Positions 1 through 64,000 of a stretch of 64,000 nt of DNA are shown here, piece after piece. The stretch is from NCBI RefSeq assembly GCF_964213995.1, contig NC_135830.1:17112001-17176000 (forward strand), written 5' to 3'. The DNA comes from Mustelus asterias. Taxonomy: Eukaryota. How positions within the stretch are numbered: position 1 is the stretch's first letter; each line of letters starts with the position of its first letter. The notes under the pieces are model-generated. The model did no database searches, was not told where the DNA came from, and worked only from the letters and a program-made list of their open reading frames with translations. The position numbers and the translations under genes were made by a program.

Positions 1-463
1 TGAAACTCCGTCCACAGTCAGTGCAGCTGAATGGCTTCTCCTCAATGTGAACTCGCTGGTGTGACAGTAAGTGGGATGACCCAGTGAATCCCTTCCCACA
101 GTCGGAGCAGGTGAACGGCCTCTCCCCAGAATGAACTCGCTGGTGTGACAGCAGGTGGAATGACTGAGTGAATCCCTTCCCACACACGGAGCAGATGAAT
201 GGTCTCTCCCCGGTGTGAGTGCGTTGGTGCACAGTGAGTGCTGAAGAATGCCTGAACCTCTTCCCACAGGAGGTGCAGGTGAATGGCTTTTCCTCAGTGT
301 GAATTCTCTGGTGAGACCAAAGGCCAGATGACTGAATGAATCCCTCTCCACAGACAGAACAGGTGAACGGTCTCTCACCAGTGTGACTGCGCCGATGGTT
401 TTCCAGCAGGGAAGGGTAACTGAATCCTTTCCCACAGTCCCCACATTTCCACGGTTTCTCCAT
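1..463 (-). CDS. C2H2 zinc-finger protein, partial (runs off the window start)
   Basis: The reverse complement from the ATG at 463 reads [33 protein letters not shown]..., followed by TGEKPF-linked fingers down to base 1. An acceptor-like ctccttttacag lies on - near 797-808. Confidence 0.85.
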
Positions 464-1399
464 GGTGCTGGTGTCCTTATGTTTCTCCAGGTTAAACGAT
501 CAGTTGAAGCCTCATCCACACACAGAACACGTGTACAGTTTTTCCTTGCTGTGAATGGTGTGATGTTTTTTAAGGCTGCGTAACTGGATAAAGCTCTTTC
601 CACAGTCAACTCACTGAAACACTCTCACTCGGGTGTGCGTGTATCTTGGTGCTTTTTCAGTCACACTGATGTTTGAAATCTTCTCCTCCAGACAGAAGAC
701 AAACATTTCTCCTTCCACATTCAAAGTCTGAGGATATTTAAGTCCAAGTGAATCGAGACTCTGTCTGATTTTGATGTGATGTTTCTTCACCTCACCTGTA
801 AAAGGAGTTTACAAAATTAATCACTGTCAGTCCAGGATAGAAATTTTGAACAGACAATTCTAATTCTCTGGAACATTTCTTCCTCTCTTGTTCCCCAAAT
901 CAATAAATTCCTGTCCCACAAATTCTCCCTCCTCCCTTGGCTTAAATCCAAACCCATCTCACCATTTCTTTTCTCCACTCCCAGTTTTCTCCCTCCCTCT
1001 CCTCTGTCTGGGTTCAGTTCTCCAGCTCCTGTCTGCAGACTGACAATAAAACCAATGGGTCTTATTGGGGGTGTTGGGGCCTCCAGCGGGTGTTTGTGAC
1101 TCCTTCCCGCCCACCTCCCAGGGTTTCCTTCCTTCCCAGAGATCAGAGTCCTCATTGATTTGAGGCCAAAGTGTAACCTCTTATTTATTGTCCCCCTCCC
1201 CCATCCTCTGATGTGAACCATCCTCCAGTGGCTGAGCCAGGATGGGGCCGTTAACCTGGGCCTGTTCCCGGGAGGGAGGGAGAAGCCCCGCAGCTGCAAA
1301 CCAGGGAGCTGACAATGATTCTGAAGGGTTTGCGGATCCACAAAGTGTTTCCAAATCCTCCCAGCCACCGCCTAACGCTGACTCCGCTTCTCCGGGACA

Positions 1400-1870
1400 A
1401 ACAAGCGCCAAGGACAGCAATGACACTGCGCATGCTCCACATCACAATGCCCGGGCACTGATTGACAGCAGCTCCGGACCAATAGAAAGAGGGGCGGGGC
1501 TGGAGGACCGAGCGGGAGCGGCGGGTCCTCCAACCAATCGGAGTGAAGGTGGGGCGGGGCCGGGCTTGACTGAAGCATGCGCACTGAGGGTAATGGCGAT
1601 GGCGAGCGGATTATTTTTCGGCTGCAGAATTGGTAAGACGGATGATGGCGGAATGGAGGGAGCGAGAGATCGGGCCGGAGGCTGGAGAGGCTTCTTAAAC
1701 AAACTGTGTCACCGCCAAACCCCAAAACAAACCCAATCTGTTTCCATTCACATCGAGAGCGAGAACAGCTCCTCGTGATCGGCTTGTGTTAACGGCCGTC
1801 CTCTTTATTGGGGGCAATATGCAGCAGTGCGCATGTGCGGCCGCCATGTTTGTCGGGGGCAATGTTGTCA
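1400..1870. promoter_or_regulatory. CpG-rich bidirectional ZNF promoter cassette 1
   Basis: CCAAT boxes (~1479, ~1534), GGGGCGGGGC GC boxes (~1491, ~1551), NRF1-like GCGCATG motifs and a YY1-like GCCGCCATGTT (~1840). Flanked by divergent ZNF exons; homologous to 19950-20420 and, inverted, to 28140-28740. Confidence 0.7.
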
Positions 1871-1996
1871 ATGAGTGGGAGGCGCTTGTTCCCCAGTGTT
1901 CAGAATGGAGACAACTTGTCCATCAAACTGCATCAACCCTCTGAGTCCCAATGTCTTATTGATGAGGCAGAGCGGTGACAGAGATGGAAAGAAAGG

Positions 1997-2318
1997 CTCG
2001 GCCTTTTGGCTAAGATCAAGTGTAGTATGGATCGCCTGCACTTGGTTGAGGTCATTAGGTTACGCTGAGGCTTCATATGTTTCATATGAAGCAATTTTTA
2101 AAAGCGGCATCTCGGCCTTTTGGCTAAGATGCAAATGAGCTCAAGTCTTGGAGGAGGATCCTCCCCCTTCTCCAATCAGCTTGACTCATGTAGATCAGGC
2201 CCAGGACAGGGTGGTTTTGGTCTCCCGTCCTGTCTTGTCAGCCTGGATCTGAAATGTCTCAACTTGTTGAGACTCTGAATTGGATTTGATTTGATTGAAT
2301 TGGAAAAGTATTTAAAAA
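1997..2318 (+). mobile_element. U2 snRNA-headed structured retroposon (SINEU-like or non-autonomous Keno-like)
   Basis: 1997-2028 matches U2 nt 8-39 (CTCGGCCTTTTGGCTAAGATCAAGTGTAGTAT). A second U2 stem-loop I copy is at 2110-2130. A tail at 2314-2321; AAAGAAAGG direct repeats at 1988-1996 and 2319-2327. Confidence 0.8.
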
Positions 2319-2912
2319 AAAGAAAGGGAAATAAATCCTGTTTTCCAGATCCCACTACCTCATGGGACTTCTTGTGCCATGTGTCCAAAGATCTGCGGCT
2401 CAGTTGGCAGAAACTCACAACCCTGAGTCAACATCATCCTCGAATTGAGGGGCTGCTGACAATGACAACTGCCACCGTGCTGTAGGGAGCATGAGTTCAT
2501 AAGATATAGGAGCAGAATTAGGCCATTCGGCCCATCGAGTCCGCTCTGCCATTCAATCATGGCTGATATGCTCCTCATCCCCATTTTCCGACGAGCAACC
2601 ATCCTGAACCCAGTAACAGGAGGAGAAAACATGACGATTTTCTATCCTAGACTGTCAGTGATGGATTCGGCAAACTTTAGTTTGCCGATGGATTCGGCAA
2701 ACTAAAACAAGAGAAATGTTTGTCTCTTCATTTCTATCCTTGACTAATACTGTTGACTTTTGCAAAACTTTCACAGGAGCTTCGAAGAAGATTTGCAGAA
2801 GATTTGAAACAAGTATCACATAAAAATCATACATTGTCGCTTGATATTATCATCTTTGAGTGTGAACATTGAGCTCTATGTCATAACCACTCACTGTGTA
2901 AACTTTCTTCCC

Positions 2913-3235
2913 AGAATCATAGAATGCTACAGTGCAGAAGGAGGCCATTCAGCCCATTGAGCCTGCACCGACCACAATCTCACCCCAGACCCTATCCCCA
3001 TACCCCCACATATTTACCCTGCTAATCCCCTGTCACTAGGGTCAATTTAGCATGGCCAATCCAGCTAACCCGCACATCTTCGGACTGTGGGAGGAAATCG
3101 GAGAACCCACAGGAAACCCACGCAGACACGGGGAGAATGTGCAAACTCCACACATACAGTGACGTGAGGCTGGAATTGAACCTGCGTCCCTGGCCCTGTG
3201 AGGCAGCAGTGCTCACCACTGTGCCATTGTGCCAG
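2913..3235 (-). mobile_element. HE1-like tRNA-derived SINE
   Basis: tRNA-like head (GGCACAGTGGTGAGCACTGCTGCCTCACAG on -), V-SINE-type core and CR1-type tail, shared with many copies in the window. Confidence 0.85.
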
Positions 3236-3378
3236 CCCTGCCATTCCCTTGTAGATATTGCTCAAAATTTAAAATTAGAAGGGGAGGATTGTGGTCAAGA
3301 AACTTAAACCAAAGATCACATTAGGATCTGATGTCCTCTCCCACTTCATCTCAACCTGAATAGCATAGAATTTTGAAT

Positions 3379-4614
3379 ATGGAAAGAAAAAGCACAGTTC
3401 ACAGTGGGGAGAAACTGTACACATGTTCTGTGTGTGGACAAGGCTTCAGCCAATCATCCGGCCTGTTAAAACATAAATGCAGTCACGACAGGGAGAAACC
3501 GTGGAAATGTGGAGACTGTGAGAAGGGATTCAATCACCCATCTGACCTGGAAACTCATCGACGCAGTCACACCGGAGAGAGACCATTCACATGCTCTGTG
3601 TGTAGGAAAGGATTCACCCAGTCATCCCACCTGCTGAGACACCAGCGAGTTCACACTGACGAGAGACCTTTTAAATGCTCAAACTGTGGGAAGTGCTGTA
3701 AAGGTTTTGGCGATCTGATGTCCCATCAACGTGTTCACACTGACGGGAGACCTTTTAAATGCTCAGATTGTGTAAAGTGCTATAAAAGTTCTGGGGAACT
3801 AATGCGTCACCAACGTGTCCATACTGAGGAGAAACCTTTTAAGTGCCTGGACTGTGGGAAGTGCTATAAAGGTTCTGGGGAACTGATGTCCCATCAACGT
3901 GTTCACACTGATGAGAGACCTTTTAAATGTCCAGACTGTGGGAAATGCTATAAAAGTTCTGGGGAACTGATGCACCATCAACGTGTTCACACTGATGAGA
4001 GACCATTCAGGTGCTCTCACTGTGGGACTGGGTTCAGGAAATCATCAGGCCTCACTGAACACCAGCGGATTCACACTGGGGAGAGACCGTTCATTTGCAT
4101 TAAATGTGGTAAGGGATTCACGCAGTCATCAACCTTGCTAAGACACCAGCTAGTTCACACTGAAGAGAGACCTTTTAAATGTACAGACTGTGGGAAATGC
4201 TATAAAAGTTCTGGGGAACTGATGCTCCATCAACGTGTTCACACTGATGAGAGACCGTTCAGGTGCTCTTACTGCGGGACTGGGTTCAAGCAATCATCTC
4301 AACTCTCTAAACACCAGAGGATTCACACTGGGGAGAGGCCATTCATCTGCACTGAATGTGGGAAGGGGTTCACTCAGTCATCCAGTCTGCTGACACACCA
4401 GCGAGTTCACAGTGAGGAAAAAAATAAATGCACAGACTACAGGAAGTGCCATAAAATTTCTGGGAACATCCCACCTCATTTCAAACCAGCGAGTTCACAC
4501 TGGGGAGAGACCCTCCACTTGCATCATGTGTGGGAAGGAATTCACTCAGTCATCCAACCTACTGAGACACTACTAAGTTCACAAGTGACTCCAGGAGTTG
4601 GATTTTGCTGTTAG
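3379..4614 (+). CDS. C2H2 zinc-finger protein, 12 fingers plus a frameshifted tail
   Basis: ORF 3373-4614 (ATG at 3379) with 12 CxxC..HxxxH fingers and TGERPF/TDERPF linkers. The last finger(s) shift frame after ~4415. AATAAA near 4710. Confidence 0.9.
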
Positions 4615-5639
4615 TCACATCCAGACACCATGTTCCTTGGGATCTGTTTTCTGCTGGTGGTAATATGCTACAGGCCAGTTAGAGGTGTTAATATGCTGGA
4701 TAGAGATAAAATAAATCAGCTTTGTGTCAAACTCTGTGTGTTGAATCTTTTTAATATCGCAAACACAAGTTAGTTCCTTTGAAGGACCATCTCCGCTGTC
4801 TCCTCCATCCTCACCTCCAACAAGTGTGAGGAGCTCATGGAGCTTATTTGTCAGTAAGATTGAGACAATCCGATAAGGTTATGTGGATTAGTCATGCGAA
4901 ATTGCTCCCAAAGATTTGCAGGTTGGTGGATTGACAATTGGAAACTGCACGGAGTTATGGGGATTGGGTACAAGTGAGTGCCTGGGTGGGATGCTCTTTT
5001 GAAGAGTTGGTACATATTTGACGGGCTGAATGGCACCCTATGAATTCTATGTTTCTATGGTTCGAGATTCCCTCCTTTCCACTAGCCATTGAGCCACAAG
5101 TCCTGTAAACTTCCTCCTCGTCTGAGCCCTGAACTCACATCTTTCTCCAGTTTCTCTCCCCAAGTACCTTGAGGGCTCATCTTCGCAGTCAGGCCCTCTC
5201 CAACCCATTGATCAAACCTCCTCTTCGGCATCTTTGTTACAAGGAGAACAACAGCAGCTTCTCCAGTCTATCTATAGACCTGTGATCCATCAACCCTAAA
5301 TCATTCCACTAAATTTCATCAATTCCCTCTCCATGTCTTCCCTAAGCCTTCATGTCCTCCCTAAGGTTTGGCACCACCAGTTACATCCACAAAGGTTTGT
5401 CACCCTGACATAATACAATGAAATGGATTAAATGTGTGTGAAACAATACACAAACAATTACTATTCAGGTTATATAACAGCAGGTTTTCAAAGGCATGGC
5501 TCATACTGAGCCAGGTGTTTTACATGTTACGTTGGGTTGTTTCACAATGTACCAAAGTATTAATCGAAGGTAGTGGTTTCTGTTGGCAAAATATATTGCT
5601 TTTTAATTATAGCAACGTTCAGAGCACTAAATTTGACTC

Positions 5640-5916
5640 ATAGAATCACTACAGAAGGAGGCCATTTGGTTCATCCGGCCTACACCCTATCCCCATAACC
5701 TCATGTATTTACCTCCTGACACTAATGAGGCAAGTTCCCATGGCCAATCCACCTAACTTGCAAATCTTTAGACTGTTGGAGGAAACCAGAGCACCTGGAG
5801 GAAACCCACACAGACATGGGGAGAACATTCATACTCTGTACGGACAGTAGTCTGAAGCTGGAACTGAACCCGGGTTACTGGTGCTGTGAGGCAGCAGTGC
5901 CAACCACTGTGCCACC
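5640..5916 (-). mobile_element. HE1-like SINE
   Basis: Same head, core and tail as the other copies. Confidence 0.8.
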
Positions 5917-6296
5917 CATAACCAGGGACATGGCAGAGATGACCAGTGTGTGAATTGCTGGTCTTGTCCCTGTGGCTCCAATCTGTGTTCACAAAGGGAC
6001 ATACAATTACCCAGCATTTCCTGCGGGAACGTGCAGGCGCACTGTCCGGCTGTTCTGGGAGCATGTGCATTGCGGATGGAAGCGTGAGGAGGTCTTGTCG
6101 CTTTCACAACAGGTGAAATAAAACAGCGAGTGTGGATGGGGAACAGAGCCTGTACGTGGGCAGGTTTCATTAACACCAGATTCAAGTCGCAAAGTTCAAG
6201 TAAAAATCTAACGGTTCCGCACTTGGAGTCCGATAGATTTGGTTGTTCTCTCGGTATCGGGCTGGGCTTGCCGGCCACCATCTTTATTGGGGGCAA

Positions 6297-6612
6297 TCAC
6301 AGAACCCGACAGTGCAGAAGAAGGCCGTTCGGCTCATGGAGTCTGCACCGACCACAATCCCACCCGCCCTATCCCCATAACACCATACATTTACCCTCGC
6401 TAGTCCCCCTGACACTAAGGGTCAATTCATCATGGCCAATCCATCTAACCTGCACATCTTTGGACTGTGGGAGAAAACCGGAGCGCCCGGAGGAAACTCA
6501 CGCAGACACGGGGAGAAAGTGCAAATTCAACACAGTGACCCAAGCCGGGAATCAAACCCATGTCCCTGACACTGTGAGGCAGCAGTGCTAACCATTGTGC
6601 CAACGTGCCGCC
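6297..6612 (-). mobile_element. HE1-like SINE inside a decayed promoter cassette
   Basis: SINE consensus. Left flank GGCCACCATCTTTATTGGGGGCAAT matches the promoter motif at ~1795-1818 and ~20393-20415. Confidence 0.8.
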
Positions 6613-7121
6613 TGTTCCTGCTGGGGCTCGTGCAAATGTCATGGCAATATGGCGGTCGGTCCCATCTCTCTACGGGCCCCAGATGTCCCACCAAAGAACA
6701 GCAGCCAAGAGACCATGGGGAGCAGCAGCCGAGATGGTTACCGCGGGCCCTGCTGGACTGGAGGGGCAGCAGCACAGTCTCCGCCCAAAGGCTTCTGCAG
6801 TTCAGCTGCTCAGAGATTCTGGGAACCTCTTCAAATATAAACTCCAGCTTCTCACATTCACCCCCATCCATCCCTCTCTCCCTCCATCCATCCCTCCCTA
6901 CAACAAGAACCATTCACTCTGCACAGCAGTTTCTCCCTCATTGCCCCAGTGTGTATTCCAGCCTTTATCACATCCACTCTGCTCCCAGATACTTTTCACC
7001 ATTAGATATTACAATTCAAACTTTATAATCTTTACAATTTAATATTTGTTCAGGCAGTTTACAGACAGCAGACAAATCATCAATTCCACTCCCACCGGGA
7101 GCTATGGGGATATATTTATAC

Positions 7122-7500
7122 AGTAAAAAGTTTAACAACACCTGGTTAAAGTCCAACAGGTTTATTTGGTAGCAAAAGCCACACAAGCTTTCGGAGCCCC
7201 AAGCCCCTTCTTCAGGTGAGTGGGAATTCTGTTCACAAACAGGGCAAATAAAGACACAGACTCAATTTACATGAATAATGGTTGGAATGCGAATACTTAC
7301 AACTAATCCAGTCTTTAAGATACAAACAATGTGAGTGGAGAGAGCATCAAGACAGGCTAAAGAGATGTGTATTGTCTCCAGACAGGAGAGCCAGTGAAAC
7401 TCTGCAGGTCCAGGCAGGTTGTGGGATTACAAATAGCGTGACATGAACCCAATATCCCGGTTGAGGCCGTCCACATGTGTGCGGAACTTGGCGATCAGCC
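7122..7500 (-). mobile_element. Penelope-like element 3' fragment
   Basis: Minus strand encodes the end of a GIY-YIG-type domain (IAKFRTHVDGLNRDIGFMSRYL*), then a pLTR with a hammerhead motif at ~7183-7218. Confidence 0.75.
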
Positions 7501-7924
7501 ATATATTTGTACATTTTCTCATTTCACAATAAAATCCAGACACTGAGCTTCAGATTTGCTTCTCTTATTATTTTAGTGCCCAGCAGATTATTTGGACTGA
7601 AATTGACATCAACCTTTCGTGGTCTCAATCTGTCTCTGTGTTTGTGAGAGAGTGTGAGTATGTGTGTATTTCTGTAAGTCAGAGTGTTTTTTTGTCTGCA
7701 CGTCTGTGTGTGTGAGTTTGCCTGTGTCTGTCTGAGAGTGTATGTCTGTGAATGTGTTTGTCTGCGAGTTCGCCTCTTGCTGTTCTGAGGTTGGTTTCAA
7801 TTCTCTGAATAGGTTTGTCTGTATTAGCATAAAAATAATAGGAACAAGAAAAATACAGCAGCACAATCCTCCAACGTTTCTATGTTTGAATAAGATCCTT
7901 CAGTCGCCTGAGGATTCAGTGATT

Positions 7925-8093
7925 ATGTGGAGATGCCGGCGTTGGACTGGGGTAAACACAGTAAGAAGTCTCACAACACCAGGTTAAAGTCCAACAGGTT
8001 TATTTGGTAGCACAAAAAAGCTACCGAAAGCTTGTGGCTTGTGCTACCAAATAAACCTATTGGACTTTAACCTGGTGTTGTGAGACTTCTTAT
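7925..8093. mobile_element. Penelope-like short inverted-repeat insertion
   Basis: AAGAAGTCTCACAACACCAGGTTAAAGTCCAAC and its reverse complement facing each other. Confidence 0.7.
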
Positions 8094-8176
8094 TGGATTC
8101 TGTGATTTCCCAGGCAGATGCCATTTACCTCACGTCGCCACTAGACGGAGCTCTCTCGCTGTGATTGTGTGTTCAC

Positions 8177-8955
8177 GATGTGGAGATGCTGGCGTTGGAC
8201 TGGGGTAAACACAGTAAGAAGTCTCACAACACCAGGTTAAAGTCCAACAGGTTTATCTGGGAGCAAAAGCCACTAGCTTTCGGAGCACTTCGTCAGGTGA
8301 GTGGGAGTTCTATTCATAAACAGGGCATATAAAGACACAAACTCAATTTACAGAATAATGATTGGAATGCGAGTCTTTACAGGTAATCAAGCCTTAAAGG
8401 TACAGACAATGTGAGTGGAGAGAGGGTTAAGCACAGGTTAAAGAGATGTGTATTGTCTCCAGCCAGGATAGTTCGTGAGATTTTGCAAGCCCAGGCAAGT
8501 CGTGGGGGTTACAGATAGTGTGACATGAACCCAAGATCCCAGTTGAGGCCGTCCTCATGTGTGCGAAACTTGGCTATCAGTCTCTGCTCAGCGACTCTGC
8601 GTTGTCGTGTGTCGTGAAGGCCGCCTTGCAGAACGCTTACATGGGTTCATGTCACACTACCTGAAACCCCCACGACTTGCCTGGGCTTGCAAAATCTCAC
8701 TAACTGTCCTGTCTGGAGACAATACACATCTGTTTAACCCTCTCTCCACTCACATTGTCTGTACCTTTAAGACTTGATGACCTGTAAAGACTCACATTCC
8801 AACCATTATTTTGTAAATTGAGTTTGTGTCTTTATATGCCGTTTGTGAACAGAACTCCCACTCACCTGACGAAGGGGCAGCGCTCCGAAAGCTAGTGGCT
8901 TTTGCTACCAAATAAACCTGTTCGACTTTAACCTGGTGTTGTGAGACTTCTCATT
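8177..8955. mobile_element. Penelope-like inverted-repeat insertion
   Basis: Left arm (-) 8177-8640 and right arm (+) 8641-8955 are reverse complements over ~310 bp. GIY-YIG C-terminal coding remnant; hammerhead at 8863-8897. Confidence 0.8.
8863..8897 (+). ncRNA. Minimal type I hammerhead ribozyme motif
   Basis: CAC-CTGACGA-AGGGGCAGCGCTCC-GAAA-GCTA-GTG: stem I CAC/GTG, CUGANGA and GAAA core, stem II, palindromic AGCT stem III. Confidence 0.75.
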
Positions 8956-9200
8956 GTTCACTGCAGCGGGAGATGTGTGGAATGAAGGAACCTTGTGTTA
9001 CTGTCAATCTTTTCATGTTTAAAAGTTGTTTTTGTTAAAAGCTAATTGTCCGTCCAGTGACTCTGTTCATCCACATTTCTAAAACAAAACGGCAAAAGTT
9101 ACGATCAATTGAGCCAGGTTTTCATTTTGGGACCGTCGTGTCCAGTAGGAACATTAGCTAGGATTGTAACACTCTCCATTTCCTCTGAGCAGCTCTTCTT

Positions 9201-9637
9201 GATGTGGAGATGCTGGCGTTGGACTGGGGTAAACACAGTAAGAAGTCTCACAACACCAGGTTAAAGTCCAACAGGTTTATTTGGTAGCAAAAGCCACACA
9301 AGCTTTCGGAGCTCCAAGCCCCTTCTTCAGGTGAGTGGGAATTCTGTTCACAAACAGAGCATATAAAGACACAAACTCAATTTACATGAATAATGGTTGG
9401 AATGCGAATACTTACAACTAATCAAGTCTTTAAATCAAAACGTTGTTTTGTTTCTTAAAGACTTGATTAGTTGTAAGTATTCGCATTCCAACCATTATCT
9501 TGCAATTGTGTCTCTGTCAATATATGCCATGTTTGTGAACCTACCTCTCCATTCACCTGATGAAGGAGCAGTGCTCCAAAAGCTCAGGATTCCAAATAAA
9601 CCTGTTGGACTTTAACATGGCGTTGCGAGACTTCTTA
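9201..9637. mobile_element. Penelope-like inverted-repeat insertion
   Basis: Two opposing pLTR arms meeting near 9442, with hammerhead-like motifs on both arms (right arm degenerate). Confidence 0.75.
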
Positions 9638-10120
9638 CAATAGATCAGTGGAATACGATTGAGGGATCAGGTAGTGGGACTCATGGACAAGATGAGCTCT
9701 AAAATGACACGGGGGGAGGCAGGAGTGAAACTGCAGAAAGATGAGTTCAGAGTTCAAAGGGGAGCGTTCGAGGAGGTTTGGGTCCAGTGGGTTAGGGGAA
9801 GGGAGGGACGCAGCAGAGGCAGCTGATTGGATTGTCTCAAACTTAGTGACAAAGAAGATCATGTGTTTCTCCTCCATGAGCACTTGTGGGGAGGTGAAGA
9901 TGGAGGAGGGAAAAAGAGAGAACACTTCAAAAGAAATTCAGTTGTGTTGATGATATTGAAAAGATCTAACACAGTATTAAACACAAAGCTAATTTATTTG
10001 ATTTTTATTCAGAATGTTAAACCGTATAACTGGCTGGAGTTCATTAACATCAACAAAAACAAACGCAATGAACACCTTACAATCATGGATAGGATTAACA
10101 GCAGATTCCAATCACTGTGG

Positions 10121-10738
10121 TTACTTGTGAATTCTTTGGTGTCTAAGCAGGTTGGGTGAATGAATGAATCCCTTCCCACATTCAGAGCAGATGAATGGCC
10201 TTTCCCCAGTGTGGGTGCGCTGGTGTAGAATTAGGTCTTCTGATCGCCTGAACCCAATCCCACAGTGAGAGCATCTGAACGGTCTTTCATCAGTGTGAAC
10301 ACGTTGATGGGACATCAGTTCATTAGAACTTTTAAAGCATTTCCCACAATCTGAGCATTTAAAAGGTCTCTCGTCAGTGTGAACACATTGGTGTGACACC
10401 AGGCTGGATGACTGAGTGAATTCCTTCCCGCACTCAGAGCAGATGAATGGCCTCTCCCCAGTGTGAACCCGCTGATGAGTAAGTAGGTGGGATGACTGAG
10501 TGAATCCCTTCCCACACTCAGAGCAGGTGAACGGTCTCTCCCCAGTGTGACTGCGCCGATGCATTTCCAGCTGGGATGGGGAATTGAATTTCTTCCCACA
10601 TTCCACACATTTCTGCAGTTTTTTCATGGAATGACCACACTTATGTTTTGCCAGACCAGATGATCGGCTGAAGCCTTGTCCACGCCCAGAACCCATGTAC
10701 ACTTTCTCTCCACTGTGAATAGTGCTTTTTCCTTCCAT
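10121..10738 (-). CDS. C2H2 zinc-finger protein, 6 intact fingers
   Basis: ORF 10121-10744 (ATG at 10738); first finger degenerate; ends HQRIHK*. Acceptor tcagtttcacag on - near 10845. Confidence 0.88.
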
Positions 10739-11274
10739 GTTCAAAGTCCACTGATACTCAGTTATGACAAATTGGGCAACTTTGGCAGATCCTGGTATGA
10801 TATTTACTGTCAGTCCTGGACTGCAAATCGTCTCCTTCTCGTCCCTGTGAAACTGATTTAAAACAGAAAAAAGGGGATTGAAAGAGAACCCAGAGACAGG
10901 TTATAAATAGAGTTCAAACTGAAGCAACAATAAAACAAAAGCTCACACAGGAGGCCAGGGACTGATTTCTGCGTCCAACACGTAGCCTGATTCAAACCGG
11001 CTCTGAACTGTGTTTCTAAACTCAAACTTATAAAGCAATAAAACAGAAACAAAACTCTGTAGACACTGCATCTGGGACAAAGAGAATAATACTGGAGATA
11101 TTCAGCCTCTGTGGAGTGACAAACAGAATTAAGGGCTCAGGTTGCTGACTTGCCCTCAGTCTACAATGAAATATTCAGAGTCAGGCACAGACTAATGGCG
11201 GTCACAATTCCCACAATGCTCTGTGCCCCAGAAACCCATCTATTCAAAAGTTGTTCACCTTACTTGAGAAAGGA

Positions 11275-11915
11275 TATCCTTACTTGAGAAAGGATATACT
11301 GACACTGGAGGGGGTGCAGAGGAGATTCACTAGGTTGATTCCGGAGTTGAGAAGGTTGGCTTATGAGGAGAGACTGAGTAGACTGGGGCTATACTCATTG
11401 GATTTCAGAAGAATGAGGGGAGAATTCACAAGTAACCACAGTGATTGGAATCTGCTGTTAATCCTATCCATGATTGTAAAGTGTTCATTGTGTTTGTTTT
11501 TTGCTGATGTTAATGAACTCCAGCCAGTTATACGGTTTAACATTCTGAATAAAAATCAAATAAATTAGCTTTGTCCAATAAAGAAAGAAGCAGGGAGGTT
11601 GTTTCCACTGGTGGGTGAAACTAGAACTTGGGGGCATAGCCTCAAAATAAGGGGAAGCAGATTTAGGACTGAGTTGACAAAGGGTTGTGAATCTGTGGAA
11701 TTCCCTGCCCTGTGAAGCAGTTGAGGCTACCTCACTGAATGTTTTTAAGGCAAGGATAGATAGATTTTTGAACAGTAAAGGAATTAAGGGTTATGGTGAG
11801 CGGGCGGGTAAATGGAGCTGAGTCCACAAAAAGATCAGCCATGATCAATCATGGCTTGAGGGGCCAGATGGCCTATTCCTGCTCCTAATTCTTATGTTAT
11901 TCACTAATCATAGAA
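11275..11915 (+). mobile_element. CR1 LINE 3' fragment interrupted by a ZNF 3'UTR copy
   Basis: PYLRKDILTLEGVQRRFTRLIPEL..YEERLSRLGLYSL..RRMRG is a CR1 ORF2 C-terminus; it resumes after ~11575. Confidence 0.8.
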
Positions 11916-12837
11916 TCCTTACAGTGCAGGAGGAGGCTATTTGACCCAGTGTGTACTGACCCTGTGACAGAGCCTCTTTCTCAGGCATACTCCTATCCCT
12001 GTAACCCCATTCTGCTAATCCCCCTGCTGACCTTTTTCTTCACCCTGCCTGTAACTGCAACAATATATACAGAAAAAAACATAACTTGATAAAGTACATG
12101 GGGAAAAGAAAAAGAGACCCGACTCATTTCCTTTCCCCATGTACATTATCAATTTATGTTGTTTTCTCTATAACACGCAAGAAGTAACAATTTTCACTGT
12201 ATCCCAGAACATGCGACAATAAATCAAATTAGACCAGACATATCTTGGGAAACCAAGGGACAAATTTAGCACGGTCAATCCACCTAACCTGCACGTCTTT
12301 GGGCAGTGAGAGGAAACCGGAGCACCTGGAGGAAATGCACACAGACAGAGGGAGAATGTGCAAACTCCACACATGAGGTGGAGATGCCAGCACTGAACTG
12401 GGGGAAGCACAGTAAGAAGCCTCAAAATACAAGGTTAAAGACCAACAGGTTTATTTGGAACCACGAGCTTTCGGAGCACTGATGAAGGAGTAGCTTTGAA
12501 AAAGGTTCATCTGGACTCAAAATGTCAGCTCTTTTCTCTCCTTACAGGTGCTGCCAGACCTGCTGAGATTTTCCAGTATTTTCTCTTTTGGTTTCAGATT
12601 CCAGCATCCGCAGTAATTTGCATTGATTTCAAATAAACTTATTTGACTTTAACCTGATATTGTGAGAGTTCATACTGTGCAAACTCCACACAGTCACACA
12701 CCCACGGCTGGAATCGAACCCTGGCGCAGTGAGGCAGCAGTGCGAACCACTGTGCCACAGTGAAGGGAGTTTGCTGCAATTTTTGGGTGATAACAATGGG
12801 CTGGATTAACCAGGGAGCAAAACTTACCAAGCGTTCT

Positions 12838-13316
12838 CCAACGCTTGGTAATCGTTCTCCAAGGCGGCCTTCACGACACAACAACGCAGAGTCGCTGAGC
12901 AGAGACTGATTGCCAAGTTCCGCACACATGAGGACGGCTTCAACCGGGATCTTGGGTTCATGTCACACTATCTGTAACCCCCACGACTTGTCTGGACTTG
13001 CAAAATCCCACTAACTGTCCTGTCTGGAGACAATACACACCTCTTTAACCTGTGCTTAACCCTCTCTCCACTCACATTGTCTGTACCTTTAAGACTTGAT
13101 TACCTGTAAAGACTCGCATTCCAATCATTATTTTGTAAATTGAGTTTGTGTCTTTATATGCCCTGTTTGTGAACAGAACTCCCACTTACCTGATGAAGGG
13201 GCAGCGCTCCGATAGCTGGTGGCTTGTGCTACCAAATTAACCTGTTGGACTTTAACCTGGTGTTGTGAGACTTCTTACTGTGTTTACCCCCAGTCCAACG
13301 CCGGCATCTCCACATC
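12838..13316 (+). mobile_element. Penelope-like element 3' fragment
   Basis: Encodes ..QRRVAEQRLIAKFRTHEDGFNRDLGFMSHYL*, then a pLTR with a degenerate hammerhead (~13190-13221). Confidence 0.78.
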
Positions 13317-14616
13317 GTGTTTGAACAGAGACAGTGAACATTCCAACAAACCCTCAATATGATCAGAACCACTTCACTCAGGTTCATTCACTGCAGTCCA
13401 GCTTGTATTTTCATGTCATCAATGATTCTTTCCCATATCTCTCTCCTCGTATGATATTCAATCTTTCAAAGTTTGTCTTATCCTCTGTGACCTCAATTCT
13501 CCCTGGTTAATCATTGCTACAATTCTCTGATTTGAGAAATTATTTATATATATTGGGATACAGTGACAAACATTATTTCTTGCATGCTATACAAACAAAG
13601 CATACCATTCATAGAGTACATGGGGGAGAAGGAAAGGAGAGGGTGCAGAATGTAATGTTACAGTTATAGCGAGGGTGTGGAGAAGCATCAGCTTAATATA
13701 TGGTAGGTCCATTCAAAGGTCTGATGGCAGCAGGGAAGAAGCTGTACTTGCATCAGTTGGTACATTATTTCACCTGGCTTTACATGTACAGATTCAACAA
13801 TAATCAATCCACCTCCTGTGTTAAAGAAAAGGAAACAGCTGTAATTTATGGGATAGACAGGAAATTGTGAATTTTTTGTTATAAACCATTTCTGAAAAGC
13901 TGCTGGTTCTGGAATGTAAAAGGGAAATTTGTGCCGATCTCGATTAAAGTGAACTGATGTATCGATTAGGTAGATAGAGAGAAACTATTTCCTCTGGTGA
14001 GGGAATCAAGAACAAGGGTGCGTTGTGTGAAAGATTTGAGCTCAGACATTCAGGAGTGAAATCAGGCAGCAATTCTTCAATTGTGACGAAAAGTCAAAAG
14101 GACCTGAAATGTTAGCTCTGTTTTCTCTCCTAATAGATGCTGGTCGACCCGCTGAGTTTTTCCGGCGTCCTCTGTTCTTGTAGCAATTCTTTCCAAATGG
14201 GAATAAAAAACAACAAATGCTGGAAAATGGGGTTGAGAAGAATGATTCCAGGGGTGAGAAACTTCAGATATGAAGATAGATTGGAGAAGCTGCGACTCTT
14301 GCACTTGGAGAAAAGAAGGCTAAGAGGAGGTTTGATAGAAGTATTCAAAATCATGAGGATGCAGAAGAGATTCACTGAGGTGGTCACAGGGAATAGAGGC
14401 TTTAGTTATCAGGAAAGATTAGAGAAACTGAGGCTCTTTTAATTGGAACAAAATCTGATTGAATATCTGAGGAAGAGGTTTAAAATTTCATCAGGTAAAT
14501 GAGGAAAAACTAGTTCCCCCAGTCGGTGAGTCAGGAACTAAAGGACATCAAATTCAAATCATCAACAAAAGTCTCAGAGCCAGGAATGAAATATTGAGCA
14601 GGCAACAATTAAATTA

Positions 14617-14874
14617 AAGTTTATTTATTGGTGTCACAAGTAGGCTCACATTGCCACTCTAATAAAGTTACTGTGAAAATCCCCTAGTCGCCATATCCCG
14701 GCGCCTGTTCAGGTAAACATGAGGGAGAATTTAGCATGTCCATTGCACCTAACCAGCATGCCTTTCTGACTGTGGGAGGAAACCAGAGCACCCAGAGGAA
14801 ACCTATGCAGACACGGGACCTAAGCTGGGAATCGAACCGAGGTCCCTGGCGCTGTGAGGCAGCAGTGCTAAGCA
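14617..14874 (-). mobile_element. HE1-head SINE variant with a Rex1-like 3' tail
   Basis: HE1-type head and core; tail ends ..TTGTGACACCAATAAATAAACTTT on -. The same tail is at 52516-52635 and 62591-62710. Confidence 0.65.
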
Positions 14875-15069
14875 TTGAATGGGACTCCCACTGTCCCTGT
14901 GGATTTGTGTTCATACTGTCCCATCAAACACTCCGAAGGGAAGTACATGCCTGTGTTATCGATACCTCGGAGGGATACCAAGGCTAAGAGAGACTCTTTG
15001 GAAGGGATGGGAAGTGGGTTCATGAGAGTAACCAGAGGGCTAAGAACTGAAATAATCCAAGTAATGAGG

Positions 15070-15812
15070 TCTTGGCTCAGTGGTTGCTTTCTCATATCTG
15101 AGTCAGGAGGTTGCAGGTTCAAATCCAGATCCAGACAATTGAACAGAAATTCCGAACTGACACTCCATTGCAGTACTGAGGGAGCCCCGCACTGTCAGAG
15201 GTCCCGTGTTTGAGGTGAGACTGAACAGACAGGTGCAAGAGATCCATTGATGCTATTTCAAAGAGCTGGGGATTTCCCCCCAGAGTCTTGGTCAATCTTT
15301 ATTCCTCAATCAACATCACTCAAATACACGAGCGCACAGTGGTTAGCACTGCTGCCTCACAGCTCCAGCGACCTGGGTCCAATTCCTGGTTTGGGTCATT
15401 GTCTGTGTGGAGTTTGCATATTCACCCCGTGTCTGCGTGGGTTTCCTCCGGGTGCTCCGGTTTCCTCCCACAGTCCAAAGATGTGCGGGTTATGTGCATT
15501 GGCTATGCTAAGTTGCCCATAGTGTCCCGGGATGTGTAGGTTAGAGGGAATAGCGGGGTAAATATGTGGGATTGTGACAATAGGGCCTGGGGGGCGGATT
15601 GTTGTCGGTGCACACTCGATGGGCCAAATGGCCTCATTCTGCACTGTAGGGTTTCTATGACATTATCTGGAGTATTGTTCATGGGATCTTGCTGTGCACA
15701 TGAGCTGCTGCATTTTCAACATCGTCTGAACTTCAAAAGCAATTCATTGGCTGAAAAAGCTTTGGGACAACCTGATGTCATGAAAGGCTCGACAGAAATA
15801 TAAATCTTTTTT
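15070..15812 (+). mobile_element. SacSINE1/DeuSINE-like ancient SINE, split by an HE1 SINE (15331-15659)
   Basis: tRNA-like head GGCTCAGTGG..GGTTCAAATCC, Deu-like core (GCAGTACTGAGGGAG..CACTGTCAGAGG); tail resumes at ~15660 (TGGGATCTTGCTGTGCAC..GCTTTGGGAC..TGAAAGGC). Confidence 0.6.
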
Positions 15813-16070
15813 TAAATGAGAAAAGACCAGAAATGGAACAGTCGAGAACAGGATTTCAATTAGCCCCCTCTTATCCTGGAGAAAACAAATACTTAACAAA
15901 AGGGTGTTTGACACTGAACTGATTTATTTTACATGTAAACAGAATATTAAACTCCATCCCAATTCTTGGGATTATTATCATCAGAAACAAACTCCACAAG
16001 TTAGAATGAACATGGTTCAGTCCAGGATGTGATTAACAGCAGCAATAACAGCAGAATCCAATCCCTGCTG

Positions 16071-16661
16071 TCACTTGTGAACCCGCTGGTGTCTCAGTAA
16101 GTGGGATGAATTAGTGAATCTCTTCCCACACTGGGAGCAGGTGAATGGCCTCTCCCCTGTGTGAACTCGTTTGTGTCTCAGTAGGTGGGATGACTGAATG
16201 AATCCCTTCCTACACACAGAGCAGGTGAACAGTCTTTCCCGCGTGTGAACTCGCTGGTGTTTTAGCAGAATTGATGAGTGAATGAACCCCTTCCCACACT
16301 CGGAGCAGGTGAACGGCCTCTCCCCAGTGTGAACTTGCTGGTGTGTCTGCAGGTTGGATGACTGAGTGAATCCCTTCCCACACTGAGAGCAGGTGAACGG
16401 TCTCTGCCCGGTGTGAATGCGTTGGTGAGTCAGCAAATCCGGTTTCCTTTTAAAGCTCTTCTCACAGTCAGAGCAAGTGAAAAGTTTGTTATCAGAATGA
16501 ACAAGATGGTGTGTCTGAAGACAGGATAACCGAGTGAATCCTTTCCCACACACAGAGCAGGTGAATGGCCGTTCCCCGGTGTGACTGCGTCGATGAGCCT
16601 CCAGATGGGAAGGACAACTGAATCCCTTCCCACAGTCCCCACATTTCCATGGTTTCTCCAT
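16071..16661 (-). CDS. C2H2 zinc-finger protein, 7 fingers
   Basis: [13 protein letters not shown]...HQRVHK*. Out-of-frame finger remnants upstream (16662-16923). Confidence 0.88.
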   Translation of the reverse strand: MEKPWKCGDCGKGFSCPSHLEAHRRSHTGERPFTCSVCGKGFTRLSCLQTHHLVHSDNKLFTCSDCEKSFKRKPDLLTHQRIHTGQRPFTCSQCGKGFTQSSNLQTHQQVHTGERPFTCSECGKGFIHSSILLKHQRVHTRERLFTCSVCRKGFIQSSHLLRHKRVHTGERPFTCSQCGKRFTNSSHLLRHQRVHK

Positions 16662-18059
16662 GGTGCCAGTGTCCTTGTGTCTCTCCAGGTTGGGTGATCA
16701 GTTGAAGCCTCGTCCACACACAGAACACGTGTACAGTTTCTCCTCGCTGTGAATGGTGTGATGATTTTTTAGGCTTTGTAACTGGTTCAAGCTCTTTCCA
16801 CAGTCGGTTCACTGGAACACTCTCACTCAGGTGTGTGTGTGTGTGTCTCGGTGCTTTTCTAGTCACACTGATGTTTGAAATTCTTTTCCCACAAACAGAA
16901 CAGGCAAACGTTTCTCCTTCCACATTCAGAGGTTGATGATATTCAGCTCCTGATGAATCGAGTGAATGTCAGATATTGACGAGTGTTTCCCGATTGTAAC
17001 TCCCTGTGGAAAAAAGTGTTTAGAAAAGCTGTCAATGTAAGGACAGGATAACATTCAGAACAAACATTTCTCTTGGTTTGAGTTTGCTGTGTGTTAATCC
17101 TCCCCTTTTAACCCCTTAGAAAAGGAGTTTCCAAAATCCATCACTGTCAGTCCAGGATACAAACTCTGAATTTGGTTATCTGAAGGGGATAAATGAACCG
17201 GGTTAGACGGAAAAGGCAGGGGAATACCACTCAGTGAATTGCTCATTCTGAGAGCCAGCACAGACACAATGGGCCAAATGGCCTCTTTCTGTGCTGTAAC
17301 AATTCAGAGAAAGTCACAACATTCCCTCCTCCTGGTTTCTCGCCCAGGATGACGACACATTGATTTGATTTATTGTGACATGTGAAAAGTAATGTTTCTG
17401 GCAACCTATACAGACAAAACATACCATTCGTAGAGTATATAAGGGAGAAATACAAAGTCTCACAACACCAGGTTAAAGTCCAACAGGTTTATTTGGTATC
17501 ACGAGCTTTCAGAGCACTGCTCCTTCATTAGGTGAGCGTGTTCACCTGATGAAGGAGCAGTGTTCCAAAAGCTCCCAAATTTTTAACAAATTTAACAAAA
17601 GAATAACCAATTTTAACAAAAATAACAAACAGAACATAATTTCATTCATGCCTTGTGAAAAACATGGATCTGAATCTTGTGTTCAGGGCTGGGTGTGTGG
17701 AGATATTTTCAGATGAGCCTTGGTCAACACCACTGAGACTAACTTTAAATTGCAGATTGTATGAATGGAATGGATTTGAAGCCCTGTCCCCAGAACATTG
17801 TGCTGTCTCTCTGGATTACTAACGCAGTGACATTGCCACAAGTTCAGTCTCTGAATTCAGGGGAATGATCACAGGCACATATTCTTAAAGGGAGACTGCA
17901 GGTCCAAGAACATAATCAGCTAATTAACTAGAATATTAAACTCCAGCCAGTACTATAGTTGGTAACATCAGAGAAACAAACCTGAATTGTCAGAATGAAC
18001 ATGGTTCAGTCCTGGGTATGATGAACGCCAGCAACATCAGTGGAATCCAAACCCTTCAG

Positions 18060-18539
18060 TCACTTGTGAACTTGCTGGTGTGTCATCAGGTGGGCTAGCT
18101 GACTGAATCCCCTTGCACACACTGAACAGGTGAATGGCTTCTCCCGGGTGTCAACTCGCTGGTGTGTCAGCAGGTTTGATGAAGTTTTGAATCCTTTCTC
18201 ACACATGGAACAAACGAATGGTCTCTCGCCAGTGTGAACTCGCTGGTGTGTCAGAATGTTTGATGAATCAGTGAATCTCTTCTCACACACAGAGCAGGTG
18301 AATGGCCTCTCCCCAGTGTGAACTCGCTGGTGTGTCAGCAGCTGGGATAACTGAATGAATCCCCTCCCACAAACAGAACAGGTGAATGGCTTTTCTCCAG
18401 TATGAACTCTCCGATGTATCAGAAGCTCAGATGACTGAGTGAATCCCTTCCCACATACGGAACAAGTGAACAGCTTCTCTCCAGTGTGACTGAATTTCCA
18501 GCAAGGATGGGTATTTGAATCCCTTTCCGCAATCTCCAC
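18060..18539 (-). CDS. C2H2 zinc-finger protein, 5 fingers, N-terminal finger disrupted (possible pseudogene)
   Basis: Five TGEKPF/TGERPF-linked fingers ending HQQVHK*. The family [10 protein letters not shown] start is altered and out of frame. Acceptor ctcctttatcag on - near 18799. Confidence 0.7.
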
Positions 18540-19455
18540 ATTTACACAGTTTCTCCGTGATGCTGGTGTCCTTATTTCTCTCCAGGTTGGATGATCAGCT
18601 CAAGCCTCGTACACAGTACACGTGTACGGATTCTCTCTGCTTCAATTGCAATGTTTTATACACTATGCAACTGTTAAAACAATCTTCCCTCCATATTCAA
18701 AGGGCAATAATACTCACACTCCGATTCATTGAGTATCAGATATTGATGCGATGTTTGGTTTGCGTTTCCCACCTCCAAATCCTCTGCTTCTAATAACCTG
18801 ATAAAGGAGTTTGAAAAGTCATCACTGTCAGTACAAGATAGAAATTCTGAACAGACAGTTCTCATTTGGTGGAATATTTTCCACTTTCATTCCCCCAAAT
18901 TCATTTGGTCCTGAATTGATCCTAAATTGAATATCTTCTCCACAAATCCTCAGCTTCTAATATGTTGTCAATGGAATTTACAAATGTAACCAATGTCAGT
19001 CCAGGATAGAAATTCTCAACAGACAATTCAAATCTGTATATCCCCATCCCACACACTCTCCCTCCTCCCTGGAAATCCAAATTAAGTTTTGGATAATTCT
19101 TTCGAGATCCTTTTAACAAATTTAACAAAAAAAAACAATTTTAACAAAAATAACAAATTGAGCATAATTTCATTCATTACTTGTGACAAACATGAATCTG
19201 AATCACTCTGACTGGCCAGACAGAATAACAGACGTTAACAGTTACATGGGTAAGATGGGTATAGAGGGATATGGACCAAATGCAAGCGATTGGGAGTAGT
19301 TTAGGGGTTTAAACAAAAAGGGCGGCATGGACAAGTTGGGCCGAAGGGCCTGTTTCCATGCCGTAAACCTCTATGACTCTAACCTTGCGTCCAGAACTGT
19401 GTGTGTGGAGATGTTCTCAGAGGAGCCTCAGTCACCAGGGGTTTACAATGGGTTT

Positions 19456-19740
19456 GCCTCACAGCATCAGGGACCCGCGTTCAATTCCCGGCTTGGATCA
19501 CTGTCTGTGTGGAGTTTGCATTTTCTCCCCATGTTTGCATGGGTTTCCTCCGGGGACTCCGGTTTCCTCACAGTCCAAAGGTATGCAGGTTAGGTTGATT
19601 GGCTATGCTAAATTGACCCTAGTGTCAGGGGGGATTAGCAGGGTAAATGTGTGGGGTTACGGGAATAGGGCCTGGGTGGGATTGAGGTCGGTGCAGATTC
19701 AATGGGCCGAATAGTCTTCTGTACTGCAGGGATCCTATGA
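19456..19740 (+). mobile_element. HE1-like SINE
   Basis: Consensus match; absent from the paralogous block at 17690-17850. Confidence 0.8.
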
Positions 19741-19949
19741 TTACCATCACTGAATCTAACTTTAAATTGCAGATTGTATTAATTGAATGGATTTGAAGCC
19801 CTGTCCCCAGAACATTGTGCTGTCTCTCTGGATTACTAATGCAGCGACATTGTCACTCGGTCAGTGTGTCCCCCCTGCTCTCTTTATTGGAGGTGGCTTG
19901 TGGGGAGAAAACGGAAGCGGTGGATAGTGAGAGTGGAGAATGTTCATTG

Positions 19950-20420
19950 TAATCCCCCGGCCCCCCGGCACTGACCTCTCACCTGACACCTCACAATGCG
20001 CGGGGACTGATTGACAGCAGCTCCAACCAATAGAAGGAGGGGACGGGGCTGGAGGACCAATCGGAATGCATGAGAGGCGAGGCTGAGTGAGGCATGCGCA
20101 GTGTGATTAAGGGCAATGGGGAAGATTTTTTTTCCGATCTGCAATCCGTCCAGGAGAGAATGGCGGGAGCGATGGATCAGGTCAGTGACTGGATACGCTT
20201 CGTAAGCATGTTATATAGATTGCAAATGAGAAAGAATAACCCACCGGTTCCCGGGGACCGTTCCCCCGCCCTGGAGTGCTTTTCTCACAGAGCTGGGTTA
20301 GCGGCCGCCATCCTTATCCGGGCACTCGCAGTAGATAGAGCGCATGCGCAGCCGCCAGTTTTATTCGGGTACCAGGTAGAGCGCATGCGCAACCGCCATC
20401 TTTGTTGGGGGCAATAATTT
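19950..20420. promoter_or_regulatory. CpG-rich bidirectional ZNF promoter cassette 2
   Basis: Homologous to 1440-1860 (CTGATTGACAGCAGCTCC, CCAAT, GC box, GCGCATGCGC, GCCGCCATC). Donor CAG|GTGAGA on - at 19982. Confidence 0.7.
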
Positions 20421-20618
20421 TGATTATTTTTTCCACGAGAAATCAACCTGCTTCACGCTTCCACTTCCAGTTTCTTATTATTGAGGCAGAACAATGATAA
20501 ATGGCCAGAACAGTGACAATCATTTCTATTTATGTTGTGTCTTCAACAAAATAAAAGTTTTAAGGCAATTCGGAGAAATGTTACAAAATAACAATTGACA
20601 CTGAGCCAAATGACGAGA

Positions 20619-20905
20619 TCACAGAATCCCTGTCGTGCAAACCATTGGGCCCATCGAGACTGCATCAACAACAATCCCACCCTGACCCTATCCCCGTAAC
20701 CCCACGTATTTACCTTGCTGACATGAAGGGGCAATGCAGCATAGCCAATCAACCTAACCTGCACATCTTTGGAGTGAGGGAAGAAACTGGAGCACCCGGA
20801 GGAAACTCATGCAGACATCGGGGAAATGTGCAAACTCTGCACAGAGGCTGGAATTGAACCTGAGTCCCTGGCGCTATGAGACAGCAGTGCTAACCACTGT
20901 GCCAT
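20619..20905 (-). mobile_element. HE1-like SINE
   Basis: Consensus match. Confidence 0.75.
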
Positions 20906-22116
20906 CAGTTTTGAGTAGTCTTAACGAAGGAGAGTGAGGTAGAGAATCAGAGCGGCTTTAGGAGGAAATTCCAGAGCTTGTGACTTGGACAAATGAAAAA
21001 GGTCATTACTGGGAGAGTGATTAAAATCGGAAATGCTTAAGAGCCTGTGTGGCTGAGAAATATTACATAAATTTGGATGATTGCAACTATGTAGGTAAAC
21101 AGGAATGAGAAATTTAAAAATTTGGTGCTTCTTAAAAGGAAGTGTTTATAGACTGGTAAGCTCTACGATGATGGCCAAACAAGATTTGATGCGAGTAAGC
21201 ACATAACCTTTAAAAAAAAGTCTGGTTCAGCCTCATTCATTTGGCAGGGACAGGGATAGAGTTGCTGGCGAGGAACTGAGTGCAATGGGTCCACTCTTCT
21301 CAGAATGTCAGACGAATTTGGATGGTGCGTGGCTCAGAGGGGAGCTTGCAGGTGATGGTGTCCAAATACTCCTACTGCCCTTGTCCATCCAGGTGGTGGA
21401 GGTTGAGGGTTTTGGAGATTCTATCAAATTGTGGCTCTGTTCTAGGTCTATAAAATGCCTCTCCATTGCCCATGTCTCTCCCACCCACTTCTCTCATTCT
21501 TACTCTTTCTGTCTCTCTTGTCACATTGAATTCTCTAGCCCAGGGTGGTAGATGTTCCATCGTTGGTTAAGTTTAAGGATGGGATGGAGAGATTTTTGGT
21601 TTCTTGGGCGGGGCAGGGTGGGGCAGTGGAGGTGGAGGTGAAAGATATGGGGAGCTGGCGGGAAAGTGGAATTGAAGACCAACACCAGCCATGATCATGA
21701 TGAATGGCTGGAGCCGGCTCAACAGGCCAAATGTTCTACTCCTGCTCCTATTGCTTGTGTTCGTGCAGATCTATGTGTAGACTCAGACCGGGTGGCAGGC
21801 TCCCTTCCCTGAAGGAGCTGATTGAACCTGATCACTTTTCACAAAAGTTCCAACAGCTTTCATGGTCACCTTTCCCTCCGGGTCAGCCCCATATAACACC
21901 AAATTCATTCACCTCAATTTCACAACCTGTTTTTGTGAGTTCTCTCTCGCTCCCATTTTACTGTCTGAGATCAATTCCACGGGGTATCAGAAGGGGAGGA
22001 TTTGCAGTCAGAAAACTCAAACCAAACATCCCATCAGATTCAAATGAAGTCACCTAATTTATCGTAACCTGAATATTTGTGAATCGTGAAAATAGAAGGA
22101 TAAAGCGTCATTCACA

Positions 22117-23120
<1,004 letters not shown>

Positions 23121-23589
23121 CTAAGGTGATTAGATTTTACTGTTAATAAGATCAGGACTGATCCATGTTCATTGGGGTCTGTTTCTGTTCATGTTGGTAA
23201 ACTTCAAACCAAAAGAGAAAATGCTGGAAAATCTCAGCAGGTCTGGCAGCATCTTTAAAGAGAGAAAAGAGCTGACGTTTCAAGTCCAGATGACCCTTTG
23301 TCAAAGCTTAGTTGGTAAACTTCAACCCAGTTACATGGGCTAATACTCTGGATAAAAGTTAAATAAGTCAACATTGTGTTCGCACATTATGTTGAATCTT
23401 TAACACCTCAAACATTAGTTAGTTCCTTCTGAAGGTCTCTTTCTCGCCCATCTCCTCCATTCTCACCTCCAAAAAGTGTGAGGAGTTCATGAAGCTTCTT
23501 TGTTACTAAGATTGAGATAATTCGATCAGCTGCTGCTGCTGTATCCCTCCCTTCCACTCGCCTACTGGGACAAACCATGTCTCAAGTTC

Positions 23590-24340
23590 CCTCTTGACCA
23601 AGCCCAGAACAGACATCTTTCTCCAGTTTCTCTCCTATCTCCCCTCGTGCCCTCTCCATGTTTATCTTGTCCATGAGACCCACCCCGTTCTCCATCAACC
23701 CTATTCTCACTAAATTGCTGATCATCCAACTTCCCCACATTTGGTGATATTGTTAATGGTTCTCTCTTTTCCCTGGTACTGTCCCCCTCACTTTTGAATC
23801 CTCTGAAATCACCCACCCTGAAAAAAACACTCAATCCCAGTCTTTGCCAACTATTGCCCCATCTCCAATCTCCCTTTCCTCTCCAAAACCCCTGAACTCG
23901 GTGAGCCCCAAGGATCTATCCTTGGCCCCTCCTATTTCTCATCCACATGCTGCCACTGAATGACATCATCCAAAAGCACCGTGTTAGTTTTCCCATCTAC
24001 ACTGACAACACCCAGCTCTACCCATCCCTCTCCATTCCTCCACTGTTACTAAATTATCAAACTGCTTATCCCACATTCAGTACTGGATCAACAGAAATTT
24101 CCTCCAATTAAAAATTGGGAAGACCAAAGTCATTGTCTTCAGTCACCACTACAAATTCTGTTCCCTAACTGCCGAGTCCATCCCTCTCCCTGGGAGCTGT
24201 CTGAAGCTGAATCACACTCTTCACAATCTCCATGTCAGATTTGACCCCAAGATGAGTTTCTGACCACATATCCACACCATCACTAATACCAGATATTTCA
24301 ATCCCCGTAACGTCACCTGACCCCACCCCAGCTCATCTGC
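23590..24340 (+). mobile_element. Old L2-like LINE RT fragment
   Basis: Degenerate PQGSILGPLLFLIHML and YTDNTQLY (YADDTQLY-like) motifs at ~23905-24020. Confidence 0.65.
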
Positions 24341-24703
24341 TGTAGCTCCTTACCCAGCAGCCCACTGTGGAGGCACTGTGCTGGTCCCATTGGCCTGAGC
24401 CAACTGAGCATGTGTGGTGCTGGCAGGTGATCTGCATATTTAAAGGGACACTGTCCCTCTGTGCTGTTGTCATTTGAGCAGGACAAAAGTATTGTGAGAG
24501 AGGCTCATTTCAACAAAGAGGGAGAGAGGGATTCAGGGGAATAAAAATAATGTAAAGTTATAAAACTGTCCACCCTGAAATGGTCCTTTTTTCTTTACAG
24601 TAATTACTAATATAAATAGTTAAATGAACAGGAAGCTCAGACCAGACATCACATCAATCTCACCGAGTCGCTCGATTCATCAGGACTGAATATCATTGGC
24701 ATC

Positions 24704-25465
24704 ATGGAAGGGGAGAGCAGCAGTCACAGCGAAGACAAACTGTACACGTGTTCCACATGTGGATCTGGATTCAACCAATCGACTGATATGGGAAGGCACA
24801 AGTGTAACCGAAACAGGGAGAGTCCGTGTGGACAACGTGGGAATACTGGGAACAGATTCCATTATCCCTCTGATCAGGAAACTAATCGATTTGGTCACAC
24901 TGGGGAGAGTCCATGTGGACAATGTGGGGATACCGGGAAGGGATTCTGTTATCCCTCTGATCAGGAAATTCATCAATGCAGTCACACTGGAATGAGTCCA
25001 TTCACCTGCCCCCTGTGCGAAAAGCGATTCACTCGATTTTCAAACATGTTGCGACACCAGCAGGTTCACACCGGGGAGAAACCCTTCACCTGCTCCCAAT
25101 GCGGAAAGGGATTCACTCAGTCATCCCACCTGCTGACACACCAGCGAGTTCACACTGGGGAGAGACCGTTGACCTGCTGTGTGTGTGAAAAGAGATTTAC
25201 TGAGTCATCAGCCCTGCTGAGACACAAGCGAGTTCACACCGGGGAGAGACCATTCCCCTGCTGTGTGTGTGGGAAGGGATTTGCTGAATCATCAATCCTG
25301 CTGCGACACCAGCAAGTTCACACCGGGGAGAGGCCATTCAGCTGCTCAGTGTGTGGGAAGGGATTCACTCAATCATCCAACCTTGAGAGACACCAGCGGG
25401 TTCACAAGCAACTGCACTGTTCTGATTCTGCAGCTATTACTGCTGTTAATCAGATTCGGGGGTGA
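24704..25465 (+). CDS. C2H2 zinc-finger protein, 5 intact fingers
   Basis: 253-aa ORF with degenerate N-terminal fingers. The usual stop after HK is replaced by CAA, extending the C-terminus. Acceptor ttctttacag at 24600. Confidence 0.85.
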   Translation: MEGESSSHSEDKLYTCSTCGSGFNQSTDMGRHKCNRNRESPCGQRGNTGNRFHYPSDQETNRFGHTGESPCGQCGDTGKGFCYPSDQEIHQCSHTGMSPFTCPLCEKRFTRFSNMLRHQQVHTGEKPFTCSQCGKGFTQSSHLLTHQRVHTGERPLTCCVCEKRFTESSALLRHKRVHTGERPFPCCVCGKGFAESSILLRHQQVHTGERPFSCSVCGKGFTQSSNLERHQRVHKQLHCSDSAAITAVNQIRG

Positions 25466-27157
25466 ACCTTGTTCATTATAAAACAGGGGAGTCTTGATGC
25501 TGTTGCTGATAACCACAGCAACTGGGCTGCAGTTGGAAGAATTTTCATTTATATAGTGCCTTTCACAACCTCAGGGTACCTCGATGCGCAGACAGAAATG
25601 TGATGCTGATCAGAGGTGATCTGTTTTTAGTGAGGTTGGCTGAGAGTGAAATATATAATAAATTTATAATAGAATTTTACACTAAGTTTGAAAACAATGT
25701 TACTCAATCTGAAACAGGAGTCTTAAATCCTAACAGAAGTAACCGTGAAGTTATGAGGGGGCAACTGGATTGTGGTGTATTAGGAAAATACCGAAAAGCA
25801 GTGGATCCGTTGTCAACAAATGTATTCCCACAAACAAAGCTGATAAATGACTGAGTCAATCTCTTCCCACACACACAACCACCATCATCGAGAAGGACAA
25901 GGACAGCAGACACATGGGAACACCACCTGCTGGAAATTCCCCTCCTAGCCACACACCTTCCTAACTTGGAAATACATCACCGTTCCTTCATTGTCACTGG
26001 ATCAAAATCCTGTAATTCCCTCCCTAACAGCACTATGGGTGTACCTACAACACATGGACTGAAGGAAGGCAGCTCACCACCACCTTCTCAGTAAATTTAT
26101 GCAAAAGTCTGAAAACATGTACCAAACGACTCAAGAACAACTTCTTCCTTACTGTCATGTTTGAATGGTCCTATCATATATTAAGCTGATCTTTCTCTTC
26201 ACCCTACCTGTACCTGCACCCTATCCTTTCCTTCTCCCCATGTACTCCATGAAAGGTATGCTTTGTCTGTATAGCGTGCAAGAAACAATACTTTTCAGTG
26301 GATCCCAATACATTTGACAATAAATCAAATCAAAATTTAATGCACATGTTGTGAAGTAGAAATCATGCAGGGCAATTGCAACACTTGTGAGGGACAGTGC
26401 AAGGCTCCCTCTACACTTTCCCATCAAACACTCCTAAGGTATGTACAACCCATCTAAGGTACAGAGGAAAGTTCTCTCCAAATCATCCTGTGAAAAACTC
26501 CCAGGTGAAGCACTGCCCAAGCTAGGTACAAAGGAAAACTCCCGTTACATGCCACATCAAACAGTGCCAGAGAGGAGGAACACTTTGGATAAGAAAAACT
26601 CCATCTGCACTGCCCCACCAAACACTCCCAGCCCATAATGAGCTGGGTTCCAGGAGGTTAGTTACCAGGTGATTAAATTATGTCATAAAGCAACACCATT
26701 TAATCCAGCTGGTCCTCTCTTTGACCTTTTAAAAATGGAGAATTGGGACATCCTTTCCCCAAACAGCGCCAGAGAGTAGGCACAGTTTTCATAAACTCCC
26801 TCTACACCGCCCCATCAAACACTCCCAGCCCAGAATGAGCTGAGCTCAAGGAGGTTAGTTACCAGGCAATGAAATTATGTCTTTGGTGGAGGCAGGCACG
26901 CTGACATCGTTTAAGACTTACCTGGATTGTCACATGAGCAGCCTGGGAATGGAGGGATACAAACGATTGGTCTAGTTGGACCAAGGAGCGGCACAGGCTT
27001 GGAGGGCCGAAGGGCCTGTTTCCTGTGCTGTACTGTTCTTTGTTCTTTGTCTTAAAACATCCCCATTCGATCAAGCATCTTGTTCATACTGGGAATGTCA
27101 GGGTGAAAACTGGGACATTCTGTCTCCAAACACATCCCCTCCTGTTCACACCGAGAA

Positions 27158-28017
27158 TGATGTGGAGATGCCGGCATTGGACTGGGGTAAACACAGTAAG
27201 AAATCTCACAACACCAGGTTAAAGTCCAACAGGTTTATTTGGTAGCAAAAGACACTAGCTTTCGGAGCACTGCTCCTTCGTCAGGTGAATGGGATTTCAG
27301 TTCACAAACAGGGCATATAAAGACAAACTCAATTTACAAAATAATGGTTGGAATGCGAGTCTTTATAGGTAATCCAGTCTTAAAGGTACAGACAATGTGA
27401 GTGGAGAGAGGGTTAAGCACAGGTTAAAGGGATGTGTATTGTCTTCAGCCAGGACAGTTAGTGAGATTTTGCAGGCCCAGGCAAGTCGTGGGGGTTACAG
27501 ATGGTGTGACATGAACCCAAGATCCTGGTTGAGGCCATCCTCATGTGTGCGGAACTTGGCCATCAGTCTCTGCATTCTCCAAGGCGGCCTTCACGACAAC
27601 GCAGAGTCGCTGAGCAGAGACTGATAGCCAATTTCCGCGCACGAGGACGGCCTCAACCGGGATCTTGGGTTCATGTCACACTATCTGTAACCCCAACGAC
27701 TTGCAAAATCTCACTAACTGTCCTGGCTGGAGACAATACACATCTCTTTAACCTGTGCTTAACCCTCTCTCCACTCATTGTCTGTACCTTTAAGACTTGA
27801 TTACCTGTAAAGACTCACATTCTAACCATTATTTTGTAAATTGAGTTTGTATCTTTATATGCCCTGTTTGTGAACAGAACTCCCACTCACCTGAAGAAGG
27901 GGCTTGGGGCTCCGAAAGCTCATGGCTTTTGCTATCAAATAAACCTGTTGGACTTTAACCTGGTGTTGTGACACTTCTTACTGTGTTTACCCCAATTCAA
28001 CGCTGGCATCTCCACAT
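27158..28017. mobile_element. Penelope-like inverted-repeat insertion (~400-bp arms)
   Basis: Left arm (-) to ~27575, right arm (+) from ~27576; both contain the GIY-YIG end and pLTR. Confidence 0.82.
27253..27287 (-). ncRNA. Minimal type I hammerhead ribozyme motif
   Basis: Reverse complement is CAC-CTGACGA-AGGAGCAGTGCTCC-GAAA-GCTA-GTG, with a perfect GGAGCA/TGCTCC stem II. Confidence 0.78.
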
Positions 28018-28139
28018 TTTGGAAATATATCACCATTCCTTCACAGTCGCTGGGTCAAAATCCTGGAATTCCCTCCCTATCAGCAGGGTGGATGTACTTG
28101 CACAACATGGACTGCAGTGGGTTCAGGTCCCATACATCA

Positions 28140-28800
28140 CAAAGGTAGACACTCCTGCGTCCCCGACAAACATGGCGATCCCTGCTGCACATTGCCCCTT
28201 ACAAAGATGCCGGCCGCACATGCGCACTGATAGACATTGCCACCAACAGACTGGCGGCGGCCGTCAGCCCAGCCCAACACGACAAGTTGCGCCTCCAATT
28301 TGGTACCAACAGGGTGCCCGGGAAGTTATTTACCAGGGTTTGGGTTTGAACAACATGTTTACGAAGGCTCTCCACCCACCCGCCACATTCATCGCTCTCT
28401 GCGCGCCGCTCTCTACCTTGAACTGATCTTGGATCCGAGTTAAAACCGTCCGTCCGCCGCCATTACCCGCACTGCGCATGCTTCAGACCCCTCCCCTATT
28501 CACTCTGGTTGGAGGACCAGCCGCTCCCGCTCGGTCCTCCAGCCCCGCCCCCTTTTCCTCTTGGCCCGGAACCGCCGTCAATCAGTCCCCGGGCATGTGA
28601 CGTTGGGCATGCGCAGTGCGGCTCATGTCCAGGGACAGGCGCTTGTTTGTCTGATCTTCAAGCGGAGGCAGCGTTAGGGGCAGTGGGTGGGAGGGGAGGC
28701 TCCACACACCCAGTGGAGGCTTCAACACCCCCAATAAGGAACTAGCGGCACCGCCTCAACACCCAACACAACGGCAGCTGCAGCGCTTCCTCCCGGGGCC
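28140..28800. promoter_or_regulatory. CpG-rich ZNF promoter cassette 3 (inverted copy of cassette 1)
   Basis: 28500-28630 is the reverse complement of ~1415-1545, 28160-28230 of ~1800-1860, and 28714-28738 of ~1060-1085. Confidence 0.72.
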
Positions 28801-29044
28801 AGGCCCCAGTGGACAAATGTGGCTTCAGGAAGGAAATGCAGCAATGGGTTTGATTTGATTTATTATTGTCACATGTATTGGGATACAGTGAAAAGTATTG
28901 TTTCTTGCGCGGTGTACAGACAAAGCATACTGTTCATAGAGTACATAGGGGAGTAGGAAAGGAGAGAGTGCAGAATGTAGTGTTACAGTTACAGAAAGGG
29001 TGAAGAGAAAGATCAGCTTAATATGAGGTCGGTCCATTCAAAAG

Positions 29045-30145
29045 GAGGAGGCTTTGGAGAGGGTACAGAAAAGATTTACCAGGATGTTGCCTGGTATGGA
29101 GGGCATTAGTTATGAGAAGAGGTTGGAGAAACTTGGTTTGTTCTCACTGGAACAACGGAGGTTGAGGGGTGAACTGATAGAATTCTACAAGATTATGAGG
29201 GGCATGGACAGACTGGATAGTCAGAAGCTTTTTCCCAGGATGGAAGAGTCAATTACTAGGAGGCACAGGTTTAAGGTGTGAGGGGCGAGGTTTAATGGAG
29301 ATGTTTGAGGCAAGTTTTTTACACATAGTCATAGAGGTTTACAGCATGGAAACAGGTCCTTTGGCCAACTTGTCCATGCCACCCTTTTTTAAAAAAACTT
29401 CTAAGCTAATCCCAATTGCCCGCATTTGGCCCATATCCCTCTATGCCCATTGTACCCATGTAACTATCTAAATGCTTTTTAAAAGACAAAATTGTACCCG
29501 CCTCTACTCCTACGTCTGGCAGCTTGTTCCAGACACTCACCACCCTCTGTGTGAAAAAACTGCCCCTCTGGACACTTTTGTATCTCTCCCCTCTCACCTT
29601 AAACCTATGCCCTCTAGTTTTAGATTCCCCTACCTTTGGGAAAAGATATTGACCATCTCGCTGATCTGTGCCTCTCATTATTTTATAGACTTCTACAAGA
29701 TCAACCCTCAGCCTCCGACGCTCCAGAGAAAAAAGTCCCAGTCTATCCAGTCTCTCCTCATAACTCAATCCATCAAGTCCTGGTCGCATCCTAGTAAATC
29801 TTTTCTGCACTCTTTCTAGTTTAATAATATCCTTTCTATAATAGGGTGACCAGAATTACACACAGTATTCCAAGTGTGGCCTTACCAATGTCTTGTCCCA
29901 CTTCAACAAGACATTCCAACTCCTGTATTCAATGTTCTGACCGATGAAACCAGGCATGCCGAATGCCTTCTTCACCATTCTGTCCACCTGTGACTCCATT
30001 TTCAAGGAGCTATGAACATGTACCCCAAGATCTCTTTGTTCTGTAACTCTCCCCAACGCCCTACCATTAACTGAGTAAGTCCTGCCCTGGTTCAATCTAC
30101 CAAAATGCATCACCTCGCATTTGTCTAAATTAAACTCCACCCGCA
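29045..30145. mobile_element. Two CR1 LINE 3' fragments (+ 29045-29325; - 29326-30145)
   Basis: ORFs with ERVQKRFTRMLPG..YEERL..LGLFSLERRRLR and EFNLDKCEVMHFG motifs. Confidence 0.85.
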
Positions 30146-30617
30146 AGTGGTTCTGATGTTACAGAAAAATAACTTGGCAATAATAGTCAATTACAGCAAA
30201 TCAGAAACCAGGAATGTTTCTAATCCTTCATTGACGGACATATTCGCTAATTAAATCCTAGCTTTTCACCCTTTCGCATTCGATGAAAAATTGACTCCTG
30301 CTAATCTTTTATTTGCATAGCATATCCCCATATCTCGCCTTTGGTATTTGTTATGGAGAAATCTGGCCTTGCTCACCCTCTGGTGAAGGCCGAAAAGCAG
30401 AATGTTCTGGGGCCTACGCAGGTGAAGATTAGCCTGTTCATGCTGAAATAGCAGACACTGACTCCTTTGAAGGTCTGCAAGCCGATAAACATTTTCACTC
30501 GCTGTTAAAGAGAAGGCAGGAAACTTTAATCTGAGCATTTCCACATAGTCAGCCCTGCTTCGTGCATGTGTTAGAGTGGGCCAAGGCTGAGGCAGCTGTC
30601 GTATATATATTTATAGA

Positions 30618-30797
30618 GAGAGAATAGATGAACATTTCGAGTCTGGATGACCCTTTGTCAGAACTCTGATGAAGGGCCATCCAGACTTTAAATGTTGGCT
30701 CCATTCTCTCTCCACAGATGCTGTCAGACCTGCTGACATTTTCCAGCATTTTCTGTTTTTGTTTCAGATTCCAGCATCCGCAATATTTTGCTTTTAT
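30618..30797. mobile_element. Second Penelope-like family, short inverted pLTR
   Basis: CATTTCGAGTCTGGATGACCCTTTGTCAG faces CTGATGAAGGGCCATCCAGACTTTAAATG; related pieces at 12500-12625 and 23208-23310. Confidence 0.55.
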
Positions 30798-31811
30798 ATG
30801 TATTTATATATCCAAATGTGCTATGTTAACAAAATGGACAGTTACTAACCGAAACATAAAGCATCATGTGATTTAGCTGACTTGACCATATTCCTATAGT
30901 TATTCAGTCATTAAAGACACAGTCATGGAGCATTAAATTTGCCAAGCAGGGTCCCTTGTATCAGCACACAGGCCGCTGCTTTGTGAGACTGCGAGCAGAA
31001 CAGACAAGTCAGAGATAAGAGTGTCTTGAGAAGAGAGATTCATTGTGAAGGATCAGGGACAGTTGATAAGATGTAGGAATTCTATGATTCTAATGAACAT
31101 TCTTTCCTCTCTCATTTCCCAAAAACTGTAAATCTCCATCCCACACACTCTCCCTCCATTCTCACTCTGCTGTATCTAATATTCACCCTCCCAGTTCTCC
31201 TGAAGGTGCTGATTGAGGCTGATTAACAGATCCATGCTCACTGCTTCCTGTCCTGGACACAGAAATCATAAGAAACAGGAGCTGCAGTTGGCCATTCAGC
31301 CCATCGAACTGCCTCAACCATTCATTGAGAATTGGCTGATCTACCACAGCATCATTTCCCACGCTATCCCCCAGATAGAGAGAGAATAGAGCCAATGTTT
31401 CGAGTCTGGAGAGAGGAAAGAATGTTCCATAGAAACTAGAATTGTGTGTTCTGAATTTCTATCCTGCACTGACACTGATGATCTCTGTAAACTTGTTTTA
31501 CAGGATACTGAAAGAGGAATCACAGGCCGAAATCTCAAACGTTGTGTCTAGATCTGACAGAGTCATATTCCTTGGGACCTGAATATCATCGGCCTTTGAA
31601 TCGAGGAGAAATGGTTGTCCGGTCTGATGACTTGAAAAGATTTCAAACATCAGTGTGACTGGAAAAGTGCCAACACACTGCCAGACTGGAGTGAGTGTGT
31701 TCCAGTGCACTGAGCTTGAACCAGTTACACAGCCTGAATAAATATCACACCATTCACAGCAGGGGTGTGGACGAGTCTTCAACTGAAAAGAGAGGCAAGG
31801 ACACCTGCACC

Positions 31812-32513
31812 ATGGAGATACCATGGAAATGTGGGGACTGTGGGAAGAGATACAGATACCCATCTGATCTGGAAGCTCATCGGCGCAGCCACACTGGGGA
31901 GAGGCCATTTACTTGCTCTCACTGTGCGAAGGGATTCAGTCAGTTATCCAGCCTGTGGACACACCAGCGAGTTCACACTGGGGAGAGGCCATTCACCTGC
32001 TCTCAGTGTGAGAAGGGATTCACTGATTTATCCACCCTGCGGACACACCAGCGAGTTCACACTGGGGAGAGGCCGTTCACCTGCTCTCAGTGTGGGAAGG
32101 GGTTCAATCGATTATCCAGCCTGCAGAGACACCAACGAGCTCACACTGGGGAGACACCATTCACCTGTTCTCAGTGTGGGAAGGAATTCACTCGGTCATC
32201 CAGCCTGCAGACACACCAGCGAGTTCACACTGGGGAGAGACCGTTCACCTGCTCTCAGTGTGGGGAGGGATTCACTCGGTCATCCAGCCTACGGACACAC
32301 CAGCGAGTTCACGCTGGGGAGAGGCCATTCACCTGCTCTCAGTGTGAGAAGGGATTCACTGATTTATCCACCCTGCAGAGACACCAGCGAGTTCACACTG
32401 GGGAGTGGCCGTTCACCTGCTCTATGTGTGGGAAGGGGTTCAGTCAATTAGCTAAGCTGGAGACCCACCAGCGTGTTCACACTGGGGAGAGACCATTCTC
32501 CTGCTCTATGTGA
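31812..32513 (+). CDS. C2H2 zinc-finger protein, 8 fingers, premature stop in finger 9
   Basis: ATG at 31812 ([10 protein letters not shown]). TGT>TGA at 32511-32513; finger coding continues, with a frameshift, to ~32652. Acceptor ttgttttacag at 31503. Confidence 0.85.
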
Positions 32514-33774
32514 GAGAAGGGATTCACTGGTTTATTCACCCTGCAGAGTCACCAGCGAGTCCACACTGGGGAGAGGCCGTTCACCTGCTCTGTGTGGGAA
32601 GGGATTCAGAGTTTCATCCCAGCTGCTGAGACACCAACAAGTTCACAAGTGATTCCAGGGGTTGGATTCTGCTGTTATTGTTTCTGCTCTCAATTACATC
32701 CAGGACTGCATTTTGTTCATTCTCACAGTTGGTCAATGGGGAGGGTCGGAGGGTTTCTTTCTGCTGGACTGGCCGGTCTCATGACTTTGCCTCCAGTGGG
32801 CTGATGCTCTTTGAGTCTTGTTGCAAATACCTGGTTTCAGATTTCACAAGGATCACAGAGTGACAGGGGGTTAGGAAGTTCAGAGATATTTCGTCAGCAT
32901 TTCTGTTTGAAACCTTCCAATGCCCATCCAATTTCCTTTGTAATTGTTTATTGTCTCCACTTCCTCCACCCTCGTAGGCAGCGAGTACCAGGTCATTACC
33001 ATTCGCTGCATCAAAATATTCTTCCTCACATCCCCCCTTCCTCCCTGACCCAAAACCATAAATCTGTGACCCCCTCATCCTTGTCCTGTCAGCTAATGGG
33101 AACAGCTTTTCTTTGTCCACCTTATCTAAACCTGTCAGAATCTTGTCCACCTCTATCAAATCTCCCCTCAACCTCCTTTGCTCCAAGGGGAAGAGCCCCA
33201 GCCTGACATTGACAATAAAGAACAAACTCACAGAATATGTTAATACCTGAAATCAAATGGGAATGTTGAATTTCTGTTTTAAAGAAATCATGAATATATT
33301 GTCCTGTACAATAAAGGGATTTGAATAACTCAGCTTGGGTGCAGTTAATGAGACATGGTCCAAAATGTATGCCAGAGTTATCTTCTGAGCTAAATGATCT
33401 TCAATAAGAGTGCTTTTACAAATGGAAGTAAAGTTGTTAGTGTGTAAGTAGCATGTTTCATAGGACAATTCCATTTCTAGTTTTGTTTGTACATGGGGTG
33501 ATTGGGACCAAAATGATTAATTGTTTATCTTTTCACCCACATATTGGTAATAAACGACCTTTTTTAATGCACAAAAAAAAAATGAAATGTATCAATCTGG
33601 TATCCACCCACAGTCCCGAGGAAGTCTGGAATGTGTAGCTGGAAATCCCTCCCTAACAGCACTGTGGGTGTACCTACACCTCAGGCATGATAGCAGTTCA
33701 GGAAGGCAGTGTTGGTGCTGATCGTGGGCGAGGCAGCTACAAACAGCCACATGTCCTGTTATAATTGTAAGTTT

Positions 33775-34130
33775 CAATCTGAAGCTCATTGGACAACTTC
33801 CGCATTGAGCAGGGGGAGCCCCGCCCCACCCTTTGTTCCCCATCCCCCTGCACCTCTTCCAGCCACGGTTTCCAGGCAACCAGCTGGCGGTTCCGGCCAG
33901 AGCCAGGAGCCGCGCGGTGACTGCGCATGTCCAAGGGAGAGGGGAAGATGCGCGTGTTCGGGGGAACCAACCTTTTGACCTGCAGGCTGAGGTGTTGGCC
34001 AATGGAAAGTTGGAGGACCGGAAGTTCACTGGTCCTCCAGTCAATCAGAGCGCCCCCATTGTCTGAATGCGGAAGTGGACAATGAGCTTGTTCAGCTGCT
34101 CATTCCTGCCCAGCAAAGTTGCTGCTGCTG
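33775..34130. promoter_or_regulatory. CpG-rich promoter cassette 4 with mirrored end motifs
   Basis: GC box (~33820), TGCGCATG (~33922), CCAAT (~33999), ETS-like CGGAAGT (34019, 34070). Inverted pair at 33782-33806 and 34066-34089. Confidence 0.65.
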
Positions 34131-34436
34131 CTTCTCTCTCAATGAGAATTGAGCTTCAGACGGCCTGAAACGTGCCTCCTCTGGGGCAGCGCCTGCACTT
34201 TGTTTCGGGGGTGGGGTGAGTTCACGTTCGCCCGAGTAGCGGGGGGCCCCGGGTCGGAGCCGGGCGGAAACTGTGGGTTTGTTTTCTTTTCTTTTTTTGT
34301 GAGTACCTTTATTTTTTTTTTCTCTCGTTTTTGCTCACGGAGACGCCCGGTTTTTGTTTTTGTTTTGTTGGGTTTGTTTGTTTTTCGCTCCCTGCGGGGA
34401 GGAAGGAGGGAGGTGAGCTGCTGCCTGCCTTGCCCG

Positions 34437-34908
34437 GCCTGCCTGCCGTCTGGCCTGCTTACCTGCCTGCCTGCCGTCTGGCCTGCTTACCTGCCTGCCT
34501 GCCGTCTGGCCTGCTTACCTGCCTGCCTGCCGTCTGGCCTGCTTACCTGCCTGCCTGCCGTCTGGCCTGCTTACCTGCCTGCCTGCCGTCTGGCCTGCTT
34601 ACCTGCCTGCCTGCCGTCTGGCCTGCTTACCTGCCTGCCTGCCGTCTGGCCTGCTTACCTGCCTGCCTGCCGTCTGGCCTGCTTACCTGCCTGCCTGCCG
34701 TCTGGCCTGCTTACCTGCCTGCCTGCCGTCTGGCCTGCTTACCTGCCTGCCTGCCGTCTGGCCTGCTTACCTGCCTGCCTGCCGTCTGGCCTGCTTACCT
34801 GCCTGCCTGCCGTCTGGCCTGCTTACCTACCTGCCTGCCTGCCGTCTGGACTGCCTGCCTGCCTGCCGTCTGGGCTGCCTGCCGTCTGGACTGCCTGCTT
34901 GCCTGCCA
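34437..34908 (+). repeat. 28-bp minisatellite in the Tx1 5'UTR
   Basis: About 14 identical units of GCCTGCCTGCCGTCTGGCCTGCTTACCT to ~34828, then degenerate units. Confidence 0.92.
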
Positions 34909-35303
34909 TCCGGCCTCTGGAGGGTGTGCTCTCCCCGGGGGGAGGGAGGAAGAGAGGACAGAGCGTAACTGGAGGAGAAGGGGGGGGGGGTGCGAAGGCG
35001 TTTGGACTGTCTCTTCTCCATCTGCAGTGGGGGGGGTGAAGACCTTTTTTCCTAATTCCCCTACCCACTGCTGCTGTCCCCAAGATTGGTGCACCCTCCC
35101 CTTTTTCCCTCCTGACTGGGGCACCGGCCTTGTGCCTTGTCTCCCTCCCACTGCTCCGACCTCCTCTCTCCCTCTCTCGCTCCGGGGAGAGAGCACCTAC
35201 ACCCCTACCCACCTACCCCACCCTCCCTTATTTTTCCCTCCACATATACGCCCTGCCGTACATCTAGGCAGTCTCGGGGTGGGTGTAGCACTCCCTTGAT
35301 ACC

Positions 35304-37406
35304 ATGGCGACATCACCAGCGTCGCCGGTGGCAGGGCCTTCTCGGCCCACCTATGCGGGCGTGGCGGCTGCCAGAGCCCCCGCCGCTCCCAAGGCCCTGC
35401 CGCCATTCTCCCTAATCACGCGGCAGCTCGGGGTGAAGTGCTACGCCCACCCCGACATGTCTATCGAGGCCTGCGTTAAGGCAATGGCTGGGGTTGTCGG
35501 CCCCTCAGCCATTGTCGCGGCCTCTAAGATGTACGGCCGGGCCGTATTCTTCCTGAAGGCCGAGCGGGCGGTTCGCCTCGCCCTGGAAAAGGGGCTCACG
35601 GTGGGCGGGACGTTCCTGGCGGTGGACCCATTGGAGGCCACCGCCCACAAGATAGTAATATCGAACGTCCCGCCCTTCCTACCAAGTGAGCTCCTCCTCC
35701 CCCACCTCCATCTACTGGGGGAGGTCAGGTCCGGGGTGCAGCCGATCCCGCTCGGCCTTCGGGACCCCTCCCTCCGCCATATTTACTCCTTCCGGCGCCA
35801 GGTTTTTGTCCGCCTGGCCCGGGAGGAGGAACTGGAGGGAGGTTTCAATGTCCCCCACGAGGGGACCACGTACCGGGTCTTTTGGTCCGCGGACGGTGTG
35901 CGGTGCCATGCCTGTAAGGAGGCGGGGCACGTGCGGAAAAACTGCCCCGTCTCCAAGGCCGCCGACCACCAACCCAAGGCGGCCGCAGCTGGCACCGCAG
36001 CCCCCTCTCCCCCCAAGCGAGTACCATCTGCCCCCCCGCGAGGGGAGGCCACGCCGGCAGCAGCTGCCACCTCAGCTGCCGGCGGGGGGGGAGCGGAGCC
36101 CCCGCGCGGCCAAAAGGCCCAGAAGGGACCTACAAAAAAGAAGGGGGGTACCGGAACCCCGGCCCCCAGGGAAAACACCCCAACCACCCCGGCAGCCGGC
36201 TCGGGGACCGCCTCAGTCTCCACCTGCGCCCCCCCCCCACCACCACCACCACCACCATCTGCCGGGCCCGTGGGCTCTCCGGGGCCTAGTGCTGGGTCCG
36301 GCGCCCGGGATCATGGGCCCGAGCATGGGGGGGTAAGCGACCCCGAGCCGGCAAAACTGGCGACGCCGCCACCTCGGGGGGAAGTGACGGGAGAGCAGGG
36401 GGGGCGCGGCAAGGCGAAGAGGGGCGGAGGGCGAGGGGCCTCGCCTGCCCGAGGGCAGGTTAACAAAAAGAGGCGGGGCCCCTCGGGCACCGTAGAGTTC
36501 GAGGTCTGCGTGCCCCTCCCCCCTTGTGAGTCATCTCCTGCCGTGCCCCCACCTGTCTTTGTGCCTTGTCCCCAGAAAAAAGGGGGCAAGGCACCCTGTA
36601 AATCCAAGCATGTGTTGCCTCAGTCCCCCGGCGAGGAGTCTCCGGGGCCGGGTGGCAGCGGGGCCCCCGTGGCTCCGTTCCACCCGGCCGGTTACAACCC
36701 GGAGTTCTTCTTCAGTCTGTCGGGGGACTGGGGCGACACTCCAATGTTCATGTCCTCGTGCGGCGGCGGCGAAGAGACGATCCACTCGTCCTCTCCGTCC
36801 CGACCTTGGACGCTGGACATCCCCAACCTCAGTCCGAAGGATACACCGGACCTGGGGGGTGTCCAAGCGTCTGGGGCGGGGGGGGCGGCTGGGCCGCCGT
36901 CGCACGGGGGCCCGCAATCCGGGAAAGGTGAGCCCGGGGGGAACCCCTCCTCCACCGATCCTGGGGGTGGGATCGGGGAGGGGCTAGGGCTAGTTGGTGG
37001 CTCCGTGCCGCCCGCCGTACGTCCTGCGGCGGGGGACTCGGAGTCGAGGGGCGACCGCCCTGAGGAGGTCAGCGGCTCGGTGGAGGGCACGGGGACACTT
37101 TCAGAGTCTGCCCAGAGCGAGGCGGGGGACTCCCTCGTGCCCCCCACCGAGTCGTCCCTCATCCCCTCCAAGGACCTCAGGGTCTTTATCCGTAGCCATT
37201 CCGGTCGCTCCGACATAATCCGGCTAGCCCTCGGCCACTGGCCGGACCTGGCGCAGCTCGTCCGGTCCGTGAAGGCATGCTCGCATGCCTCCGCGGGCCT
37301 GGAGAAAATAGAGCGGCGCTGGGTACTGCGGTTCCTCCACAGGCTCGAAAAGGTGGGAGGTGGACTGGTGAGAATTGCGCCAGCGCCCCCCCACACACCT
37401 AGTTAA
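35304..37406 (+). CDS. Tx1 ORF1 (gag-like nucleic-acid-binding protein), 700 aa
   Basis: Tx1-type N-terminus (IVAASKMYGRAVFFLK, KIVISNVPPFL, SFRRQVFV), zinc knuckle CHACKEAGHVRKNC, long Pro/Gly/Ala-rich tail. Confidence 0.9.
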   Translation: MATSPASPVAGPSRPTYAGVAAARAPAAPKALPPFSLITRQLGVKCYAHPDMSIEACVKAMAGVVGPSAIVAASKMYGRAVFFLKAERAVRLALEKGLTVGGTFLAVDPLEATAHKIVISNVPPFLPSELLLPHLHLLGEVRSGVQPIPLGLRDPSLRHIYSFRRQVFVRLAREEELEGGFNVPHEGTTYRVFWSADGVRCHACKEAGHVRKNCPVSKAADHQPKAAAAGTAAPSPPKRVPSAPPRGEATPAAAATSAAGGGGAEPPRGQKAQKGPTKKKGGTGTPAPRENTPTTPAAGSGTASVSTCAPPPPPPPPPSAGPVGSPGPSAGSGARDHGPEHGGVSDPEPAKLATPPPRGEVTGEQGGRGKAKRGGGRGASPARGQVNKKRRGPSGTVEFEVCVPLPPCESSPAVPPPVFVPCPQKKGGKAPCKSKHVLPQSPGEESPGPGGSGAPVAPFHPAGYNPEFFFSLSGDWGDTPMFMSSCGGGEETIHSSSPSRPWTLDIPNLSPKDTPDLGGVQASGAGGAAGPPSHGGPQSGKGEPGGNPSSTDPGGGIGEGLGLVGGSVPPAVRPAAGDSESRGDRPEEVSGSVEGTGTLSESAQSEAGDSLVPPTESSLIPSKDLRVFIRSHSGRSDIIRLALGHWPDLAQLVRSVKACSHASAGLEKIERRWVLRFLHRLEKVGGGLVRIAPAPPHTPS

Positions 37407-37434
37407 GTGGTGACGGTGGCACAAAGCTGCTGAC

Positions 37435-40400
37435 ATGAAGGTGACCATAGCCAGCCTCAACATCAACGGCAGCAGTGGGCCACACCGCAGGTTCCAGAAC
37501 TTCTCGGTCCTCCGTGACGGGAAGTATGCGGTGTGTTTCCTGCAGGAAACCCACACCGTTCCGGGAGACGAAGCCCAATGGCTCCTGGAGTGGCGAGGGG
37601 GGGTCTACATGAGCCACCTCACGCTCGCTTCTTGCGGGGTGGCTATCTTGTTGGCCCCGCGTTATAAGCCGGAGATCTTGGGGGTCAAGGAGCCGGTGCC
37701 AGGCCGGTTGCTGCACTTGACGGTCCGTGAGGGGGGCGTGGTCATTCACTTGCTGAATGTCTACGCCCCGACCGCTGGACCGCAGCAAACGACTTTCTAC
37801 AAGAAAGTGTCCGCTCACATCGACACCATCGCGGGGGGCGAATGCATTATCCTCGGGGGAGATTTCAACTGCATCCTCGAGGCACGGGACCGCACCGGCC
37901 CCTGGCTGCGCACTCCGGCGGTGGTGAAGTTGCGGGACCTGATCGGGTCCCACGACTTGGTGGACGTCTGGAGACATCTCCATCCTGGCTCCAGCGCCTT
38001 CACTTTCGTGAGGCCTGGAGTCGGAGCGTCCAGGCTCGACCGCCTTTACATTTCGAAGGCGCACGTGTCCGGCGTGTCCTCGGTCTCCATGCGGCCGGTG
38101 TCGAGCACGGACCACAGCCTGGTGAGGGCGGACTTTGCGCCGTCTCGCATCCGGCGGGGGTCCGCGTACTGGCACTTTAACAACACGCTGCTGGAGGACG
38201 AGCGCTTCCTGGACTCGTTCCGTCGATTCTGGGCCGGCTGGAGAAGGAAGCGGGGAGGCTTCCCCTCCTTGAGGCTCTGGTGGGATGTGGGCAAGACTCA
38301 CGTCCGTACCTTCTGTCAGGGGTACGCGAGGGGGTCGACAAAGAGGCGGAAATCCAGGCTCGAGGAGTTGGAGAAGGAGGTGCTCGACCTGGAGGCACGT
38401 CTCAGTCGGCCTGACGCGGACCCGGCCCTGCGTTCGGAGTACAGGGAAAAGAAGGACGCGCTGCGAGACCTGCAGCTTGCCAGGTCTCGCGGCGCGTACG
38501 TGAGGTCGCGGCTCCAGTTCCAGGTGGACCTGGACCGCGGCTCCCCCTTCTTCTACTCGCTGGAAAGAGGGCGGGCTAACCGTCAGCAGCTCCTTACGCT
38601 GCTGGCCGACGACGGTTCCCCCGTCTCGGATCCGGAGGGCATCCGGGCCATTGCCCGGGAGTATTACACCTCGCTCTTCTCTCCGGATCCGTCCAGCGAG
38701 GATGCCCGCAGACTTCTGTGGGAGGACCTGCCACAGGTCGGCCCGGAGGGCGTCGGCAGGCTCGAGGCCCCTACCACCATGGCCGAGCTGACCGGCGCCC
38801 TAAATGGCCTCAGCCGGGGCAAGGCCCCTGGGCTGGACGGGCTGACAGTAGAGTTCTTCAGGGCGTTCTGGGACGTCCTGGGGAGCGACTACGCGGGGGT
38901 CCTGGGGGAGAGCGTCGCTACCGGGGAGATGCCCCTTTCGTGGCGCAGGGCCGTCATTGCCCTGCTGCCCAAGAAGGGGGATCTCCACCTGCTCAAGAAC
39001 TGGCGCCCGGTCTCCCTCCTCAGCACGGATTATAAAATCTTTGCCAGGGCTATGGCTTCACGCCTTGGATCCGTGCTGGACCACTTGATCCACCCTGACC
39101 AGTCCTACACGGTCCCGGGCCGTTGCATACATGACAATCTCCACCTGGTCCGGGACCTAATCCATCACACCCAGAGGGCTGGTCTGTCGGGCGCCTTCTT
39201 GTCATTAGATCAGGAGAAGGCGTTCGACAGGGTGGAGCACGAGTATTTACTCGGGACTCTGCGGGCATTCGGGTTCGGGACGCATTTTGTCGCCCGGATC
39301 CGATTACTGTACTCTGCCGCAGAGTGTCTGATTAAGGTTAACGGGTCCCTGACGGCGCCCCTTCGCTTCGGGAGAGGAGTACGGCAGGGCTGCCCCTTGT
39401 CCGGCCAACTGTATTCCGTATGCGTGGAGCCATTCCTGCGCCTCTTGCGGAGGAGGTTGTCAGGTTTGGTCCTGCGCGGACCGGACGTAGGGGTGGTCCT
39501 GTCAGCTTACGCCGACGACGTGCTCCTCATGTTCACGGACCCGGCTGACCTGCGGAGGATGCGAGAATGCCAGGCGGTGTACTCCGCCGCGTCCTCCGCC
39601 AGGATCAACTGGGCCAAGTGCTCCGGACTCCTTGTCGGTCCTTGGGAGACGGACCCCCTTCCGGAGGAGCTCAGGCCTTTCACCTGGAGCAGGACCAACC
39701 TCCTCTACTTGGGGGCCCATCTCTGCCCAGCCGAGGAATCCTGGCCGGCGAACTGGCGGGAGCTGGAGGCCAAAGTCTCCGCCCGCCTGGGTCGCTGGAC
39801 AGGACTGCTCCGAGTGCTGTCCTACGGGGCGCGAGCTCGCGTCATAAACCAGCTGGTCGCCTCCATGCTGTGGTACCGGCTGGTCCCTTTGACCCCTCCC
39901 CCTGGCTTTGTCACCGATATCCAGAGAACCCTCGTGCGGTTCTTCTGGGGCAATCGACTGCACTGGGTCCCTGCTGCGGTCCTGTATCTCCCGCTTGAGG
40001 AGGGCGGACAAGGTCTGGTGTGCCTCCGCACTCAGATAGCGACCTTCCGCCTCCAGGCCCTGCAGAGGTACCTTTACGTTGAGCCCCCTCCACAGTGGTG
40101 TGCCATGGCGACGTATTTCTTCCGCCAGTGGCACGGCCTCAATTATGACGTGCAGCTCCTGCATATCGAACTGGGGCGTGCTTCGACCGCCCTGCAGGAG
40201 TTGCCCGTCTTTTACCAGGACCTCCTCACTGTCTGGAACAAGGTCGCCTCGCGACGCAGCTCTCCCCCGTCAGGAGTAGCGGCTCTCGTGCGAGAGCCGC
40301 TGCTCAGGAATCCGCTCCTCCAGCCGTATAACTTCAGGTGGCTGGCGGAGAGGGGGGCTGTGGACGCCGGGGTGACCAGAATCGGGGACGTGCTCGATGG

Positions 40401-41328
40401 CGGAGGAGCGGGCTGGATGAGTCCCCGCGTGCTGGCTGAGCGCGCGGGGACGTCCGTCCGGCGCGCGGCCAAAGCCATCCTAGACCTTAGGACGGTCGTG
40501 CTCGGCCCCGAAACTGCACGCAAACTTGAGACGGCACAGGCGTGCGGTGGGATCCCGCCCGAGCGTTCCCCTGTTCGGGCGGAATTCCACATTGGCCCAA
40601 AGCCTCAGCCCCCTCCCCTGGGTGAGGTGCCCCACAGCCTGAGCCGCCTCGCGGAAATGCCCTCCGTGCCTTTTTCTACCGCGCGGAGGCGTTTCCTGTG
40701 CGGGCTGCTGCTGCACACCTTCCACTACCGCCTCCTCGCCTGTCGCCCGGATACACCTTGGCGGGCCTTGTTGCCGCCGGGCGGCGGAGGTCCCCGCTGG
40801 AGGTCCCTCTACGGAGGGATCTCCCCCAATTACGTCGGGGACCTGGGGTGGAGGGTGATGCATGCAGCAGTTCCGCACAACCGTAGGATTCACTGGTTCA
40901 CGGGCTCCGAAGACTGCCCTTTCTGTGGCCTTGTGGAGTCCGTGGACCATGTCTATGTTGAGTGTCTTAGGCTGCACTCCCTTTATGTTTTCCTGAAGAA
41001 TCTTTTATTGATGTTTTGTTTGCACTTCAGTCCCACGCTCCTGATCTACGGACACCCGGTGCGGAGAGGGGAGGGTCGGGATGGCGACCTCCTCGTGAAC
41101 CTGCTCCTGGGCCTGGCGAAACGCGCCATTTACCGGTCCAGGCAGCGGGCGATCGAGGGGGCCGTCCATCCTGACTGTCTTCCCCTCTACCGCGGCTACG
41201 TTCGCGGCCAGGTGTCCCTGGAGAGGGAGCATGCGGTGTCCACGGACGAGGTTGACGCTTTCCGCGCCCGCTGGGCACCGCAGGGGTTGGGGTGCATTAT
41301 TGACCCTAATAACCACATTTTAATTTGA
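37435..41328 (+). CDS. Tx1 ORF2: APE endonuclease, reverse transcriptase and C-terminal zinc finger, 1297 aa
   Basis: SLNING, LQETH, GGDFN, RLDR, TDH (APE); NWRPVSLL, LDQEKAFDRV, GVRQGCPLS, YADD (RT); CPFC..ESVDHVYVEC. No stops. Confidence 0.95.
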   Translation: MKVTIASLNINGSSGPHRRFQNFSVLRDGKYAVCFLQETHTVPGDEAQWLLEWRGGVYMSHLTLASCGVAILLAPRYKPEILGVKEPVPGRLLHLTVREGGVVIHLLNVYAPTAGPQQTTFYKKVSAHIDTIAGGECIILGGDFNCILEARDRTGPWLRTPAVVKLRDLIGSHDLVDVWRHLHPGSSAFTFVRPGVGASRLDRLYISKAHVSGVSSVSMRPVSSTDHSLVRADFAPSRIRRGSAYWHFNNTLLEDERFLDSFRRFWAGWRRKRGGFPSLRLWWDVGKTHVRTFCQGYARGSTKRRKSRLEELEKEVLDLEARLSRPDADPALRSEYREKKDALRDLQLARSRGAYVRSRLQFQVDLDRGSPFFYSLERGRANRQQLLTLLADDGSPVSDPEGIRAIAREYYTSLFSPDPSSEDARRLLWEDLPQVGPEGVGRLEAPTTMAELTGALNGLSRGKAPGLDGLTVEFFRAFWDVLGSDYAGVLGESVATGEMPLSWRRAVIALLPKKGDLHLLKNWRPVSLLSTDYKIFARAMASRLGSVLDHLIHPDQSYTVPGRCIHDNLHLVRDLIHHTQRAGLSGAFLSLDQEKAFDRVEHEYLLGTLRAFGFGTHFVARIRLLYSAAECLIKVNGSLTAPLRFGRGVRQGCPLSGQLYSVCVEPFLRLLRRRLSGLVLRGPDVGVVLSAYADDVLLMFTDPADLRRMRECQAVYSAASSARINWAKCSGLLVGPWETDPLPEELRPFTWSRTNLLYLGAHLCPAEESWPANWRELEAKVSARLGRWTGLLRVLSYGARARVINQLVASMLWYRLVPLTPPPGFVTDIQRTLVRFFWGNRLHWVPAAVLYLPLEEGGQGLVCLRTQIATFRLQALQRYLYVEPPPQWCAMATYFFRQWHGLNYDVQLLHIELGRASTALQELPVFYQDLLTVWNKVASRRSSPPSGVAALVREPLLRNPLLQPYNFRWLAERGAVDAGVTRIGDVLDGGGAGWMSPRVLAERAGTSVRRAAKAILDLRTVVLGPETARKLETAQACGGIPPERSPVRAEFHIGPKPQPPPLGEVPHSLSRLAEMPSVPFSTARRRFLCGLLLHTFHYRLLACRPDTPWRALLPPGGGGPRWRSLYGGISPNYVGDLGWRVMHAAVPHNRRIHWFTGSEDCPFCGLVESVDHVYVECLRLHSLYVFLKNLLLMFCLHFSPTLLIYGHPVRRGEGRDGDLLVNLLLGLAKRAIYRSRQRAIEGAVHPDCLPLYRGYVRGQVSLEREHAVSTDEVDAFRARWAPQGLGCIIDPNNHILI

Positions 41329-41455
41329 TGTTTTTAAGTTTCCTTTGCATTTTGATTTCTGTTCGGGCTGTTCCCCCTCCTTTTTGGGGAGCTGCCCCTT
41401 TTACTTTGTCCTGATTTAATTTGAGTTTGTTTACTTGGTTTGACCTAAAAAGAGG

Positions 41456-41519
41456 TCTCTGAATGAAGATTGAGCTTCAGACAGACTCAAACTTCCTCCC
41501 GTCTTCAACATCAGTGAGT
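41456..41519 (+). other. Remainder of a putative non-coding first exon with a splice donor
   Basis: TCTCTGAATGAAGATTGAGCTTCAGAC...CATCA|GTGAGT (donor 41514-41519); continues the promoter at 33775-34130 once Tx1 is removed. Confidence 0.55.
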
Positions 41520-43882
41520 AAAACACTTTCTTTTCTCCCCCTTTCCTTTTCTTTTCTCATTCTGGGGGAAATTGGGGACTTGCAGCAACTGAAGGGAAAG
41601 GAAGTGAATCCAGGGAGGGCGCAGACACTTGGAAAGGTTGGCTCTCTCTCTCTTTCTCAAACCGGAAAATGACCTATTTATGCCGCTGTTTCCTGTTTGC
41701 CAATCTTCTATCCACGCCAATATGTTATCCCGCAGCATGAACTTTTATTTGCTGCAACAACCTTTGATGTGGCACCTTATCAAATACCTTCTTGAAATCT
41801 GCACATCTGAAATTTGCAGCAGATCCAATTCCCTATGGGGAATTTTAGAAAATTAAACAACACATTAACAATCTCACTCACCAGTTCTGTTCAGACCCGA
41901 GAATGAAGCCCAGCAGGACCCAAGGACTCATCAGCCCACAGCTCCAACAGTTTGCTGAGGACCACTTCCCTGGGAATTGTGCTTTTTCAGAGTTCATCCC
42001 ACACTTCTGTTTTCTGATTTACAGCTGTTTCTGAGTTGTTACCTGTATTCTCTATTGTGAAGACCTAGGCAAAATGCAGTTCCTTATTTTTCATTATTAA
42101 TTCCTGGACTCACTTTCGATCAGACTTAAGAAATGAGGTAGGGCAAGTGACTGAAGTGTCAGTCAGGGAGCACTTTGTGTCCAGTGACCAGAACACTATA
42201 TTAGTTTTAAAATAGTTGTGGAAAAAGATAGGACGGGTCCACAGGTTAAGGCCCTAAGCTGGAGCAGGGCCAATTTTGTGGGCGTTAGACAGGATCTGAC
42301 AGATGTCAATTATGAGAGTCTGTTTGAAGGGAAAGGAATGACTGGCGAATAGGAGGCTTTTAAAAGTGTGACATCAAAAGTCCAGGGGCAGTATGTTCCT
42401 GTTAAGATGAAGGGAAAGAATGGTAAATTTGGGGATCTCTGGCTGACAAAGGACATTGAGGCTCTGGTCAGGTAAAAGAAGGAAACATACATTGGGTTTA
42501 GGCAATTGGGACAAGTGAATTACTCGATGACTATAAAAAGTGGAAGGGAACACTTAAGAGGGAAGTCAGGAGGACAGAAAGAGGGTATGATATGGATCTG
42601 GCAGGTAAGGTTAAAAAGAAAATTCCAAGAGGTTCTATAGCTATATTAAGAGTAAAAGGGTGACAAGAGAGAGAATAGATCCCCTTTAAAATCAGTATGG
42701 CCATCTGTGTGTGGAGCCACAGGAGATGGGTGAGATTTTTAATGAATATTTCTCCTTGGTGTTTATTGAGGAGAACATGGGTGTTAAAGAAATAAAGGAA
42801 ATAAGTGGTGATGTCTTGGGCCTATTACAAGGAGGAGGTATCTGCAGCCTTAAAGTGCATTAAGGTGGATAAATCCTCTAATCAAGTGCATTCTCAGATT
42901 TTGTGAGAGGTTAGGGGAGAAATTACAGAGGCTCTTGCAGAGATATTTGTTTCATCCCTTTCCACTGGCGAAGTTCTGGAAGACCAGAGTGTGGCTAATG
43001 TTGTTCCATTGTTTAAGAAGGGTTGCAAAGAGAAGCCTGGTAATTAAAGGCTGGTGAGCCTGACATCAGTGGTGGGTAAGTTACTGGAGGGGATTGTGAG
43101 GGACAGGATCTACCAACATATGGATAGTCAAGGGATTTGGGGTAGTCAGCACAGCTTTGTGCATGGGAAGTCATATCTGATACATCTTTTTGAGTGTTTC
43201 TCAGAAGTAACCAAGAGGATGGATGAGGATAGGGCAGTAGATGTTGATTATATTGCTTTTAGCAAGGCCTTTGACAAGGTCCCACATGGCAGGCTAGTCT
43301 GGAAGGTTAGGTCATGTGGGATTCACGGAGAGCTAGCAAATTGGATTCGGAATTGGCTCAATGGTAGGAAGCAGAGGCTGATGGTCGAAGGTTGTTTCTC
43401 GGACTGGAGGCCTGTGACAACTGGTGCGCCTCAGGGGTCGGTGTTTGGACCCTTGTCATTCGCTATTTATATAAATGGTTTGGATATGAATGTACAAGAC
43501 ATGGTAAGTAAGTTTGCGGATAATACTAAATTAGGAGGTATCATTGTTAGCAAAGAAGGTTATCAAAAATTACAGGGGGATCTTGATCAGTTAGGGAAGT
43601 GTACTGAGGATTGGCAAATGGACTTCAATACAGACAAGTGTGAGGTGTTGCATTTTGGAAAGTCAAACCAGGGTATAGACTTGTATAGTGAATGGGAGGG
43701 CCCTGGAGAGTGTTGAGGAACAGAGGGACCTAGGAGTACAAGTGCATAGTTCATTGAAAGTGGCATTGCAGGTATACAGTGGTGAAGGTGGTGTTTAGCA
43801 CACTGGCCTTCATCAGTCAGGGCATGAAGTGTAGGAGTTGGGACGTTGTTACAGTTGTTTAAATCGTTGGTGAGGTCGCATC

Positions 43883-45612
43883 TTTTGATTTGATTTATTA
43901 TTGTCACATGTATTAGCATACAGTGAAAAGTATTGTTTCTTGCGCTCGATACAGACAAAGCATACCGTTCATGGGGAAGGAAAGGAGAGAGGGCAGAATG
44001 TCGTGTTAGTCTTAGCTAGGGTGTAGAGACAGATCAATCTCATGCGAAGTAGGTCCATTCGAAATCTGATAGCAGCAGGAAAGAAGCTGTTCTTGAGTCG
44101 GTTGGTACATGATCTCAGACTTTGGTCTCTTTTCCCCAATAGAAGAAGTTCATAGAATCATAGAAACCCTACAGTGCAGAAGGAGGCCATTCGGCCCATC
44201 GAGTCTGCACCGACCACAATCCCACCCAGGCCCTACCCCCACATATTTACCCGCTAATCCCTCTAACCTACACATCCCAGGACTCTAAGGGACAATTTTT
44301 AACCTGGCCAATCAACCTAACCCGCACATCTTTGGACTGTGGGAGGAAACCGGAGCACCCGGAGGAAACCCACGCAGACACGAGGAGAATGTGCAAACTC
44401 CACACAGACAGTGACCCGAGCCGGGAATCGAACCCGGGACCCTGGAGCTGTGAAGCAGCAGTGCTAACCACTGTGCTACCGTGCCGCCCCAATAGAATAG
44501 AAACCCTACAGTGCAGAAGGAGGCCATTCGGCCCATCGAGTCTGCACCGACCACAATCCCACCCAGGCCCTATCCCCACATATTTACCCGCTAATCCACA
44601 CATCTCAGGACTCTAAGGGCCAATTTTTAACCTGGCCAATCAACCTAACCCACACATCTTTGGACTGTGGGAGGAAACCGGAGCACCCGGAGGAAACCCA
44701 CGCAGACACGAGGAGAATGTGCAAACTCCACACAGACAGTGACCCGAGCCGGGAATTGAACCCGGGACCCTGGAGCTGTGAAGCAGCAGTGCTAACCATT
44801 GTGCTACCGTGGAAGAGTTGGAAGAGAGAATGTCCAGGGTGCGTGTGGTCTTGATTATGTTGGCTGCTTTGCCGAGGCAGCGGGAAGTGTAGACAGACTC
44901 AATAGATGAGGGACTGTTTTGCATGATGGACTAGGCTTCATTCATGACCCTTTGTAGTTTCTTGCCGTCTTGGACCGAGCAGGAGCCATACCAAGCTGCG
45001 CTAGAACCGGAAATAATGCTTTCTATGATGCATTTGTAGAAGTTGGTGGGAGTTGTAGCTGACATGTCAAATTTCCTTCATCTTCTGAGAAAGTAGAGGC
45101 ATTGGTGGGCTTTCTTAACTATAGTGTTGGCATGGGGGGACCAGGACAGGTTGCTGGTGATCTGGACACCTAAAACTTGAAGGTCTCCATTATTTCTACT
45201 TCATCCCCATTGATGTAGACAAGAGCACGTTCTCCACTACGTCCCTGAAGTTGATGACTATCTCCTTCGTTCTGTTGACGTTGAGGGAGAGAATATTGGC
45301 ACCACACCAGTTCACCAGATTCTCTATCCCATTCCTGTTCTCTGTCCCGTCATTGAGATGCGACCCACAACGGTGATGTCATCAGCAAACTTGAAAATTG
45401 AATTGGAGGGGAATTTGGCCGCACAGTCATAGGTGTATAAGGAGTATAGTAGGGGGCTGAGAACACAGCCTTGTGGGATACTGGTGTTGAGGATGATCGT
45501 GGAGCAGGTGTTGTTGCCTATCCTTATAGACTGCAGTCAGTGGGTCAGGAAATCTAGGAACCAGTCGCAGAGGGAGGAGCCGAGTCCCAGGCCATGAAGT
45601 TTGGAGATGAGT
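43883..45612 (-). mobile_element. Rex1/Babar-like LINE 3' portion carrying two tandem SINEs
   Basis: (TTTGA)n tail at ~43885; minus-strand RT motifs (LSPLLYSLYTYDC..KFADD..). Confidence 0.75.
44151..44810 (-). mobile_element. Two tandem young HE1-like SINEs (44151-44490, 44492-44810)
   Basis: Near-identical full-length copies, head-to-tail; same subfamily as 47136-47487. Confidence 0.88.
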
Positions 45613-45879
45613 ACTTGGAGTATTTTATACAGTTTTAGTCGCCTGTTATTGGAAAGACAGTGATAAACTGGAAAGAGTGCAGAGATTTACTAGGATGTTG
45701 CCAGGACGACTGGGCCAGAGTTATAGGGAGCGGTTGGCCAGGCTAGGGCTTTATTCCTTGGGACGCAGGAGAATGAGGGGTGACCTTATTGAGGTGAATA
45801 AAATCATGAGGAGCTAAGAGAGGATGAACACAGTCTTTTTCCCAAGGAAGGGAAAAATATATATTCAGGCTAAGTCCTA

Positions 45880-46162
45880 CCTGAATCAGCCAATAGCAAT
45901 CACTCTGCTCCGAGTGACGTCTCCGGGTTCAGGCGCGCGGACCCGGGAGCCCCGCCCCCACCCATTGTTCCCCCAATCTGTACATTCCACACATTGTTAG
46001 TCCAATCATATATCTGGCAGCCTGCATGGAGATTTTCAGCTCTCTGTATCCAGGACAGGAAGCAGTGAGCATGGATCTGTCAATCAGCCTCAATCAGCAC
46101 CTTCAGGAGAATTGGGAGGGTGAATATTAGATACAGCAGAGTGAGAATGGAGGGAGAGTGTG
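45880..46162. other. Remnant ZNF promoter/intron modules with no coding exon
   Basis: 45944-45972 resembles 33814-33840. 46045-46162 is the reverse complement of 31143-31260. CCAAT and TGACGT motifs at 45890-45920. Confidence 0.55.
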
Positions 46163-46639
46163 AGGTGCTGCACTTTGGAGACCAAATGTTAAGGGTAAGT
46201 ATACAGATAATGGCAGGTCCCTGAACAGCATTGATGTACAGAGGGATCTCGGAGTTCAAGTCCATAGCTCCCTGAAATTGGCCACACAAGTAGATAAGGT
46301 GGTAAAGAAGGTATATGGCATGCTTGCCTTTATTGAGTACAAGAGTCAGACTATCATGATTCATTTTTGATTTGATTTATTATTGTCACGTGTATTAACA
46401 TACAGTGAAAACTACTGTTTCTTGCGTGCTATACAGACAAAGCATACCATTCATAGAGAGGCAGATACGATAGTGACTTGAAAGGGTGTCTGGGTAAATA
46501 CATGAATAGGATGGGAATAGAGGGATACGGTCCCCAGAAGGGTAGGGGGTTTTAGTTAAGTCGGGCAGCATGGTCAGTGCAGGCTTGGAGGGCCGAAGGG
46601 CCTGTTCCTGTTCTGTTATTTTCTTTGTTCTTTGTTCTC

Positions 46640-47640
46640 GAGTAATAGTGATAGGGGACTCTATAGGGATGCGGATAGGCGCTTCTGTGGACGTGAAAGA
46701 GACTCCAGGATGGTATGTTGCCTCCCTGGTGCCAGGGTCCAGGAAGTCTCTGAATGGGCAGAAAGCATTCTGAAGGGAGAGGGTGAACAGCCAGAGGTTG
46801 TGACGAACGACATTGGCTGGAAGAGTGAGGAGATCCTGCAGCAGCTGTTCAGGGAGTTATAGAAAGTTAAAAAGCAGGATCTCCAGGGTTGTAATCGCAG
46901 GATTACTCCCTGTGCCTCGTGCCAGTGAGGCTAGAAATAGAAAGATAGTACAGCTCAACACGTGGCTAAACAGCTGATGTAGGAGGGAGGGTTTCAGATA
47001 TATACGGTTCAGTAGGGGAGCAGTTTGGGAACAGTGACCACAATTCAGTAAGCTTTAAGGTACTGATGGATAAAGATAAGTGTAGTCCTCAAGTGAAGGT
47101 GCTAAATTGGGGGAAGGCTAATTACAACAATATTTGGGGCGGCACGGTAGCACAGTGGTTAGCACTGCTGCTTCACAGCTCCAGGGTCCCGGGTTCGATT
47201 CCCGGCTCGGGTCACTGTCTGTGTGGAGTTTGCACATTCTCCTCGTGTCTGCGTGGGTTTCCTCCGGGTGCTCCGGTTTCCTCCCACAGTCCAAAGATGT
47301 GCGGGTTAGGTTGATTGGCCAGGTTAAAAAAAAAATTGCCCCTTAGAGTCCTGGGATGCGTAGGTTGGAGGGATTAGCGGGTAAAATATGTGGGGGTAGG
47401 GCCTGGGTGGGATTGTGGTCGGTGCAGACTCGATGGGCCGAATGGCCTCCTTCTGCACTGTAGGGTTTCTATGATTTCTATGATTTCTCTATATCTGGAC
47501 CATTGGGATCTTTTCCATGGCAGGTGGGACCTATACAAGAAGGACGGGTTGCATCTCAACTGGAAGGATATAAATATTCAGGCCAGGAGGTTTGCTCGTG
47601 TCACATGGGAGGATTTAAACTGGTTTGGCGGGGTGGGGGT

Positions 47641-47698
<58 letters not shown>

Positions 47699-50662
47699 GG
47701 GAACCAAAGCAAAGGTGATTTAACTGAAGGGGAACCAGGGACTAGGGCCAATAAGACTCAGAGAAGGAGCAGGCAGGGTGTCGTTGATATCAAAGAGGGT
47801 CTGGTGGACTGAAGTGCATTTCTTTCAATGCGAGAAGCGTAACAGGTAAGGCAGATGAACTTGGAGCTTGGATTAGGACTTGGAACTATGATGTTGTTGC
47901 TATTACAGAGACTTGGTTAAGGGAAGGACAGGATTGGCAGCTTAACGTCCCAGGATACAGATGTTTCAGGCGGGATAGAGAGGGATGTAAAAGGGGTGAG
48001 GGAGTTGCACTAGTTAAGGAGAATATCACAGTTGTACTGCGGGAGGACAACTCAGAGGGCTCATACAGCGAGGCAATATGGGTAGAGCTCAGGAATAGGA
48101 AGGGCATAGTCACAATGTTGGCGGTTTACTATAGGCCGCCCAACTGCCAACGGGAGATAGAGATATGTCGGCAGATTTCGGCAAGGTGTAAAAGTAACAG
48201 GGCTGTTGTGGTGGGAGATTTTAACTTCCCCTATATTGACTGGGATTCACTTAGTGCGTGGGGCGTGGATGGGGCAGAGTTTGTAAGGAGCATCCAAGAG
48301 GGCTTCCTGAAACATTATGTAGATAGTCTAACTCGGGAAGGGGCCATAGTGGACCTGGTTTTGGGGAATGAGCCCAGCCAGGTGGTTGACGTTTCAGTAG
48401 GGGAGCAGTTTGGGAACAGTGACCACAATTCAGTAAGCTTTAAGGTACTGATGGATAAAGATAAGTGCAGTCCTCAAGTGAAGGTGCTAAATTGGGGGAA
48501 GGCTAATTACAACAATATTAGGAACTGAAGAATGTAGATTGGGGACAGATGTTTGAGGGCAAATCAACATCTGGAATGTGGGAGGCTTTCACGTGTAAGT
48601 TGATAAGGATTCAGGACCGGCACATTCCTGTAAGGATGAAGGATAAGTATGGCAAGTTTTGGGAACCTTGGATAATGAGAGATATTGTGAGCCTGGTCAA
48701 AGACAAAAAGGAAGCATTTGTCAAAGCTAGGAGGCTGGGAACACACGAAGCAAGTGTGGAATACAAGGAAAGTAGGAAGAAACTTAAGCAAGGAGTAAGG
48801 AGGGTTAAAAGGGATCCGAAAAATCATTGGCCAGCAGGATTAAGGAAAATCCCAAGGCTTTTTATACATATATAAAGAGCAAGAGGGTAGCCAGGGAGAG
48901 GGTTGGCCCACTCAAGGACAAGTGAGGGAATCTATGCGTGGAGCTAAAGGAAATGGGTGAGTACTTTGCATCAGTATTCACCAAAGAGAAGGACTTGGTG
49001 GATGATGAGTCGGGGAAAGAGTGTGTGGATAGTTTGAGTCATGTTGAGATCAAAAAGGAGGAGGTATTGGGGTTCTTGAGAAACATTAAGGTAGACAAGT
49101 CCCCAGGGCCTGATGGGATTTACCCCAGAATACTGAGAGAGGCAAGGGAGGAAATTGCTGGGGCGTTGAGAGAAATCTTTGTATCCTCACTGGCTACAGG
49201 GGAGGTCCCAGAGGATTGGAGAATAGCCAATGTTGTTCCTTTGTTTAAGAAGGGTAGCAAGAATAATCCGGGTAATTACAGGCCGATGAACCTTACATCA
49301 GTAATAGGGAAATTATTGGAGAGGATTCTTCGGACAGGATTTACTCCGACTTGGAAATAAGTGAACATATTAGCGAGAGGCAACCTGGTTTTGTGAAGGG
49401 GAGGTTGTATCTCACTAACTCGATCGAGTTTTTTGAGGAAGTGACGAAGATGATTGAGGGTAGCGCAGTGGATGTTGTCTACATGGACTTCAGTAAGGCC
49501 TTTGACAAGGTCCCTCATGTCAGACTGGTGCAGAAGGTGAAGTCGCATGGGATCAGAGGTGAGCTGGCAAGGTGGATACAAAACTGGCTCGGTCATAGAA
49601 GACAGAGGGTAGCAGTGGAAGGGTGCGTTTCTGAATGGAGGGCTGTGGCAAGTGGCGCTCCTCAGGGATCAGTGCTGGCACCTTTGCTGTTTGTAATATA
49701 TATAAATGATTTGGAGGAAAATGTAACTGGTGTGATTAGCAAGTTTGCGGATGACACAAAGGTTGGTGGATTTGCGGATAGCGATGAGGACCATCAGAGG
49801 ATACAGCAGAATATAGATCGGATGGAGACTTCGGTGGAGAGATGGCAGATGGCATTTAATCCGGACAAATGTGAGGTAATGCATTTTGGAAGGTCTATTA
49901 CAGATGGGAAATATACAGTAAATGGCAGAACCCTTAAGAGTATTCATAGGCAGAGGGATCTGGGTGTACAGGTACACTGGTCATTGAAAGTGGCAATGCA
50001 GGTGGAGAAGGTCGTCAAGAAGGCATACGGCATGCTTGCCTTCATCGGCCGGGGCATTGAGTTTAAAAATTGGCAAGTCATGTTGCAGCTTTATAGAACC
50101 TTAGTTCGGCCCCCCCTTGGAATATAGTGTTCAATTCTGGTCACCACACTACCAGAAGGATGTGGGGGCTTTGGAGAGGGTACGGAAAATATTTATCAGG
50201 ATGTTGCCTGGTGTGGAGGGCATTAGCTATGAGGAGAGGTTGGAGAAACTTGGTTTGTTCTCACTGGAGCGACGGAGGTTGAGGGGAGACCTGATAGAAG
50301 TCTACAAGATTATGAGGGGCATGGACAGAGTGGATAGTCAGAAGCTTTTTCCCAGGGTGGAAGAGTCAATTACTCGGGGGCACAGGTTTAAGGTGCGAGG
50401 GGTAAGGTTTAAAGGAGATGTACGAGGCAAGTTTTTGACACAGAGGGTGGTGGGTGCCTGGAACGCGCTGCCGGGGGAGGTAGTGGAAGCAGATACAATC
50501 GTGACTTTTAAGGGGCGCCTCGACAAATAGATGAAAAGGATGAGAATAGAGGGATATGATCCCCGGAAGGGTAGGGGGTTTTAGTTCAGTCGGGCAGCAT
50601 GGTCGGTGCAGGATTGGAGGGCCAAAGGGCCTGTTCCTGTGCTGTAATTTTCTTTGTTCTTT
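46640..50662 (+). mobile_element. Near full-length CR1 LINE, frameshifted
   Basis: SGNH-esterase-like ORF1 remnant (VIVIGDSI..VCCLPGARV), endonuclease (YYRPPN, GDFN, SDHN), RT (FSKAFDKVPH, PQGSVL, FADDTK), TTCTTTG-type tail. Confidence 0.9.
47136..47487 (+). mobile_element. Full-length HE1-like SINE inserted in CR1 ORF1
   Basis: GGGGCGGCACGGTAGCACAGTGG head and (TTTCTATGA)n tail; preceded by a 131-bp templated extension. Confidence 0.9.
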
Positions 50663-50664
50663 GT

Positions 50665-51300
50665 ATCGGGGTGCACTGGGTCACTGTCAGGTCGGGGTCT
50701 TCTTTCGGAGGATCTCGAGACCTGCAAGTAAATTTAAAAGAGCAGTGTTAGTGATTGTTAGGCTGAGAGAGTTTATTTTTCGGAGCGAGGCGACTGTGGA
50801 AGTGGGGAGTGGAGGTTGTGCTTGGAGCCTGCAGGAGGTCGCAGCTCTCCGGCTCAGAGGAGTTGGGAGGAGGGAGGCCTCCAGCCACAGGGATGTCGGT
50901 CTGGTCGTTGGGGACCAACAGAGTGAAGGTCCCAGCTCCCGCGGCATTTTCCTGGGCTCCAGGAGTCCTCCGAATGTAGGCCCAGGCGTCTGGGGCATTT
51001 TCCTGGTCTCTGGAAGCTGCTGTGGAGGAATCCCCGGATCTGGGGCTGCAGCGCCGGCTGCTGCTGCTGCTGCTCACATGGGCAGCTGCTCCGGGGCAAT
51101 TCCACGTCAGTCAAATCGGGTGTCTCCAGGGTCCTGAGGATCACCAAATCTGCAAGAATTTGAATGAAAGCATTGTTAGAGACTTTAAAAGAGTTAGAAT
51201 GAAGTTTCAGAAGCATAGAACAAGAGTAAAAGAATTAGAAGGTATGCTGGGCACAGCTTGCAAGAAGTCGCCTCACTCTGGCGCCATCTTGGAACCGAAG
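50665..51300 (-). mobile_element. Putative LINE 5' end (YY1-type TTCCAAGATGGCG start)
   Basis: Reverse complement starts CTTCGGTTCCAAGATGGCGCC; homologous pieces at 58211-58243 and 60482-60531. Family not identified. Confidence 0.4.
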
Positions 51301-51347
51301 GTACAATTTAGCATGGCCAATCCACCTGACCAGCACATTCCCAAGCT

Positions 51348-51887
51348 TGCCCCTTCTGTGGCCTTGTGGAGTCCGTGGACCATGTCTATGTTGTGTGTCT
51401 TAGGCTGCACTCCCTTTATGTTTTCCTAAAGAACCTTTTAATGATGTTTTGTTTGCACTTCAGTCCCACGCTCCTGATCTACGGACACCCGGTGCGGAGA
51501 GGGGAGGGTCGGGATGGCGACCTCCTCGTGAACCTGCTCCTGGGCCTGGTGAAACGCGCCATTTACCGGTCCAGGCAGCGGGCGATCGAGGGGGCCGTCC
51601 ATCCTGACTGTCTTCCCCTCTACCGCGGCTACGTTCGCGGCCAGGTGTCCCTGGAGAGAGGGAGCATGCGGTGTCCACGGGCACGGTTGACGCCTTCCGC
51701 GCCCGCTGGGCACCGCAGGGGTTGGGATGCGTTATCGACCCTGATAATCACATTTTAATTTGATGTTTTAAGTTTCCTTTGTGCTTCTGTTCTGTTTGGG
51801 CTGTTCCCCCTCCTTTTGGGGAGCTGCCCCTTTTACTTTATCCTTGAGTTAATTTAAGTTGGTTTATTTGGTTTGCCCTAAAAGAGG
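51348..51887 (+). mobile_element. 5'-truncated copy of the same Tx1 family
   Basis: Nearly identical to ~40915-41455 and ends CTAAAAGAGG. Flanked by CCTGACCAGCACAT (51325-51338) and CCTAACCAGCACAT (51888-51901) inside a SINE. Confidence 0.92.
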
Positions 51888-52109
51888 CCTAACCAGCACA
51901 TCTTTGGACAATAAGAGGCAATTTAGCATGGCCAATCCACCTAACTAGCACATCTTGAGTATGGGAGGGAACCAGAGCGCCCGGAGGAAACCCACACAGA
52001 CACGGGAGAACGTACAAACTCCGCACAAACAATGACCCGAGCCGGGAATTGAACCCGGGTCCCTGGTGCTATGAGGCAGTAATGCCAACCGCTGTGCCAC
52101 TGTGTCGCC
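51888..52109 (-). mobile_element. HE1-like SINE (target of the truncated Tx1)
   Basis: SINE core and head; its other part lies at 51301-51338. Confidence 0.75.
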
Positions 52110-52639
52110 ATTTGTGGGACAACAATCAGGAACAACACCTTTCACTTTATACCAATACATGTGACAATAATAAATCAAAGCACGGCACGGTGGCACAGAG
52201 ACAGAGGTCTCGGGTCATGTCTTACCAGGTGCCCTGCAGACACAGTTGATGGGAAACACTTGAGGGTGAGTCAGGTGGACTTGAAAGGTGCACTTTTCCA
52301 CTTGTGTTACACGGTAGTGCGGGCAGAGACAGAGAGGGCAGTGGGCAGAGAGTGCAGAGAGAGAGAGGGCAGACATGCAGCGACAGTGCAAACTCCGCAA
52401 TGAGTGACTCAGTGAGGGAGCCTTATTAGGGCGTGCAAAGGTCACAGACTGATAGACAGGATGAGCCAGGCACTGTTAACTGCAGACATGAACTGTCAGA
52501 GGTGAGCGCCATCCTAAAGTTTATTTACTAGTCACAAGTAAGGCTTACATTAACACTGCAATGAAGTTACTGTGAAAATCCCCCAGTCACTCCACTCGGG
52601 CTCCAGTTCCAGTAACACTGAGGGAGAATTTAGCAGTTT

Positions 52640-53135
52640 AGCAGTACCAAACCAGTCGGTGGGGGGGAGCGGGGAATGATGGGCAGTACCAAACCAGTCG
52701 GTGGGGGGGAGCGGGGAATGATGGGCAGTACCAAATCGGTCGGTGGGGGGGAGTGGGGAATGATGGGCAGAACCAAACTGGTCGGTGGGGGGGGGGAGCT
52801 GGGAATGATGGGCAGTACCAAACTGGTTGGGGGGGGGCGGGTAGCGGGGAATGATGGGCAGTACCAAACGGGTCGGGGGGCGGGGGAGAGCGGGGAATGA
52901 TGGGCAGTACCAAACCGGTCGGTGCGGGGAAGCGGGGAATGATGGGCAGTACCAAACCGGTCGGGGGGAGGAGTGGGGAATGATGGGCAGTACCAAACCG
53001 GTCGGGGGGAGGAGTGGGGAATGATGGGCAGTACCAAACTGGTCCGGGGGTGAATGGGGAATGATGGACAGTACCAAACCGGTCTTGGTTGGGGGGAGGG
53101 GGTGGCTGGGGGGTGGAATGGGCAGTACCAAACCA
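52640..53135 (+). repeat. G-rich ~42-bp minisatellite
   Basis: About 12 units of GGGAATGATGGGCAGTACCAAACCGGTCGG(G)nGAGCG. Confidence 0.88.
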
Positions 53136-53435
53136 TTCGAATTGTGAGAGGGGGAATAATGGACAATACCATATTGGCCAGGGAGCCGGGGGAGATGGGA
53201 TGTGGTGGAATTGATGGGCTGGTCAAAATGTGAGGTGAGGTGGGAGGGAATGCTGGACCGTGCCAAACCAGTGGGGGAGGGGGGAATGTTGATCTGTCCC
53301 CAACTGGTCAAAGTGTGGCCTGAGGGTTCTTGATGGTTTACACTCTGGGGGGGGACATTAATGAGCTGTGAGTCAACCGCTGAGTGAGGATCTGGTTCTA
53401 ACCCCCGCACCCCTTCCTCCTCCTCCAGCAGGAAG

Positions 53436-53585
53436 ATGGCCGGGGCGCTGCTGGGCCGCGTGTGCATTGTGACTGGAGCTTCCCGGGGCATCGGGAAAGG
53501 CATCGCCCTGCAGCTGGGAGAGGCCGGGGCCACCGTCTACATCACCGGCCGCAACATGGACACGCTGCAGACGGCGGCCAAGGAG
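53436..53585 (+). CDS. DHRS1: DHRS1 first coding exon
   Basis: MAGALLGRVCIVTGASRGIGKGIALQLGEAGATVYITGRNMDTLQTAAKE (SDR TGxxxGxG motif); upstream polypyrimidine/AG acceptor and GTGAG donor. Confidence 0.92.
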
Positions 53586-53989
53586 GTGAGGCCGGGGGGG
53601 GGAGGGGAGAGGGGGTGGTGGGTCGGGGGGGGGGGGGGGGGGGGCACCAGGGGACAGATGCGGGACTGGAGCGGCAGCTGGAGAGGAACAATTTTTTAAA
53701 AACACGTGCCTTCCCGACCTCAAAGCTTTCGGTGGCCAGCGGGACGCAGTCTGGGACAGCCGGCGCCCATTTTGTGCACGGCAGGATTCCACGAGGAGCG
53801 GGACCGCCGCCGCAGGACAGTGATGGTGTGGGAGGAAGCCACCCGGCCCATCGTGTTCCACGCCGGTTCTGCGAAGGCGCAATTTAGCACGTCCAATCCC
53901 CCTAACCTGCACATCTTTGGACACTAAGGGGCAATGTAGCATGGCCAATCCACCCTAACCTACACATCTTTTGGACTGTGGGAGTTAAG

Positions 53990-54322
53990 CGGGTTAGCAG
54001 TGGTTAGCACTGCTGCTTCACAGCTCCAGGGTCCTGGGTTCGATTCCCGGCTCGGGTCACTGTCTGTGTGGAGTTTGCACATTCTCCTCATGTCTGCGTG
54101 GGTTTCCTCCGGGTGCTCTGGTTTCCTCCCACACTCCAAAGATGTGTGGGTTAGGTCGATTGGCCATGCTAAAATTGCCCCTTAGTGTCCTGAGATGTGT
54201 AGGTTAGAGGGATTAGTGGGTAAAATATGTAGGGATATGGGGGTAGGGCCTGGGTGGGATTGTGGTTGGTGCAGACTCGATGGGCCAAATGGCCTCTTTC
54301 TGCACTGTAGGCTTTCTATGAT
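53990..54322 (+). mobile_element. HE1-like SINE
   Basis: Consensus match. Confidence 0.82.
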
Positions 54323-54719
54323 CTGTGACACCCAGAGGAAACCCATGCAGACACTAGGAGAACGTGCAGACTCTGCACAGACTGACCCGAATGTAGGCCA
54401 AGTCCTCATAGGACCATCACCTGCATCCCAGGAAGCAGTCCAGTGAACCTCAGTTGCACTCCTATGTCCTTCCTCTGGTAAGGAGAGCGAGACTGTGCAC
54501 TCTGCTCCAGATGTGGCCACGGCAGTGTCCTGTTTAATCGGAAGGTGTTTGACTCTGAGGGCAGCAGCTTACATTCCCTCGCCGATGGGTCTGTGGCCGT
54601 AAACCTTTTGGACAACCTACCCACCGAGTACTCACCCTGAGTGCAATTTTATACTGTCGTCAAATGCAGTGGCCATTTTGTAGAGCGGGAAATGTCACGG
54701 TGTCAAATGCGACAGCCGT

Positions 54720-55483
54720 TGGTGCGGCAACAATAATCTCTCCCTCAATGTCAACAAAACGAAGGCGATTGTCATCAACCTCAGGAAGCGTACAGGAGAA
54801 CATGTCCCTGTCTACATCAACGGGGATGAAGTAGAAAGGGTCGAGACCTTCAAGATTTTGGGGGTCCAGATCACAAACTACTTGTCCTGGTCCCCCCCAT
54901 GCCAACACTATAGTTAAGAAAGCTCACCAACGCCTCTACTTTCTCAGAAGACTCAGGAAATTTGGCATGTCAGCTATGACTAGCCCCAACTATTTTACAG
55001 ATGCACCATAGGAAGCATTCTTTCTGGTTGTATCACAGCTTGGTATGGGTTCCTGCTCTGCCCAAGACCGCAAGGAACTACAAAAGGTTGTGAATGTAGC
55101 CCAATCCATCACGCAAACCAGCCTTCCATCCATTCACTCTGTCTACACTTCCAGCTGCCTCGGCAAAGCAGCCGGCATAATTAAGGACCCCACGCACCCC
55201 GGACATTCTCTCTTCCACCTTCTTCCGTCGGGAAAAGAATAAAAAGTCTGAGGTCACGTACCAACCGACTCAAGAACAGCTTCTTCCCTGCTGCTGTCAG
55301 ACTTTTGAATGGTCTTGCCTCACATTAAGTTGATCTTTCTCTACACCCTAGCTATGATTGTAACACGATATTCTGCACTCCCTCATTTCCTTCTCTATGA
55401 ATGGTATGCTTTGTCTGTATAGCGCGCAAGAAACAATACTTTTCACTCTATACTAATACACGTGACAAAGAATAAATCAAATC
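54720..55483 (+). mobile_element. Rex1/Babar-like LINE 3' fragment
   Basis: NNLSLNVNKTKAIVINLRK...VKKAHQRLYFLRRLRKFGMS, and an AATAAATCAAATCA tail. The same tail occurs at ~12230, 17360, 26330, 28852, 46368 and 57404. Confidence 0.8.
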
Positions 55484-55870
55484 ATTTTGTAGAGCAGGAA
55501 ATGTCCTATCAAATGCGGTGGCCATTTTGTAAATTCCATGGCGACGAAGTGCATCGTGGGATTTTTGCAGTGCGGTCCCCGTCACTTTGCAGAGAAAAAA
55601 AGAGAAGCCGGGTGAAAAGGCCATGACTGCCGCTGGCGGGGAACCTCGGCGGCCATTTTATGCCCCTCAAGATTCTGCGAAGAAAAACAGTTTTACGCTG
55701 CTGTCAGTAGTGGGGGGGGCGGGGGTGGGGGGAGATAGATGTCTCGGGAACGTCACCGTAAGGTCAGTAGGTGGGGGTTAGTGTGTGACCGGGCTGCTGA
55801 GATGCTCCCCCCCCCCCCCCCCCCCCCCCATCGCAGAGTCCCTCACTCTCTTCGTCCTTTCCCCCGGCAG

Positions 55871-56014
55871 GTGGAGGCGCAGGGAGGCCGCTGCGTGCCG
55901 GTGGTGTGCGACTCCACCAGCGAGGAGCAGATCCGCTCGCTCTTTGGCCGGGTCGAGCAGGAACAGGGAGGCCGGCTGGACGTTCTGGTCAACAACGCCT
56001 ACGCGGCGGTGGAG
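55871..56014 (+). CDS. DHRS1: DHRS1 coding exon 2
   Basis: AG|VEAQGGRCVPVVCDSTSEEQIRSLFGRVEQEQGGRLDVLVNNAYAAVE|GT, 144 nt. Confidence 0.92.
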
Positions 56015-56231
56015 GTAGGGCTGAAATTCCGGGCCGGGGACCCGCATGGTGCTGGCGACTCAACGATTCGATTGACCCGGGTGCTAAGTATATATACTCG
56101 AGGGAATCGAGGGGTGAGCTAACCGAGGGGGAAGGGAAGCGGGGGGACTTAAAGATTTCACTGGGGTCGACAGGGAGGGGGAGAGAGAAAGAGGAACTTT
56201 TTCTTCTGGCTGGAGTTTGGGGGGCTGTCGG

Positions 56232-56539
56232 ATAGAATCCCTACAAAGCCGAAGGAGACCATTCGACCCATTTAAAGCTGCACTGACCACAGTCCCACCC
56301 AGGCCCTATCCCCGTAACCCAACATATTTACCCTGCTAATCCCCCTGATAGTAAGGGGCAATCTAGCATGGCCAATCCATCTAACCTGCACATCTTTGGA
56401 GTGTGGGAGGAAACCGGAGCACCCGGAGGAAACCCACGCAGACACGAGGAGAATGTGCAAACTCCACACAGACCGTGACCCGAGCCGGGAATAAAAGTTG
56501 GGTCCCTAGAGCTGTGAGGTAGCAGTGCTAACCACTGTG
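56232..56539 (-). mobile_element. HE1-like SINE
   Basis: Consensus match. Confidence 0.8.
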
Positions 56540-56668
56540 TCGATAGGATCCGGAACAAGCCAGGACAGGACGTGGCGAATGAAGCCTAGCCCATTGCAGA
56601 AGGGGTTAAATGGGATGCCTGTCTGCGCCCTCGTTTGAGGGGTTTTAATCTTCACTTTTCCTCCCTAG

Positions 56669-56748
56669 TCAATTATTTCTGACCATGAGAAGAAATTCTG
56701 GGAGATGCCACCTTCGTTCTGGGATGTGGTCAATGATGTGGGTCTGCG
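56669..56748 (+). CDS. DHRS1: DHRS1 coding exon 3
   Basis: AG|SIISDHEKKFWEMPPSFWDVVNDVGL(R)|GTGAGT, 80 nt; phase fits the next exon. Confidence 0.88.
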
Positions 56749-57879
56749 GTGAGTACTGCAGCGGAGGTGCAGCTGTCTCTCGCTCTCGCTGTCTCTCTCT
56801 CGCTCTTCCCCCCCACTCTGCCCCCCCCTCCCCCCCATCTACATGAAGAACATCTGCTGTCTTACCCCTGCCCTCCCACCAACCTGAGCTTCCCAGATCC
56901 GATTAGGGAACTTCAGACCAGAAGATACTGGAGCAGAATTAGGCCTCTTGGCCCATTGAGTTTGCTCTGCTATTCGATCGTGGCTGATAAGTTTCTCTAC
57001 ACCCATTCTCCCGCCTATTCCCCTGTAACCTTTGACCCCCCTCCACTCCTTACCACCCTCTCTGTACACCTCCCGCTGCCTCGGCAAAGCAGCCGGCATA
57101 ACCAAGGGCCCCACGCACCCCAGACATTCTCTCTTCCACCTTCTTCCGTCAGGAAAAAGATACAAAAGTCTGAGGTCACGTACCAACCGACTCGAGAACA
57201 GCTTCTTCCCTGCTGCTGTCAGACTTTGAATGGACATACCTTGCATTAAGTTGATCTTTGTCTACACCCTAGCTGTGACTGTAACACTACATTCTGCACT
57301 CTCTTGTTTCCTTCTCTATGAACGGTATGCTTTGCCTATATACCGTGCAAGAAACAATACTTTTCACTGTATGTTAATACATGTGACAATAATAAATCAA
57401 ATCAAAAACCGATCAAGAACCTATCTATCTCTGTCTTAAATACACTCAGCGACCTGGCCTCCTCTGTGGCAATGAATTCCACAGGTTCACCAATCTCTCC
57501 AGCTGAAGAAATCTGTGTTCCAAAGGGTTGTCCCTTTCGTCTGAGGATGTTCCCTCTGAACTGAATCTCTCCGACCAATGGGAACATCTTCCCCACGTCC
57601 GCTTTAACCAGGTCTTTCAGTATTCTGTAAGTTTCAATGAGATCCCTCCGTGCCCTCCCCATCCTTCTAAATTCCATCGAGTACAGACCCAGAGTCCTTG
57701 AATGCTCCTTGTACGATAATCCTTCCACTCCCAGGATCGTTCGCGTGAAGCTCCACTTGGTGAGGGGGCCACTTTGACACCCATTCACTCCCCCTCCCCT
57801 GACCTTGTCCACCCCTCCCCCTCCCCCGCTCGTTGACGTACATAGAGTCATCGCGTTTCATCTGCACAGAAAGGCCTAT

Positions 57880-58206
57880 GGTGCAGAAGGAGGCCATTCG
57901 GCCCATCGAGTCTACACCGACCACAATCCCACCCAGGCCCTATCCCCATAACTCCACATACTTACCCAGCTAACCCATCTAACCTACACGTCTTTGGACA
58001 CTAAGAGATAATTTAGCATGGCCAATCCACCTAACCCGCACATCTTTCGGACTGTGGGAGGAAACTGGAGCACCCAGAGAAAACCCATGCAGACACCGGC
58101 TGAGAATGTGTAAACTCCGCACAGACAGTGACCCGAGCTGCGAATTGAACCCAGGTCCCTGGAGCTGTGAGGCAGCAGTGCTAACCACTGTGCCACCATG
58201 CCGCCC
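57880..58206 (-). mobile_element. HE1-like SINE
   Basis: Consensus match. Confidence 0.8.
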
Positions 58207-58243
58207 AGGGAAGCGTAGAACAAGAGTAAAAGATAGTATTAGA

Positions 58244-60481
58244 GGTGAATGGTAGGACCTTAGGGAGTATCGTGGAACACAGGGACCTTGGAGTTCAGGT
58301 GCATGGTTCTCTAAAGGTGGAGTTAGAACCATAGAAAATTACAGCTCAGAAACAGGCCTTTTGGCCCTTCTTGTCTGTGCCGAACCATTTTTTGCCTATT
58401 CCCACTGACCTGCACTTGGACCATATCCCTCCACACCCCTCTCATCCATGAACCCGTCCAAGTTTTTCTTAAATGTTAACCACTTTATCCGGCAGCTCAT
58501 TCCACACTCCCACCACTCTCTGCGTGAAGAAGCCCCCCCTAATATTCCCTTTAAACTTTTCTCCTTTCACCCTTAACCCATGCCCTCTGGTTTTTTTCTC
58601 CCCTAGCCTCAGCGGAAAAAGCCTGCTTGCATTCACTCTATCTATACCCATCAAAATCTTATACACCTCTATCAAATCTCCCCTCAATCTTCTACGCTCC
58701 AGGGAATAAAGTCCCAACCTATTCAATCTCTCTCTGTAACTCAGCTTCTCAAGTCCCGGCAACATCCTTGTGAACCTTCTCTGCACTCTTTCAACCTTAT
58801 TTACATCCTTCCTGTAACTAGGTGACCAAAACTGTACACAATACTCCAAATTCGGCCTCACCAATGCCTTATAACCTTACCATAACACTCCAACTTTTAT
58901 ATTCGATACTCCGATTTATAAAGGCCAATGTACCAAAGGCACTCTTTACGACCCTATCCACCTGTGACGTCACTTTTAGGGAATTCTGTACCTGTATTCC
59001 CAGATCCCTCTGTTCAACTGCACTCTTCAGAGTCCTACCATTTACCCTGTACGTTCTTCTTTGGTTTGTCCTTCCAAAGTGCAATATCTCACACTTGTCT
59101 GCGTTAAATTCCATTTGCCATTTTTCAGCCCATTTTTCTAGTTGGTCCAAATCCCTCTGCAAGCTTTGAAAACCTTCCTCACTGTCCACTACACCTCCAA
59201 TCTTTGTATCATCAGCAAACTTGCTGATCCAATTTACCACATTATCATCCAGATCATTGATATAGATGACAAACAACAATGGACCCAACACCGATCCCTG
59301 CGGCACACCACTAGTCACAGGCCTCCACTCAGAGAAGCAATCCTCCACAACCACTCTCTGGCTTCTTCCATTGAGCCAGTGTCTAATCCAATTTACTACC
59401 TCCCCATGTATACCTAGCGACTGAACCTTCCTAACTAACCTCCCATGAGGGACCTTGTCAAAGGCCTTGCTGAAATCCAGGTAGACAACATCCACCGCCT
59501 TCCCTTCATCCACTTTCCTGGTAACCTCCTCGAAAAACTCTAATAGATTGGTCAAACATGACCTACCACGCACAAAGCCATGTTGACTCTCCCTAATAAG
59601 TCCCTGTCTATCCAAATATTTGTAGATCCTATCCCTTATCACACCTTCCAAAACTTGCCCACCACCGACGTCAAACTTACTGGCCTATAATTTCCCAGAT
59701 TTCTTTGGAACCTTTTTTAAACAACGGAACAACATGAGGCACCCTCCAATCATCCGGCACCTCCCCCGTGAATACTGACATTTTAAATATGTCTGCCAGG
59801 GCCCCTGCAAGTTCAACACTTGTTACAGATAGATAGGGCAATGAAGAAGACCTTTGGCATGCTGGCCTTCATCAGTCAGGGCATTGAGTGTAGAAGTTGG
59901 GAAGTTGTGTTGCAATTGTACAGGACGTTGGTGAGGCCGCACCTGGAGTATTGTGTTCAGTTTTGGTCACTTTGCTATAGAAAAGATGTTATTAAACTGG
60001 AGAGAGTGCAGAAGAAGTTTATAAGGATGTTGCCAGGACTCGAGGGACTGAGTTATAGACAGAGATTGGACAGGCCTGGACTTTTTTTCTTTGGAACATA
60101 GCAGACTGAGGGATGATTTTATAGAGGTGCAGAGGATCATGAGGGGCATGGATAGGGTGAACGCACTCAGTCCTTTTCCCAGAGTTGGGGAATTGAGAAC
60201 TAGAGAGTTTAAGTTAAGAGGAGAAAGAATTAATGGGAACCTGAGGAGCAGCTTTTTTACACAGAGGGTGGTACGTATGTGGAATGAGCTGCTGGAGGGA
60301 GTGGTTGAGGCAGGGACATTGTCAACATTTAAAAGGTATTTGGACAGATATATGGATAGGAAAGGTTGAGAGGGATATGGGCCAAATGCAGGCAAATGGG
60401 GTTCGCTTACATGGGCTTTTTGGTCAGCACGGACCAGTTTGGGCCGAAGGGCCTGGCTCCGTGCTGTAGATTCTATGACTG
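58244..60481 (+). mobile_element. CR1 3' fragment (+), split by a younger CR1 (-)
   Basis: 58244-58324 joins 59822-60481 at ..AAGGTGGAGTT|ACAGATAGATAGGG. Confidence 0.8.
58325..59821 (-). mobile_element. CR1 LINE 3' fragment
   Basis: ORFs 58869-59651 (QHGFVRGRSCLTNL, FSKAFDKVPH, FADDTK) and 58469-58864. Confidence 0.9.
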
Positions 60482-60845
60482 TAGAGGGCATGCTGGGTAC
60501 AGCTCACAAGAAGTTGCCATCTTGGATCGGGTCTGCCGTGTCTTCGTACCCACTCCATGGATTTCCTTTTCCATGGGTAAGAAACTGCAGTGACATCCTC
60601 CCCTCCCAGTGGTGGCGCTGTGGAGTACTGGACCCAGGGCTCCGAGTGGGAGCGAAGGCAGTCACTGACCTTTCTCACCCTCTGGATTCCAGGGGTGAGA
60701 TCCTGGTCCCACGTGCGGAGATGGGGGGGGGGGGGGGGGGGAGATTGGGATGCGATGAGGGGAGTGCGGTAGTGGAAGAGGCCTCGCTGCCGTAGTGTGT
60801 CCCAACACCTCCCCCCTCCCCAACCACACTTGCTTTGTTGTGCAG

Positions 60846-60978
60846 GGGCCACTATATCTGCTCGGTGTACGCAGCCCGGATGATGGTGGAGGCGAAGCAG
60901 GGCCTGATTGTCATTGTGTCGTCCATGGGCGGCCTGCGCTACACCTTCAACGTGGCTTATGGAGTCGGCAAGGCAGCG
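60846..60978 (+). CDS. DHRS1: DHRS1 coding exon 4
   Basis: AG|GHYICSVYAARMMVEAKQGLIVIVSSMGGLRYTFNVAYGVGKAA|GTGAGT; contains the catalytic YxxxK (YGVGK); 133 nt. Confidence 0.92.
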
Positions 60979-61041
60979 GTGAGTGGCAGGGCAGTGCGGG
61001 TACACAGGCCGAAGGGCAAAGGTCACTCATTCACTTTGAGT

Positions 61042-61585
61042 NNNNNNNNNNNNNNNNNNNNNNNNNNNNNNNNNNNNNNNNNNNNNNNNNNNNNNNNNNN
61101 NNNNNNNNNNNNNNNNNNNNNNNNNNNNNNNNNNNNNNNNNNNNNNNNNNNNNNNNNNNNNNNNNNNNNNNNNNNNNNNNNNNNNNNNNNNNNNNNNNNN
61201 NNNNNNNNNNNNNNNNNNNNNNNNNNNNNNNNNNNNNNNNNNNNNNNNNNNNNNNNNNNNNNNNNNNNNNNNNNNNNNNNNNNNNNNNNNNNNNNNNNNN
61301 NNNNNNNNNNNNNNNNNNNNNNNNNNNNNNNNNNNNNNNNNNNNNNNNNNNNNNNNNNNNNNNNNNNNNNNNNNNNNNNNNNNNNNNNNNNNNNNNNNNN
61401 NNNNNNNNNNNNNNNNNNNNNNNNNNNNNNNNNNNNNNNNNNNNNNNNNNNNNNNNNNNNNNNNNNNNNNNNNNNNNNNNNNNNNNNNNNNNNNNNNNNN
61501 NNNNNNNNNNNNNNNNNNNNNNNNNNNNNNNNNNNNNNNNNNNNNNNNNNNNNNNNNNNNNNNNNNNNNNNNNNNNNNNNNNNNN
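61042..61585. other. Assembly gap (544 N)
   Basis: Run of N inside a DHRS1 intron. Confidence 0.99.
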
Positions 61586-61759
61586 CTCTGGCCTCTCTGG
61601 CTCGCTCTGGGGCTCTCGGGCTCGCTCTCGCTCTGGTTGGCTCTGTCTGCCTGCCCCCCCCCCCCACCCTGCCCCTAGCCCCTCCTCCTCTGCCCCTCCG
61701 CCCCCCCCCCCCCCCCCTCTCTCTCTCACAGTTCTCTCTCTCTCTCTCTCTCTCTGCAG

Positions 61760-61903
61760 TGTGATCGAATGGCAGCAGACTGTGCGTTGGAGTTGCGGAA
61801 ACTCGGAGTATCATACGTGTCCCTCTGGCCGGGAGCCGTGCGCACCGAGACCGTGACTGACTTGGTTATTAACACGGAGGACAAATCCAAAGGACAGCAA
61901 CGG
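61760..61903 (+). CDS. DHRS1: DHRS1 coding exon 5
   Basis: AG|CDRMAADCALELRKLGVSYVSLWPGAVRTETVTDLVINTEDKSKGQQR|GTGAGT, 144 nt. Confidence 0.9.
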
Positions 61904-61917
61904 GTGAGTGAGACAGC

Positions 61918-62148
61918 GAGGAGGCGGCCATTCAGCCCCTTCTCCAGCCTGTTACACAGGGAACAGGAGGAGGCCCCATTCAGCCCCTTCTCCAGCCTGT
62001 TACACAGGAACAGGAGGAGGCCATTCAGCCCCTTCTCCAGCCTGTTACACAGGGAACAGGAGGAGGCCATTCAGCCCCTTCTCCAGCCTGTTACACAGGA
62101 ACAGGAGGAGGCCATTCAGCCCCTTCTCCAGCCTGTGACACAGGAACA
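61918..62148 (+). repeat. ~44-bp tandem repeat, 5 copies
   Basis: Units of GGAGGAGGCCATTCAGCCCCTTCTCCAGCCTGTTACACAGG(G)AACA. Confidence 0.88.
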
Positions 62149-62289
62149 CAGAACGGGAAGAAGGAAATTGAGGGAAAGGACATTGGGAGAGTGTAACCTG
62201 AAGAGGGAATGGAGGGAGAGAGAGTGGGATGGGAAGGAGGGAGCCAGTGGGTGAGGGAGAGCGAGAGGGTGAACAGGTGGATGAGGGAG

Positions 62290-63717
62290 AGGGAGGTTCA
62301 AGTCCATAGCTTCCTGAAAGCGGCCACACCAGTCAATAGGGGGTAAAGAAGGCGTACGGCATGCTTGCCTTTATAGGTCGGGGCATTGAATACAAGAGTC
62401 AGGATGTCATGTTGCAGCTTTAAAAAACTTTGGTTCGGAACCACTTATAGGATATTGCGTTCAATTCTGGTCGCCACCTTACAGGAAGGATGCAGAGGAT
62501 TTGGAGAGGGTGCAGAAGAGGTTTAACATGACGCTGCCTGGATTAGAGGGTACGAGATATAAGGAGCGGCTGGACAAACTAAGAACTAATGTTTATTTAT
62601 TAGTGTCACAAGTAAGGCTTACATTAACAGCGCAATGAAGTTACTGTGAAAATCCCCCAGTCGCCACACTCCAGCGTCTGTTCGGGAACACTGAGGGAGA
62701 ATTTAGCACGGCCAATGCACCCTAACCAGCACATCTTTCAGACTGTGGGAGGAAACCGGAGCACCCGGAGGAAACACACGCAGACATGGGGAGGTGGGGG
62801 CGGCGAGAATGTGTAGGCTCCACACAGACAGTGACCCAAACCTGGGTCCCTGGCGCTGTGAGGCAGCAGTGTGAACCACTGTGCCCTCCCTAGGGTTGTG
62901 TGGGATTCTAGGGCTGGGTGGGATTGCTGTTGGTACAGCCTCGATGGGCTGAATGGCCTCCTTCTGTACTGTAGGGATTCTATGTTCATAAGAACTAGGA
63001 GCAGGAGTAGACCATCTGGCCCCTCGAGCCTGCTCCGCCATTCAATAAGATCAGGCTGATCTCTTCATGGACTCAGCTCCACTTATCCGCCTGCTCACCA
63101 TAACCCTTAATTCCTTTACTGTTCAAAGATTTATCTATCCTTGCCTTAAAAACATTCAATGAGGCCCCAACTGCTTCACTGGGCAGGGAATTCCACAGAT
63201 TCACAACCCTTTGTGTGAAGAAGTTCCTCCCCAACTCAGTCCCAAATCTGCTTCCCCTTATTTTGAGGCTGTGTCTCCTAGTTCTAGTTTCACCCACCAG
63301 TGGAAACAACTCGGATTGTTTTCTCTGGAGCGGCGGAAGCTGAGGGGAGACCTGATGGAAGTCTATAAAATAATGAGAGACATCGATAGGGTTGACAGTC
63401 AGAATGTTTTTCCCAGAGTTGAAATGTGTAATACTCGGGGACATGCACTTCAGGAGAGAGGGGGAAAGTTCAAAGGGGATGTGAGGGGCAAATATTTTTA
63501 AACAGAGAGTGGTCGGTGTCTGGAACGCGCTGCCAGGGATGGTGGTGGAGGCAGATACGATAGGGGCGTTTAAGGGGCTTTTAGATAAGCTCATGGATAT
63601 GTGAGGAATAGAGGGATATGGACCAAGGGCAGGCAGAAAGGAATAGTTTAATTTGGCATCATGTTCGACACAACATGGTGGGCTGAAGGGTCTGTTCCTG
63701 TGCTGCACTGTTCTATG
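62290..63717. mobile_element. Cluster of CR1 fragments and a Rex1-tailed SINE (62591-62884, -)
   Basis: CR1 C-terminal motifs on + (62290-62580, 63312-63717) and - (62990-63310). Confidence 0.72.
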
Positions 63718-63815
63718 AGAGAGAGGTGGGTGAGGGAGAGAAGGTCGGACAGAGTAACACCATTTAGTTGTGACAGCGGGGGAGTCCCTGAACTCTCCAT
63801 GTTGTCCGTTTGCAG

Positions 63816-63885
63816 GTGGCGGACATGTTCACCGCTGGTGAGACCCCGGAAATGAGCGGGAAATGTATCGTCGCCCTCGCTACAG
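63816..63885 (+). CDS. DHRS1: DHRS1 coding exon 6 (gene continues beyond the window)
   Basis: AG|VADMFTAGETPEMSGKCIVALAT(G)|GTGGGT, 70 nt. Confidence 0.88.
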
Positions 63886-64000
63886 GTGGGTAAACGCTTC
63901 TCCCCACCCCCCTCAGCACTCCACGGCGAACGGCCTTCTCCTTTCCTGACGGGACCCCCGCATCGATACTCTGGCCATGGGGGCGGGGAGGGGGGGGGTT

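What the first reader, a model, noticed from the sequence alone, without database searches (positions are those of the whole stretch)
1988..2327. Retroposon with two U2 snRNA-derived segments: candidate shark snRNA-headed SINE family
Seen: 1997-2028 equals U2 nt 8-39, including the GTAGTA branch-pairing sequence, then switches abruptly to non-U2 sequence. A second U2 stem-loop I copy sits at 2110-2130. The unit ends in an A run and is flanked by a 9-bp direct repeat AAAGAAAGG (1988-1996, 2319-2327). Established: crocodilian SINEU elements have U1/U2 heads added recurrently and are linked to Tx1 mobilisation, and the Keno (Tx1 clade) and Utopia elements insert into U2 genes at about nt 37-38. 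Inference: this is an off-target copy of a non-autonomous element that normally sits in U2 genes at that site and is transcribed from the U2 promoter. The inner U2 piece would record an earlier round of head capture. I do not know of such a family in cartilaginous fish.
Basis: partly seen in the sequence, partly recalled or inferred. Interest (0 to 1): 0.88.

Follow-up and report, generated by a model that had tools for sequence, protein, structure and literature searches.

The report
Shark SINE borrows U2 gene promoters
A young, thousands-strong family of short jumping elements built from pieces of the U2 splicing RNA, in a genome that is likely a shark's, shares insertion sites with a U2-targeting LINE and has copies fused directly behind the upstream DNA of U2 genes, so it likely borrows the U2 promoter, which would answer an open question about how such elements are transcribed.

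Summary
Confirmed and extended. The 334-nt unit belongs to a dispersed, very young family (best 40 copies 99-100% identical; 2,057 first-look candidates; none in 400 kb of random sequence, so probably low thousands). At least 8 copies sit at the exact Keno site (A tail, then U2 nt 38/40 onward), several directly behind U2 upstream DNA; 6 duplication-flanked dispersed copies carry U2-locus flanks; 10 of 30 young copies start at U2 +1 and none extends upstream. A Keno-type Tx1 LINE with open ORF2 shares exact target duplications with SINE copies at two dispersed sites. The body is not foreign to U2: 2192-2301 matches an older sister family (B) that is a diverged U2. The RNA is predicted to be a chain of hairpins with variable loops. 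Best reading: a SINEU-like retroposon moved by Keno, likely transcribed from borrowed U2 promoters. Not shown: any transcript, or a master locus for the youngest subfamily; template jumps to U2 RNA also occur. No such family outside crocodilians turned up in my searches; Repbase/Dfam could not be checked. The scan had not noted this SINE before; it had noted a U2-headed Keno in another cartilaginous-fish genome.

The parts
1988..1996 (+). 5' target-site duplication (9 bp)
1997..2028 (+). head = U2 snRNA nt 8-39 (5'-truncated; full-length copies start at nt 1)
2029..2035 (+). variable loop that marks subfamilies
2036..2059 (+). strand predicted to pair with U2 nt about 11-36, refolding the head and hiding most of its branch-pairing region
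   Evidence: helix 2: 97.8% of cells paired
2069..2091 (+). predicted hairpin with length-variable loop
2107..2130 (+). inner U2 copy, nt 4-27, one substitution that closes a predicted stem; followed by an octamer match at 2129-2136
2134..2188 (+). predicted hairpin, likely a duplicate of the next one
   Evidence: z 6.3, 0/1000 in an old copy; z 1.8, 66/1000 in the window copy
2192..2301 (+). cryptic U2-derived block (two predicted hairpins, the second at 2256-2273 matching U2 stem-loop IIb, and the run-up to the Sm site), homologous to sister family B
   Evidence: family-B profile hits the window at E 2.5e-13 and U2 21-159 at E 4.5e-12; direct alignment to U2 is weak (z 2.4, 20/1000)
2314..2321 (+). 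short A tail, no AATAAA in front
2319..2327 (+). 3' target-site duplication

Best explanation
This is one dispersed copy of a young, non-coding retroposon family built from U2 snRNA pieces, likely copied by a Keno-type Tx1 LINE and likely transcribed from the promoters of the U2 genes into which some of its copies have inserted. Shown: the family, its duplications and A tails, copies at the Keno site (U2 38/40), copies fused as 'U2 upstream DNA + U2 1-39 + body', dispersed copies that carry U2-locus flanks, and exact site sharing with Keno. Inferred: Keno's endonuclease nicks at U2 nt 38 (and, loosely, at many Y|A sites elsewhere); because the head equals the target's nt 1-39, an on-target insertion either rebuilds 'promoter + full element' or leaves U2 1-(46 to 58) in front as an extra head; Pol II from the snRNA promoter then makes RNA that starts at U2 +1; most new copies land off target and are dead ends. 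The head would thus be a footprint of the target that secures an external promoter, not an internal promoter. The hairpins would stabilise the RNA and mask the U2 branch-pairing region (predicted).
For: Site: of 26 distinct 'X then U2 38-46 onward' junctions in the loci held, 16 are Keno-type, 8 this family, 2 other (the set was enriched for such junctions); the 8 come from different subfamilies. Fusions: C24-type upstream + head + variant body at one locus (1 of 40 scored), whose upstream has the snRNA PSE-like motif at -60 shared with U1 and U5 genes. Of 27 matches to the C21-type U2 spacer (26 of 26 candidates scored), 19 reach the gene-proximal end: 7 are followed by this SINE, 7 by Keno, 4 by whole U2, 1 by none. 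Transductions flanked by duplications of 10-18 bp: L102 (element + U2 38-191 + 46 nt of C24 flank, ending at the 3'-box-like motif), L103, L162, L165, L173, L175; none found for L105. 5' ends: 10 of 30 young copies, found with a head-free query, start at U2 +1, 13 of 30 at nt 1-3, and none of the 10 carries more than 2 nt of U2 upstream. Extra heads end at U2 46, 48, about 46-52 (SINE), about 48 (family B), 52, 54, 58 (Keno), the same range as in-gene duplications ending at 53, 55, 58. Partner: APE + RT + zf-RVT ORF2, ZCCHC3-type ORF1; 5 of 122 matches have the whole 1,144-aa frame open, the 4 dispersed ones keep LYMDD; at 2 of those 4 the LINE and two SINE copies share one duplication; 7 of 10 dispersed Keno copies gave duplications, all Y|A, like the SINE's (A at +1 in 27 of 31, G at -2 in 14 of 31).
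Against: No transcript was seen. No promoter-fused copy identical to the youngest subfamily was found: the nearest (C14, L103) is 98.9% in the body with a changed head. The C21-type upstream has only a second-best PSE-like match at -62 (6.2 against 10.2 at -50) and no octamer, and the one C24-type fusion is a variant without the inner U2 copy. In L103, L162 and L105 the SINE may have inserted after the U2 piece was retrocopied. Template jumps onto snRNA do occur here: a truncated Keno carries a U2 12-28 cap and another a U1 piece, so +1 starts could also arise that way. On-target copies are under 1% of candidates. No shared 3' tail with Keno beyond a short motif that old copies lack. Other L1/Tx1 families were not surveyed.
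Confidence: 0.7

Rival explanations
1. Same family and same Keno partner, but transcription comes from read-through (U2 arrays, Keno or host promoters) and the exact +1 ends are made when the reverse transcriptase jumps from the head onto abundant U2 snRNA, as Kojima 2015 proposed for crocodilian SINEU.
For: Copies with 30-153 nt or whole spacers of C21-type upstream show transcripts that began upstream; C21-type promoter signals are weak; snRNA caps on truncated Keno copies; the window copy lies beside a CpG-rich host promoter.
Against: Extra heads end only at U2 46-58, the duplication range, in 7 of the 7 double heads read, where jumps could end anywhere along 191 nt; L165 and L173 copy the arrangement seen in place at L103 and L211; read-through should leave many upstream-extended young copies, and 0 of 10 were.
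Confidence: 0.2
2. The element is moved mainly by another L1/Tx1 family with loose specificity; its presence at U2 nt 38 reflects occasional use of Keno nicks.
For: Over 99% of candidates are off target; no shared tail; dispersed Keno 3' ends are 98% alike on average while the best SINE copies are 99-100% (selected as best hits).
Against: Exact sharing of duplications with Keno at L337 and L340, in-head insertions at L231, the same Y|A sites with short A runs; Keno itself is mostly dispersed.
Confidence: 0.08
3. The copies are independent chimeric U2 retrocopies or a functional U2-like small RNA gene family rather than a SINE.
For: Strong predicted structure (z -8.45); loops vary more than stems (0.187 against 0.065).
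Against: Thousands of near-identical copies with a fixed rearranged body and subfamilies, duplications in 44 of 70 copies with heads, dispersed positions; the U2 Sm site is lost; selection on master RNAs explains the structure.
Confidence: 0.02

Closest known systems
SINEU-1/-2/-3 of crocodilians (Kojima 2015, PMC4494074; parts 1-4 of 5 of the text read; figures and supplements not available)
   Same: U2-derived head, A tail, under 500 nt, repeated addition of heads, tandem copies around one duplication, oligo-T runs, Tx1-type partner in the Keno cluster; family B resembles SINEU-3 (a rearranged U2 with its own 3' end).
   Different: That paper found none outside crocodilians; its target is Mariner-N4, its partner Tx1-Mar was inferred from shared targets, most families are old, and how they are transcribed was left open (still 'not yet demonstrated' in PMC5786205, passages). 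Here copies sit in U2 genes at the Keno site, behind U2 upstream DNA, the family is very young, and exact duplications are shared with the LINE. Homology to crocodilian SINEU could not be tested.
Keno (Tx1 clade, U2-targeting LINE) and Utopia (PMC4640811: passages and section 6; the 2004 Keno paper was not read)
   Same: Same 3' junction at U2 nt 38/39; relaxed specificity as in reptile Utopia.
   Different: The element is non-coding and is not an internally deleted Keno: BLASTN finds only the U2 head in common. No non-autonomous rider of Keno came up in my searches.
R2 in 28S rDNA and its co-transcription with the target (as cited in PMC4494074; otherwise recalled)
   Same: Works like it: an element without its own promoter that relies on the target gene's transcription.
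   Different: Pol II snRNA promoter rather than Pol I; insertion 38 nt from the start, so the target's 5' end becomes the element's head; no ribozyme looked for.
U6/L1 and other snRNA chimeric retrocopies (as cited in PMC4494074)
   Same: snRNA piece at the 5' end of a retroposed unit.
   Different: Those are one-off products; this is a replicating family with subfamilies.

Membership tests
SINEU (snRNA-headed SINEs) | 5' head from U1 or U2 snRNA | tested here: met
   U2 1-39 in full copies, 8-39 here
SINEU (snRNA-headed SINEs) | short (under 500 nt), non-coding, A tail | tested here: met
   306-341 nt, A tails; no ORF scan of the body was run, length alone excludes an RT
SINEU (snRNA-headed SINEs) | a replicating unit with shared structure, not independent chimeras | tested here: met
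   2,057 candidates, subfamilies, duplications
SINEU (snRNA-headed SINEs) | repeated 5' addition of snRNA pieces | tested here: met
   double heads L182, L165, L173, L278; inner copy
SINEU (snRNA-headed SINEs) | moved by a Tx1-clade LINE | tested here: inconclusive
   shared sites and duplications with a Keno-type LINE; inferred, no assay and no RT tree with named Tx1 families
crocodilian SINEU-1/2/3 families | sequence homology of the body; preference for Mariner-N4 | not testable with these tools
   sequences not available; flanks read here show U2 genes, other SINEs and unique DNA, but Mariner-N4 could not be compared
classical Pol III SINE | internal Pol III promoter from tRNA, 5S or 7SL | tested here: not met
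   Rfam finds only U2; T runs of 4-5 in head and body; no A/B box scan was run
non-autonomous Keno derivative | 5' and 3' ends taken from the LINE | tested here: not met
   only the U2 head is shared; 3' likeness limited to a short motif in young copies
Keno (for the partner LINE) | APE-type endonuclease and insertion before U2 nt 38/39 | tested here: met
Keno (for the partner LINE) | RT groups with named Keno families | not tested
   homologue search gave unnamed amphibian proteins at 44-47%; no named Keno sequence in hand

The most novel reading that the evidence does not exclude
An active vertebrate SINE lineage whose head is the footprint of its target: it rides Keno into U2 genes at nt 38, thereby installs itself behind the U2 Pol II promoter, and each on-target round can add a new U2 head, so that the whole element (families A and B) has been built from nested U2 pieces. 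This would give a general mechanism for the birth and transcription of snRNA-headed SINEs, independent of or ancestral to the crocodilian ones.
Probability: 0.6. Interest if true: 0.82.

Novelty: new variant of a known kind. Interest (0 to 1): 0.72.

Why it matters
snRNA genes have external promoters, so how SINEU elements are transcribed was left open in 2015 and 2018. This genome offers named loci where the element is fused to U2 upstream DNA, a young family, and a partner LINE with an open ORF2, so the question can be tested directly with 5' RACE, ChIP and a trans-mobilisation assay. It would also be the first snRNA-headed SINE outside crocodilians in the papers I could search, a set of young presence/absence markers, and a small structured RNA that a U2-targeting LINE delivers to a fixed site.

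Tried and rejected
Rfam at gathering score: nothing in the window; the snoRNA/miRNA hits are below cut-off and taken as chance. Candidate counts of RNA-family searches are not used as copy numbers: U5 gave 154,886. Random sampling: 0 copies of family A in 40 stretches of 10 kb; no near-complete family B copy there either. Direct alignment of the whole body to U2 is not significant (z 0.8; old copy z 0.1); only the route through family B is. Covariation is modest: 96% of cells paired and score above 500 of 500 shuffles, but only 6 of 111 pairs change on both sides (25/500), further pair types are not above shuffles (361/500), and the structure came from one of the sequences. Family B duplications are mostly eroded (3 of 25 with 8 bp or more) and no B copy was found in the U2 loci held. 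An extra G from a cap at 5' junctions was looked for by eye and not seen. The open ORF2 in the C21 array has a changed YMDD motif. No Utopia-like element was seen at U2 junctions held, but none was searched for. Literature: 7 searches (listings and abstract starts) and passages of PMC4758252, PMC5499810, PMC7245038, PMC5786205, PMC5381603 showed no snRNA-headed SINE in cartilaginous fish; Repbase, Dfam and subscription papers are not covered, and supplements of PMC4494074 could not be seen, which bears on homology with SINEU.

Full report
Observation. The coordinates hold. Window 1997-2028 is U2 nt 8-39 of this genome's own U2 genes, 2107-2130 is U2 4-27 with one change, the unit ends in a short A run and is flanked by a 9-bp repeat.

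The family. A head-free query gave 2,057 first-look candidates; all 40 scored are 99-100% identical, and 5 further matches are tandem neighbours at 93-97%. Forty random 10-kb stretches held none, which puts the copy number below about 28,000 and probably in the low thousands. Among 75 distinct copies held, identity to the young form runs down to 73%, with subfamilies marked by the loop behind the head. 44 of 70 copies with a head have a flanking repeat of 7 bp or more. Six of the 30 loci hold copies of different subfamilies in tandem around one repeated duplication, and a seventh has an inverted neighbour, far above what the density gives; Kojima saw the same for SINEU-3.

Anatomy. The RNA is predicted to fold into a chain of hairpins (z -8.45, 0 of 100 shuffles; z -3.8 to -9.6 in 9 copies). 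In 32 aligned copies hairpin loops vary three times as much as stems (0.187 against 0.065, p 3e-9); covariation proper is modest. The first stem pairs the U2 head with the body; by eye, the partner LINE's 5' end does the same to its own U2 head. A second family, B (2,074 candidates, 88-91% alike), is a U2 1-34 head followed by a diverged U2 21-159 and a short own tail (profile against U2, E 4.5e-12); the same profile hits window 2192-2301 (E 2.5e-13). So the 3' third of the element descends from U2 too, cut off just before the Sm site, and the hairpin in front of it is likely a duplicate. Direct alignment to U2 alone is weak, so this step rests on family B.

Where it sits. U2 genes lie in arrays on C24 (1.8-kb and 8-kb units) and, as a variant, on C21 (450-bp unit). 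Both hold a two-ORF LINE with APE, RT and zf-RVT domains whose tail is followed by U2 38-191: the Keno/Utopia junction described in PMC4640811. Of 26 distinct such junctions in my loci, 16 are Keno-type, 8 are this SINE and 2 other (enriched). At C24:43.06 Mb the order is U2 upstream, U2 1-39, variant body, truncated Keno, U2 38-55, second SINE, U2 38-191. The C21-type spacer occurs at 27 places (26 of 26 candidates scored); of 19 that reach the gene, 7 lead into this SINE, 7 into Keno, 4 into whole U2. The C24-type upstream has a PSE-like motif at -60 shared with U1 and U5 genes; the C21-type has only a weaker match at -62 and no octamer.

Where copies come from. Six dispersed units bounded by 10-18-bp duplications carry U2-locus DNA: one has U2 38-191 and 46 nt of C24 flank behind the tail, five have 36 nt to a whole spacer of C21 upstream in front. 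In two of the six, and in a seventh unit with no duplication found, the SINE may have entered after the U2 piece was copied. Ten of 30 young copies start at U2 +1 and none of these has upstream DNA. Extra heads end at U2 46-58 in all 7 double heads read (3 SINE, 1 family B, 3 Keno), which is where in-gene duplications end (53, 55, 58); one such arrangement lies in place behind a C21 spacer. Against this, a truncated Keno has a U2 12-28 cap and another a U1 piece, so template jumps occur too, and the inner copy ends at nt 27.

The partner. Keno-type copies are themselves mostly dispersed (913 candidates; 122 RT matches), 5 with the whole ORF2 frame open; the 4 dispersed ones keep the catalytic motifs and one is full length with a U2 head. 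At 2 of these 4, the LINE and two SINE copies share one duplication; in one of them the SINE copies are headless, so reuse of a site does not need the head. Both elements use Y|A sites with short A runs and a faint likeness to the U2 site. There is no real shared tail.

Mechanism. Shown: family, sites, fusions, transductions, site sharing. Inferred: Keno moves it; on-target insertion supplies a U2 promoter and sometimes a new head; off-target copies like this one are mostly dead ends. Not shown: a transcript, and a master of the youngest subfamily (the nearest fused copy is 98.9% with a changed head); the arrays may be incompletely assembled. Family real: 0.99; Keno as partner: about 0.88; U2 promoter as main source: about 0.7.

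Comparison. It meets the tested marks of the SINEU class but homology to the crocodilian families could not be tested; it is not a Pol III SINE and not a deleted Keno. PMC4494074 (parts 1-4 of 5 read) found SINEU only in crocodilians and left transcription open; seven searches and passages of five other papers showed no such family in cartilaginous fish; Repbase and Dfam were out of reach, so an existing entry is possible. Earlier scan notes (unchecked) describe a U2-headed Keno in another cartilaginous fish and a spliced-leader analogue; none describes this SINE. Verdict: new variant of a known kind, interest 0.72.

Noticed in passing
L192:2822-3030 (G000 C24:43.079 Mb); L276-L300: Family B: an older U2-derived SINE (head + diverged U2 21-159 + own tail), 2,074 first-look candidates, SINEU-3-like, likely ancestral to the 3' part of the window's element; one copy is double-headed (L278), one follows a Keno-like end (L293).
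   Followed up: partly
L061 (G000 C24:44.81-44.94 Mb): A homogenised 8,035-bp tandem unit holding a whole U2 gene plus a double-headed Keno copy broken by another SINE, repeated about 15 times.
   Followed up: partly
L194-L198 (G000 C21:28.04-28.09 Mb): A second, variant U2 array (about 90% to the main type, 450-bp unit) riddled with Keno; weak PSE, no octamer, distant 3'-box-like motif, so read-through may be common.
   Followed up: partly
window 2129-2136: Exact octamer motif, as in the U1 distal elements, kept in 30 or so of 32 aligned copies but inside a predicted stem end; could be chance or aid a downstream tandem copy.
   Followed up: no
L003, L017, L173: Three copies inserted at the same position of an abundant tRNA-type SINE (family name recalled, not checked), with only a 1-2-bp duplication.
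   Followed up: no
L231:2400-3100 (minus strand): One SINE copy inserted at nt 38 of another copy's head, and a Keno end in front of a cut head: heads can act as targets.
   Followed up: partly
L064:5650-5720: An old Keno derivative with a U1 5' piece in front of its U2 head and a large internal deletion, repeated in L065 and L204: possibly a non-autonomous Keno.
   Followed up: no
window 1-800 (minus) and 1400-1900: A C2H2 zinc-finger exon and a CpG-rich promoter with CCAAT and GC boxes; the element lies a few hundred bases from it.
   Followed up: no
   Followed up: no

Follow-up and report, generated by a model that had tools for sequence, protein, structure and literature searches.

Results

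An Intact Tx1-Clade Element in a ZNF-Type Leader Exon

The window, a 64,000-nucleotide stretch of Mustelus asterias DNA (contig NC_135830.1, positions 17,112,001 to 17,176,000), contains an intact young LINE of the Tx1 clade at 34135–41455, on the plus strand like every feature described below. The ZNF-type promoter and the 5′ part of the leader exon that precede it (33850–34134) are of the paralogue type seen at the empty site L257, not of the right-flank type; identity on this side is 95%–99% to L257 across 12 kb upstream and to L188 and L169 across 22 kb. The remainder of the host exon, which constitutes the target and is usable again as a target site, lies beyond the element (41456–41513), is of the type of another empty site, L212, and is followed by the host splice donor GTGAGT (41514–41519). 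No C2H2 fingers are found within the window downstream of this leader exon, nor over 10 kb downstream of L212, its empty paralogue.

The element opens with a head (34135–34205), a degenerate copy of the leader-exon remainder and the first intron bases without the splice donor, in which an upstream ORF of 8 codons lies at 34142. The GC-rich 5′ UTR of 1.1 kb (34206–35303) contains a 28-bp tandem repeat (about 34406–34850) and two GTGAGT motifs. ORF1 (35304–37406; 700 aa) returned no match in a Pfam search, and a CCHC knuckle (CHACKEAGHVRKNC) is seen in its translation; a separate ORF1 with such a knuckle is a feature of the Tx1 clade. ORF2 (37435–41328; 1297 aa) encodes an APE-type endonuclease (PF03372) and a reverse transcriptase (PF00078), and its best named full-length match is Xenopus Tx1L ORF2, with 49% identity over the whole length (1299 columns). 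The 3′ UTR ends at a fixed position without a poly(A) tail (41329–41455). As the initial annotation had described, both ORFs are open and CpG-rich, the observed/expected CpG ratio being 0.75–0.84 in the element compared with 0.37 in the flanks. Judged from sequence, the element is a young Tx1-clade retrotransposon, its clade being assigned from the closest named ORF2 match. The marks of target-primed reverse transcription (TPRT) in this clade, a fixed 3′ end, 5′ truncation, and target site duplications (TSDs), are present in the family, and both ORFs are kept in 14 of 39 full-length copies. An Rfam search of 33900–35320 for a ribozyme gave no match above chance, although divergent ribozymes can escape such a search.

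A Donor-less Exon Copy at the 5′ End

The two similar junction sequences reported earlier were found where they had been placed, and 37 of 45 columns are identical in a global alignment of 34135–34179 with 41456–41499. The likeness had been put at about 45 bp; it is in fact longer, reaching the position of the splice donor and about 10 bp past it, with the donor itself missing. Apart from these two positions, its 20-mer core is absent from the window; 0.02 occurrences would be expected by chance. The proposal that the 5′ end is exon sequence carried by the element is borne out by the head markers and by the donor-less exon copy common to the full-length copies, whose 5′ ends are therefore not unrelated to one another. 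The marker GAGAATT, for example, is located in heads in 48 of 49 cases and in none of 30 right flanks. We conclude from these sequence comparisons that the 5′ look-alike is an element-borne copy, about 70 bp long, of the exon remainder lacking its splice donor. It is not a true TSD, since TSDs in this family measure 13–15 bp and the head markers are absent from targets. Part of the mismatch between left and right at the window element arises because its left flank comes from a different paralogue than its right flank.

The heads differ in how closely they resemble the exon. The least diverged head can be aligned as far as the donor with 19 of 21 exons, and a C75 head corresponds to exon plus intron with the 9 donor bases missing (compared with L243 and L250); the head of the commonest subfamily has drifted from the exon. 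Other GTGAGT motifs are present 57–147 bp in, in 27 of the 39 full-length heads, which weakens the argument that loss of the donor serves to avoid splicing. One further locus, L097, holds a retrocopy with a poly(A) tail, whose parent RNA extended from the 3′ end of one copy into the next head.

Insertion at One Site in ZNF Leader Exons

The claim that the family targets ZNF first exons was upheld genome-wide: 116 of 219 exact 3′ ends lie at a single TC site, either in a ZNF leader exon or in the exon-like head of the element itself; with one local tandem array left out, the count is 101 of 204. One sequence type makes up more than the 20% of flanks that Kojima uses to recognize a target-specific Tx1 family (PMC4494074). 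These 3′ ends meet the target at TCTC or TCTG, 4–10 nt ahead of a conserved ATG-containing core and always in the sense of the gene; short copies at the target have TSDs of 14–15 bp. The genome holds at least 467 exact leader cores and about 4.7 × 10^7 YTCTS sites. All 88 heads listed are in sense, with a ZNF leader upstream of 31 and another copy upstream of 57, and none was found anywhere else. Segmental duplication inflates the counts, one fragment junction being present at 19 loci. The 40 distinct ZNF-side junctions involve 32 distinct downstream types at 97% identity and 22 at 95%, and rare variants of the exon agree with the downstream paralogue from the first bases on. The target is restored by both the head and the right flank, and copies often stand in head-to-tail arrays.

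Empty sites speak to the nature of the exon. Of 20 such sites, all have a sense C2H2 array 0.7–4.8 kb downstream, and in one contig of run X2 the end of a paralogous exon runs directly into a ZNF coding exon at its acceptor. The target accordingly fits a leader exon spliced to a C2H2 coding exon, the window's own copy excepted. The leader ATG was rejected as the ZNF start, its reading frame meeting a stop after 16–49 codons in 17 of 17 genes (3 of the 20 were left out, and intermediate exons could be missed). Paralogous empty sites carry one copy of the motif each, which disposes of the possibility that an empty site already held both 45-bp copies. Contigs from two other studies (runs X1–X5) contain related element ends and heads, and no listed piece spans the 3′ junction by 31 bases.

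Off-Target Copies and a Sister Family

Roughly half of the 3′ ends lie outside the target, and specificity is therefore partial. The 40 copies sampled elsewhere are all truncated (median 292 bp, longest 3332 bp); 23 have TSDs, 20 of them of 13–15 bp. At least 5 bases pair with the read-through sequence at 7 of 22 off-target sites, a weak excess over a background of 17%. The earlier caveat that targeting is not absolute holds by virtue of such copies (39 of the 40 sampled lie outside the target), but not by virtue of the example given for it. The truncated copy at 51339–51887, 93% identical to the element and with a different 3′ end and a 14-bp TSD-like repeat, belongs to a sister family and occupies the site which that family prefers, within a SINE-like repeat. 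A search with the 5′ UTR motif that the families share found no full-length sister-family heads.

Mismatched Flanks and Mosaic Copies

Upstream and downstream flanks were concordant in paralogue type at 0 of 7 filled sites and 52 of 71 empty sites (Fisher p = 2.5 × 10^-4, with concordance testable in 7 of 15 promoter-to-exon insertions, L167 borderline, and paralogues not independent samples). The full-length copies are, moreover, mosaics, as the four-gamete test is failed by 74%–88% of site pairs and linkage decays with distance. Flanks from different paralogues together with mosaic copies indicate that the copies likely act as recombination hubs. Long 5′ transduction was rejected as the source of the mismatched flanks, because upstream identity persists through introns for 12–22 kb and no TSD turned up at a distance. 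An inversion involving the inverted copy B, 54 kb away, was likewise rejected, its flanks not being as predicted. A search for an unrecombined parent of the 19-fold junction gave no match. Both of these last outcomes count against flank exchange.

Discussion

Taken together, the data probably reflect a retrotransposon that inserts at one site in ZNF leader exons and carries a donor-less exon head, that is likely transcribed from host promoters, and whose copies likely swap flanks between paralogues. An ancestor would have inserted about 70 bp further downstream, just within the intron, where it was read from the ZNF promoter and captured the leader. Subsequent loss of the donor would have meant that the ORFs were no longer spliced out at that site. 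In the present element, leader cDNA may anneal to the target upstream of the nick and so finish the 5′ junction, as described for R2. The choice of ZNF leaders among millions of TC sites is most likely explained by a TC preference of the endonuclease combined with pairing of the host-derived RNA ends with the target. Copies of 7 kb that are almost identical and occupy equivalent positions in many paralogues would then recombine, joining the promoter side of one gene to the downstream side of another. Borrowing of the host Pol II promoter, as deduced from sequence arrangement, is likely.

A simpler view of the targeting is that the family has only a weak (TC)n preference like that of Kibi, the excess at ZNF leaders reflecting open chromatin at promoters together with a few insertions multiplied by segmental duplication. 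Consistent with this, 27 of 40 outside copies begin with TC, several off-target sites appear CpG-rich and promoter-like (L015, L129, and L130), duplication is evident from the junction shared by 19 loci, and no TG-type leader, lacking the TC run, was seen to be hit (0 of 30 right flanks). We nevertheless regard it as very unlikely: at least 22–32 different downstream paralogue types are joined inside a 6-nt window, no second promoter family is hit repeatedly among 39 off-target sites save for one duplicate pair, and the listed heads are confined to ZNF leaders and other copies. That confinement, invariably in sense, bears also on a second view, in which targeting is real but transcription starts from an internal promoter and the head is a functionless fossil of an old insertion site. 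The long GC-rich 5′ UTR could hold such a promoter and contains other donor-like motifs, and the drift of the commonest head from the exon would be expected of a fossil. A self-promoted element, however, should leave full-length copies elsewhere, and there are none among the 40 sampled; the head markers also overwrite the TSD zone, and this view appears unlikely.

The mismatched flanks could also have been made at insertion, if cDNA synthesis begins at one paralogue and the product is joined to another paralogue or to an older copy, rearranging the cluster in one step. The complete lack of concordance at the tested full-length sites would follow, and several copies are near-identical in their 3′ part and 1%–2% different at the 5′ end; copy B has a ZNF promoter at its 5′ side, an off-target 3′ flank, and no TSD, and four copies behind one promoter type carry different heads. 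This is quite unlikely to be the main explanation, given that both sides of L176 show one and the same rare variant, which is what an ordinary TSD would produce, and that fine-scale mosaicism across the whole element suggests repeated exchange after insertion. As for the assembly, contigs misjoined or mis-polished across 7-kb near-identical repeats would yield mismatched flanks and mosaics alike. Many copies lie on small contigs, L138 and the empty site L084 are 100% identical over 17 kb upstream, and identical 850-bp flanks occur on different contigs. Such an origin is highly doubtful when all 39 full-length copies differ from one another, by 0.28%–1.31% and in repeat length, when exact TSDs persist around off-target copies of up to 2.7 kb, and when a single promoter type is found with several different downstream types, a multiplication not expected from simple swaps.

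Recombination between targeted copies after insertion, the reading preferred here, provides a concrete route to ZNF cluster turnover through flank exchange at a fixed exon position. A more far-reaching proposal, which we consider plausible but short of an even chance, is that of a ZNF-specialized LINE that uses one leader site and is expressed with its host genes. Its copies would form fixed points of crossover at which promoters and coding parts are exchanged among ZNF paralogues, and would seed ZNF duplication, and sister families would have switched targets, such that target choice may be altered by few mutations or by carried host sequence at the RNA ends. If true, this would be a LINE specialized on a gene family suspected of silencing transposons. 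The sister families are 93%–97% alike and have different sites, which makes it testable whether target choice lies with the endonuclease or with the RNA ends.

The targets of site-specific retrotransposons named in the literature covered are RNA genes, microsatellites, satellites, and other transposons. The shark element is of a known kind; its target, the leader exon in a Pol II-transcribed family of protein-coding genes, represents a different class. No retrotransposon case with such a target was found in the literature covered, which lay outside Repbase, Dfam, and most subscription journals.

Comparison with Known Systems

Tx1L of Xenopus laevis, which has the closest named ORF2, shares with the shark element two ORFs, an APE endonuclease, and sequence-specific insertion. 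The Tx1L target is the DNA transposon Tx1D (PMC4494074), whereas the shark element targets leader exons of protein-coding genes and carries a target-derived head. Among teleost Tx1 elements, Kibi and Koshi have targets that likewise start with TC, and Kibi is described as inserting into (TC)n (PMC4494074); the shark sites are runs of 2–5 TC units in an exon or a lone TCTC or TCTG, not a (TC)n or (TTC)n microsatellite. Fish pol-like matches to ORF2, given without family names, reach just 31%–37% identity.

Keno, Utopia, and Tx1-Mar resemble the shark family in site-specific insertion into a multicopy target and in occasional tandem copies (PMC4494074; PMC4640811). Their targets are U2 genes or Mariner transposons, where the shark flanks are ZNF leaders. 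Some Tx1-Mar heads are reported to derive from host snRNA unrelated to the element's own target (PMC4494074; PMC4640811), in contrast to the shark element, whose head and target are the same exon.

The mode of action proposed for the shark element would resemble that of R2, which is co-transcribed with its target gene and retains target sequence at the 5′ end of its RNA; annealing of this sequence creates the 5′ junction (PMC6895275). With its single ORF and RLE endonuclease, R2 inserts into 28S genes within a host unit read by Pol I and carries an HDV-like ribozyme; the shark element has an APE endonuclease and a ZNF target, and its fixed head copies sequence downstream of the nick.

In mouse KRAB-ZNF clusters, ERVs and LINEs are enriched, chimeric copies lie at duplication borders, and nonallelic homologous recombination (NAHR) has been proposed; the enrichment is put down largely to duplication, and active targeting is posed as a question (PMC12575710; PMC13709654). 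The shark family is a direct candidate for the active mechanism that PMC12575710 weighs against chance landing in ZNF clusters: in contrast to the mouse retroelements as described there, its insertion takes place at one nucleotide-level site of the gene itself.

Targeting of ZNF Leaders

The association between this Tx1-clade LINE (window 34135–41455) and the first, or leader, exons of C2H2 zinc-finger (ZNF) genes is real and family-wide. The window is part of contig C71 in an assembly of 3.68 Gb. The two junction sequences, beginning at 34135 and 41456, are found where the initial annotation had placed them and resemble each other as it proposed (37 of 45 alignment columns equal); the junction core occurs twice in the window, versus 0.02 occurrences expected. 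Both reading frames are, as described, open and CpG-rich, encoding 700 aa (ORF1) and 1297 aa (ORF2), the latter with PF03372 and PF00078 domains. The nearest named protein to ORF2 is Xenopus Tx1L ORF2 (49% across its whole length); turtle proteins reach 50%, and a stingray fragment 70% across one third of the query, as would suit a host among the cartilaginous fishes. The 39 full-length copies diverge from one another by 0.28–1.31%, and 14 retain both ORFs intact. A turtle gene model, P0019, joins a related RT to KRAB and C2H2 domains; because it is one of several RT fusions in the same protein list, it is no evidence of targeting, but it offers a lead for turtles.

ZNF first exons had been suggested as the target, and the genome-wide distribution agrees: of 219 exact matches to the element's 26-nt 3′ end, 116 have the leader motif directly behind them (101 of 204 once one local array on contig C89 is left out). 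Among the 30 best 3′-end loci, the flank is a ZNF leader or an element head in 25 and other sequence in 5. Forty copies were sampled outside the target, from 38 regions covering 40 matches on C1–C38 and from two off-target loci already known. Every one of them is truncated, with a median length of 292 bp and a maximum of 3332 bp, and 39 lie at unrelated sites; a TC start is present in 27, and TSDs in 23, of which 20 measure 13–15 bp. The on-target sample comprised 80 of 100 listed ends, omitting the window itself, the C3 copy, 14 C89-array repeats, and 4 others; 38 of these 80 copies are full length.

When arrays were linked, with three links being false joins between identical duplicates, 40 distinct ZNF-side junctions remained, which sort into 32 downstream types if the identity threshold is set at 97% and into 22 if it is set at 95%. 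Rare exon variants adjoining the junction agree with the downstream paralogue (for example, locus L152 with L073/L087 and L143 with L257), the cut position shifts in 2-nt steps, and short on-target copies (L136, L171) have TSDs of 14–15 bp. The same place in the leader has therefore been struck by many independent insertions. With at least 467 exact leader cores versus about 4.7 × 10^7 YTCTS sites, the insertion excess at the leader amounts to several orders of magnitude. No insertion was seen at leaders in which a TG run replaces the TC run (0 of 30 right flanks).

At the L144 locus (C89:2431506–2433797), some 20 units of 132 bp stand in tandem, and every unit combines the element's last 105 bp with 27 bp of target. 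A sequence that we take to resemble 5S rRNA interrupts the leader exon in the right flanks of L134, L142, L157, L172, and L188, and in that of L013/L192 the donor is followed by presumably tRNA-like sequence. ZNF leaders may be used by other mobile elements as well.

The truncated copy at window 51339–51887 had been read as an off-target insertion into a SINE. This interpretation does not hold: the copy is 93% identical to the element but has a differing 3′ end, which in 33 of 49 listed cases (counted manually) is followed by one fixed position of a SINE-like repeat, presumably a SINE. The copy belongs to a second target-specific family, a sister of the first, of which no full-length member was seen. 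Separately, a more strongly diverged subgroup about 96.6% alike (L092, L095, L096, L100, L101, L107, L111, L121, L124, L126, and L127) has flanks starting with ACA or GCA, not TC, and one 3′ end on C158 is joined inside a head at an ACA/GCA-type site.

The Element-Borne Head

The exon-like 5′ end, as had been proposed, is carried by the element itself. Of 49 occurrences of the marker GAGAATT across the genome, 48 lie in heads, and none of 30 right flanks has it, despite its position within the TSD zone, and the TCGGTCTG marker accompanies heads behind differing promoters. All 30 best head loci have a ZNF leader or an element 3′ end upstream; a genome-wide search pattern that captures about three quarters of the heads listed 88, of which 31 follow a leader and 57 a 3′ end (manual count). 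Because the alignment of the least diverged head (flank of L161) with the exon stops precisely at the donor for 19 of 21 exons, and because heads on C75 consist of exon end and intron start minus nine donor bases (compared with L243/L250), the head is a donor-less stretch of host sequence of about 70 bp; its capture by splicing is the less likely origin. Further GTGAGT motifs deeper in 27 of 39 full-length copies count against a clean splice-avoidance account. In many heads the host ATG is cut down to an 8-codon ORF or turned into GTG.

A poly(A)-tailed retrocopy on C3 (L097; TSD of about 10 bp) contains 200 bp of 3′ end and 180 bp of the next head. It spans a tandem junction, and RNA thus passed through an element 3′ end; the retrocopy itself was likely mobilised by another LINE. 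An Rfam search of 33900–35320 gave no ribozyme match above chance. We infer that the element makes use of the host promoter and that its 5′ joining is aided by homology. L285 (C87:2703180), the sole empty leader bearing head markers, may be a donor paralogue, or the element may have converted it.

The Target Exon

Each empty site, that is, a leader without the element, holds one copy of the motif, and not the pair that would predate insertion. The motif search yielded 305 raw matches including multiple counting, 88 of them on the reverse strand, and in all 20 fetched empty sites a sense C2H2 array begins 0.7–4.8 kb downstream. In all 17 testable genes the ORF that begins at its ATG is short, and the exon is thus a leader. 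Its splice donor is likely used, because a contig from run X2 (another study, molecule type unrecorded) joins the exon end to the bases after the L251 ZNF coding-exon acceptor.

The window's own exon (donor GT at 41514) departs from this pattern: no C2H2 fingers follow it within the window, and none occur over 10 kb in L212, its empty paralogue. At the ZNF cluster edge, a DHRS1-like gene (53400–63900, + strand) starts 12 kb past this orphan leader, which may serve as its alternative first exon. ZNF leaders frequently lie back to back, 450–650 bp apart (C71:18158312–18158992, C87:956543–957033, C87:2776614–2777106), an arrangement that may be a two-way promoter. An A-tailed insertion about 230 bp long (33352–33580), which lies 5′ of the promoter, is absent from four paralogous segments.

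Mismatched Flanks and Mosaic Copies

The upstream side of the window is 95–99% identical to empty site L257 across 12 kb and to filled sites L188/L169 across 22 kb; its downstream side matches a different empty site, L212, at 96–98% across 10 kb. The C in the left TCTCTCAATG is an L257-type variant, and part of the left/right mismatch is therefore chimerism. L143 has the downstream side of L257 and a promoter from elsewhere, and L138 equals empty L084 upstream across 17 kb and differs downstream. Of 15 promoter-to-exon insertions, the 6 testable at 400 bp are all discordant in paralogue type, as is the window, added as a seventh through long alignment (0 of 7 concordant), whereas 52 of 71 testable empty sites are concordant (22 of 93 untestable; p = 2.5 × 10^−4, with paralogues as non-independent samples).

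Within the element, the four-gamete test failed in 74–88% of pairs among 38 non-CpG informative sites, and linkage drops with distance (rho = −0.16; 0 of 500 permutations). The junction of one 1.1-kb fragment is shared by 19 loci, inside a duplicated host segment of varying extent. The flank mismatch may arise through rearrangement at insertion or through misassembly, and neither of two direct tests, which looked for reciprocal or parental recombination forms, was positive. Recombination between copies, which would drive the exchange of flanks, is the simplest reading of mismatched flanks and mosaics together.

Comparison with Known Systems

Two papers list transposons, U2/U5/5S genes, satellites, and microsatellites as Tx1 targets and take 20% of flanks as the criterion for target specificity (PMC4494074, PMC4640811), a level that the window's family exceeds. 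No Tx1 family directed at ZNF genes came up in the literature searched; the supplementary target tables of PMC4494074 could matter. In zebrafish, ZNFs are tied to transposon repression, in an account that leaves sharks unmentioned (PMC10547256), and mouse KZFP clusters recombine via retroelements, with active targeting left open (PMC12575710, PMC13709654). The closest working model for the ZNF-leader element is R2, described in PMC6895275 as co-transcribed with its target and joined at its 5′ end by way of retained target sequence.
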